DNA of 32,000 nucleotides from Candidatus Saccharimonadota bacterium (GTDB lineage Bacteria > Patescibacteriota > Gracilibacteria > UBA1369 > 2-02-FULL-48-14), in contig JBAZVE010000001.1 in the NCBI GenBank assembly GCA_041661045.1, positions 540,001 to 572,000 on the forward strand, in the 5' to 3' direction. Shown piece by piece: positions 1 through 32,000 of the stretch. Numbering within the stretch: position 1 is the stretch's first letter; the number at the start of each line of letters is the position of its first letter. Position numbers and translations under genes: made by a program. The notes under the pieces are model-generated. The model was not told the origin of the DNA. It did not search any database and saw only the letters and a list, made by a program, of their open reading frames with translations.

Positions 1-830
1 GGTTTGCGAGAAAGCAGGTCTCTGGCAACCTGTAAAAGCAAGAGGTCCGCTTGGTAGTGCTTTCCGGTTTCGTCCACCACGCCCACACGGTCTCCATCTC
101 CATCAAAACCCAAGCCCAAATCCGCATGCTCCGCCTTCACGGCAGCGATTAAATCTTGCATGTTTTCCACTTCTTCCGGGTTTGCCTCGTGATTGGGAAA
201 GTTTCCGTCCGGTTCCGTGAAGAGTGGAATCACCGTACAGCCCAAGCTTTCGAAAAACTGTTTTACAAAAGGCCCCGTGGCTCCGTTTCCGCTGTCCACC
301 ACCACTTTGAGTGGTCGTTCGATCTTTACAATGGATTGCAGCTTTTCCAGGTAAGCGGGGAAGGCATCGAGCGTTTTGAGCTCCCCTTGGCCGACTTCAA
401 AATCTTCCGCTTGGATCAGTTTGAGCACTTCCTGCAACTCGTCTCCACAAATGGAATGGGCGTTTTTACCCACCAGCTTTACTCCGTTGTATTCTTTGGG
501 ATTGTGACTTGCGGTGATGCTGGCCCCTCCGTCAAAGCCAAAATGGCAGACGCTGAAATAAAGGAGGGGAGTGAAGACCATGCCCAAAACCGTGACGGTG
601 CATCCTGTACTGAGCACCCCATCAATAAAGGCATTCGCCAGCTCCGGGTTGCTGATGCGGCAGTCGTAACCCACGGCTAAATTTGTCCCAAAATGGCGCT
701 TAAAATAAGTGCCGGAGGCCTTTCCTATCAGCCGGATGGTTTCCGGGGTGAGGTCGGGTGGATTTTCGCTCACAGGTTTGTGTGCAAATCCGCGGATGTC
801 GTAAGCCCGAAAAATGAGAGGATTCACCAT
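1..830 (-). CDS. Phosphomannomutase/phosphoglucomutase (alpha-D-phosphohexomutase), partial; N-terminal ~276 aa in window, continues past the left edge
   Basis: Not in the ORF track because it is open at the edge. Reverse-strand translation from ATG (cat at 828-830) gives MVNPLIFRAYDIRGF...GGASITASHNPKEYNGVKL...GLGFDGDGDRVGVVDE. This contains the phosphoserine-loop TASHNP and the metal-binding DGDGDR motifs typical of the family. Confidence 0.85.
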   Translation of the reverse strand, partial: MVNPLIFRAYDIRGFAHKPVSENPPDLTPETIRLIGKASGTYFKRHFGTNLAVGYDCRISNPELANAFIDGVLSTGCTVTVLGMVFTPLLYFSVCHFGFDGGASITASHNPKEYNGVKLVGKNAHSICGDELQEVLKLIQAEDFEVGQGELKTLDAFPAYLEKLQSIVKIERPLKVVVDSGNGATGPFVKQFFESLGCTVIPLFTEPDGNFPNHEANPEEVENMQDLIAAVKAEHADLGLGFDGDGDRVGVVDETGKHYQADLLLLQVARDLLSRK

Positions 831-901
831 GGACACATCTTAGCTCAAGATCTGGTAAAAAAACCACAAAAATGGTAAAATAGTAGGATTAACATGCGCG
901 A

Positions 902-1852
902 ATGACTGCTTTAGACCAATTGCCGGAATCTCCTCGAGAGAGCACCAACCCCTTGGTGGGAGAGGTGCTCCCGGAGGATATTAAAGAAGGCGGAGTCCGG
1001 GCTGTCGATTTGAAACTGGCTGATGTGGATGCTCGAATGCGTGATCAGCAAGCGGATCCTGCGGTCGCGATCGCTGAAACGGAAACGGCCGAAACTCCTC
1101 CGGAAGAAGAAGCTCCGCAAGAAGAACCCGGCTTTTTGACCAGTCTTTCCACTTATTTTGAGCAGGCTAAAACGGGCGGTAAGGGTACTTTTATGGCCGC
1201 TCTTTCCACGCTCGGTTTCGCCCTCAGTTCCGGTAAAACCAAAATTTGGGATTGGGTGAAGGGGGTTTTTGGTGGGGAAGAGGAGGAAGCCGAGGTAGAA
1301 GCACCTGCGGTGGCAGAAGCACCTGAAGAAATTCCTGAAAACTCTTTTTTGGAAGACCTTCAAAATCTGCTTCAAGAATTTGGCATCACCGATAGTGGTG
1401 ATGAAAAAAAGAACTTTTTCTTGGTGGCCGTGGAGTTTGGGAAGGAGATTGAGAAAGAATTTGGAATCCCGTATCAAGTGGTGGTTGCGCAAGCCTGTTT
1501 GGAATCTGGTTTTGGGAAAAGTGGGCTGAGCCGCAAGGGCTTCAACTGTTTTGGGTATAAAGCGGGCAAGCATTACTCCGGCTCTTTTGTCACTATGGAA
1601 GCTACGGAGATCAAAGATGGAGCTCCAGTGAAAGGACCCGCAAAGTTCCGCTCCTACTCCAATATTCGTGAATCTTTTAGGGCGTATGCTCGCTTGATTT
1701 CGACTAGCCGTTACAAAGCAGCGTTCAAATTTAAAGATCAGCCGAAACGATTTTTGGAGGAAGTGATTAAGGGTGGGTATGCCACACTTGGCGGCCCTTA
1801 TATAAACAGAGCCATTGCTGCCGTTGAGCCTTATGGTCTAAGCTTTAGCTGA
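902..1852 (+). CDS. Cell-wall hydrolase with C-terminal glucosaminidase (mannosyl-glycoprotein endo-beta-N-acetylglucosaminidase/FlgJ-like) domain and acidic N-terminal region
   Basis: C-terminal YQVVVAQACLESGFGKSGLSRKGFNCFGYKAG...FRSYSNIRESFRAYARLI resembles the glucosaminidase domain with its catalytic E in the LESG context. ATG start at 902. No N-terminal signal peptide seen. Confidence 0.75.
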   Translation: MTALDQLPESPRESTNPLVGEVLPEDIKEGGVRAVDLKLADVDARMRDQQADPAVAIAETETAETPPEEEAPQEEPGFLTSLSTYFEQAKTGGKGTFMAALSTLGFALSSGKTKIWDWVKGVFGGEEEEAEVEAPAVAEAPEEIPENSFLEDLQNLLQEFGITDSGDEKKNFFLVAVEFGKEIEKEFGIPYQVVVAQACLESGFGKSGLSRKGFNCFGYKAGKHYSGSFVTMEATEIKDGAPVKGPAKFRSYSNIRESFRAYARLISTSRYKAAFKFKDQPKRFLEEVIKGGYATLGGPYINRAIAAVEPYGLSFS

Positions 1853-2739
1853 TGTCTACTATAAACGGTCCCGAAAAAGCCGGTATGGCCCCTGGAACTG
1901 CTCCTGAAGCGGTGGATGTGCCAAGCCCGGAAGAACTGGCCGCAGCTGTTGAAGCGGCAGCGCATAGTGCGCAAAGACAAGAGCTCACTGAACTTGGTGC
2001 AGAGATTACCGGGGGGCAAGTGGACGCTGATGCAGATGCTGCGATTGCTGCGATGGGATCAACCCCATCCACGACTCCCACAAACCTGGTAGAAGAGGGT
2101 GGAGAAGGTTTTGGCAAATGGATTACCGGTGTGTTGAGCGGACTTTCTTCCACCTGGACCTCCGTGAGCAAATGGTTGATGGAAACCGGTGGAAAATTTG
2201 GGAACTGGCTGAAAGGCTTACTGGGTCTTGAAAAAGAGGACGAACCAGCTGTTGCTGCGGCTGGAGAGAAAATCTATTCCTTACCGGAACTTTTGAATCC
2301 CAATGCTCCATTTTTCACCTTTTCTAAAGAAGAATCCCCCAAAATCACTTCCCCTTTTGGGAATCGAGATGATCCTATGGAGGATTCGGGGGAGAGGCAG
2401 AATCATGCAGCGGTAGATATCACTTTGGCGGCTGGGAATGAAGACATAGGAAGGCCTATTATTGCTACGCGTCCTTTACGAGTTTCTCGTACGGGGACGG
2501 AGCCAAAGGGAGGTAATTTTATTGAAGTGGAGGATCCAAACAGTCCCACAGGATCACTCGTCCTTCCTTTACGACACATTGAATCTCTCCTTTGGAAGGA
2601 TGGTGACACCATTCCCGTGGGTGCCGTTATCGCAAAAGTTGGCAATACTGGTGAGCGAACCACATTTGCACATTTGCATGTTGAGGCTAAAAAGAATGGC
2701 GAAAAAGTTGACCCCACTCCTTACCTTGGTCTGGCCTAA
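1852..2739 (+). CDS. M23 family metallopeptidase (LytM/lysostaphin-like) with acidic N-terminal region
   Basis: ITSPFGNRDDP...HAAVDI...GNFIEVEDP...GNTGERTTFAHLHVEAKKNGEKVDPTPYL matches the HxxxD and HxH M23 motifs. Its start overlaps the upstream stop (TGATG at 1850-1854). Confidence 0.8.
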   Translation: MSTINGPEKAGMAPGTAPEAVDVPSPEELAAAVEAAAHSAQRQELTELGAEITGGQVDADADAAIAAMGSTPSTTPTNLVEEGGEGFGKWITGVLSGLSSTWTSVSKWLMETGGKFGNWLKGLLGLEKEDEPAVAAAGEKIYSLPELLNPNAPFFTFSKEESPKITSPFGNRDDPMEDSGERQNHAAVDITLAAGNEDIGRPIIATRPLRVSRTGTEPKGGNFIEVEDPNSPTGSLVLPLRHIESLLWKDGDTIPVGAVIAKVGNTGERTTFAHLHVEAKKNGEKVDPTPYLGLA

Positions 2740-3542
2740 AGCATGCTTTCGGCTTCGGCTTTTTGGGCTTTTTTGATGGATTCGGGGATGCGGCCGATGT
2801 GGAGGACGGGGATGCTTTTGGCGAGAGAGTCGTTTTCTTGGGTGAGGCGGACGATTTTGTGGACCAGGAGGGCGTCCATTCCTTTTTCAATCATGGTGTC
2901 GGGATCGACTTTGTCTGCCATTTGCCTAAGGATGCCATCGATGTTTTCCCATGAGCTTCCCAAATCGTCTTCGTCCGTTTGTTTGGGCCAGAGGCCACGG
3001 GTGAAAGGAGCGGTGATGAGTTCGGAAGGCAGATTCAGGTGCCGGGCCAGCTCAATGAGATCTGTTTTATAGAGGTCTCCCAAAATATGCAAGGAGCCGA
3101 TGAATTCACCGTCTTTGAGGCCCAAGCCCAATTGCAGGTCGCTTTTGTTTGCGGTTCCAATAATCATGCTTCCGGTGCACTCGGCATAATCGAGCAAAAG
3201 CATGGCACGGAGACGAGCTTTGAGGTGTTCCAGCGCTCCGGGCTCCCTTTCCCAAGCCACAAATTGGTAATCCACCAAAAAGTTGTTGATGGGCTCGTAA
3301 TGCATAGTGCACTCAAAGTGCTCCGCAATCATTTTGGCGTGGTCTGTTTCTTCGTAAGGGCTCACTCCCAGCTCCGGCATGATGATGGCGGTGACATTTT
3401 TTGCACCAAAAGCTCGAATGGCAATGCAGAGTGCAAGGGTGCTATCCAGGCCACCGGAAAGCCCGATGACGGCTTTAGTGAAACCGGATTTTTTAGCAAA
3501 AGCATGTACTTCTTGAATAAGCGTGGAGGCGATGGCGTGCAT
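2736..3542 (-). CDS. nadE: NH3-dependent NAD+ synthetase
   Basis: N-terminal GLSGGLDSTLALCIAIRAFG is the PP-loop SGGxDS motif. Length 268 aa and overall similarity fit NadE. The stop overlaps the convergent M23 gene stop by a few nt. Confidence 0.85.
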   Translation of the reverse strand: MHAIASTLIQEVHAFAKKSGFTKAVIGLSGGLDSTLALCIAIRAFGAKNVTAIIMPELGVSPYEETDHAKMIAEHFECTMHYEPINNFLVDYQFVAWEREPGALEHLKARLRAMLLLDYAECTGSMIIGTANKSDLQLGLGLKDGEFIGSLHILGDLYKTDLIELARHLNLPSELITAPFTRGLWPKQTDEDDLGSSWENIDGILRQMADKVDPDTMIEKGMDALLVHKIVRLTQENDSLAKSIPVLHIGRIPESIKKAQKAEAESML

Positions 3543-3552
3543 GGGAAGGGGA

Positions 3553-3999
3553 TTAGTAATCTTTCAGGGCACTCTGGATGCGTCGCGTGGTGTCTTTCTT
3601 TTTTAGAGACTCCCGTTTGTCGTATTGTTTTTTACCTCTCGCCAGCGCGAAGTCAATTTTGATTTTCCCGCTCTGGAGGCCGCATTCAAGTGGCACGATG
3701 GTAACACCCGCCGTGTGCAGCTCACTAGCTATTTTTGTGATTTCCGCTTTACGAAGCAGCAATTTTCTTGGTCTTTCGGGCTCGTAATGGAGCAGGGTGC
3801 TTTTTTTGTAGAGAGGAATGTGGAAGTGCTCCAAAAAGAGTTCGCCGCCTTTTTCGGTGATGTAAGAGCCTGTAAAATGACCGCCGCCGTTTTTGAGGGA
3901 CTTTACTTCGTGCCCCAAAAGCACGATGCCCGCGGTAAAGCGCTCCAGGACTTCATAATCGAAGAATGCCCGTTTATTTTTGATGAGTGATTTTTCCAT
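3553..3999 (-). CDS. smpB: SsrA-binding protein SmpB
   Basis: KNKRAFFDYEVLERFTAGIVLLGHEVKSLKNGG...RKLLLRKAEI is typical SmpB. I prefer the internal ATG (MEKSLIKNK) at 3999 over the ORF-track start at 4035. Confidence 0.9.
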   Translation of the reverse strand: MEKSLIKNKRAFFDYEVLERFTAGIVLLGHEVKSLKNGGGHFTGSYITEKGGELFLEHFHIPLYKKSTLLHYEPERPRKLLLRKAEITKIASELHTAGVTIVPLECGLQSGKIKIDFALARGKKQYDKRESLKKKDTTRRIQSALKDY

Positions 4000-4125
4000 A
4001 AATAGAGCATAGAAGAATTGTATAATAGCCGTCAATTTTAAGTTCTAGGCAACGCTAATCTGTTTACAGGTTGATTTGAGCGGCCTACACTGCTGCTCAG
4101 TATTTATTCTTTAACAAATTTGCAC

Positions 4126-4287
4126 ATGAAAAGCTTCATGCAAATGCTTCTCGCTAGCTTCGGAGTTCTCTCCTTGATGCTTGCAGGATGCAGCACAACA
4201 GAAGTTGACACGGAAGAAGATGGAGAAGTGGTAGAAGAGGAAGGAGAAGTGGTAGAAGAGGATACGACCAGCGCTGAGGAGGAATAA
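4126..4287 (+). CDS. Small acidic lipoprotein (53 aa), below the ORF-track length cutoff
   Basis: ATG at 4126 gives MKSFMQMLLASFGVLSLMLAGCSTTEVDTEEDGEVVEEEGEVVEEDTTSAEEE, then stop. It has a hydrophobic signal and a lipobox-like L-A-G-C, and is followed by a hairpin plus T-run terminator. Listed opposite-strand ORFs 4104-4379 and 4111-4299 are low-complexity Ser-rich mirror images. Confidence 0.55.
   Translation: MKSFMQMLLASFGVLSLMLAGCSTTEVDTEEDGEVVEEEGEVVEEDTTSAEEE
4222..4263 (+). repeat. Tandem 21-bp duplication (2 copies) inside the small lipoprotein ORF, encoding GEVVEEE/GEVVEED
   Basis: ggagaagtggtagaagaggaa (4222-4242) is followed by ggagaagtggtagaagaggat (4243-4263), 20/21 identical. 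Confidence 0.85.
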
Positions 4288-4293
4288 TTTCTC

Positions 4294-4347
4294 CCCCACT
4301 CGGGCTCGCGCCTGAGACTAGAGAGCCCTGCTTCGGTGGGGTTTTTT
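4294..4347 (+). terminator. Rho-independent terminator candidate after the small lipoprotein ORF
   Basis: CCCCAC (4294-4299) pairs with GTGGGG (4336-4341). An inner GGGCTC/GAGCCC stem (4302-4307 with 4323-4328) is also present, followed by TTTTTT (4342-4347). Confidence 0.55.
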
Positions 4348-4738
4348 AGTGCTTTGGAGGAAAGCGTTTTTTCCCGCATTTCACAAGATCTTGGTCCAAG
4401 GTTACCAGTGTTAGATCCCGCTCTCTGCTTAAAATCAATAAACTTGCATCTATAAAAGAGATTTTCTCGTTTTGTTTTAAAAAAAGATCTAAGGTCATCT
4501 CGAGTTCTTCTTGGCTGAGGCGGAGAAACTTTAAGCCCTCTGTGCTTTGGAGGAAGTCTATGGCCTGCTTTGCGACAGCATGTCCCTCACGCAGTTGCAG
4601 CACGGTTGCCACTTCAGACAAAACATAGTCGTGGATTGCAAAAGACTCGAGGGGGTCTATGAATTTGCAAGCAGATTCATGGTGGTCTTCCGCTGGGCGG
4701 AAATAGGCAATAATCATGTTGGAATCCAGAAGAACCAT
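4346..4738 (-). CDS. vapC: PIN-domain ribonuclease toxin (VapC-like)
   Basis: MVLLDSNMIIAYF... has the N-terminal D of a PIN domain, and later ISFIDASLL...TLVTLDQDL supplies further acidic residues. It is translationally coupled to the upstream AbrB-type gene (ATGA overlap at 4738). Confidence 0.7.
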   Translation of the reverse strand: MVLLDSNMIIAYFRPAEDHHESACKFIDPLESFAIHDYVLSEVATVLQLREGHAVAKQAIDFLQSTEGLKFLRLSQEELEMTLDLFLKQNEKISFIDASLLILSRERDLTLVTLDQDLVKCGKKRFPPKH

Positions 4739-4995
4739 CAGAAAGTGTAGATAATTTTATCGATATTTTGAGCCAAGTTGTGTTCGGTGGGGCATTTGCT
4801 CTTTTTAATTTTCCATTTCTTGAAGTCTTCTAAGGTATATTTTGGTTTCTTTTGATGTGTTTTCTGTATTTCTATGGGGCGGAAAAGTAAGCCCTCATCC
4901 GTTAAATCGCAAAAAAACATTTGGGTCTTCAATTTTCTCCTCAAGTGAATGGGGATGGTGATTTGTCCGCTGGTGGTGACTTTGACAACATTCAT
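4738..4995 (-). CDS. vapB: AbrB/SpoVT-type antitoxin (VapB-like)
   Basis: MNVVKVTTSGQITIPIHLRRKL fits the SpoVT/AbrB swapped-hairpin DNA-binding motif. It sits immediately upstream of, and overlaps, the PIN gene. Confidence 0.65.
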   Translation of the reverse strand: MNVVKVTTSGQITIPIHLRRKLKTQMFFCDLTDEGLLFRPIEIQKTHQKKPKYTLEDFKKWKIKKSKCPTEHNLAQNIDKIIYTF

Positions 4996-5031
4996 ATTTA
5001 ATAAATTAATAATTTATTAAATAGTATGTCT

Positions 5032-5610
5032 TTACACCTGAAGGGTCAAGAACTTTTTCCTCCAGATGAAGAAGATGAGGATCGAGTTTGCCACTATTAA
5101 GTAAATGGGAAAAGCCAGCTCTGAAAAAGTCCACAACTCCATTACGGTGAAAGCGGTCAGTGCGCTGAAGGTGCCGGCGGCATAGGTGAGGCCCGATTCG
5201 CTTTCTGGATTTTTCCATGCTTTGATGATGGTTGGGATGTAGGCCATGGAGTCACTTATCATGGCAAAAACAATGGCGACGGCGGGCTGATCGGTGATGG
5301 CCCATAACAGTAGCGCTAAAACAGAGAGGGCGCCGCAAGCGTAGTCGAAGGAGCTGAGCTTCCAGGAAGCTTGTTTACTTGTAAAGGAAACTAAAAGGAC
5401 GAGAATGCAGGTAAAGCCCGCCATGAATACCGGTAGAACCGCTAAGCCCACGCCATTTGCCAAACCGGCTGCTGTTCCAATGAGTGGACCAATGGCCCAC
5501 ATGATCCAAGACACTCGATTGGGTTGAGTCTTGCCGTGCAGCATGTCCCGAGTGTAGGCCAGCGTTGCACAGACGGAGACCAGTGCGCCTAAAAAGACGA
5601 GAGTGTTCAT
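5032..5610 (-). CDS. Integral membrane protein, unknown function (about 6 predicted TM helices)
   Basis: 192-aa ORF with an ATG start and repeated hydrophobic stretches (LVFLGALVSVCATLAY, WIMWAIGPLIGTAAGLANGVGLAVLPVFMAGFTCILVLLV and others). No family recognised. Confidence 0.6.
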   Translation of the reverse strand: MNTLVFLGALVSVCATLAYTRDMLHGKTQPNRVSWIMWAIGPLIGTAAGLANGVGLAVLPVFMAGFTCILVLLVSFTSKQASWKLSSFDYACGALSVLALLLWAITDQPAVAIVFAMISDSMAYIPTIIKAWKNPESESGLTYAAGTFSALTAFTVMELWTFSELAFPIYLIVANSILIFFIWRKKFLTLQV

Positions 5611-5622
5611 AAAGATGATGAC

Positions 5623-5712
5623 TGGCGGAAGGGGGGAGATTCGAACTCCCGAAACCCTTTCGAGTTTACCCGCTTTCCAAGCGAGCGCACTAGGCCACTA
5701 TGCGACCCTTCC
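5623..5712 (-). tRNA. tRNA-Ser (anticodon GGA), long variable arm, encoded CCA
   Basis: Reverse complement is GGAAGGGTCGCATAGTGGCCTAGTGCGCTCGCTTGGAAAGCGGGTAAACTCGAAAGGGTTTCGGGAGTTCGAATCTCCCCCCTTCCGCCA. Acceptor GGAAGGG/CCCTTCC. Anticodon stem CTCGC/GCGGG with loop TTGGAAA. Variable arm AAACTC-GAAA-GGGTTT. T-arm GGGAG-TTCGAAT-CTCCC. Confidence 0.9.
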
Positions 5713-5874
5713 GTGATGCCCTTTGCAAGAGCCCAATATTTTTAGCTGAAAAGAGGAAGAAGCGCAATCCTTTTGAGGAAAAAGCTGCAGGAGAAAGCGC
5801 CAAATACCAAAAAAAGCCCCGAAGTTTTGAGAGCTTTTTTTGGTTGCTTATTCTGAACGCAACGAAACTATATT

Positions 5875-6126
5875 TTATTTTAGTTTTTTCTTCAAGCTTT
5901 TTTTTGCGAATGCATGAATTTGATCTGCAAACTTCTTTGGATTCTTTGCGAGCGTGCGGAGCGCGCGAGCTGTAATCTTCAAAGAAACCTTTTCTCCGGT
6001 TTTAGCATCGATCACGGTTTTTTTCACCAAGTTGGGCAAAAATCGTCGATTCGACTTCTTGTTGGAGTGAGACACCTTGTGTCCACTTCGGGGTCTCGCA
6101 CCTGTTAATTGACAAACTTTAGACAT
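5875..6126 (-). CDS. rpmB: 50S ribosomal protein L28
   Basis: MSKVCQLTGARPRSGHKVSHSNKKSNRRFLPNL is the L28 signature. I prefer the ATG at 6126 over the TTG start at 6156 in the ORF track. It has a lysine-rich C-terminal extension. Confidence 0.9.
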   Translation of the reverse strand: MSKVCQLTGARPRSGHKVSHSNKKSNRRFLPNLVKKTVIDAKTGEKVSLKITARALRTLAKNPKKFADQIHAFAKKSLKKKLK

Positions 6127-6217
6127 AAGATTGATGTGGTTTACGCTCTTAGCCAAGGCATTTTAAGGGGCGAAGCTCTGTTTGGCAAGCGAATTTCTTT
6201 TCTGCTACACTCTATTT

Positions 6218-6835
6218 ATGTTTTTGAGCATCTATTATCTGGTGGCCTTGGTCTTGGTTCTCACCTTTCATGAATTCAGTCATGCCTGGGTGGCCAACCG
6301 TTTGGGCGATCCCACTGCAAAAAGAGAAGGGCGGCTTACGCTTAATCCACTGGCGCACATCGACATTTTGGGGACTCTGATGCTTTTTTTGGTTGGAATT
6401 GGGTGGGGGAAGCCGGTTCCCGTGAATCCTCAACACTTTGAAAAGCCTGTGCGAGATCAAGCGCTCACTGCCTTGGCGGGGCCACTCGCCAACCTCGTTT
6501 TGGCCTTTTTTGGTGCTATTCCTTACAGTTACTTGAGTTCCATTTCACCTCTTTACCAGTTGGGAGGTGCTGTTTTGGATCTGAGCGTGGTGCTTTTTCT
6601 TTTCAATATGCTCCCCATCCCTCCTTTGGACGGATCTAAATTTGTCGGCCTCTTTATCCCCAAGCGATTTTATAGAGGATACGAACTGTTTTTGAGCAAA
6701 GGTTTACCGTATTTTATCGCTCTAATGTTGGTGGATTTGTACCTGTTCGAAAGAATTTTTGGCATGTCTTTCATTTGGACTGCGGTTTCCCAGCTCACTT
6801 ATTGGCTCAAAGCGGCTATTTTGCTTGTGGTTTGA
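6218..6835 (+). CDS. Site-2 protease family (M50) zinc metalloprotease, membrane-embedded
   Basis: HEFSHAWVANRLGDPTAKREGRLTLNPLAHIDILGT contains the HExxH motif, and a later LPIPPLDGSK motif is present. Multiple TM helices. ATG at 6218 is preferred over the TTG at 6182. Confidence 0.8.
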   Translation: MFLSIYYLVALVLVLTFHEFSHAWVANRLGDPTAKREGRLTLNPLAHIDILGTLMLFLVGIGWGKPVPVNPQHFEKPVRDQALTALAGPLANLVLAFFGAIPYSYLSSISPLYQLGGAVLDLSVVLFLFNMLPIPPLDGSKFVGLFIPKRFYRGYELFLSKGLPYFIALMLVDLYLFERIFGMSFIWTAVSQLTYWLKAAILLVV

Positions 6836-7081
6836 GTCCACTTTGTCTTGACGAGTAGACAATTCGTAGGTAGACTCCTTGACGACAAAAGGACGACAAA
6901 ACTTGTGAGATCCATCACGATGGACTTTGGGCGCCGCAAGGCGCACGGTGTGTCCCACCGCTCCAAATACATCCGGCTCCACGGTATATAGTCGCCCTTT
7001 GTTATTTGTGGCCAAATTTTTGCCGCAGCCAAAAAAGACTGGCGTGCAGGGATAGAATCTGCTTAACTAGCTGCGCCAAGG

Positions 7082-7157
7082 GCCGCGGTAGCTCAGTTGG
7101 TAGAGCGCATCCATGGTAAGGATGAGGTCTCGGGTTCGATTCCCGATCGTGGCTCCA
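7082..7157 (+). tRNA. tRNA-Thr (anticodon GGT), encoded CCA
   Basis: GCCGCGGTAGCTCAGTTGGTAGAGCGCATCCATGGTAAGGATGAGGTCTCGGGTTCGATTCCCGATCGTGGCTCCA. D-arm is GCTC-AGTTGGTA-GAGC. Anticodon stem CATCC/GGATG with loop ATGGTAA. T-arm is TCGGG-TTCGATT-CCCGA. Confidence 0.92.
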
Positions 7158-7162
7158 TTTTT
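7112..7162 (+). repeat. 51-bp direct repeat, left copy (attL-like): 3' half of tRNA-Thr from the anticodon loop through CCA plus 5 T
   Basis: catggtaaggatgaggtctcgggttcgattcccgatcgtggctccattttt is identical base for base to 10354-10404. Confidence 0.9.
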
Positions 7163-7309
7163 TAAATATGCCAACAACAGATTGCAACTAGGGTTTACTT
7201 TATCCGTCCATCGTTCAAAACAATGCTCCTACAACTGCGTAGGAAGTCTTTATTAAGAGGCCGTGGAGGGGGGGATGGGTGGGCATAGATTAATGAACTT
7301 TAGATTCCC

Positions 7310-8383
7310 TTAAAAAGAGATATGTTCTCTCAGGCCATTTACTTTAGACCAATGTAGGTCTCCCGTATGAGCTAACCTCCCGGCTACTACTGCTACCCCG
7401 ATATCTACTTTCTTTGCAAAACTAGTAACTTCCTGTGCTATACCCCTCATACTTAGCTCTTCAAAGTTAATATCTTTGGCCCAACTTTCGTAGTCAGCTT
7501 TAGGTATCAGTGTATTTTCAGCGAATTCATCTGCTTCTTTCTCTCGTTCATCTAAAGATTTCTCAAACTCTATAAATAGATCCTTTTTTCCGTGCTTGAG
7601 GATGTGGCCAAGCTCATGAAAGAAAGTGAACCAAATTATATCTTTACGTTTACCTTTTTCATTAAGTTGCACGATTGGGTTATCTCTAAACCAAAAAGTA
7701 GCACCATTTATTTTTGTTTTCCCAAATTTTGGCATAAGCACCGTAACTATACCAATCTCTGCACATAATTCTTTAAGCTTGTCTTCAAAATTAGGCTCCT
7801 TGGTAAGCTCTCTAAACTTACTAAGGTTTACTCTTAGTTTCTTCTCATCAAACTCTTTTACAGGTGTTCTTTCTGCTGTAATCTGGCCACATCTTATCCA
7901 TGCCGCCAAACAGAAAATATTTTGTTCTGTCGATTTCTTGCCAGTTTCTCGATAGTTCACCCCAGTTGACAAGGGAACTAGGGACAATGATTGTACTTTG
8001 AAAAAATCTAGTAAAGCTAATACTCTTTCGCGTTTAACTCGAGTTTTTCTCACGAACCCTAATGAGACAAGTTCGTTATAACAGGGGAACTGATTTAAAT
8101 GTTGTTCTTCTGCATCTATAAGTTTTTCTTGTTCTATTCTTGCCAAACATTCTTGGTAGTTCTTTTCTAAATTATTCCAAAAGCTTGCCTTGATCCCCAA
8201 GACTCTTTCAAAGCGAAGGGCAGTTTCTGGAGAAATTGAGGCCGATCCATTAATGATCTGACTAATGTGCTTCTCAGATAAATCTGTCCGTATAGCCAAA
8301 TCTTTTTGGCTTATTTTTAGGAACTCTAGGTTCTCTGCTAGAGTTTCTCCGGGGTGTACGAGAATTGTGGTATGAGGGGTCAT
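7310..8383 (-). CDS. higA: HigA-type HTH antitoxin fused to an ImmA/IrrE-type zinc metallopeptidase domain
   Basis: N-terminus HPGETLAENLEFLKISQKDLAIRTDLSEKHISQIINGSASISPETALRFERVLGIKASFWNNLEKNY matches the HigA/VapI XRE-HTH pattern. C-terminal WFTFFHELGHILKHGKKD carries an HExxH motif in the context typical of ImmA/IrrE (COG2856). The start is 1 nt downstream of the higB stop. Confidence 0.72.
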   Translation of the reverse strand: MTPHTTILVHPGETLAENLEFLKISQKDLAIRTDLSEKHISQIINGSASISPETALRFERVLGIKASFWNNLEKNYQECLARIEQEKLIDAEEQHLNQFPCYNELVSLGFVRKTRVKRERVLALLDFFKVQSLSLVPLSTGVNYRETGKKSTEQNIFCLAAWIRCGQITAERTPVKEFDEKKLRVNLSKFRELTKEPNFEDKLKELCAEIGIVTVLMPKFGKTKINGATFWFRDNPIVQLNEKGKRKDIIWFTFFHELGHILKHGKKDLFIEFEKSLDEREKEADEFAENTLIPKADYESWAKDINFEELSMRGIAQEVTSFAKKVDIGVAVVAGRLAHTGDLHWSKVNGLREHISF

Positions 8384-8384
8384 T

Positions 8385-8693
8385 TTAGTGATAATCAGTT
8401 ATTTCTATAATTTCTATGGCTACTATGCTGGCCGTGTCTGGAGGGTTGAAGTCTCCGACGGGCCTTATTATCATTCTATAGGGTTGTTTGAGTGTAAGTC
8501 CGTACTGTCCATCTCGGTTATTATGGAGGGGGTGCGTTCCCGCTGCGGGCGGCATATCTTGCAAACAATCAGCGGCTTGGAGCTCTTTATAGCGCTGAGT
8601 GATTTTCCTCGCTAGCTCACCGTGTTTTCTTGTAAGTAGTGACTCATCTTCAATTATTTTCCGAAGTTTTTCTGTTTGGAAGTGTATTTCCAT
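8385..8693 (-). CDS. higB: HigB-family (RelE/ParE superfamily) toxin, killer-protein type
   Basis: 102 aa. THPLHNNRDGQYGLTLKQPYRMII...IEIIEITDYH parallels the HigB pattern LHPLKGDREGYWSI...WRI.F......I....DYH, recalled from memory. Toxin-first gene order is typical of higBA. Confidence 0.7.
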   Translation of the reverse strand: MEIHFQTEKLRKIIEDESLLTRKHGELARKITQRYKELQAADCLQDMPPAAGTHPLHNNRDGQYGLTLKQPYRMIIRPVGDFNPPDTASIVAIEIIEITDYH

Positions 8694-8756
8694 GATTGAT
8701 TGGGAGAAGGTTCAGGGCATTGCTTGTCATGGGTGGAGGGGGCTAATGGCTAAGTT

Positions 8757-8835
8757 CACTTTACCTGATCGGTAAATCATTTTCAAGTAGATTATTTAAA
8801 ATTTCTTGAAAATACATTACCTAGATGGTAAAGTG
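8757..8835. promoter_or_regulatory. 79-bp composite imperfect palindrome upstream of higB: two TTACC-N5-GGTAA boxes flanking TTTTCAAG-N17-CTTGAAAA. Candidate operator overlapping a candidate minus-strand promoter
   Basis: CACTTTACC (8757-8765) is the reverse complement of GGTAAAGTG (8827-8835). The boxes are TTACCtgatcGGTAA (8761-8775) and TTACCtagatGGTAA (8817-8831), with TTTTCAAG (8780-8787) and CTTGAAAA (8805-8812) between them. On the minus strand, TTGAAA-N17-TAAAGT (8758-8786) is a possible -35/-10 pair. Confidence 0.45.
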
Positions 8836-8996
8836 TTTTCCGTTTACTTCAACCCCCTTGTCCATGACATTCCGAAAATGAAAAAGACGAACTTCGCCGA
8901 GGCTGATCCGTCTTCCCCACAAGAAAAATCTTTCTGCACAAGGATTTTAGTGGGTTCTCCCAGACTTGGCAATCCCCTATAACTCTTTTTGAAAAT

Positions 8997-9254
8997 ATGT
9001 ATTACCTTATTACTTACGACCTGAATAAAGTCGGTCAGGATTACACTGGTTTGCTTAACCAGATCAAGACCTATACTCACATCAAGCCGATGAAGTCGGC
9101 GTGGTTTATAAAAACCAGCGATCCTACTGCTGAGACTGTTTACAATAAACTCGCAAAGTTTATAGACAAAAATGACCAACTTTTGGTCATGGAAATTCAC
9201 CGCAATCGTTGGGGATGGCTACCGCAACCTTGCTGGGACTTTCTCAAGAGCTAG
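8997..9254 (+). CDS. Hypothetical small protein (85 aa) with an alternating beta-alpha pattern reminiscent of small ferredoxin-fold proteins (Cas2/VapD-like); function unknown
   Basis: MYYLITYDLNKVGQDYTGLLNQIKTY...SAWFIKTSDPTAETVYNKLAKFIDKNDQLLVMEI. The resemblance is in pattern only, not in recognised motifs. It competes with minus-strand ORF 8844-9200, and its 3' end overlaps the integrase remnant. Confidence 0.35.
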   Translation: MYYLITYDLNKVGQDYTGLLNQIKTYTHIKPMKSAWFIKTSDPTAETVYNKLAKFIDKNDQLLVMEIHRNRWGWLPQPCWDFLKS

Positions 9255-9430
9255 TTTTAAAGGGGCGTGGCAAATGCTACGCCCCTGCTCGCTTGATGCT
9301 TGAGGGTGGATGCGACATTTATACGCTCTCGAAAACCATGGGACATACAAAAATCACTACTACTGCGATTTATCTTTCTTGTTCGAATCAGCAGATGACG
9401 AAGGCAGTAGAGATGCACTGTCTGAACTAA
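9209..9430 (+). pseudogene. Tyrosine recombinase/integrase, C-terminal remnant only (about 55 recognisable codons)
   Basis: ARLMLEGGCDIYTLSKTMGHTKITTTAIYLSCS matches the extreme C-terminus of XerC/D-phage integrases (..LLE.G.DI.T.....GH..I.TT..Y) including the catalytic Tyr position. No N-terminal or central catalytic region is found upstream in any frame that I can see. Confidence 0.6.
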
Positions 9431-9963
9431 GCCGCAACACCCATTAAAGCTCTGAACTCTTCTTCCAAAATTTTAACTACTTTTGGGGTTACATTATTAA
9501 ATGTTTTTGCGGCTGTTTTTAGGGCTTTTAATGCTTCTTTTGCATAACTTTCATTTTCAGTAGCTTCCTTCTGATCTGTGTAAACGATAAAGTCCGCAGC
9601 TATATCTGTTAAGGTAGTGGAAAGCGTAGACATATTTTGAACTATTTTCTCGCTAAAGAAAATTGCGTTCTCGTCAAAGAAGTCATCCAAATCAAATAAT
9701 GCTTCGATTGCACTATCCAACTTCGTGGATATTTCATTATAGTTCTCTTTGTCGAGTTTATGGGCCTGTATGACACCATATATAGCTTTATGTCCGCGCG
9801 AAATCTTGGAATACAGCAGTGAGATTTTTTCTAGCCGTAACTCATGGAGTTTGGTGAATTTTACCTCATGTTCTTTCAAATAAGTTGCTGTAAGAAACGC
9901 AACAACTGCTGGCAGTATTATTGAAATGAAAATCTGGAAGGCGACTTCAAGAGCATTGTCCAT
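9427..9963 (-). CDS. Hypothetical protein with N-terminal TM anchor and helical C-terminal region
   Basis: 178-aa ORF with an ATG start. The N-terminal FQIFISIILPAVVAFLTATYL is hydrophobic. AT-rich codon usage matches the island. No family recognised. Confidence 0.5.
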   Translation of the reverse strand: MDNALEVAFQIFISIILPAVVAFLTATYLKEHEVKFTKLHELRLEKISLLYSKISRGHKAIYGVIQAHKLDKENYNEISTKLDSAIEALFDLDDFFDENAIFFSEKIVQNMSTLSTTLTDIAADFIVYTDQKEATENESYAKEALKALKTAAKTFNNVTPKVVKILEEEFRALMGVAA

Positions 9964-10353
9964 AGGTATTAGTTTTTAGCCCTAAAGGAGCCAGTTGCGA
10001 TATAGTAGAAATCTCTTCTAAGACCCTCAAAAGTATTTTAAATACGAAAGTGATTGTAGTGAGACCCCAGTCGGAACATTTTTTGAGGATTCTGCGCATG
10101 CTGTGTTTTATCAAGATATTTTCATGTTCCAGGTTTTTTTGCAAATATAACTCGTTTAAATCATTTGTTTTGTTTTTTATTCTTTCGATTTGACCTCACT
10201 TGCATTTCTTAATCAGCTGGCATTTTCGAGCCTCTTGCTGCAATCTCTTTGTCCTTGAATGTACTCTTTACTTAGTTCCTTCACAAATCGAGCCCGCTCT
10301 ATTACGGATGGCTAAGCTAAGCCAAAAAGGTGGTGCATTCTATAGACCAATTT

Positions 10354-10404
10354 CATGGTAAGGATGAGGTCTCGGGTTCGATTCCCGATCGTGGCTCCAT
10401 TTTT
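10354..10404 (+). repeat. 51-bp direct repeat, right copy (attR-like): orphan 3' half of tRNA-Thr
   Basis: Identical to 7112-7162. It lacks the tRNA 5' half, since the upstream sequence tatagaccaattt is unrelated. Confidence 0.9.
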
Positions 10405-10471
10405 GGTGGTTAAAACTTTCCAGGACTGAATAGATGTGCTTGAATTGAAGAAAGTTTTCTAATTTATTCTC

Positions 10472-11068
10472 ATGGCTAATTTCTTTGCACTGGTACTGCT
10501 GATTTCGCTCTTAGCCCTGCCGGTTGGTTTAGTAAACCCGACTTTGTTTCAAGGTGTAACTAAAAAAGTACTGGGGAAGGACGCTACTCGTAAGAATCTT
10601 GCCGGGAGTTTTTCTGCTCTCGCATTGGTCAGTTTTGTTGGGATTGGTTTAACCGCTCCGACTCCTGTTAAAAATCTTGAAGTTGAAGATCAAAGCGTGG
10701 AGTCTTCCGAGGAGGTGCCATTGGTTGAAGCAGCTGAGCCTGCCATGAGGAAAGTCTTGGAAGAAAATACAAAAGTTGAGGTGCAGCCAGAAACAGCAAG
10801 TTCCGGAGAAGATGTAGAAGAATCTGTCACGGTGGTGGAACCGGAGAGCGCGGCCCCTGCTCCGGTTTATGAAGAGCCAGATCCTGCCCCCGCACCTGCA
10901 CCTACTTCATGGTATAGTTGTAGTTCGAATGTTTATAACTGTTCCGATTTCTCCACACATGCCGAAGCACAGACCGTTTACGAGGGCTGCTTAATGCAAG
11001 CTGGTTATGATGTGCATGACCTTGATGGCAATGATAAGGATGGCCTGGCGTGTGAGAGCTTACCTTGA
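10472..11068 (+). CDS. Membrane-anchored acidic protein with C-terminal Excalibur calcium-binding domain
   Basis: N-terminal TM (FFALVLLISLLALPVGL). The C-terminus YNCSDFSTHAEAQTVYEGCLMQAGYDVHDLDGNDKDGLACESL fits the Excalibur pattern (DxDxDGxxCE). Confidence 0.7.
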   Translation: MANFFALVLLISLLALPVGLVNPTLFQGVTKKVLGKDATRKNLAGSFSALALVSFVGIGLTAPTPVKNLEVEDQSVESSEEVPLVEAAEPAMRKVLEENTKVEVQPETASSGEDVEESVTVVEPESAAPAPVYEEPDPAPAPAPTSWYSCSSNVYNCSDFSTHAEAQTVYEGCLMQAGYDVHDLDGNDKDGLACESLP

Positions 11069-11154
11069 AGGCTGATGATGGCATCGTATGTGCGGATAAG
11101 GTTGCATCAAATAAGTAATCATGGTTGAATGCCAAACTATAAAATCCACTGGGC

Positions 11155-11784
11155 ATGGCTATGACTGCAAAACTCGCATCGACTCTCACGAAAGATCGAC
11201 TTGCGCCCGGCGCGTTGGATGATGAGAGAGATTTGAGTATGCACGGGCTTGCGTATCGTGATGGATTTCTTCTTTTTGATGGGCAGGCCTATAAACCGAG
11301 CGTTCTCGATCGAGGAAGAGGGCTTGACCCCTCTAGTGGTGATATTTATTTGGGTGATGTTCAGTTTGAAACCTCTGTTGTTAACCGTTTTGTTGGGTCT
11401 TGGTACGATGGGATGTCTCAAGCGAATATTCGTGTTTCGGAGGGTCGCTTTATGGAGATACCCACGCTCTTTGAGATTGAACGGCTTTTTGTGGGCGATG
11501 TGGGTCGTTTTGAGGTGAGCCGTATGTATGGAGATGGAGTGGATATGGGTGACGATATTGCGAGGAGGGAAAATGGTCTTTTTCAAAGATGGCATCAGGA
11601 ATATCTAAGTGCGGTTGATGGGTCGTTAATGGGAAAGCCCGTACTTGAAGCAGATTTTGCACGGAGGTTGTCTGGGGGTTCTCGTCCACTCGACCTCACG
11701 AAACTTTATGGAGAAAGAATTCATGATCAACTTCGAGGTTTAAAGCGAAGGGACTTGAAGGAAAAGTATCCGGAACGGTATTAG
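11155..11784 (+). CDS. Hypothetical protein (209 aa)
   Basis: Long ORF with an ATG start and no competing better ORF. No motif recognised. Confidence 0.5.
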   Translation: MAMTAKLASTLTKDRLAPGALDDERDLSMHGLAYRDGFLLFDGQAYKPSVLDRGRGLDPSSGDIYLGDVQFETSVVNRFVGSWYDGMSQANIRVSEGRFMEIPTLFEIERLFVGDVGRFEVSRMYGDGVDMGDDIARRENGLFQRWHQEYLSAVDGSLMGKPVLEADFARRLSGGSRPLDLTKLYGERIHDQLRGLKRRDLKEKYPERY

Positions 11785-11852
11785 CGTGCCAGGCTTGTAG
11801 CTTCTGAAGACCTCATGTACTATTGTCACTTCAGTCGATTTGTATTTTAGAT

Positions 11853-12581
11853 ATGATCACTAACAGTGAATTGGAAGCAGGGCGTGTGTTTGATCCCGCA
11901 GTGCAAGGTGATGCGGAAAACATTGGGTTTGTGCATCGTCACTTAGAGATAGCTTTGAGCCATACAAGGCTGGGCCGTGTTGAACGAGGACTCGATGGAG
12001 ATGCCTTTGTTTTGTTGGAACAGTTGAGGTTTGCACATTTAGTCATAAGGAGTGTCCCTTCGGATGCACGCAGGGGGTTTGATCAGGATGAAATGGCAGT
12101 GTGTATGGCTGTTGCTGGTCTTTCGAAACAATTGGCAGATAGCTTGCTCGCAAATGGAGAGCCTCAAACGGTTGAACGAAAACGCAGCATCTTTCAGGCT
12201 TTAAGTGAATTCGATAAACTTACTTTGAATCGAGCTGATTTATTGGCGGAATTTTACCCGAAAGTTCAAGTGGCTTTGGACTTGGCGGAACACTATAAAC
12301 GGGCTGGCATTTTAATGCGGTTTTATAGATTGAATCACTATCATCCAAACAAGGCGGTAAGGGGCATGGCAAAGATGGTTTTGTTCGACTTTTTAATGCC
12401 TGCATTGGACTATGTTGGGGAGTCACCGTCGGGAGCTCAGTCCCCAGAGGAGTTGAGTGATATTATGTCCGTATGGTCGAAGCTTGAGGGTACAGAACGG
12501 GCAGGTATGCCGACGGGGCTTTCTCCTCAAGTTTTAGATTCGTGGCTTTGTGGACATGAGAGAGACCTGTTAAGCTCCTAA
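11853..12581 (+). CDS. Hypothetical protein (about 242 aa)
   Basis: ORF track starts at TTG 11823, and the first ATG in frame is at 11853. No motif recognised. Confidence 0.5.
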   Translation: MITNSELEAGRVFDPAVQGDAENIGFVHRHLEIALSHTRLGRVERGLDGDAFVLLEQLRFAHLVIRSVPSDARRGFDQDEMAVCMAVAGLSKQLADSLLANGEPQTVERKRSIFQALSEFDKLTLNRADLLAEFYPKVQVALDLAEHYKRAGILMRFYRLNHYHPNKAVRGMAKMVLFDFLMPALDYVGESPSGAQSPEELSDIMSVWSKLEGTERAGMPTGLSPQVLDSWLCGHERDLLSS

Positions 12582-13057
12582 ATCTTCCGTGAGTCGTAGG
12601 CCCAGTGGAGGAGGGCTTGTCTTTGTTTGCGGCGGCAATTTTGCTGGCCAGGTTCACAGTTCTTTTGAATTTGTGCGATGTGCCGTTTCATGGCCTTCCA
12701 ACGCTTGATTTGCCTCTGGTCTTCCTCGGGAGTTCGACGGCCGAGATAATAGCGACAATACCATTGGAACCAGCCTCGTGGATCTTGAGGGTGTATCCAG
12801 CCTTTCTTTTGCCAGTATTCGAGTGGCATGGAGGCTTCGACGCCAAAGCAGTTCGATTTTTTCACATGAAGAAACCAAGATTTGGGGAATTCGTCGGGTT
12901 CATCGGCGATGTAAGTTCCATTGAAGACGCCGAGCTCGAGCATTTCTTTGGGGGTGAGCTCCGGTTTGAATTCAGGATCGAAATCTTTACCCGTTGGACA
13001 AGTCAGCAGGTAGTAGCCGTTTTGGAAGGAATCGTTGATGAGGATTTTCTTGGGCAC
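12578..13057 (-). CDS. Conserved hypothetical protein, Trp-rich (GWIHPQDPRGWFQWYCRYYLGRR motif)
   Basis: 159-aa ORF with a GTG start. The Trp/Arg-rich motif looks like a conserved family, but I cannot name it with confidence. Confidence 0.55.
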   Translation of the reverse strand: MPKKILINDSFQNGYYLLTCPTGKDFDPEFKPELTPKEMLELGVFNGTYIADEPDEFPKSWFLHVKKSNCFGVEASMPLEYWQKKGWIHPQDPRGWFQWYCRYYLGRRTPEEDQRQIKRWKAMKRHIAQIQKNCEPGQQNCRRKQRQALLHWAYDSRKI

Positions 13058-13079
13058 AGCTAGAGTGTAGCACTAGGTT

Positions 13080-13409
13080 CTATTTTGTGGTGCCCCGGTC
13101 TCTGGTTTTATTGATTTGATCGACGAGGGCTTGCATTCTTCTTTCGAGTTCAAAGAATTCTTTTTCTGGGATGAATCTGAACTGGTGGGCGGCCGTGTTT
13201 TTTTGTCGATTTTCCTGACTTGCCATTGTAGCGTGGATCCTTCGTTTCAGCGTTCTGCTGAACAAGCTTAGCGCTTCTTTCCCCATGCTTTCTTCGGCCC
13301 ATTGTTGAAAGGCAGCGAGGTTTTGGACGGAAACAAATCTCTCTCCTTTACGAGGGTGGAATTCCTCCTCCTTCTCCTCTTCTTGGTGCCGGTCCGTAGT
13401 CATGCGCAT
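13080..13409 (-). CDS. Hypothetical protein (109 aa), charged/helical
   Basis: ATG start. Divergent from the ABC transporter gene. No motif recognised. Confidence 0.45.
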   Translation of the reverse strand: MRMTTDRHQEEEKEEEFHPRKGERFVSVQNLAAFQQWAEESMGKEALSLFSRTLKRRIHATMASQENRQKNTAAHQFRFIPEKEFFELERRMQALVDQINKTRDRGTTK

Positions 13410-13438
13410 AGTTTAGACATATTCCAAACTTTAGTCAA

Positions 13439-15232
13439 ATGGTGGGGAGTTTTTCTTTGTGCTTTAATGGGGGCATGAAGAATGCGTATTTTCAATTGAT
13501 CAAGACGGCGTGGACTTTTGCGGAGGGGCGAAGGGGGTGGTTTGTGTTGGCGTATGGCATGTTTACGATGGCGAACATTGTGGCCATGGCGGAGCCTTTG
13601 ATTTTGGGCTTGTTCCTCAATGAAGTGCAGCTGCATGGGCTTGAAAATGAGAAAAAGATTTTGTTGTATTTATTGGCGTACCCCGGCATTCAGCTTTTGT
13701 TTTGGCTCTTCCATGGGAATGCGCGGGTGATTGAGCGCATCAATGCGTACCACATTCTGGACAGTTACAGGAGAAAGCTTTTTGATTTGCTTTCATCCTT
13801 GCCCCTCAAGTGGCACAAAAACAACCATTCCGGGGGAACCATGAGTCGGCTTGAAAAGGGGTCCGGAGCGCTGAGAAATTTTGTGGAAGAAGGGTTCCAG
13901 TACATCGAGACCGTGGTGCGGTTTTTTGCTTCGGCGGTGGCTCTCTTTTTTCTTTCGACTTATGCGGGCCTGGTGGCTTTGGCTCTGGGCCTGGTCTGTG
14001 CGCTTGTTATTTTTAGGTTTGATAAACAGCTGATTCGCTACAACACGGAAATGAACGAAGATTGGCATAAATATGACGCTTCTTTCTATGACTATGTGGT
14101 GAATATGAGAACGGTTATTACTTTGCGTCTGGAAAAACTCGCGAAAAAGGAGACGGTTAAACGGTTTTTACAGCTCTTCCCAACCTGGAAAAAGAACGCC
14201 AAGGTGAACGAGCTCAAGTGGTTTTTTCTCAGCATGGTTTTGGCGGGCCTGTCTTCGCTGGTGATGTTGATTTATTTGTACCAACAGTGGGCGAGTGGGA
14301 CGGTGATTTTGATTGGAACTACGGTGGCGCTTTATGAATACGCGCATCGATTCACCAATGTGTTTTTTGATGTGGCATGGAAGTACGAACAGTTGGTTCG
14401 TTACAATACAAATCTTAAATCGGTGGGGCCCATTTGGGAGGCGGCGGAACTGCTGGGCAGTGGAAGTGGAGTGAAACCCATTTCATCCAAGTGGAAACGA
14501 GTGGAAATCCGCGAGCTTTCGTTCCGTTATGAGGATGAAAAGCATCGAACCCACAATTTAAAAGATGTTCATTTGGTTTTGGAGCGCGGCAAGAAAATCG
14601 CCTTGGTGGGGGAGAGTGGCAGTGGGAAAAGCACCTTGCTCGCCTTGCTTCGTGGCCTGGAAGTTCCGGATCATGTCAAAGTGGTGGTGGACGGAAAGGA
14701 GCTTGGCCTGCGCGCTTTATCGGGCCAAATGACTTTGATTCCGCAAGACCCGGAGATTTTTGAAAACACCATTGAATACAATGTGACGGCGGGCATCTCC
14801 CATCGAGCGAGCGAGATTTCGGACGCGATTCGTTTGGCGCGGTTTGATACGGTGGTGAAACGCCTGCCGCGTGGTCTCGACACGAATATTAAAGAAAAAG
14901 GAGTGAATCTTTCGGGAGGAGAGAAACAGCGGCTCGCCTTGGCGCGTGGGATTTTTGCCGCCAAAGACAGCAGTTTTGTACTCTTGGACGAGCCCACGAG
15001 CAGTGTGGACACCAAAAATGAGGTGAAAATTTACGAGTCTCTCTTTGAGCATTTTAAAGACCGCTGCATCATTTCCACCATTCATCGGCTCCACTTGCTT
15101 CCGGAATTCGACAAAATCTACCTCTTTGAACAGGGTGAACTAAAGGCGGAGGGAAGTTTTGACGACTTGCTCAAGCACTATCCTCCTTTTCAGAAGATGT
15201 GGGCCGTGTATCAGAAGGCTTTAAATCGCTGA
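13439..15232 (+). CDS. ABC transporter, fused permease/ATP-binding protein (type I exporter, MsbA-like)
   Basis: N-terminal six-TM region. Walker A is GESGSGKST, the signature is LSGGEKQRLALARGIF, and Walker B is FVLLDEPTSSVD. An alternative start at ATG 13475 (MKNAYF) is possible. Confidence 0.88.
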   Translation: MVGSFSLCFNGGMKNAYFQLIKTAWTFAEGRRGWFVLAYGMFTMANIVAMAEPLILGLFLNEVQLHGLENEKKILLYLLAYPGIQLLFWLFHGNARVIERINAYHILDSYRRKLFDLLSSLPLKWHKNNHSGGTMSRLEKGSGALRNFVEEGFQYIETVVRFFASAVALFFLSTYAGLVALALGLVCALVIFRFDKQLIRYNTEMNEDWHKYDASFYDYVVNMRTVITLRLEKLAKKETVKRFLQLFPTWKKNAKVNELKWFFLSMVLAGLSSLVMLIYLYQQWASGTVILIGTTVALYEYAHRFTNVFFDVAWKYEQLVRYNTNLKSVGPIWEAAELLGSGSGVKPISSKWKRVEIRELSFRYEDEKHRTHNLKDVHLVLERGKKIALVGESGSGKSTLLALLRGLEVPDHVKVVVDGKELGLRALSGQMTLIPQDPEIFENTIEYNVTAGISHRASEISDAIRLARFDTVVKRLPRGLDTNIKEKGVNLSGGEKQRLALARGIFAAKDSSFVLLDEPTSSVDTKNEVKIYESLFEHFKDRCIISTIHRLHLLPEFDKIYLFEQGELKAEGSFDDLLKHYPPFQKMWAVYQKALNR

Positions 15233-15242
15233 TTCTTTTAAA

Positions 15243-15941
15243 ATGATGATTAAACGGCTGCCGGAAATTGATGCGCTTCGTGGAGTGGCCATTGTGGGGA
15301 TGGTGCTGTTCCATGCGGCGTTTATTGCGCTGATTTTTGGATTGATTGAGTTTGAACCTTATGGGTGGCCACTGATTGTGCCGGTGAGAGCGGTGCAATT
15401 TTTGTTTTTGGGTCTGATGGGAGTTTCGGTGCATTTGTCTTCACGCGGATTTGGAGGGCAGCTTGAGCGGGCGGGAATTTTGGCGGGGGCGGCGGCTTTG
15501 GTGAGTTTGGGCACAGCGCTGTTTTTTCCGGAGGAATTTGTACGATTTGGCGTTTTGCACTTTGCGATGGTGGCGATTCCAGTGGTTTCTTTGTTTAAAG
15601 GGAGGCCTGCTTTGGCCCTGTGGACTGCGGCAGGGAGTTTTCTTTTGGGAGAATTCTTTTTGAGTTTTCGAGTGGAATCCGAGTGGCTGTTCCCGTTTGG
15701 ACTCTTGAACTCCGGATTCACTTCGCTCGACTATTTCCCTCTTTTCCCCTGGCTTGCGGCTCCTTTGGTGGGGCTTGTGATTGGGGAGGCCGTTTATAAG
15801 AAGCGCGAGCCCACGGCGCTGGAAGCTTTGGCCGGTATCCCCGGTTTAGCGGCTTTGGGACGGCATTCCTTGGCCATTTATTTGTTGCATCCGCCGGTGC
15901 TTTTCGTTACCCTGTGGGCGCTTTCTTTGCTTCTAAAATGA
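15243..15941 (+). CDS. Membrane protein of the heparan-alpha-glucosaminide N-acetyltransferase-like (DUF1624) type
   Basis: [19 protein letters not shown] at the N-terminus and a polytopic membrane profile. The family assignment is from memory of the motif. Confidence 0.55.
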
Positions 15942-16801
15942 ATCAGACGGGACAAAATTTGGCTCAGATGCTTAAGGGCGGCGTGATTATGGATGTCACC
16001 ACTGCCGAACAAGCAAAAATTGCTGAAGCGGCGGGGGCCTGCGCGGTGATGGCGCTTGAACGCGTGCCATCGGATATTCGAAGAGATGGGGGTGTGGCGC
16101 GCATGAGCGACCCCGCCATGATTCAAGAAATTCAAGCGGTGGTGACCATTCCGGTGATGGCAAAAATTCGCATTGGGCACACGATGGAGGCGCAAGTTTT
16201 GGAAGCCCTCGATGTTGATTTTATTGATGAAAGTGAGGTTTTGACTCAGGCAGATCCGTTTGCGCATGTGGACAAAAGTGAGTTCAAAGTGCCTTTTGTG
16301 TGTGGGGCGCGGAACCTTGGGGAAGCGCTCCGGCGCATTGCCGAGGGGGCAAGCATGATTCGAACCAAGGGTGAGGCGGGGACCGGAAATATTGTGGAGG
16401 CGGTGCGGCACATTAAAACCATTGCGGCGGAAATTGCGGCCCTCAAACGCATGACGATTCCAGAACTCATGGCCGCCGCGGAAGAGATGCGGGTTTCGAT
16501 GCAATTGGTGGAAAGGGTGCGAGACTTGGGGCGACTGCCCGTGGTGAACTTCGCGGCGGGCGGGGTGGCCACTCCGGCGGATGCCGCGCTGTGCATGTAC
16601 TTGGGGTGTGACGGGGTTTTTGTGGGCAGCGGTATTTTTAAAGCGGCGGATCCTGCGCGGATGGCGCGAGCCGTGGTGGAGGCGGTGATTCACTGGGAAA
16701 ATCCGGCGAAAATTGCGGAACTTTCCAAGGGGCTTGGCGAAGCGATGCCGGGGCTGGAGGTGGGGGGATTGGAAGTGAGGATGCAGGAGAGGGGGAACTA
16801 A
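15938..16801 (+). CDS. pdxS: Pyridoxal 5'-phosphate synthase, lyase subunit PdxS
   Basis: [52 protein letters not shown]...[32 protein letters not shown] is a strong PdxS signature. ATG at 15938 overlaps the upstream stop (ATGA). Confidence 0.93.
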
Positions 16802-16815
16802 ACTACACTGCTGAC

Positions 16816-17337
16816 ATGATTGGAATTTTGGCACTTCAAGGCGGCGTAGCAGAACACGAGCAGGTTTTGGATCAGCTTGGTTTGGCGTGGAAGGAGGTTC
16901 GCTCGCTCGAAGACACTGAGGGGCTCACGGGGTTTATTATTCCCGGGGGAGAGAGCACGGTGATGGATTTGTTTATGACGAACTATGGGCTTAAGGACTG
17001 GCTCCTGGGCCGGCCGGCGGATTTTCCCATCTATGGAACTTGCGCGGGGCTCATTTTGCTGGCGCGGTATGGGCTTTTACCGGCGACGGTTTCACGCAAT
17101 GCGTATGGGCGGCAGAGCGCCAGTTTTGTGGCGGAGCTTAAAGTGGAGGGAGGAGGAACCCTTAAAGGGCATTTTATTCGAGCGCCAAAGATTACGGAGC
17201 AGGGTGAAGGGCTTGAAGTTTTGGTCACTCATGAGGGGAGTCCGGTTTTGGTTCGTTATGGCCAGGTTTGGGGCAGCAGCTTTCATCCTGAACTTGCCGG
17301 CGAAACACGGCTTCACCGGATGATCTTTTCGTGCTAA
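16816..17337 (+). CDS. pdxT: Pyridoxal 5'-phosphate synthase, glutaminase subunit PdxT
   Basis: MIGILALQGG...IIPGGESTVM...GTCAGLILLA...FIRAP...FHPEL has the class I glutamine amidotransferase triad context. It is adjacent to pdxS. Confidence 0.9.
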   Translation: MIGILALQGGVAEHEQVLDQLGLAWKEVRSLEDTEGLTGFIIPGGESTVMDLFMTNYGLKDWLLGRPADFPIYGTCAGLILLARYGLLPATVSRNAYGRQSASFVAELKVEGGGTLKGHFIRAPKITEQGEGLEVLVTHEGSPVLVRYGQVWGSSFHPELAGETRLHRMIFSC

Positions 17338-17365
17338 GTTGGGGTGGCTTTTTAACTTCCACTCA

Positions 17366-19021
17366 ATGATTAATCGTCGCCGTCTCTCTTTGGTCCTTTT
17401 GAGCTTGAGTCTCGTTTTGGCTTCTTGCTCCAAGGGAGGCACTCAAGAGGCTCATTTCAGTACACAAGGTTTTATCCCCGAAGCGTATATTCCCGCGGAC
17501 ATTGGTTTGCTGCTTTCGTACTCGACTCGTGATGATGCGCAATACGCGGCGGTGCAAGCTTTAGAAGTTGCGCTTGGAGATGAAGGACGGCTTTCCGAAA
17601 CGGCTTCGCAGACTTTGGACACGGGCCTCGGGTGGGAGGGTCTTGATTTTGAGGAAGACTTGAAGCCGGTTTTTGGAGAACAATTTCATATGGTTTATGG
17701 CCTTCGTCCCGTTGAAGGAGGGGAAGCGGAGAGCTTTACCGTGGTGACGCTGGAAGATTCAGAAAAAATGACCGCCTTGCTGGAATCCTTTGTTTCCACT
17801 GAAGAGCTTTCTTACAAAAAACTCAGCGAAATCGATGCGTTTGTACGAGAAGAAGACAAGCTTTTTATGACGGTGCATGAGGATCTGCTTTTTGTGAGCA
17901 ACACGGGCGAAAATCTTGTGGCAATGACGGAGCAGAAAAAGTCCGAAAGTTTGTGGGGAAGTGATTTGTACCAAGATACGGTGGAAAGAGTGGGCAGTGA
18001 CTTTGTTTTGTACGGAGTGATGTTTCCCGCTTCTTATGGTGAGGAGCTGTCTTCACTTGCCGGATTCTCGGTGGGCAGCATCCCCGCGGTGGTGGATCAA
18101 CAGGTTGTGGTCGTGAGGGCAGAGGAAGAAGGACTTCGTTTTGAAGCGTGGATGGATGCCAATAAAGAGAAGGCGAAAGAGGCCGGAATTTCTTTTGATA
18201 GCGTGCCTCGATCAGAACCTTATCTTTTCGAAAAAATTCCTGCCGCCGGACTTGTGGGCTACTTCGAATCTTTTGGACTCGCACAAACTTTTGCTCAAGC
18301 GGAGGCGCTTGGAGACAGCACCGGAAGTTTGGAGCAGCTCAAAACAGTTACGCGCAATTATTTTGGAATGGATTTCGAAGACCTCATGAGCTTTATGGAT
18401 AAGGGTTATTCTTTTGCAATACACCGAAATGCCAACACCTGGATACCCGGTTTGAGTATCATTGTGGACATCAGTTCCAATCCGGACAAGGCTGAAGATT
18501 TTGTGAACAAGCTGGATGGGCAGCTCAGCGGGCTCCTGCTTATTGCGGAACAAGCACTTCCCGGAGCAATCACCAAAGATACCATTTCTTGGGCGGGAGA
18601 AGAATTTGCTCACATCAACTTAGACCTTTCGGCCCTTCCACAAAGTGCGGAATCTCCGTTGCCCGCTCTTGGCACGGGGGCCTTGGAATTGGTTTATGGA
18701 ATTTCGGATGGGCGACTTATTATCTCTACGCTCACTGCTTGGGATGAGACCGGCGAGTTTGTGAAAGATAGTGAACTCTATAAAAATTTGAGTGGACAAG
18801 TGACGGAACAAAATGAAGGATTGGTTCTGGTTTCCGCTCAGGAACTTGCCGAAATGGTTCGAGGTTTCCGTGCGCTTCAAACGGAAGAGCTCACCGGTGA
18901 ATTGACGGAGGAAGTGACTCAGCTTGAAGACTTCCTTGAAGGATTTTTGGGGATGATCGCTCAAAGCAAAACAGAAGCTTACGAGAGTCGTTTTGGCGGA
19001 TTCTTAATGCTCGCGGACTGA
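17366..19021 (+). CDS. Putative lipoprotein, unknown function (about 551 aa)
   Basis: From ATG 17366 the sequence is MINRRRLSLVLLSLSLVLASCSKGG, a signal peptide with lipobox L-A-S-C. The rest is acidic and no family is recognised. Confidence 0.6.
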   Translation: MINRRRLSLVLLSLSLVLASCSKGGTQEAHFSTQGFIPEAYIPADIGLLLSYSTRDDAQYAAVQALEVALGDEGRLSETASQTLDTGLGWEGLDFEEDLKPVFGEQFHMVYGLRPVEGGEAESFTVVTLEDSEKMTALLESFVSTEELSYKKLSEIDAFVREEDKLFMTVHEDLLFVSNTGENLVAMTEQKKSESLWGSDLYQDTVERVGSDFVLYGVMFPASYGEELSSLAGFSVGSIPAVVDQQVVVVRAEEEGLRFEAWMDANKEKAKEAGISFDSVPRSEPYLFEKIPAAGLVGYFESFGLAQTFAQAEALGDSTGSLEQLKTVTRNYFGMDFEDLMSFMDKGYSFAIHRNANTWIPGLSIIVDISSNPDKAEDFVNKLDGQLSGLLLIAEQALPGAITKDTISWAGEEFAHINLDLSALPQSAESPLPALGTGALELVYGISDGRLIISTLTAWDETGEFVKDSELYKNLSGQVTEQNEGLVLVSAQELAEMVRGFRALQTEELTGELTEEVTQLEDFLEGFLGMIAQSKTEAYESRFGGFLMLAD

Positions 19022-19037
19022 GTGTTCGTTTCTAAAA

Positions 19038-20027
19038 ATGAAGAAAGTTCTCATTGGCCTCACCTCTTACAATGACCTTCCGTTGCTGCAAAAAAGTTTG
19101 CCTGCGGTGGAGGAGCTTCGCTTGAGTCTTCCCGCGGAAGTGGTCTTGATGGATACGGCGGGCAGTGATGAACTCAAAGACTTTCTTGCCCAGGAATATC
19201 CACACTTTATTTATGAGCGGCATCCGGATGGAAATTCCGGATATGGTCGGAGCTACAATACGATTTTAAAAAATCATCCCGGTCACGAATTTTTCTTGCT
19301 CAGCACCAGTGATGTTTTGCTTTCCGTCCCCACGGTTCTTGAATTTATTGAGCGGATGGAGGAAGACTCCACCATTGCCCTGTGCGCCGGCAAAAATCAC
19401 CATTGGGACCTTGAGGCTGGACGAAAAACTTCGATTATTGATTCGCTTGGAATTGTGGCGGAAAAACGGCATCATTTTTATGACCGTGGGCATGGGGAGG
19501 TGGACCGGGCCCAATATGATGATGAACTTGGGCAGTTTTTTGGGATTTCCGGCGCGGTTTTTTTGCTGCGCACTTCGGTTATTCCCAAACTGCATGGCAA
19601 GGCGCATCTTTTGTTTGATGAACGCATGTGGATGTATAAAGAGGATATTGATTTGTCGTATCGGCTCCGCTGGCTCGGAGAGAAAATCGCTTTATTTCCG
19701 GAAGTTTGGGCTTGGCACGCGCGCACGGTGGCCAACAGAGAGGGGAGGAGCCTGCTCGCGCTCCGAAAAGCCGATGCTCAAAAGCGAGACTATGGACGAC
19801 TTCATTCCTACAAAAATCATATTCTGCTTTTGAAAAACAATTTTTCTTTGCGCTATGGGCCGGTGGTTTTTGCGCGCGTTTTCTTTTACGAATTTTTAAA
19901 AGCCGTGTACCTTTTGTTCCGCTCACCACGCATTTTATGGCAGGGACTTAAGACTTTGTTTTTTGTTCCCGCGGACCGCAGTAAAAGACGCGTTCGTCCA
20001 AGAGCAGTGCTCAGTTTGTTTGATTAA
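19038..20027 (+). CDS. Glycosyltransferase family 2
   Basis: The N-terminal VLIGLTSYNDLPLLQKSL, the later acidic motif STSD and the general GT-A layout fit GT2. It is adjacent to a second GT2 gene. Confidence 0.65.
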   Translation: MKKVLIGLTSYNDLPLLQKSLPAVEELRLSLPAEVVLMDTAGSDELKDFLAQEYPHFIYERHPDGNSGYGRSYNTILKNHPGHEFFLLSTSDVLLSVPTVLEFIERMEEDSTIALCAGKNHHWDLEAGRKTSIIDSLGIVAEKRHHFYDRGHGEVDRAQYDDELGQFFGISGAVFLLRTSVIPKLHGKAHLLFDERMWMYKEDIDLSYRLRWLGEKIALFPEVWAWHARTVANREGRSLLALRKADAQKRDYGRLHSYKNHILLLKNNFSLRYGPVVFARVFFYEFLKAVYLLFRSPRILWQGLKTLFFVPADRSKRRVRPRAVLSLFD

Positions 20028-20036
20028 TATTCTTTC

Positions 20037-20834
20037 ATGGATCTTTCCATCGTCATTTTGCATCACGGAAGCCCCAAGGAGGTCACGGCCAACTTGCAAG
20101 CTTTGAAGGCCGCGCGACTCCCCAAGAAGACCGAAGTTTTTGTGATCAACAATGGGCAGAAGGGGGCCAATGCCAAGATTCCTTTTGACTCCAATCTTTC
20201 TTTTGATCTCCGTTATTTTGAGATTGAGAATCAGGGTTATCCGCAGGGAAATAACTTTGGGCTTCGCATGGCCAAAGGGAAATTCCTTTGTATTTTGAAT
20301 CCGGATATTGAGGTTAAGAAAAATACATTTGAAGTCGTGCTTTCGTATCTGCAGGCTCACCCCCGCGTGGGCATCGCGGCCCCGCGGCTTCGTTATCCGG
20401 ATGGATCGATTCAAGATAATTACCGGTCTTTCCCTCGTTTGATCGACCATTTTATTAAGCGGCTTTTTTTGAGACATTTTTTTACGGCCCGCATGCGCCG
20501 TTACTTGATGTGGAACAAAGATCCTAGCAAGTCTGAAGCGGTGGATTGGCTCACGGGCGCGTTCCAGGTTTTCACACGCAAGGCGTGGAACAAAGTGGGG
20601 CCAAACGACGAACGATACTTCCTTTTTATGTCTGATGTGGACATTTGTAGACAAGCGTGGGCCCGTGGCTTTGAAGTCCATTTTGTTGGGGAAACTGAGG
20701 CCCTTCACAACGATGCCCGCCTCTCTTCCGGCGGACTTCTTTCCTTTTTCACCAAGCCCACGCTCCGCATCCATTTGTGGGACGCCCTCAAGTATTATAA
20801 AAAGTTTTTTGGACGAGCCCTTCCCAAAATCTGA
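20037..20834 (+). CDS. Glycosyltransferase family 2
   Basis: LSIVILHHGSPKEV...VFVINNG...NQGYPQGNNFGLRMAKGKFLCILNPDIEV is a typical GT2 N-terminal domain including the DxD-like NPD. Confidence 0.75.
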   Translation: MDLSIVILHHGSPKEVTANLQALKAARLPKKTEVFVINNGQKGANAKIPFDSNLSFDLRYFEIENQGYPQGNNFGLRMAKGKFLCILNPDIEVKKNTFEVVLSYLQAHPRVGIAAPRLRYPDGSIQDNYRSFPRLIDHFIKRLFLRHFFTARMRRYLMWNKDPSKSEAVDWLTGAFQVFTRKAWNKVGPNDERYFLFMSDVDICRQAWARGFEVHFVGETEALHNDARLSSGGLLSFFTKPTLRIHLWDALKYYKKFFGRALPKI

Positions 20835-20848
20835 GCTTTTGCTACAAT
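20821..20848 (+). promoter_or_regulatory. Candidate promoter for tRNA-Trp (TTCCCA-N16-TACAAT)
   Basis: -35-like TTCCCA at 20821-20826 and -10-like TACAAT at 20843-20848. The leader contains a GTGGC-GCAA-GCCAC hairpin (20890-20903). Confidence 0.3.
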
Positions 20849-20914
20849 CCTCCCACCAAGCCGAAGCGAAGCGGAGGCTAAGCAACAAGGTGGCGCAAGC
20901 CACATCGTTACCAT

Positions 20915-20988
20915 AGGTCCATCGTATAGTGGTAGTACAGCGGTCTCCAAAACCGTTAGCGAGGGTTCGATTCCTTCTGGGCCTGCCA
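20915..20988 (+). tRNA. tRNA-Trp (anticodon CCA), encoded CCA
   Basis: AGGTCCATCGTATAGTGGTAGTACAGCGGTCTCCAAAACCGTTAGCGAGGGTTCGATTCCTTCTGGGCCTGCCA. Acceptor AGGTCCA/TGGGCCT. Anticodon stem GCGGT/ACCGT with loop CTCCAAA. T-arm GAGGG-TTCGATT-CCTTC. Confidence 0.88.
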
Positions 20989-20995
20989 TGATAAA

Positions 20996-21481
20996 ATGAT
21001 TGCAATGCGTATAAGATTTCTTTTTCTTCCTCTTTTATTCCTACTGAGCACCTGTTCGACTCAGGTTCAGGAAGAGGCAGAGAGACTCAAGATTCCTGAC
21101 TATGGTTTTGCATTGGAAGCCGACATGTCCGAGTGTGGGAGGCCCAACGCTGTTTTGAACTTTGATGTTGATAGATGGTTTTCCTATGTGGGTGAGCAAG
21201 CTGTTTTTTTTGCACGCGTGGATGGCATCTCAAGTGAAGGGGACTCACTTCGCTTGGAATGGGTGGTGAAAGGAAACGAACATGGGATGGTGAAGGAGGA
21301 TGTTTTTTTGTACGAAGAAGAGCTTGAGGTGAAGCAATGTCCGGATGGGAACTTGTATGCTTCCTCCCCATTGGATTCAGGGACTGAGAATTCAGTTGTG
21401 GGGATATTTGGAGGTTTTACTGCTCAGCTTTTTCAAGAGGACGAGCTTGTCTACAGTGCGCACCTTAGCCTTGGGCAGTAG
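20996..21481 (+). CDS. Putative lipoprotein (161 aa), unit A of the array
   Basis: MIAMRIRFLFLPLLFLLSTCSTQ is a signal peptide with a Cys at a lipobox-like position. The ATG lies only 8 nt after the tRNA-Trp 3' end. The stop codon TAG (21479-21481) overlaps the first base of repeat R1. Confidence 0.55.
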   Translation: MIAMRIRFLFLPLLFLLSTCSTQVQEEAERLKIPDYGFALEADMSECGRPNAVLNFDVDRWFSYVGEQAVFFARVDGISSEGDSLRLEWVVKGNEHGMVKEDVFLYEEELEVKQCPDGNLYASSPLDSGTENSVVGIFGGFTAQLFQEDELVYSAHLSLGQ

Positions 21482-21510
21482 TTCGAACTAGTTCCACGCT
21501 GGCCTGCCAA
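21481..21510 (+). repeat. Array repeat R1 (30 bp)
   Basis: gttcgaactagttccacgctggcctgccaa. It lies between the convergent stops of unit A (21481) and unit B (21515). Confidence 0.85.
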
Positions 21511-21514
21511 CTTA

Positions 21515-22753
21515 TTAAGAAGTCTTTTGAGCGCTGTTGAACTCTATAAAACGCTGTCTTGCTTCTTTAGCCGAACTGAAAGCCTCGGGAGGGTACCCTT
21601 CAAATAAGTCGTCGAATCGCTCTCTAAGTACTTTGCTTCTTTGTAGAGCGTCGCCCCACTTACGCAGCATTTCCAGCACCCCTTCATCTCTAGTGAACAC
21701 GCCCCCTTCCTGGCCCAGAATTTCTTGTATGAGGAGGAGGTTTACTTGTCCGGACGGAGTTTTCCTCAGCTCTTCTATACGAGCTTTTGTTATTTCAAAG
21801 AGTTTTTTGTACCTAGGTATAAACTCTGCTGCACGGCGAGAACTTGCACTGGTGGAACGCGTAGAGCGCCTAACCGCAGCCGCTTTATCCGCTATCCACA
21901 TGAGCCAAGAGTCTGGAGTGGCTTGTATGACTACACTCGTAGCGGCACTAACAGCAGTTAGAGCCATGAATCCGGCTGGTGCGATTATTGCCATGGGTTC
22001 ACCAACTGCAAATACGACGGGAAGTGAAGCCACGGTCAGAGTCGCCCCTCCTACGAATCCCCTTGTAGCGTACTCGCTGGTTCTCTCCTTTAAGGACATA
22101 GTACTGCCACGGGATATTTCATTACGGGCGTCATCTCCCGAAAACATTTGTACCCAGTCGTCGTCGGTGAAACTTTGTCCGGTCAGTGCTCGTTCAACAA
22201 TGGCAGTGTTCACTTGGGCCCAGACACCTCCGACCCATCCTTCTCCTAAAGCGCTTTGGATGAATCTACCATTGAAGAAAGAGTGGCCGGTTGGCTGAGA
22301 AAACCGTCCTCCTAAGGGTTGAGTCCCATCCAGTACTCGCAGACCTTCACCATGTACCTCATTCGCGGCTGCGGCAACACTGCTTGCATCGGCCGGGGTG
22401 AGCTGAGCAAATTGAGCAATGAACTCGGTGATGGTGTTAAAACGCAAGGCGCTATTTTTTTCCAAAGCCATTAAAATAGCGGCGCGATTGGGGAGATTGT
22501 CCCTTAGGCCATCCGTGGACTGCGCGACGATTCTTTGCAGGGCTGCCGTTTTTTGTCGCTGAGCTATATTGACTATATTAGGGTCTCTCGCGCCTTGGCC
22601 CAGCTCTTGCAGATCAAATATATGCAAGGTGGCCATGAAACTCCGTCCGTGCAGAGCGTCGATAATGTCGTCGATTTCATACAGATCTCCCGCAATAGCT
22701 ACAAAGCGAGGCTCTTTGGGTTTATCGGCGTTCTTGAGGAGATCATTGGGCAT
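21515..22753 (-). CDS. Hypothetical protein (412 aa) with central hydrophobic segments, unit B
   Basis: Long ORF with an ATG start. The central GGATLTVASLPVVFAVGEPMAIIAPAGFMALTAVSAATSVVIQA suggests two TM helices. No family recognised. Confidence 0.55.
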   Translation of the reverse strand: MPNDLLKNADKPKEPRFVAIAGDLYEIDDIIDALHGRSFMATLHIFDLQELGQGARDPNIVNIAQRQKTAALQRIVAQSTDGLRDNLPNRAAILMALEKNSALRFNTITEFIAQFAQLTPADASSVAAAANEVHGEGLRVLDGTQPLGGRFSQPTGHSFFNGRFIQSALGEGWVGGVWAQVNTAIVERALTGQSFTDDDWVQMFSGDDARNEISRGSTMSLKERTSEYATRGFVGGATLTVASLPVVFAVGEPMAIIAPAGFMALTAVSAATSVVIQATPDSWLMWIADKAAAVRRSTRSTSASSRRAAEFIPRYKKLFEITKARIEELRKTPSGQVNLLLIQEILGQEGGVFTRDEGVLEMLRKWGDALQRSKVLRERFDDLFEGYPPEAFSSAKEARQRFIEFNSAQKTS

Positions 22754-22773
22754 AAGAGTTTTTTGTTCCGTTA

Positions 22774-22802
22774 ATTATACCTTATTTCTCCGATTTTATC
22801 TA
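22774..22802 (-). promoter_or_regulatory. Candidate promoter for unit B (TAGATA-N17-TATAAT on minus strand)
   Basis: Consensus -10 TATAAT (plus-strand attata, 22774-22779) lies 20 nt upstream of the ATG. A weak -35 is at 22797-22802. The element ends 8 nt from repeat R2. Confidence 0.35.
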
Positions 22803-22809
22803 TCTAATG

Positions 22810-22839
22810 GCTCGAACCAGTTCCCCGTTGGCCTGCCAA
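22810..22839 (+). repeat. Array repeat R2 (30 bp)
   Basis: gctcgaaccagttccccgttggcctgccaa, 26/30 identical to R1. It lies between divergent units B and C. Confidence 0.8.
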
Positions 22840-22895
22840 GCAATAGTTAGACAAGCCGCCTCCTCTTTGATAGATTGGGCGCTTCTTATTTGTTT

Positions 22896-23837
22896 ATGGT
22901 GAATCGGTTGAGAGCGTGGGTGGGAGGTGAATTCACTGCGTGGGCTGAGTGGGTGGCTGCTCGACCTGAAATGAGAGAATATCTTTTGATTCAAGAACAA
23001 AATGATCGGTTGCATTCGCGTGCTCCAGGAAAGTATGAAAATATCACGGCCGTTTTTAAGGTGCTGGCCACTTTCAACCCCCTTTCACGCTTTTTAGGAA
23101 CTATGCCGGAGGGTTATGCTCCAGCCATTGAAGTGGCTTACCACCTTTGCCGTTGGGTGGATGATGTTGCGGATGGGGATCTGCCATTGCCGGAGTCTTA
23201 TAAGGATTTTGCTGCTTTGGTAGCCGCACTTAAAGTTCATCTTTCTGGAAGCTCTGCCCTGTCTGCTGAAGACACCGACCTAGAGTTTTTGTTAAAACGC
23301 ACGCTTCAAAAACTGGACAAGCATCCGGTGCCTACTATCGATATACGAAAAGAAATGGGCCTTTTTCTTGATGCCATGCAGGTGGAACATGACAAACGAG
23401 TGGAGGGAGAGGTTCTCACTCGTGAGAAGCTCGAGGCACTTTATAGAGGCTCCTTTGGGCCACCTCATATGCTCGCATTCGCAGCATTGGGGTCAAGTTG
23501 TTCGGGTGAGGCCATTGCTGATCTTTTTCAACTTCAAGGGCGCTTGTATGCCGTTAGAGATTTGATTCCGGAACTTTCCAAAGGGATTATTTTTATTCCG
23601 CTGGAGGTGGTGAAGGAGAGTGGGCTGCGCCAGGACGAGTTGACTGGCGATCCAGAAACAGCCGTGCAAAATGAAGTCATTCAAAGGTGGATTGCCGAAG
23701 AAGATCGCTATGGACTTCAAACCATCGCAGCTCTTCGTGAGAAGTCGAAGAGTCTTCCTTTGGATGTGAAGGGAGTGGTGGAGTTCTTGGTTAAACCTAT
23801 TGAAGTGAACATTAGGACTCGGCGAGCCATTTCTTAG
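22896..23837 (+). CDS. Squalene/phytoene synthase family-like protein (head-to-head isoprenoid synthase fold), unit C
   Basis: AIEVAYHLCRWVDDVADGD fits the first Asp-rich motif context (xxCRxxDDxxD). LFQLQGRLYAVRDLIPELSKGIIFIPLEVVKESGL parallels the second motif region (FQLxNxxRDxxED...G..YxPxE), with the second motif partly degenerate. First ATG is at 22896; the ORF track TTG is at 22875. Confidence 0.55.
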   Translation: MVNRLRAWVGGEFTAWAEWVAARPEMREYLLIQEQNDRLHSRAPGKYENITAVFKVLATFNPLSRFLGTMPEGYAPAIEVAYHLCRWVDDVADGDLPLPESYKDFAALVAALKVHLSGSSALSAEDTDLEFLLKRTLQKLDKHPVPTIDIRKEMGLFLDAMQVEHDKRVEGEVLTREKLEALYRGSFGPPHMLAFAALGSSCSGEAIADLFQLQGRLYAVRDLIPELSKGIIFIPLEVVKESGLRQDELTGDPETAVQNEVIQRWIAEEDRYGLQTIAALREKSKSLPLDVKGVVEFLVKPIEVNIRTRRAIS

Positions 23838-23853
23838 CTTTTGCTTAATGGAT

Positions 23854-23892
23854 GTTCGAACTAGTTTCCCGTTGGCTCTGTCGCTAAGCCAA
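23854..23892 (+). repeat. Array repeat R3 (39 bp variant with a 9-nt expansion inside the TGGC..GCCAA core)
   Basis: gttcgaactagtttcccgttggctctgtcgctaagccaa. The first 23 nt are 20/23 identical to R1. The stop codon of minus-strand unit D (23884-23886) lies inside the expansion. Confidence 0.7.
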
Positions 23893-24147
23893 TAGGGTCA
23901 GCCAAATAGCTTTTCGTTTTAAGTCACAGAATTGGATCACTTGCTCAAAGCTGCGGCCGCTTTCAAGACTAGTTTGCAGCTTCATATACTCTTCGACGGC
24001 ACCGTAGAAATTTGCGGGTATGCCGAGCCCTGAATTTACAACAGCTTCTCGTTCGTGTGCTGAACCTGAACGCATATCAGTAATCAGAACTTTTGTTCCT
24101 GGTTCAAGTGTTCTTAGTTCTTCTATAGATAAAGGTGTATCCCCCAT
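23884..24147 (-). CDS. Hypothetical small protein (87 aa from ATG), unit D
   Basis: MGDTPLSIEELRTLEPGTKVLITDMRSGSAHEREAVV... The ATG at 24147 is preceded by a TTGACA-N17-TAAATT promoter-like element. The ORF track GTG start at 24270 would include that promoter, so I reject it. Confidence 0.45.
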   Translation of the reverse strand: MGDTPLSIEELRTLEPGTKVLITDMRSGSAHEREAVVNSGLGIPANFYGAVEEYMKLQTSLESGRSFEQVIQFCDLKRKAIWLTLLA

Positions 24148-24154
24148 GTCGTAT

Positions 24155-24183
24155 AATTTATATGTATTTCTCAGTTTTGTCAA
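24155..24183 (-). promoter_or_regulatory. Candidate promoter for unit D (TTGACA-N17-TAAATT on minus strand)
   Basis: Consensus -35 TTGACA (plus-strand tgtcaa, 24178-24183). The -10-like TAAATT (24155-24160) lies 7 nt upstream of the ATG. Confidence 0.4.
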
Positions 24184-24359
24184 GGTGTTTGAACTAAAAA
24201 GACCCCAGAGATGAATATCCCTGTGGAAAGAATTTTTACAGGGGTACCTCTTCCTGGTACGGATGAACACGAGATTTATTTGAATAAGGGTTCAGGGATG
24301 GTCGAGTTTGCAGGTACTATTTCGGATGGAGAGGTCATTTCTTTATAGGTTAAAAATCC

Positions 24360-24389
24360 ATTCGAACTCGTTCTATGCTGGCCTGCCAA
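24360..24389 (+). repeat. Array repeat R4 (30 bp)
   Basis: attcgaactcgttctatgctggcctgccaa, 26/30 identical to R1. It lies between divergent units D and E. Confidence 0.8.
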
Positions 24390-24405
24390 ATTAACCTGTG
24401 ACTTT

Positions 24406-24426
24406 GGGTCGATTCCCGCAGGGCCT
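24406..24426 (+). other. tRNA T-arm/acceptor-like fragment following R4
   Basis: gggtcgattcccgcagggcct compared with tRNA-Trp gggttcgattccttctgggcct. The T-loop and acceptor blocks are shared while the stem positions differ. Confidence 0.5.
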
Positions 24427-24427
24427 C

Positions 24428-24455
24428 TTGACATATTGTAAAAAATATGTACTAT
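24428..24455 (+). promoter_or_regulatory. Candidate promoter for unit E (TTGACA-N16-TACTAT)
   Basis: Consensus -35 TTGACA at 24428-24433, directly abutting the tRNA-like fragment. -10-like TACTAT at 24450-24455. The ATG is at 24494. Confidence 0.4.
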
Positions 24456-24493
24456 ATTTACGAAGTAACAAATTTAATCTCTACAATCAAAAC

Positions 24494-25126
24494 ATGAGCA
24501 CTCCAGAAACACCTATAGATTATGAGGAGCTTAGTAGGCGTACATTCCCTGATGTTGAGGCTTTTCTTTCCTGTTTGGAAGATGAATATGGTTTAGATGT
24601 TAGTAGGTTAACTGTCGAAGGGCAAAGGGTATCACGTCCACTTAGCCCACTCGCGTACCCAAATGCACAAGGTCAAATTGCGTTTGCAGCTGGTGTTACT
24701 GTTACTAAAGAAATATTTCGATTGGCGATTGATGCTTTATCGGTTAAACCCTCCACTGTTCTACCAACACAGGCTTTCAGGTTACCTGCAAGCATTGGCA
24801 TACGAGTAGCTGATGCATTGAGAAGATTTCCGACTCCGCCAGAAGCTGAGATCGGTGAAGCTAGAGGGATTCTTATTGAGCGAGATGGAGGATACTTCTT
24901 TATGTCTGAGGCTGGTCAAGAGTACCGTGTTGTAGAGGAAGGTTTGGCCTCGTTAGAGCGAGTTTTTGATGCAGATGACAAAGCTGCACTACTAAGAGGA
25001 AGTACAGAAATAGGTCAACAGGGGTGCCGACCACTACTGTTAGTTGAATTAAATCCGATAGATCCATCTCCAGGTATAGAGCAGGTTGTGACTAAATTTT
25101 GGGATCCTGAGGAGTACGAGAGTTAG
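24494..25126 (+). CDS. Hypothetical protein (210 aa from ATG), unit E
   Basis: MSTPETPIDYEELSRRTFPDVEAF... The ORF track GTG start at 24398 would run through the tRNA-like fragment and the promoter, so the ATG at 24494 is preferred. No family recognised. Confidence 0.5.
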   Translation: MSTPETPIDYEELSRRTFPDVEAFLSCLEDEYGLDVSRLTVEGQRVSRPLSPLAYPNAQGQIAFAAGVTVTKEIFRLAIDALSVKPSTVLPTQAFRLPASIGIRVADALRRFPTPPEAEIGEARGILIERDGGYFFMSEAGQEYRVVEEGLASLERVFDADDKAALLRGSTEIGQQGCRPLLLVELNPIDPSPGIEQVVTKFWDPEEYES

Positions 25127-25146
25127 ACATATGGATTCTATAATTA

Positions 25147-25176
25147 GTTCGGACTGGTTCCACGCTGGCCTGCCAA
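25147..25176 (+). repeat. Array repeat R5 (30 bp)
   Basis: gttcggactggttccacgctggcctgccaa, 28/30 identical to R1. It lies between tandem units E and F. Confidence 0.85.
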
Positions 25177-25188
25177 GTAACCTGATGT

Positions 25189-25213
25189 GAGAGTTCGATT
25201 CCTGTTGGGGTTC
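25189..25213 (+). other. tRNA T-arm/acceptor-like fragment following R5
   Basis: gagagttcgattcctgttggggttc compared with tRNA-Trp gagggttcgattccttctgggcctg, about 20/25 identical. Confidence 0.55.
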
Positions 25214-25286
25214 TGGTGGTATCCATTTTAGTGTTTCTTAGTTTCATCCTCTAGGAGTACTATGTTTTTAGCTTAAAAACTTTACC

Positions 25287-26501
25287 ATGAAGATTCGCTT
25301 CCTCGCGCTTTCCGTCATCCTTTTTTTTGCTTTCCCCACTATCAGTTTGGCAGCAGATGTTGACTCTCTGGCTGACTACGATGTCGAAATGAACTTTTCC
25401 ATGTCTTACAGTGAAGATTTATCTGAGGGTGTCTCGGGTTCTTTGAGGGGGACTTACATTATCAGCGTTGATACTGAAGATGAAGTATATTGGAATGCGA
25501 CTTACACATGTGGCTACGAACTTATTCTTAGCGAGGAAGATCCTTTAGAAAACGACGATTATGAAGTGATTTATGAGGGTGGTAGTGAATGTGATAGGTC
25601 CTTAGGATCAGGGGATTACTTGATCAGCCAAGGGGAATCTTATAATGGTGGTATTTCACTCGGTGGGCAGGATTTCATTCAAGACGGAGCTCATTATTGG
25701 TATCAGTTCACCCTCTACACTATTGATGAGGTGGCCGCAGTCGTGGATTTTGAGACTGTTGTTGGAGATTTTACCATCGAATTTGATGAACTCGACGAGC
25801 CTTTTACTGATGTGAATGGACATTGGGCGGAGAACTACATCAATGCCTTGGCTACTGATGAAGTTGTTTTAGGGTATACAGATGGTACCTATAAACCGGA
25901 TCAGCAGACTTCTCGTGCGGAGGTGCTTGTCATGGCGCTAAAAGCCATCGCTGATCCCTCTTCTGAAAACGACACCTGTGCTTATGATTTTGACTTAGAA
26001 CAAGATTACACTGCCACTTACACGGATCTTGATTCATCTCACTGGGGGTTTACATATATTGAAGCAGCTACCGAGGCTGGTGTGGTTTCTGGTTATGGCG
26101 ATGGTTCGTTTAGGCCTGATCAAACCGTCACCCGTGCCGAAGCGTTATCTATTCTTCTGGAAACTTACTTTGCCTGTGGTGACTATTATGACATTGATGA
26201 CTGGTATGATAACTATGATCGATACTCGAGTGATCCGGTAGAAAATGATGGAGAGTTTTGGGCGGCTTACTTAGAACAAGGATACGGTGTGGCCAGTGAA
26301 CAAAATCTTGCACTTGGATTTGCCGATGTCACCGAGGATTGGCAGCGCTTCTATGTTCACTTTGCAGACATTCATGGTGTGGTGAATGGATACTTTGAGG
26401 GAGTTACTCTATTTCTCCCTAATAATCCGATTACTCGTGCTGAACTTGCCAAAATGGCATGGAAGTTACGCGTAAATCCCCATAATCCGGAACCCTTTTA
26501 A
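25287..26501 (+). CDS. Secreted protein with three C-terminal S-layer homology (SLH) domains, unit F
   Basis: Signal peptide MKIRFLALSVILFFAFPTISLAA. SLH-like repeats are FTDVNGHWAENYINALATDEVVLGYTDGTYKPDQQTSRAEVLVMALKAI, YTDLDSSHWGFTYIEAATEAGVVSGYGDGSFRPDQTVTRAEALSILLE and FADVTEDWQRFYVHFADIHGVVNGYFEGVTLFLPNNPITRAELAKMAWKL. Confidence 0.75.
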   Translation: MKIRFLALSVILFFAFPTISLAADVDSLADYDVEMNFSMSYSEDLSEGVSGSLRGTYIISVDTEDEVYWNATYTCGYELILSEEDPLENDDYEVIYEGGSECDRSLGSGDYLISQGESYNGGISLGGQDFIQDGAHYWYQFTLYTIDEVAAVVDFETVVGDFTIEFDELDEPFTDVNGHWAENYINALATDEVVLGYTDGTYKPDQQTSRAEVLVMALKAIADPSSENDTCAYDFDLEQDYTATYTDLDSSHWGFTYIEAATEAGVVSGYGDGSFRPDQTVTRAEALSILLETYFACGDYYDIDDWYDNYDRYSSDPVENDGEFWAAYLEQGYGVASEQNLALGFADVTEDWQRFYVHFADIHGVVNGYFEGVTLFLPNNPITRAELAKMAWKLRVNPHNPEPF

Positions 26502-26538
26502 TCGTACGAAACGAAAATTTAGATCCCTCGTATAATTA

Positions 26539-26568
26539 GGTCGAACTCGTTCCACGCTGGCCTGCCAA
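26539..26568 (+). repeat. Array repeat R6 (30 bp)
   Basis: ggtcgaactcgttccacgctggcctgccaa, 28/30 identical to R1. It is the last copy seen. A weak T-loop-like remnant tgtgatatagttcgaaagcatttg follows at 26587-26610. Confidence 0.85.
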
Positions 26569-26619
26569 TAAGCATTTTTAGGGCTTTGTGATATAGTTCG
26601 AAAGCATTTGTTTTTTAAA

Positions 26620-28293
26620 ATGGAAAAAAACTGTAATCACTGCGAAATAAGATTCGAAATTCCTGAAGAAGATTTGGAATTTTTCCACAAAATTTCACCG
26701 GTTTTTAATAATGTGAGGTACCTGATTCCAGAACCTGCGCTGTGTCCAGACTGTCGCTTGCAAAGGAGGATCAGTTGGAGGAATGAAAGGGCACTTTATA
26801 TGCGAGCCTGTGATTTGTGCAAAAAAAATATTGTCTCTGTTTACTCTCCGGGTAAGCCTCATCCTGTTTATTGCAACGCGTGTTGGTGGGGGGATGGATG
26901 GGATGGACACCACTATGGAAGAGAGGTCGATTTTTCACGGCCGTTTTTTGATCAACTCAGAGAGGTGATGGAAGTGGTGCCTCAGTTGGCCATTCAAAAT
27001 GATGAGGGAAATGGCAGTGAAAATTGCCAATACTGCCAGGATTTTGCTCATGGGAAAAATTGTTATTTTGTGGTTGGTTCGTGGCATACAGAAAACTCTT
27101 TTTACTCTAATGTGAATGCTTCCCACAATCGGTCTATTTGTGATTGCATCAATGTTTCCAAATCGGAGCTCGTGTATGAAAGCCTGGATTCCCAAGCGCT
27201 CTACAACTGTGCTTTTCTACAAAATTCCCAAAATTGCAGTGACTGCATCTTCGGGTTTGATCTCAAAGGATGCAGAAATTGTTTTGGGTGTTTTGGTCTG
27301 AGGCAGAAGGAGTTTTATTTTTTTAATGAACCCTTGAGTGAAGCAGAGTACAAGAAAAAACTCACTGCTTTTGCTTTAGACTCCTATAAAAATTTAGAAC
27401 TTATTAAGAAACAGTTTTTGGGCTGGATTGTGCAGTTCCCACATAAAAGCACGAGCCAACAAAATTGTGAGAACTGTGAGGGAAATGATTTGTTCAATTG
27501 TAAAAACACTCAGGGATTCAGTCTTCTGGATGCGGAAAATTGTAAGTACTGCCATCAAGGGGATAATAACATGTTCAGCTACGACATTTTTAATAGTGGA
27601 CAGCCCAACTGGTGTTACGAAGGCATGACCCCAGACAACTCGTTTATGACTCATTTTTCGTGGTTCTCTTGGAAAAATAAATTCGTACTTTATGGGATCA
27701 ATTGTCACAGCAGTGAACATCTTTTTGGATGTGTTTCTCTTCACCGAGCTAAATACAGCATTCTCAATAAACAGTACTCAAAGGAAGAGTATGAGGCTTT
27801 GGTTCCGAAGATCATTGAACACATGAAAAAAGGTGGTGAGTGGGGTGAATTTCCACCAGCTCGCATTTCTTACTTCGATTACAACGAGAGCATCGCTCAA
27901 GAATATTTTCCTTTGAAAAAAGAAGAGGTTTTGGCACAAGCTTGGAAGTGGAAAGATCCTGACCCCAAAGAGTACCGGACGCAAACTTGTGTGATTCCCG
28001 ATTCTATTTTGGAGGCGACTGATGTTCTTAGCAAAGAAGTTCTGGCCTGCATCGAGTGTGGTAAAAACTATAAAGTGATTCCTCTCGAATTCGAATTCTA
28101 TAAAAAGATTTCTTTCCCCATCCCTCGGAAGTGTCCCGACTGTCGACATAAAGCACGGCTTGCTATCCGGTTGCCCTATCAGCTGTGGCAACGCAATTGT
28201 GCAAAATGTTCTAAATCCATTCAGACTCCCTACGCGCCCACACGGCTTGAGGTGATTTACTGTGAAGAGTGCTATTTGAAGGAGATTTATTAA
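26620..28293 (+). CDS. Cysteine-rich protein (557 aa) with similar N- and C-terminal double zinc-ribbon-like modules and a central region of CxxC-type repeats
   Basis: N-terminal CNHC...FFHKISP...CPDCR...CDLCKKNI...VYCNAC and C-terminal CIECG...FYKKISFPIPRKCPDCR...CAKCSKSI...IYCEEC. ATG at 26620 is preferred over TTG at 26608. No family name recalled. Confidence 0.65.
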   Translation: MEKNCNHCEIRFEIPEEDLEFFHKISPVFNNVRYLIPEPALCPDCRLQRRISWRNERALYMRACDLCKKNIVSVYSPGKPHPVYCNACWWGDGWDGHHYGREVDFSRPFFDQLREVMEVVPQLAIQNDEGNGSENCQYCQDFAHGKNCYFVVGSWHTENSFYSNVNASHNRSICDCINVSKSELVYESLDSQALYNCAFLQNSQNCSDCIFGFDLKGCRNCFGCFGLRQKEFYFFNEPLSEAEYKKKLTAFALDSYKNLELIKKQFLGWIVQFPHKSTSQQNCENCEGNDLFNCKNTQGFSLLDAENCKYCHQGDNNMFSYDIFNSGQPNWCYEGMTPDNSFMTHFSWFSWKNKFVLYGINCHSSEHLFGCVSLHRAKYSILNKQYSKEEYEALVPKIIEHMKKGGEWGEFPPARISYFDYNESIAQEYFPLKKEEVLAQAWKWKDPDPKEYRTQTCVIPDSILEATDVLSKEVLACIECGKNYKVIPLEFEFYKKISFPIPRKCPDCRHKARLAIRLPYQLWQRNCAKCSKSIQTPYAPTRLEVIYCEECYLKEIY

Positions 28294-28397
28294 TGTATTT
28301 TCGTATCCCATAGTTATGGGTCCTTTCGTGGTATAGGGCTAGACAAAGCCAAATATTGCTGTTAAAAAGGAATACATTTATTTCATAGCAAAGCCGT

Positions 28398-29453
28398 ATG
28401 GGGTATCAATCACTATCAGACTTCGTGGAACGGGTTCTTGGGGCGAGTCAAGCTGATCCTGGATTAGGACAACGGGTACAAGCATTGATAGGGGAATTAG
28501 CGCAATTACATCAACAATTAGGTGATGCTCAAGTTGCACTTCAAAAACCTCGACAGTGGAAAGATGGTGAAGTGGTGGGGAATGTTGCGGGTTTTGAAGT
28601 GCATGATGATTTAAAACAAGGAAGGCGCAGCCCCTTCTTTTTAGAGCCGGGTGGTAGAGGAGTACTTTCCCGCCGTAGGACGGGAATTTTAGATGGAAGG
28701 ACCTTAAGAGATCTCGTTTCGGAGTGGGTTATGAATGGAATCACTCCCACTACATGGAAAATGCCGGATGAACAAGATGCGGGCCCTATTGGAATTGTTG
28801 AACGGCGTGGGGCCGATTTGCATCTCGATGGCGCTGAGCGGCCTTTTTTCTCCGGAGTTCAGGTTGATAAAGATGTATGTAGCCGGCGTGGGCCTGGAGA
28901 TAGTGGTGGGTGGAAAATTGGAGTAGATGGAGTTTATGTGCTAAGGAATAGAACGCTTAAACGGGTGGAGCCTCGCTCTGGCAAAGTTAAGGATGTGTAT
29001 ACCTTTCAGTCTAGGGCACCCAGGGACCGGGATTGGATGCCCGCTCCTCAAGGTTTTGTTGTCTATGATGGCGGACACTTTTTACTGAATGGATCTGACA
29101 GTATTCAGGGCCAAACTTTTGGTCAGATACTAGAATGGTATCCTGTGCCGGAGGGAGTAATGGTCCAACTCCCCCTAGCTCCCGGGTATCCGTCCCGGGG
29201 TGCAGCTTGGTATCTGAACCGATCGCTTTATGACTCAAAATCGTTTTCCTTTGAGCTGGCGAAGCCTTTGGCTGACGGACCTGTGTCTATGGATAGGACA
29301 TCTTTGTGGCGTGATGAACTTCAGTTTGCACCAAAAGGAGACCACCGGCTCTTTCATCCGCAAGGAGTCTTTGTGATAACGGGGGATGAAATAAAATTCT
29401 ACAATTATCCTTCGGAAAGTGACAGACTGCAGCTTGAGGAGGAGATAGATTAA
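28398..29453 (+). CDS. Hypothetical protein (351 aa)
   Basis: Long ORF with an ATG start and no strong competing ORF. No motif recognised. Confidence 0.5.
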   Translation: MGYQSLSDFVERVLGASQADPGLGQRVQALIGELAQLHQQLGDAQVALQKPRQWKDGEVVGNVAGFEVHDDLKQGRRSPFFLEPGGRGVLSRRRTGILDGRTLRDLVSEWVMNGITPTTWKMPDEQDAGPIGIVERRGADLHLDGAERPFFSGVQVDKDVCSRRGPGDSGGWKIGVDGVYVLRNRTLKRVEPRSGKVKDVYTFQSRAPRDRDWMPAPQGFVVYDGGHFLLNGSDSIQGQTFGQILEWYPVPEGVMVQLPLAPGYPSRGAAWYLNRSLYDSKSFSFELAKPLADGPVSMDRTSLWRDELQFAPKGDHRLFHPQGVFVITGDEIKFYNYPSESDRLQLEEEID

Positions 29454-29512
29454 ACCGTTGAGACTGCCACTTAGCCCTTGCATAGCCTAGTACTGAGTGA
29501 TACCATGGAGGC

Positions 29513-29839
29513 ATGGATTACTTGGAAAACATTCAGGCGCAAATGAGGAAGGGGATTTTGGAGTTTGCCATTTTGGCTGTGATTGAGGAGGCGGAAATTT
29601 ATGCTTCGGATATTTTAAAAAAATTGCGGGGCACGGAACTTATTGTGGTGGAGGGAACACTGTATCCTTTGCTGAGTCGATTGAAGCGTCAAGAGTTGGT
29701 GGAGTATGCGTGGAAAGAATCCAAGAGCGGTCCGCCCAGAAAGTACTACAAGCTAACCCAAAAAGGGCGCACGGCCTTGGAAAGCCTCAAAGGAACTTGG
29801 AAATCCCTTTATATGTCCATTAACTCACTCAATTCATGA
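29513..29839 (+). CDS. PadR family transcriptional regulator
   Basis: GILEFAILAVIEEAEIYASDILKKL...EGTLYPLLSRLKRQELVEYAWKESKSGPPRKYYKLTQKG is the winged-helix PadR signature. GGAGG lies 3 nt upstream of the ATG. Confidence 0.85.
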   Translation: MDYLENIQAQMRKGILEFAILAVIEEAEIYASDILKKLRGTELIVVEGTLYPLLSRLKRQELVEYAWKESKSGPPRKYYKLTQKGRTALESLKGTWKSLYMSINSLNS

Positions 29840-30897
29840 AAAAAGTTATTAACATCACCATAGGTGGCATGGTTTGGAGCGTGGAGGAAGACGCTTACGA
29901 ACAGCTTTTTGACTACCTTAATTCCATTAAAAACTATTTTTCCAAAGACAAGGATGGGGATGAAATTGTGGAGGATTTGGAGGCCAGCATTGCAGAAAAA
30001 TTCTTAAAAAGAAAAGTTAAAACCGCGCCAATAATGGAGAAGGATGTGGCGGATATTATGAAGGAAATCGGTACGCTGAAAGACTTTAAAAAAATGAGTG
30101 AGGAAGAGGAAGATTTGGATGAAAATGAGGAGGTGAAAAGCTCCGGTGAGAAAAAACTTTATAGAGATCCCGATGATTCCACTATTGCCGGAGTGTGCAG
30201 TGGGCTGGCTGCTTATTTTGGGATTGAAACGGTGCTCATGAGGCTGATTTTTGTCGTCACTATTTTCTTTGGCGGATTTGGAATTCTTATTTATTTAGTG
30301 CTTTGGGCTGTTATGCCGGTGGCGGAGAGCACGGCGCAAAAAATGGAAATGCGTGGAGAGCGCCTCACTTTGCATGAAATTGAAAAGTCTGTGAAACGAG
30401 AAGTGGAGATGCTTAAAAAAAAAGACTTAAGTGGCGTAAAAAAAGCAGGCAGTGAGCTTAAAGTTTTTCTTGAACAAGTCTTTGGTGGGAGTGGGAAGTT
30501 TTTGCAAAGCTTTGGGGCCTTTTTGCAAAGACTCATTGGTCTTTTGTTTATCCTGATTGGAGTTGCGGGTGTTTGCAGCCTCAGTTTTGGACTTACCTGG
30601 CAACTTTCCGGAGGCATGATTCCTCAAACGGGCCTGACGGTCCATGATTTTCTTGCGGTTGAGGGGGTCTTGTATTGGATTTTCCTCGCGGCAACTTATG
30701 TGGTGACACTGGTGCCCATGCTGTTCTTTTTCTTGGGGGGGCTGAGCTTGGTGAGGAATAAAAACTTGATTTCGATGAATCTGTTCATCTTCCTTTTGTT
30801 GCTCTTTTTTGTGGCCAGTGGAATCAGCGGGAGCGTGATCACTCAAAACTATCCTCTTATTCAACAAAGAGTTCAGGAGTTGGAGGCACGATATTAG
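29836..30897 (+). CDS. PspC-domain membrane protein
   Basis: LYRDPDDSTIAGVCSGLAAYFGIETVLMRLIFVVTIFFGGFGILIYLVLWAVMP is the PspC domain, and additional C-terminal TM helices follow. ATGA overlap with the PadR stop indicates an operon. Confidence 0.8.
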   Translation: MKKVINITIGGMVWSVEEDAYEQLFDYLNSIKNYFSKDKDGDEIVEDLEASIAEKFLKRKVKTAPIMEKDVADIMKEIGTLKDFKKMSEEEEDLDENEEVKSSGEKKLYRDPDDSTIAGVCSGLAAYFGIETVLMRLIFVVTIFFGGFGILIYLVLWAVMPVAESTAQKMEMRGERLTLHEIEKSVKREVEMLKKKDLSGVKKAGSELKVFLEQVFGGSGKFLQSFGAFLQRLIGLLFILIGVAGVCSLSFGLTWQLSGGMIPQTGLTVHDFLAVEGVLYWIFLAATYVVTLVPMLFFFLGGLSLVRNKNLISMNLFIFLLLLFFVASGISGSVITQNYPLIQQRVQELEARY

Positions 30898-30960
30898 TTA
30901 CGCCGCAGGTTTTTTGTGCTATGCTCCCTGCGCGCTCTGCGAGAAAAACTTAATTTAAAA

Positions 30961-32000
30961 ATGAAAAAAATTGAATTCCAGATCGATTCGATTCAGCCCA
31001 TTGGGGCTAATGTGGTGCATATAAAACTGGTTCCTAGAAATCCTGCTCAAAGAATTTTCTATCGGCCGGGTCAGTATGGCCTCATCTCTTTTTTTAATGG
31101 AGATTCGGTGTCTAAAGAAAGGCCGTTTTCTTTTTTAAGTTCACCTCTTGAGGATGGAACCCTAGAGTTTGGCTTCAAGGTTTTTGGAGAATTTACATCG
31201 CAATTTGCAGATCTAAAGAAGGGGGACCGCGTTTTTGTGCGTGGGCCCTTTGGATCCTTCACTTTTGATGAGAACAAATACAGTGACACCCTGTTTCTCA
31301 GTGCGGGGATTGGCATCACTCCCTTCGTCAGTATTTTCCGCTATGCAAGCGCGAAAAAACTCCCTAACAAATTGCGACTTCTCTACAGCAATAAGGCCAG
31401 CAAAGAGACGCCATTCTATGCTGAGCTCAAAGCTCTTGAAGCCACAAATCCCAATTTGAAAACTGATTTTTATGTTACCAGCAAAGATGAAATCGCTCCT
31501 CAAGGATTTACCGCTGGACGGATCAACCAAGAGGAAATTACGAAAGCCATCAGTGGCGATATTTCTGGAAAGACATTTTTCATTTGTGGGCCGCAGCTGT
31601 TTCACGATTCAATGGTGGATATTTTGAGGGCAATGGGAGTGAAAGAACGGAACATTAAAACGGAAGGATTCACGCTTTCACCGCGGTCTTTTTTTGAACG
31701 AGGGACTTGGGCCTTTCCAATGGTGGCGGGAGCTTCTGCCGTTGTAATACTGGCGAGCCTGTATGCGGTTTATGATTATGAGACAGAAAAGCAACTGGCC
31801 TACCAAGAGACCCAGGCTTTGACTCAGATGCAAATTGAAGAAATGACTTCGATGAATGAAGAAATCATAGAGAATAAAAATGCTTTGCTGACTGAACAAA
31901 AAGCGAATACTCGAACTATTTACACGACCACCACTCAAACAACTCCTTCCGTGATAGAGCCCACCACTCCTCCGGTTACAACCCCGACCACACCGCCCGC
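30961..32000 (+). CDS. Ferredoxin-NADP reductase-like FAD/NAD(P)-binding oxidoreductase with C-terminal TM helix and Thr/Pro-rich tail, partial (runs off the right edge)
   Basis: Not in the ORF track because it is open-ended. MKKIEFQIDS...RPFSFLSSP (RxxS FAD motif)...LFLSAGIGITPF (NAD(P) GxGxxP)...FFICGP. Then comes the TM helix WAFPMVAGASAVVILASLYAVY, a coiled region, and TTTTQTTPSVIEPTTPPVTTPTTPP. Confidence 0.75.
   Translation, partial: MKKIEFQIDSIQPIGANVVHIKLVPRNPAQRIFYRPGQYGLISFFNGDSVSKERPFSFLSSPLEDGTLEFGFKVFGEFTSQFADLKKGDRVFVRGPFGSFTFDENKYSDTLFLSAGIGITPFVSIFRYASAKKLPNKLRLLYSNKASKETPFYAELKALEATNPNLKTDFYVTSKDEIAPQGFTAGRINQEEITKAISGDISGKTFFICGPQLFHDSMVDILRAMGVKERNIKTEGFTLSPRSFFERGTWAFPMVAGASAVVILASLYAVYDYETEKQLAYQETQALTQMQIEEMTSMNEEIIENKNALLTEQKANTRTIYTTTTQTTPSVIEPTTPPVTTPTTPP

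Follow-up and report, generated by a model that had tools for sequence, protein, structure and literature searches.

The window analysed here, a stretch of 32,000 nt, carries a tRNA-Trp(CCA) gene followed by six copies of a 30-nt repeat (R), all on the + strand, which split 5.6 kb into six one-gene units. The features of this array are the following.

tRNA-Trp(CCA), 20915-20988, + strand: anchor of the array (ARAGORN; Rfam, 60.5 bits)
Last 25 nt of tRNA-Trp, GGTTCGATTCCTTCTGGGCCTGCCA, 20964-20988, + strand: putative attB-type left half-site (B arm)
Cassette U1, 20989-21510, + strand: 522 bp
U1 ORF, 20996-21481, + strand: 161 aa, without family match
R1, GTTCGAACTAGTTCCACGCTGGCCTGCCAA, 21481-21510, + strand: far end of U1
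Cassette U2, 21511-22839, - strand
U2 ORF, 21515-22753, - strand: 412 aa, orphan
U2 promoter-like site, 22802-22774
R2, 22810-22839, + strand: end of U2
Cassette U3, 22840-23892, + strand
U3 ORF, 22875-23837, + strand: 320 aa, weakly squalene/phytoene-synthase-like (Pfam SQS_PSY, E=9e-6)
R3, 23854-23880 (or to 23892), + strand: variant with core GGCTCTG, end of U3
Cassette U4, 23881-24389, - strand
U4 ORF, 23884-24270, - strand: 128 aa, orphan
R4, 24360-24389, + strand: end of U4
Cassette U5, 24390-25176, + strand
U5 tRNA-Trp 3'-half-like module, 24392-24427
U5 promoter-like TTGACA-16-TACTAT, 24428-24455
U5 ORF, 24494-25126, + strand: 210 aa, orphan
R5, 25147-25176, + strand: end of U5
Cassette U6, 25177-26568, + strand
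U6 tRNA-Trp 3'-half-like module, 25178-25213
U6 ORF, 25287-26501, + strand: 404 aa, three SLH domains (Pfam SLH, E=1e-38)
R6, 26539-26568, + strand: last copy, end of U6

A repeat search of the window recovered all six co-oriented copies that the initial annotation had placed after tRNA-Trp (starts at 21481, 22810, 23854, 24360, 25147 and 26539) and no further copy in the rest of the window, with no R-like site from R6 to 32000. The identities to R1 that it had given were reproduced (26/30 for R2 and R4, 28/30 for R5 and R6), and the consensus 30-mer at up to three mismatches matches R1, R4, R5 and R6, with no matches in 100 shuffles. R3 is ambiguous: it follows R through ...GGCTCTG (23854-23880), and the remainder, annotated as a 9-nt insertion, can also be read as plain divergence; its core GGCTCTG is that of the tRNA-Trp allele of L012, one of the related loci numbered here with the prefix L. 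Each repeat-bounded unit does hold exactly one long ORF, in the orientations +,-,+,-,+,+ originally described, and the U1 ORF has no match in Pfam, NCBIfam or PADLOC.

The proposed resemblance of R to the 3' end of the resident tRNA-Trp was borne out, with a local alignment score of 24 against 13.3 +/- 2.6 for shuffles, a value reached by 2 of 2000 shuffles. The likeness is specific to tRNA-Trp, since tRNA-Ser and tRNA-Thr gave no significant local alignment score. R corresponds to the tRNA 3' end with the GTTCGA motif shifted 5 bp outward. A second repeat family had been overlooked, consisting of the tRNA-Trp 3'-half-like modules at 24392-24427 and 25178-25213, which directly follow R4 and R5.

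Among 185,579 genomes, the R pattern has only two matches, both in Peribacteria MAGs and both 0.4-1.4 kb downstream of tRNA-Trp. In a position-weight-matrix scan of 418 kb of related loci, R-like sites fell on the downstream side of tRNA-Trp and shared one orientation, the single exception being a near-threshold match just upstream of the L012 tRNA. R is linked to tRNA-Trp, and is not a scattered or REP-like element. R is preserved at 30/30 (L025) or 29/30 positions (L001 and L002) even where the protein flanking it is just 77-80% identical.

Alignment of related tRNA-Trp loci revealed that units are gained and lost exactly at repeat and tRNA boundaries, as expected of gene cassettes delimited by the repeat. 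This turnover and the tRNA-Trp linkage of R, the two points on which the initial annotation could have failed, both favour its cassette idea. Conspecific contigs that are 98-99.9% identical part within 2 nt of the tRNA CCA. U1, the tRNA-proximal and newest insertion, is missing from L002, L004 and L009, where the U2 homologue directly follows the tRNA across the same junction as in the window (..CCTGCCA followed by A(C)(A)TTATTAAGAAGTC). Similarly, L023 has a 247-aa cassette with its R placed ahead of the cassette that stands first in L001 and L015; L023, L024 and L025, 98-98.8% identical upstream, all differ in their first element from 2 nt past the CCA onward; and L015 and L019 (99.5% identical) break at the same point. 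New cassettes sit exactly between the tRNA and an earlier one, each with R at its far end, and all 17 cassettes (469-2538 bp, with 15 unrelated ORFs) close with a P-arm site. U2, U3 and the intervening R are long-term residents that have diverged along with the host: U2 orthologues (67-78% identity) adjoin tRNA-Trp in L002, L004, L005 and L008-L011, and L004 has an 86% U3 orthologue after its U2 homologue and R.

The annotation reported no recombinase in sight. This stands for the 32-kb window, where Pfam scans of 30 ORFs gave no recombinase gene, and none of the 120 best homologues of the large serine recombinases (LSRs) described below (at least 47% identity) lies on the 1.32-Mb source contig; it does not extend to relatives, which carry LSRs directly on the same tRNA-Trp 3' end. 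LSRs appear at no fewer than six of about 20 tRNA-Trp loci and are the only recombinases seen at this hotspot, no tyrosine integrase appearing in the gene tables of those loci. L008 differs from L009, 99.9% identical, by a 5.79-kb insertion in which the LSR gene directly adjoins the 3' end of the tRNA and a 7-nt core, CCTGCCA, is duplicated. The same element family occurs at tRNA-Trp in L012, L013 and one JGI contig, and L024 and L027 hold other LSR lineages. Among solved structures, the LSRs match solely the catalytic domain of the TP901-1 integrase (E=1.3e-4). At their distal ends, the LSR elements carry a 'type-2' P arm (e.g. AAAGTTCCAAGTGCATCCACTAAGCCCTGCCA), which aligns with R in register (21/32, ungapped) and also ends recombinase-less cassettes in L020 and L030. 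In the sampled loci, L008-family elements close with this type-2 relative, and R-type sites are found on recombinase-less cassettes only, never as the end of an LSR-bearing element.

Two half-sites make up a canonical LSR attP. In the attP reconstructed for L013 and L012, the dyad centre falls at the core CT (14/25 matches; next best centre 8-9/25). Counted from this CT, TTCGA occupies bp 12-17 of the tRNA and bp 17-22 of R; for the zinc-ribbon-domain motif, bp 16-24 (attP) and bp 11-19 (attB) have been reported (Rutherford et al., 2013, PMC3783163). Judged by sequence, the relation of R to the tRNA end is that published for LSR attP and attB half-sites, and R looks like a docking half-site of a large serine recombinase. 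As in the LI/A118 integrase model (Rutherford et al., 2013), the distance of GTTCGA, the distal motif, from the crossover is 5 bp greater in the putative element-type half-site (R) than in the host-type one (tRNA), the inner part keeps the same register, and a short shared core has a non-palindromic central dinucleotide. In contrast to that model, the right half-sites of cassette junctions, that is the cassette starts, are poorly conserved here, and reconstructed R-plus-cassette circles have weak dyad symmetry (9-11/25); the fit is an inference from sequence, and binding and the cleavage position are predictions.

We consider that the host, a tiny-genome Peribacteria (CPR) bacterium, probably owes its array of recombinase-less cassettes to LSR-type recombination at an integration hotspot, the 3' end of tRNA-Trp. 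Each R would be the left (P-type) half of an attP-like site at the far end of a small gene cassette, and the last 25 nt of the tRNA the presumed attB-type left half-site with crossover core CCTGCCA. A cassette would enter when its R site recombines site-specifically with the tRNA 3' end; the crossover would fall inside the shared core, most likely at the CT dinucleotide. Integration would keep the tRNA intact and leave the newest cassette next to it, pushing older ones outward to give the co-oriented array tRNA, U1-R1, U2-R2 and so on to U6-R6. The enzyme is most likely an LSR that recognises R-type sites and is supplied in trans by the plasmid- or phage-like elements that related strains carry at this tRNA end. 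In one economical scheme, an integrated LSR element would excise through pairing of its tRNA-side junction with any R farther downstream; this would regenerate a complete attP on the circle, and the element could therefore shed or capture cassettes with only the R half needing conservation. The array may still be active in the source genome; excised circles or free attP were looked for and none was found.

A less probable but serious alternative has complete recombinase-bearing elements integrating one after another and leaving fossil attR junctions, now seen as the R copies; ordinary deletion would later have cut each element to one gene, the array being a decaying genomic island with neither present recombination nor cassette mobility. 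The recombinase-free window, the degraded R3 and the vertical inheritance of U2, R and U3 across species, with divergence like that of flanking DNA, agree with this, as do relatives' junctions worn down to the bare core (L005, ..CAGCTGCCA; L020, ..GTTGCCCTGCCA). Since R2 matches the L004 R at 24/30, no better than adjacent DNA, some R copies may indeed be inert scars. However, random deletion would not repeatedly give 0.5-1.4-kb units whose tRNA-side boundary falls exactly at the crossover, and the units open with a promoter or ORF start, not with a remnant of the LSR gene that abuts the tRNA in intact elements. Moreover, entire cassettes already distinguish conspecific strains that are 98-99.5% identical, unrelated ORFs lie between the same two conserved ends, and in L025, L001 and L002 R is kept at 29-30/30 despite the divergence of the flanking protein.

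It is rather unlikely that a different, unseen recombinase, such as a tyrosine integrase encoded elsewhere, moves the R-type cassettes, with the tRNA-like junction a classical tRNA-mimicking attP and integration perhaps even at the anticodon loop. The 5' modules of the cassettes are colinear with the 3' half of tRNA-Trp, and one such module comes directly after R at R4, R5 and in L020; the R end CTGCCAA plus the module TAACCTG...GTTCGATTCC is colinear with tRNA-Trp from anticodon loop to 3' end, a layout like the displaced tRNA fragments of tyrosine-integrase islands described for Islander (PMC4383910); the lack of R-type ends on LSR elements also favours it. Yet the gene tables of the roughly 20 loci show LSRs in at least six and a tyrosine recombinase domain in none, every mapped insertion is located past the 3' CCA and none in the anticodon loop, and the 5-nt-inserted form of R recurs in every genome; with the T arm broken by these 5 nt, R cannot be the displaced end of a tRNA.

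That R is a non-recombinational repeat (REP/BIME-like element, terminator or promoter, small RNA or tRNA-like processing signal, integron attC, CRISPR repeat) is most improbable, for although its copies are tRNA-like and lie in short intergenic gaps, neither strand folds better than its shuffles (z = +0.5 to +1.3), Rfam gives no match, orientation is constant relative to the tRNA and not to the genes, all sites bar the L012 match are downstream of tRNA-Trp, and the window has gene-sized inter-repeat segments and no IntI or cas genes. Lacking secondary structure, R would therefore act as duplex DNA. The earlier rejection of a terminator, promoter, CRISPR array or classical integron is upheld, and the view of R as a DNA-level recombination site derived from the tRNA-Trp 3' end is supported.

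Its statement that no described system has this layout was too strong, as SCC composite islands and tycheposons share the same logic and are the closest known systems. SCC and SCC-like composite islands consist of cassettes in tandem, some of which have no ccr, and Ccr serine recombinases mobilise them (PMC11470126). In staphylococci these islands (CcrAB/CcrC) likewise use a single fixed site at a housekeeping-gene 3' end (rlmH/orfX), with tandem units between co-oriented att repeats, a large serine recombinase, and recombinase-less units that are excised and circularised by a neighbour's Ccr (PMC11470126). They differ in target (rlmH, here a tRNA gene) and size (SCCmec typically 24-68 kb, PMC11470126; here 0.5-1.4 kb, one gene each); the LSRs here are likened to Ccr by class, their match being limited to the TP901-1 domain, and the host is a CPR bacterium in which mobilisation is conjectural.

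Tycheposons are tRNA-anchored islands from serial integration (bioRxiv 10.1101/2020.12.28.424599). In those of Prochlorococcus and in Islander islands, too, each new integration at a given tRNA moves the earlier elements outward, tRNA-derived repeats stand at unit boundaries, degenerate remnants are kept, and content differs between strains (10.1101/2020.12.28.424599; PMC4383910). Unlike there, where tycheposon repeats are partial tRNA copies and the integrases mostly tyrosine enzymes (910/937 tycheposons), the main repeat here appears to be no tRNA copy but a P-type half-site whose spacer is altered by 5 bp, the recombinases at the site are all LSRs, and the units are single genes without integrase.

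The likeness to integrons (IntI, attI, attC) is functional only: single-gene cassettes of 0.5-1.4 kb with unrelated, mostly orphan cargo, one short recombination site at one end of each, and a single fixed platform site, next to which the newest cassette lies. Here, however, there is no IntI tyrosine recombinase and R has no attC-like hairpin; gene orientations are mixed, cassettes have their own promoter-like sites, and the platform is a tRNA 3' end.

Downstream of an intact tRNA-Trp(CCA) gene (60.5 bits), a 30-nt repeat, R, occurs six times in one orientation, as the initial annotation had claimed; the R consensus found no match across 100 shuffles. The repeats split positions 20989-26568 into six units (U1-U6) of 0.5-1.4 kb, each ending in R and holding one long ORF, with ORF orientations of +,-,+,-,+,+, an R-to-R spacing of 506-1550 nt and an ORF in every interval. 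A second repeat family, missed by the initial annotation, consists of modules of about 35 nt that are colinear with the 3' half of tRNA-Trp.

20915-20988, plus strand: tRNA-Trp(CCA)
21481, start: R1, 30 nt
22810, start: R2, 30 nt, same orientation as R1
23854, start: R3, variant copy, same orientation
24360, start: R4, 30 nt, same orientation
24392-24427: tRNA-like module directly after R4
25147, start: R5, 30 nt, same orientation
25178-25213: tRNA-like module directly after R5
26539, start: R6, 30 nt, same orientation

Pfam scans of 30 ORFs of the window detected no recombinase domain, Phage_integrase included, as had been read from the sequence, and large serine recombinases (LSRs) do occur at related loci (L008, L012, L013, L024 and L027). 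The rest of the window contains no additional R-like copy, and the repeats had no match in Rfam at E<=10. PADLOC and NCBIfam searches of the cassette proteins yielded no assignment, to defence or otherwise, apart from weak SQS/PSY-like and SLH matches. The interpretation first offered is supported in part overall. The 9-nt insertion that it placed in R3 is compatible with the sequence and not required, R3 agreeing with R only as far as ...GGCTCTG.

The array is no integron, pdif module, REP element or CRISPR array. Integrons carry an adjacent intI tyrosine recombinase, attI and a Pc promoter, and their attC sites are imperfect palindromes that fold as single strands; here, in keeping with the initial rejection of a classical integron, intI and every other recombinase are absent from the 30 window ORFs scanned, and the folding energies of the R copies all lie between -0.2 and -1.5 kcal/mol, worse than shuffles, with no structure and no hairpin. 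Since R does not fold, it should act as duplex DNA. In Xer/pdif systems, modules lie between 28-bp XerC-6-XerD sites that have dyad arms and alternate in orientation, whereas the R copies are all direct and have no 11-6-11 dyad. REP and BIME elements are palindromic units found at many intergenic sites genome-wide, while R forms no hairpin and, in the genomes and loci scanned, is tied to tRNA-Trp. CRISPR arrays, already discounted in the initial annotation, have short repeats, 20-70-nt spacers and usually cas genes, unlike the ORF-bearing intervals of 506-1550 nt found here, with no cas domains.

The linkage to tRNA-Trp holds well beyond the window. The U2 protein is 100% identical to one encoded on a 1.32-Mb contig of an NCBI MAG (locus tag WC777_02645). 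The genomes closest to the source are Candidatus Peribacteria MAGs, and when 185,579 species genomes were searched for a degenerate form of R (21 fixed bases), two matched, both Peribacteria and both at 0.4-1.4 kb downstream of tRNA-Trp. When all 418 kb of related loci were scanned with a position-weight matrix (PWM), the R-like sites fell downstream of tRNA-Trp and in its orientation, with a single near-threshold exception just upstream of the L012 tRNA, which we took as chance. A generic REP-like scatter, the alternative that the initial annotation had set against its own reading, is therefore unsupported within the window, the 418 kb and the 185,579 species genomes. The R pattern had no match in JGI metagenome contigs or in viral contigs, and a scan of metagenome contigs with the anchor proteins returned one locus only, of 1.5 kb.

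Comparison of related loci shows that one tRNA end acts as a strain-level gene-exchange site. At three of them (L002, L004 and L009), the ortholog of the 412-aa orphan in U2 lies directly after the tRNA and has the same flank as in the window, where the 522-bp U1 and R1 are interposed with both boundaries falling after CCTGCCA, the core at the tRNA-Trp 3' end. In L023, the cassette that comes first in L001 and L015 is preceded by another, which encodes 247 aa and ends in R. L023, L024 and L025 are 98-98.8% identical upstream, and their contents differ from 2 nt past CCA onward, where L023 has a cassette, L024 an LSR element and L025 an acetyltransferase cassette whose R is perfect; L015 and L019, 99.5% identical, break at the same place. 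Contigs that are 98-99.9% identical thus part company within 2 nt of CCA, and the expectation that units would be gained and lost at repeat boundaries is borne out, the breaks sitting at the tRNA CCA and at R ends. Each of 17 cassettes (469-2538 bp, 15 unrelated ORFs) terminates in an R-type or related site, and the junctions are located exactly after CCTGCCA. The cassettes are unusually small, single-gene and recombinase-less. Integration at the anticodon loop was rejected, all mapped insertions sitting after CCA. R2 and R3 are older copies that may have lost some of their function; R2 matches its L004 ortholog at 24/30, no better than adjoining DNA.

The resemblance of R to the tRNA-Trp 3' end, noticed from the outset, is significant, with an alignment score reached by 2 of 2000 shuffles, and tRNA-Ser and tRNA-Thr give nothing significant. 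The best alignment pairs GTTCGA[ACTAG]TTCC..CTGG-CCTGCCA in R with GTTCGA-TTCC..CTGGGCCTGCCA in the tRNA. In LSR att systems, the LSR is encoded beside the att junction and attP is an imperfect dyad about a 2-bp crossover, where staggered 2-bp cleavage and subunit rotation take place at the central dinucleotide. The R core TGGC-CT-GCCA is a 4+2+4 palindrome, and attP reconstructed from the L013 and L012 elements has its dyad centre at the core CT (14/25; next best centre 8-9/25). Counted from that CT, TTCC occupies the same register in tRNA and R, and TTCGA spans bp 12-17 of the tRNA and bp 17-22 of R. The zinc-ribbon-domain (ZD) motif of serine integrase attB sites is 5 bp nearer the centre than that of attP (bp 11-19 versus 16-24; Rutherford et al. 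2013, PMC3783163). R follows the attP rule, its distal (ZD) motif being 5 bp farther out and its inner (RD) part in register; by this rule R is built like a P-type half-site, with the tRNA-Trp 3' end as its partner. The junction of R and module was rejected as a symmetric attP on weak dyad scores, and R-cassette junctions have weak dyad symmetry (9-11/25).

LSR elements occupy the same site in relatives. L008 and L009 are 99.9% identical and differ by a 5.79-kb insertion at the tRNA, in which a 496-aa LSR gene (Resolvase, Recombinase and Zn-ribbon) abuts the tRNA 3' end and CCTGCCA is the sole duplicated sequence. The same element family is present at tRNA-Trp of L012, L013 and one JGI contig, with a backbone of LSR, Fic, restriction-modification or abortive-infection (Abi) cargo, a weak Phage_CRI-like protein and an HTH protein. 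At L024 the site is held by an LSR only 27% identical to that of the L008 family, and L027 (10001-17964) has two different LSR elements in tandem at one tRNA-Trp (recombinases of 532 aa and 494 aa), which shows directly that LSR elements accrete here. The gene tables of these tRNA-Trp loci list no tyrosine integrase. Against PDB sequences, the sole match of the LSR was the TP901-1 catalytic domain (E=1.3e-4), and its only viral relative is 32% identical. None of the best 120 of 1912 LSR homologs belonged to the source genome, a weak negative given the total.

At their far ends, elements of the L008 family carry a P arm related to R, the type-2 site (for example AAAGTTCCAAGTGCATCCACTAAGCCCTGCCA), which aligns with R in register at 21/32 ungapped and also terminates recombinase-less single-gene cassettes in L020 and L030. 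The R-type site proper was seen only on recombinase-less cassettes, never ending an LSR-bearing element in the loci compared. The reading of an R-like site as the end of the L012 LSR element was withdrawn, the PWM scan placing that end at an internal type-2 site; the R-like site closes a separate 549-bp cassette just beyond. Free circular elements, sought in viral contigs by an attL/attP junction pattern, gave no match, and the collections searched contained no excised cassette circles.

We consider it very probable that the array owes its origin to site-specific recombination at the tRNA end, and we favour an LSR as the enzyme, with distinctly less assurance; that the cassettes are individually mobile today we rather doubt. 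The array would grow by serial site-specific insertion at the tRNA end, with the newest cassette nearest the tRNA. Of the site, cassettes conserve just the left half, R, which is consistent with a simple excision route via a downstream R. An integrated LSR element would excise when its tRNA-side junction (the host B arm plus the P' arm of the element) pairs with any downstream R, which would rebuild a full attP on the circle and rejoin the tRNA to whatever lay after that R, so that cassettes would be shed or captured as cargo. We infer this route, as we do any present-day activity in the LSR-less source genome.

The array resembles a tRNA-anchored serial-integration island in its intact tRNA, its contents varying between close strains with breakpoints at the tRNA, and its tRNA-end-related direct repeats at unit boundaries; it differs in encoding no integrase in the window, although the relatives L008, L012, L013, L024 and L027 have one. 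By analogy, it may work like SCC/SCC-like composite islands, in which Ccr serine recombinases mobilise tandem cassettes, ccr-less units too, at the rlmH 3' end (PMC11470126), and like tycheposons, tRNA-anchored islands from serial integration (bioRxiv 10.1101/2020.12.28.424599). Its architecture fits that of SCC-like islands, whose recombinase-less units between att repeats are excised and circularised by the LSR in trans. It departs from both systems in having as its target a tRNA end that LSRs use, in its one-gene cassettes, in a repeat that is an altered half-site and no tRNA copy, and in its CPR host.

More speculatively, and in our view improbably as a whole, the locus could be an integron-like system run by serine recombinases: in Peribacteria the 3' end of tRNA-Trp would act as a dedicated gene-capture platform in the role of attI, for non-autonomous cassettes with defined ends (tRNA-like 5' module and promoter; 30-bp R at the 3' end) and unrelated orphan cargo, moved singly by LSRs from visiting plasmid-like elements and accounting for much of the variation in gene content between strains of these minimal genomes. 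The genomes of CPR bacteria are very small, and to our knowledge gene exchange among them has been little described; a literature search found no paper on the present locus, nor any joining Peregrinibacteria, serine recombinase and tRNA. If the LSR link is true, this would be a natural system in which cargo need retain just one half of a serine-integrase attP, a natural example of the 5-bp attP/attB half-site rule, and a source of compact tRNA-targeting LSR/att pairs for genome engineering. The R 30-mer beside tRNA-Trp is a simple marker of accessory genes in Peribacteria metagenomes.

Seven cassettes have a tRNA-like module (consensus TAACCTGATGAG.GAGTTCGATTCCTG.TGG), and each of them has an R-type site at its opposite end. 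The modules start 1-3 nt past the junction, or about 50 nt past it in a long form that repeats TAACCTG, and a promoter-like site comes next. As the T stem has not been preserved, the module looks like a DNA-level feature or a fossil. Outside the window, modules are found as follows.

L001, 1951-1990: module
L015: module
L023: module in the second cassette
L012, about 730-690, minus strand: module
L020, 14813-14850: module

Several further observations concern these loci. The R3 core (23854-23880), GGCTCTG, equals the acceptor-stem allele of the L012 tRNA-Trp (..CTGGCTCTGCCA; L012 11459-11532) and differs from the resident tRNA-Trp (..TGGGCCTGCCA), which hints that the site formed in, or arrived from, another lineage. 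An R copy in L005 (12034-12063, minus strand) has a perfect 5' 21 nt and a different core (..GCTGCCGGCTCCA); after it comes a RelB/YafQ toxin-antitoxin cassette whose far end (11320-11345, minus strand) keeps only ..CAGCTGCCA, and then the U2 homolog. LSR ORFs of the two 27% identical lineages run across the crossover into the tRNA antisense strand (L008 17116-17148; L024 2674-2706), so that both end in WQ(A/G)QKESNPR, and integration or excision would alter the recombinase C-terminal tail. At L026 (8510-8584), tRNA-Arg(TCT) has at its 3' end an LSR 81% identical to the tRNA-Trp LSR, with a P' arm of the same type (TACTGGAAGATTTGAATAC), which suggests target switching among tRNAs with a common GGTTCGATTCC T arm.

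Just past R6, a 561-aa zinc-finger protein (window 26608-28293) has a 34% homolog within the variable tRNA-Trp zone of L020 (13129-14802), so that the window's accessory region may reach beyond the final copy of R. L020 and L021 also have a Fic-domain gene and a 100-aa ORF between pdxS (SOR_SNZ) and pdxT (SNO) (L020 5379-6822), which are adjacent in the window and the remaining relatives. Finally, a low-GC stretch (0.38-0.43) downstream of tRNA-Thr(GGT), at window 7082-10500, may be a second small tRNA-associated island; it contains an HTH_3 and Peptidase_M78 (ImmA/IrrE-like) protein (7310-8383, minus strand) and a weak HigB-like toxin (8385-8693, minus strand).

Follow-up and report, generated by a model that had tools for sequence, protein, structure and literature searches.

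The staphylococcal SCC, SCCmec and pseudo-SCC elements, whose Ccr recombinases are of the large serine type, have their attB at the 3′ end of rlmH/orfX, a conserved housekeeping gene that stays intact on insertion; their units measure roughly 10–60 kb. In SCC composite islands, repeated gene-proximal insertion builds tandem arrays whose units are bounded by direct repeats of the core, with recombinase-less units lying beside recombinase-bearing ones (PMC6243372). In the attachment sites of serine integrases, the motif of the zinc-ribbon domain is offset between attP and attB, the latter having it 5 bp nearer to the centre (Rutherford et al., 2013; PMC3783163). As for tRNA genes, the authors of Islander wrote in 2014 that no serine integrase was known to target them (PMC4383910), a statement to be read with the caveat that the later literature has been surveyed here only in part. 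What, then, is to be made of a row of one-gene units, each closed by the same 30-mer, lying behind a tRNA-Trp gene in a CPR bacterium? To answer this, the array in the window (the whole stretch of DNA that was analysed, 32,000 nucleotides long) was set beside the tRNA-Trp loci of related Peribacteria (CPR) genomes, labelled L001–L036. The reading favoured here, to which we give a probability of about 0.6, is that the window contains a tandem array of six recombinase-less units at the attB of a large serine recombinase (LSR), each unit ending in an element-side arm followed by the core.

The resident tRNA-Trp gene (20915–20988, plus strand) has a CCA anticodon and an encoded 3′-terminal CCA; it is found by ARAGORN and scores 60.5 bits with the Rfam model. 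Its last nine bases, GGCCTGCCA (20980–20988, plus strand), are the core, serving both as insertion point and as host-side left arm of the attachment site; the 30-mer repeat (R) ends in the same nine bases. Downstream of the gene come six units of 0.5–1.4 kb, each with a single ORF and a terminal 30-mer, the orientation of R being constant while the neighbouring genes lie in both orientations. GC content falls to 0.40–0.44 over 23.5–28.5 kb of the window. Elsewhere in the same window, tRNA-Thr has a 62-nt duplicate at 10343–10404, a classic tDNA-island case.

All units are read on the plus strand. Unit c1 (20989–21509, 521 bp) consists of a 161-aa ORF (20996–21481) and the consensus copy R1 (21481–21510; GTTCGAACTAGTTCCACGCTGGCCTGCCAA); the stop codon of the ORF lies within CAGTAGTTCGAAC and overlaps the first base of the repeat. 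Unit c2 (21510–22838) carries a 412-aa ORF on the minus strand (21515–22753) ahead of R2 (22810–22839), and unit c3 (22839–23883) a 320-aa ORF that is squalene/phytoene-synthase-like according to Pfam (22875–23837), followed by R3 (23854–23883), a copy that retains the left arm, has lost the core after GTTGGC and reaches 30.1 bits with the position weight matrix. Unit c4 (23884–24388) has a 128-aa ORF on the minus strand (23884–24270) and ends in R4 (24360–24389); unit c5, whose ORF at 24494–25126 is an ORFan, ends in R5 (25147–25176; GTTCGGACTGGTTCCACGCTGGCCTGCCAA). The cargo of unit c6 (25287–26501) is a 404-aa protein with three SLH domains (Pfam); next comes R6 (26539–26568; GGTCGAACTCGTTCCACGCTGGCCTGCCAA), after which no further copy was found in the window. 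The cargo genes are ORFans, which, like the fall in GC content, fits the favoured reading. A sigma-70-like promoter match (24428–24455, plus strand; TTGACA-16-TACTAT, 10/12) precedes the c5 ORF, in a region where such sites are no more numerous than in shuffles; a similar TTGACA occurs at the equivalent place in L014. Over positions 1–22 of the 30-mer the mean pairwise identity is 0.80–0.83, as against 0.27–0.29 in the 30 nt on either side, both within the window and between genomes. R is thus a sharp-edged block, about as long as one attP half-site, and the first-pass annotation was right to see the 30-mer as kept as a site while the tRNA-like sequence beside it decays.

Comparison between genomes places the recombination breakpoint exactly at the nine-base core in three cases: the window against L002, L025 against L027, and L019 against L023. 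What stands after R1 in the window stands directly after the tRNA in L002, the tRNA CCA followed by ACATTATTAAGAAGTCTTTTG matching R1 followed by ACTTATTAAGAAGTCTTTTG. Unit c2 accordingly lies immediately 3′ of tRNA-Trp in L002, L002, L027 and L025 all have the 412-aa gene as neighbour, and unit c1 is an insertion relative to all three, where the flank of that gene abuts either the tRNA or an element's far end. L027 and L025 represent an empty and an occupied site: a 5.8 kb insert lies between the GGCCTGCCA that ends the tRNA and a second core at the end of GCCCTGCCA, beyond this second core L025 agrees base for base over 74 nt with what comes after the tRNA in L027, and the two contigs encode an identical GT2 protein. 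The shared core is CCTGCCA in L027/L025 and GGCCTGCCA in L002 and the window (unit c1). L019 and L023 are 100% identical up to two bases past the CCA and unrelated beyond. An origin of the array by site-specific insertion at tRNA-Trp, as proposed earlier, is thus supported. Copies of R, one or two per genome, follow tRNA-Trp in L001, L002, L014, L017, L019 and L036 (the last with two), these being the other genomes whose contigs reach far enough.

The recombinase is seen in the relatives. Genes for proteins with Resolvase, Recombinase and Zn_ribbon_recom domains lie against tRNA-Trp in both L025 and L029, and an LSR gene adjoins the syntenic GT2 genes of the P0127 contig. The LSR elements are 6–11 kb long (5.8 kb for the L025 insert), have Fic, restriction-modification or Abi, HTH and PDDEXK genes in common, and terminate in members of the 30-mer family. 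In L029 the far end reads GTTCGAACATTTTCTACGATGCCCTGCCAA; the far-end arms of L030 and L025 match R1 without gaps at 20/29 and 16/29 positions, so that these arms are only 55–70% identical to R. In L007, an R copy (29/30) is joined directly to M2, the LSR-proximal arm of the LSR elements, and the L030 element ends, at the contig end, in a fragment of a tRNA-Trp 3′ half. These relatives show that the 3′ end of tRNA-Trp, with its core GGCCTGCCA, is the chromosomal attachment site of an LSR-encoding family of mobile elements in Peribacteria, and that the 30-mer family supplies the element-side arm of those elements; for the window we infer the same role. The first ~26 nt of the 30-mer would be the element-side left arm and the remainder the core, the arm staying at the far end of the inserted DNA. 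The TTCGA motif, a putative protein contact, lies 24–28 nt from the terminal A in R and 19–23 nt in the tRNA, where it belongs to the T-loop; the extra 5 bp in R would agree with the offset described for attP and attB (PMC3783163). Ungapped dyad symmetry is at best 11–15/28 against a shuffle mean of 12, the junctions of R with M (the tRNA-like module described below) or M2 giving p values of 0.49–0.94; the single nominal value (p = 0.03) is at the junction of R1 with the sequence after it, and only the outer TTCGA-type motif is mirrored.

In the window itself the search for a recombinase gene came back empty over all 32 kb, and the array holds no remnants of LSR-element genes. None of the best 120 LSR homologues is on the 1,316,577-bp contig that carries the window's proteins, and no circular or excised form, nor an attP, was found in the viral collection. 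All of this tells against the favoured reading, as do the modest identity of the L025 and L030 far-end arms to R and a dyad symmetry no better than in shuffles where R meets M or M2. A tRNA-restoring tyrosine integrase was considered as the type of recombinase and rejected, the relatives carrying an LSR at the site and the shared core measuring 7–9 nt; nor did the window ORFs, or the precomputed Pfam annotation of the related loci, show a Phage_integrase match. The far-end repeat left by such an enzyme, with ~17–45 nt identical to the 3′ part of the tRNA, was likewise discarded as a description of R, which has only GGCCTGCCA in common with the tRNA, its remainder being different and including a 5-nt offset.

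The tRNA-like sequences that follow some of the repeats are a separate matter. Every string quoted by the first-pass annotation was found at its position, and the blocks that it had noticed after R4 (24406–24426) and R5 (25189–25213) are indeed tRNA-Trp-derived T-arm and acceptor fragments, far above chance (p < 1/3000). Against the tRNA-Trp 3′ half, from the AACC of the anticodon loop through the T-arm to the acceptor, the 50 nt after R4 and R5 reach local scores of 26 and 32.5, where shuffles give 13 ± 2.6 and 0 of 3000 attain the observed values. The 8-mer TCGATTCC occurs six times in 32 kb (1.17 expected): in tRNA-Thr, its partial copy, tRNA-Trp, the R4 and R5 junctions, and on the minus strand at 2360–2367. 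As had been reported, the fragments are distinct both from one another and from the resident gene, and their best matches are different tRNA-Trp alleles: the R4 fragment is identical at 21/23 positions of the T-arm and acceptor to the allele of L001/L002/L019 (score 38, against 26 for the resident gene), and the R5 fragment is closest to the resident-type allele (score 32). The weaker block claimed after R6 (26587–26610) is at chance level (score 12 against 11.5 ± 2.3, p = 0.49) and is not counted in the feature; the flanks of R1–R3, said to lack a T-arm part, likewise score no better than chance (p ~0.5 or higher). The full module, M, a decayed tRNA-Trp 3′ half, occupies 24390–24426 after R4 (ATTAACCTGTGACTTTGGGTCGATTCCCGCAGGGCCT) and 25177–25213 after R5 (GTAACCTGATGTGAGAGTTCGATTCCTGTTGGGGTTC), both on the plus strand, the promoter match following the first directly. 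The M after R5 is 93% identical over 31 nt to a block 3′ of tRNA-Trp in L001 (1954–1984). In L001, L017 and L019, M stands directly after the CCA of an intact tRNA-Trp, and in L014 after a degenerate R. M is a genuine relic of a tRNA-Trp 3′ half, carried at the left end of some units.

Could each junction nevertheless be one collinear decayed tRNA-Trp running from D-arm to 3′ end, as the first-pass annotation suggested, with the 30-mer as its 5′ two-thirds and elements of the tyrosine-integrase, tRNA-restoring type crossing over in the anticodon loop? Part of that proposal stands: the R4 and R5 fragments are real 3′ halves of different alleles, their homology begins right after the CCA of the core, at the point that corresponds to its start behind the anticodon CCA of the tRNA, a position compatible with capture through a pseudo-site in the anticodon loop, and MAFFT sets the 30-mer against the D and anticodon arms. 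The 30-mer part does not stand, local alignment of the 38-nt blocks of R1–R6 with the 5′ part of the tRNA giving chance values (p = 0.12–0.83). The same blocks match the segment from T-arm to CCA at p ≤ 0.02 for R1, R2, R4, R5 and R6, through GGCCTGCCA. With the Rfam tRNA model (E ≤ 10, 20500–27500) only the resident gene is found as a tRNA and neither T-arm fragment is matched, and a model built from eight Peribacteria tRNA-Trp genes, with filters off, also leaves the R4 and R5 fragments unmatched at E ≤ 10; two weak covariance matches on repeats (R4, R6) put GGCCTGCCA at the 3′ end of the model. The end of the 30-mer is therefore the tRNA 3′ terminus, as the comparisons of empty and occupied sites also indicate, and the sequence that follows R1 is preceded by the tRNA CCA in L002, so that a junction consists of two adjoining things: the element-side arm with its core, to which a partial tRNA 3′ half is added in two cases. 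Moreover, the 5′ and 3′ acceptor strands covary in the resident tRNAs, which means that the tRNA-Trp genes are not chimeras; neither the window nor any of the related loci analysed yielded a tyrosine integrase; and R1–R3, R6 and the R copies of other genomes come without a tRNA part. The collinear tRNA is thus rejected as a description of the junctions, and the explanation built on it is very improbable. A different thought is that M itself functions as the right arm of the site at which cassettes attach, and keeps its likeness to a T-arm because a TTCGA-type motif is recognised by the recombinase in both arms as well as in the T-loop. M always lies within 2–3 nt of a core (46 nt in hairpin-containing variants), its GTTCGATT mirrors the outer ATTCGAAC of R nearly symmetrically, ~27 bp either side of CC, and six copies, drawn from five genomes, preserve the block TAACCTG...TTCGATTCCTG. 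Yet the overall dyad symmetry is not significant, the similarity to tRNA is direct rather than inverted and extends past the palindromic motif (GATTCCC.CAGGGCCT in R4), the two window copies fit different tRNA alleles, and the elements that do bear an LSR have the unrelated right arm M2, to which M has no significant likeness. A role for M as right arm of the same LSR is therefore conjectural, and this origin for its tRNA likeness is possible but rather unlikely.

Two further explanations do away with insertion by a serine recombinase in the window. R might be a conserved chromosomal site downstream of tRNA-Trp, for instance a protein-binding or regulatory one, with genes swapped by homologous recombination anchored on the tRNA and R, extra copies arising by unequal exchange, and the LSR elements merely using the same hotspot. 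Most genomes do have a single R downstream of tRNA-Trp, the window is without a recombinase, and R is at least 80% conserved between genomes whose flanking genes share only ~68% DNA identity. This seems improbable, since R also stands at the far end of an LSR element (L029) and beside the LSR-proximal arm (L007), the breakpoints fall exactly at the 9-nt core instead of being scattered through homologous flanks, R keeps its orientation whatever that of the neighbouring gene, and it has no hairpin or terminator structure. An integron-type cassette array with the 30-mers as attC sites would account for single-gene units of 0.5–1.4 kb, repeats in one orientation, and a cargo of ORFans and toxin-antitoxin genes. 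It is hardly credible, however: no IntI-type tyrosine recombinase lies beside the array, the repeats and their flanks are unfolded as DNA (z-scores of −0.5 to +1.4) with no bottom-strand hairpin, the conserved block is just 30 nt long, and the genes point both ways.

On the favoured reading, a tandem array of recombinase-less units at an LSR attB, the six far-end scars, all pointing the same way and separated by one ORF each, would reflect tandem, tRNA-proximal build-up. The units were presumably inserted, and are perhaps still movable, by an LSR supplied in trans, and staphylococcal pseudo-SCC elements, which behave likewise within composite islands, offer the model for this proposed mode of growth. 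Against it, recombination of attP with attL is not a normal reaction of serine integrases, and tandem build-up would need tolerance of variable right arms or another route. In some units M forms the left end, adjoining the core on its 3′ side and preceding the promoter of the cargo gene. Since M is a 3′-half module lying 3′ of the core and elsewhere follows an intact tRNA, the junction of repeat and M is an element–element (attP-like) joint in a tandem array and not one pseudo-tRNA. As to where M came from, the likeliest though speculative answer is that a 3′ half was captured from a donor tRNA-Trp when recombination went astray at the anticodon loop, whose GGTCTCCAAAACC is similar to the core GGCCTGCCAA; this would account both for homology that starts right after the CCA and for copies that match different alleles. 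Going further, and only tentatively, one may imagine in Peribacteria an integron-like, serine-integrase-driven gene-capture platform on tRNA-Trp, where recombinase-less single-gene cassettes, each with a ~26-bp arm and a 9-bp core, enter and leave in trans at the CCA end. An occasional slip of the enzyme to the similar anticodon CCA would let cassettes acquire tRNA-Trp 3′ halves and spread them between lineages, and such a platform would combine a tRNA-targeting serine integrase with a new class of mini-cassette.

Should the favoured reading hold, serine integrases would be extended to a tRNA-gene target. CPR bacteria, despite very small genomes, would then keep a dedicated hypervariable locus for gene capture, with units of integron-cassette size riding on a different recombinase family. 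The locus would also provide compact natural attB/attP candidates of ~50 bp each, with integrases of 490–500 aa, as possible tools for genome engineering. For annotation, the lesson is that short tRNA-like fragments beside conserved repeats can be composite attachment-site joints instead of pseudogenes.

How, finally, does the locus compare with described systems? Like integron arrays, it has single-gene, mostly ORFan or toxin-antitoxin units with one short site per unit, in one orientation, beside a fixed primary site; it differs in having no IntI and no folded attC, its sites being conserved in sequence and not in structure, and its genes lying in both orientations. With the tRNA/tmRNA islands of tyrosine integrases (Islander-type), among whose recombinase-less relatives are the tycheposon remnants of Prochlorococcus, it shares a tRNA hotspot, displaced tRNA fragments, tandem arrays and cargo-only units. 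It departs from them in lacking a tyrosine integrase, in a repeat with only 9 nt in common with the tRNA in place of a restoring segment of 17–45 nt, and in tRNA-like fragments that are not the repeat itself. The large serine integrases of phages and ICEs (phiC31, Bxb1, A118/LI, TP901-1) have the same Resolvase, Recombinase and zinc ribbon architecture, a short host/element identity of 7–9 nt, an integrase gene that adjoins and overlaps the attachment site, and, as far as the putative contact motif goes, an outer motif that would sit 5 bp nearer the centre of the host site (PMC3783163), whereas the sites inferred here have dyad symmetry not above chance and very variable right arms, and strict pairing of attP with attB would not give tandem build-up. 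The closest analogue is the SCC composite island, with its large-serine-type recombinases and insertion at the 3′ end of a conserved gene, to which correspond the six units of the window, the two R copies of L036 and the units of L025 and L029 that bear an LSR at this site. The target here is a tRNA gene and not rlmH, the host is a CPR bacterium, and the one-ORF units of 0.5–1.4 kb are far smaller; the conserved block comprises the whole ~26-nt element-side arm as well as the 9-nt core, part of the target tRNA is duplicated in some units, and mobility is predicted from sequence. What the two have in common is a way of working, not membership of one family, as target gene and host differ.

Downstream of its tRNA-Trp gene (20915-20988, found by ARAGORN), the window carries an array of six direct copies of a 30-mer (R1 to R6, consensus GTTCGAACTnGTTCCACGCTGGCCTGCCAA), all on the plus strand and starting at 21481, 22810, 23854, 24360, 25147 and 26539, with successive spacings of 1329, 1044, 506, 787 and 1392 bp. 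The repeat ends in GGCCTGCCA, the last nine bases of tRNA-Trp, hereafter the core. Its edges are sharp, pairwise identity averaging 0.80-0.83 over positions 1-22 vs. 0.27-0.29 in the 30 nt on each side, and R3 retains its left 23 nt only. There is one plausible ORF per interval between copies, in either orientation, and the units ending in one repeat each (c1 to c6) encode proteins of 161 aa (c1), 412 aa (c2, minus strand), 320 aa (c3), 128 aa (c4, minus strand), 210-242 aa (c5) and 404 aa (c6). Pfam matches of this cargo are limited to SQS_PSY-like in c3 and SLH in c6, PHROGs matches are confined to the SLH region of c6, PADLOC gives none, and the c5 protein has no homologue among 5.8 billion proteins. 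Outside the array the window is ordinary chromosome (SmpB, L28, NadE, GT2 glycosyltransferases, an ABC transporter), and there is no recombinase gene among the genes of its 32 kb. Its proteins sit on a 1,316,577-bp contig, and its closest relatives are MAGs named Candidatus Peribacteria or Peregrinibacteria.

Several local features accompany this layout. GC content is 0.40-0.44 over 23501-28500, vs. 0.48-0.50 on the flanks, and this stretch spans c4 to c6 together with the gene of a 561-aa zinc-finger protein after R6, which has a 34%-identity homologue inside the tRNA-to-R interval of loci L013-L016. In R3 (23854-23913) the core is lost, GTTGGC being joined to TCTGTCGC; some 25 nt beyond there is a look-alike core, GGGTCAGCCAAATAG, a layout that a short insertion into the core would produce. 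The Logan contigs L010, L011 and L012, an independent assembly of the window's own sample (SRR18595301) that is fragmented within the array, break at the tRNA-Trp gene and at R2 when compared with 20900-23700, and about 22890-23690 is absent from them; a possible cause is heterogeneity of the population at the array, or else a break induced by the repeats. Elsewhere, the last 62 nt of the tRNA-Thr gene (7082-7157, ARAGORN; duplicated part 7101-7162) recur at 10343-10404 with 92% identity, bracketing a 3.2-kb low-GC segment (0.38-0.41; 7082-10404). This segment encodes an HTH and Peptidase_M78 protein (7310-8383, minus) and a weak HigB-like toxin, and contains no integrase; it looks like a classical tDNA island, now recombinase-less. 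A PIN-domain toxin (4346-4738, minus) and, adjacent to it, a weak MazE/AbrB-type antitoxin (4738-4995, minus) sit between smpB and the tRNA-Ser gene (5623-5712, minus, ARAGORN).

Syntenic loci were gathered from about 10 Peribacteria genomes, through pattern scans and through homologues of a GT2 protein whose gene lies immediately upstream. All of them present GT2-GT2-tRNA-Trp and then a variable segment, and one or two R copies lie 0.4-4.7 kb downstream, in the same orientation, in 6/6 other genomes with a contig extending far enough (L001, L002, L014, L017, L019 and L036). Breakpoints at the core are fixed by three pairs of loci. In L002, the tRNA CCA is directly followed by ACATTATTAAGAAGTCTTTTG and an orthologue of the 412-aa gene, while in the window ACATTATTAAGAAGTCTTTTG follows R1; therefore 20989-21509, with the c1 ORF and R1, is an insertion flanked on both sides by GGCCTGCCA. 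The contigs L025 and L027 encode an identical GT2 protein: in L027 the tRNA ends in GGCCTGCCA and continues with TTCTCTAATCACATG, and in L025 the same GGCCTGCCA is followed by CACTGGATGATTTG, 5.8 kb of DNA, and then GTCCGTTAAGCCCTGCCA joined to TTCTCTAATCACATG, the 74 nt past this second core being identical to L027. Finally, L019 and L023 are 100% identical through CCA+2 and unrelated beyond.

The L025 insert has as its first gene that of a 496-aa large serine recombinase (LSR) with Resolvase, Recombinase and Zn_ribbon_recom domains; the 3' end of this gene overlaps the tRNA gene. Homologues occur in L029 (83% identity), in the same position, on the P0127 contig (86%), adjoining GT2 genes and placed by this gene neighbourhood, and in L030 (67%), whose LSR gene runs into a tRNA-Trp 3'-half fragment where the contig stops. 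These elements have in common Fic, restriction-modification or Abi genes, an HTH protein, a PDDEXK nuclease, and a 378-aa protein with a weak Phage_CRI match. In these relatives, a large serine recombinase appears to use the tRNA-Trp 3'-end site. The LSR ORF runs across the core into tRNA-Trp, by 33 nt in L025 (9694-9726) and 15 nt in L029 (11459-11473), and integration or excision would therefore alter the C-terminus of the enzyme.

In L029 the element's far end lies 11.2 kb from the tRNA and is GTTCGAACATTTTCTACGATGCCCTGCCAA, an R-type copy; the far ends of L030 and L025 have 20/29 and 16/29 ungapped identity to R1, with a terminal GCCCTGCCA. In L007, a 1-kb contig, a 29/30 R copy directly abuts M2, the LSR-proximal arm of the elements (CTGGATGATTTG..CTTCACGATTGTGGCGAAGGG), with a MazF-like toxin gene on one side of the joint and an SLH gene on the other. 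These R-type far ends and the L007 joint point to the left ~26 nt of R as the element-side arm; the host-side arm is probably the tRNA T-arm and acceptor region, and the shared core GGCCTGCCA, or at minimum CCTGCCA. Relative to the core, the TTCGA motif of R is set 5 bp farther out than the T-loop TTCGA of the tRNA. Such an outward shift of the zinc-ribbon-domain motif in attP, compared with attB, has been described (Rutherford et al., PMC3783163), and the spacing is consistent with the attP/attB arm model. Other R-bounded units carry toxin-antitoxin cargo, namely a YafQ-like toxin with a small partner gene in L036 (12026-13012) and a PemK/MazF toxin in L007 (614-976).

None of the 120 best LSR homologues lies on the window's contig, and tblastx finds no decayed LSR-element genes within its array. 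Exact-pattern scans for the repeat returned no matches in the viral collection, two real Peribacteria matches and two chance ones in the genome collection, and one real 1-kb contig and four chance matches in the metagenome collection. The inferred attP (core plus M2, or core plus M, the module described below) gave chance matches or none in viral contigs, and neither scan found circular forms in the viral collection. The one viral LSR relative, L028, is uninformative at 32% identity, and dyad symmetry at the junctions is not significant.

Could the junctions instead be decayed copies of a whole tRNA-Trp, as the first-pass annotation had proposed? The strings on which it relied are present where it placed them, but the 30-mer itself is not collinear with the D-arm and anticodon part of the tRNA. 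When 38-nt repeat blocks are compared with the D-arm-to-anticodon segment they behave like shuffles (p=0.12-0.83); five copies match the T-arm-to-CCA segment (p<=0.02) because the blocks end in GGCCTGCCA, so that the end of the repeat aligns to the tRNA 3' terminus. Covariance models yield no match to the T-arm blocks: the resident gene is the sole match to the Rfam tRNA model at E<=10, and a tRNA-Trp model made from eight Peribacteria genes, searched without filters, gives, on the repeats, weak matches to R4 (E 0.9) and R6 (E 2.7), which place GGCCTGCCA on model positions 66-74. The whole pseudo-tRNA is rejected by these scans and shuffle tests, as is attC-like folding of the repeats by a folding test. 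What does hold is part of the observation downstream. With the 50 nt 3' of each repeat aligned to the tRNA-Trp 3' half, the flanks of R4 and R5 score 26 and 32.5, values that 0/3000 shuffles reach (13 +/- 2.6). The T-arm block claimed after R6 scores 12 (p=0.49), is indistinguishable from noise and is discarded, and the flanks of R1-R3 (10.5-12, p>0.5) indeed lack a T-arm part. The T-loop 8-mer TCGATTCC occurs 6 times in 32 kb vs. 1.17 expected: in the tRNA-Thr gene and its partial copy, in tRNA-Trp, at the R4 and R5 junctions, and at an unrelated minus-strand site (2360-2367). The two surviving fragments differ from each other, as had been proposed. The R4 block, GGGTCGATTCCCGCAGGGCCT, has 21/23 identity to the allele GGGTTCGATTCCCTCAGGGCCT of L001, L002 and L019, scoring 38 against it and 26 against the resident tRNA-Trp, while the R5 block is nearest to a resident-type allele. 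The earlier interpretation is supported in part.

These fragments belong to a module, M. Directly 3' of the intact tRNA-Trp, L001, L017 and L019 carry TTTAACCTG, a hairpin (AACCTGTTAACAGGTT), a T-run and TTTAACCTGATGAGTGAGTTCGATTCCTGTTGG in that order, the last block having 93% identity to window 25178-25208. The hairpin is conserved and sits between two direct copies of TTTAACCTG (L001 1906-1984; L017 12917-12994; L019 11874-11951); L019 has AATCTGTAATCAGGTT in its place, a change that compensates within the stem. The arrangement looks like a 44-nt terminator-like insertion within M. M after R5 is without this 44-nt part, a diverged form follows R4, and in L014 a copy follows a degenerate R (CAGTAGTTGCCCTGCCA joined to TGTAACCTGATTGGCGAGGGCGATTCCTGC); a TTGACA -35 box and a -10 box lie within 0-15 nt past M at R4 and in L014. 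Since M follows tRNA cores and R cores alike, it is a module immediately 3' of the core, and it stands at the left end of some units. Its similarity to the tRNA is direct in orientation and allele-dependent, which speaks for genuine derivation from tRNA-Trp 3' halves. Inspection by eye shows disrupted T-stem pairing in all copies of M and an A.C mismatch retained by R5, L001, L017 and L019. This argues against a folded functional T-arm; with no covariance-model match either, that reading was rejected. Homology between M and M2 is not significant. The R+M junction is not a single pseudo-tRNA but, in our reading, an attP-type joint between elements.

In the mechanism we propose, the six window units would have been inserted successively at the tRNA CCA end and, being without a recombinase, would depend on one supplied in trans. 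The enzyme would lean mainly on the tRNA-side arm, since occupied and empty sites have right-hand flanks that are mutually unrelated. Serine integrases pair attP strictly with attB, so that tandem arrays are not predicted by pairing alone. LSR elements occupy the site, R-type arms stand at their far ends and M follows cores; the origin of M is more speculative. It might arise when the enzyme recombines at the tRNA-Trp anticodon loop, where GGTCTCCAAAACC resembles GGCCTGCCAA, the candidate pseudo-site being the segment GCGGTCTCCAAAACCG. Such an event would fuse the R arm to the tRNA 3' half, which would then travel with the unit. This would explain why homology starts right after CCA, and why in R4 it ends at GGGCCT, beside the real core.

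Among known systems, the closest working analogue is the staphylococcal SCC composite island. There, insertion by serine recombinases targets the 3' end of a conserved gene, repeated attachment cores delimit the tandem units, and pseudo-SCC units lack ccr genes (PMC6243372). Integrons are alike in unit size and in ORFan or toxin-antitoxin cargo, the latter, seen in L036 and L007, also resembling that of SCC units. However, the window array has neither IntI nor folded attC, and since these defining tests fail it is not an integron. Classical tDNA islands differ as well, as the array has no tyrosine integrase and only 9 nt in common with the tRNA; the Islander authors stated that no serine-family integrase was known to target a tRNA gene (PMC4383910). 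The locus is best filed as a composite island of the serine-integrase type that targets tRNA-Trp in a CPR host; its units are cassette-sized and recombinase-less, and some of them carry tRNA 3'-half relics.
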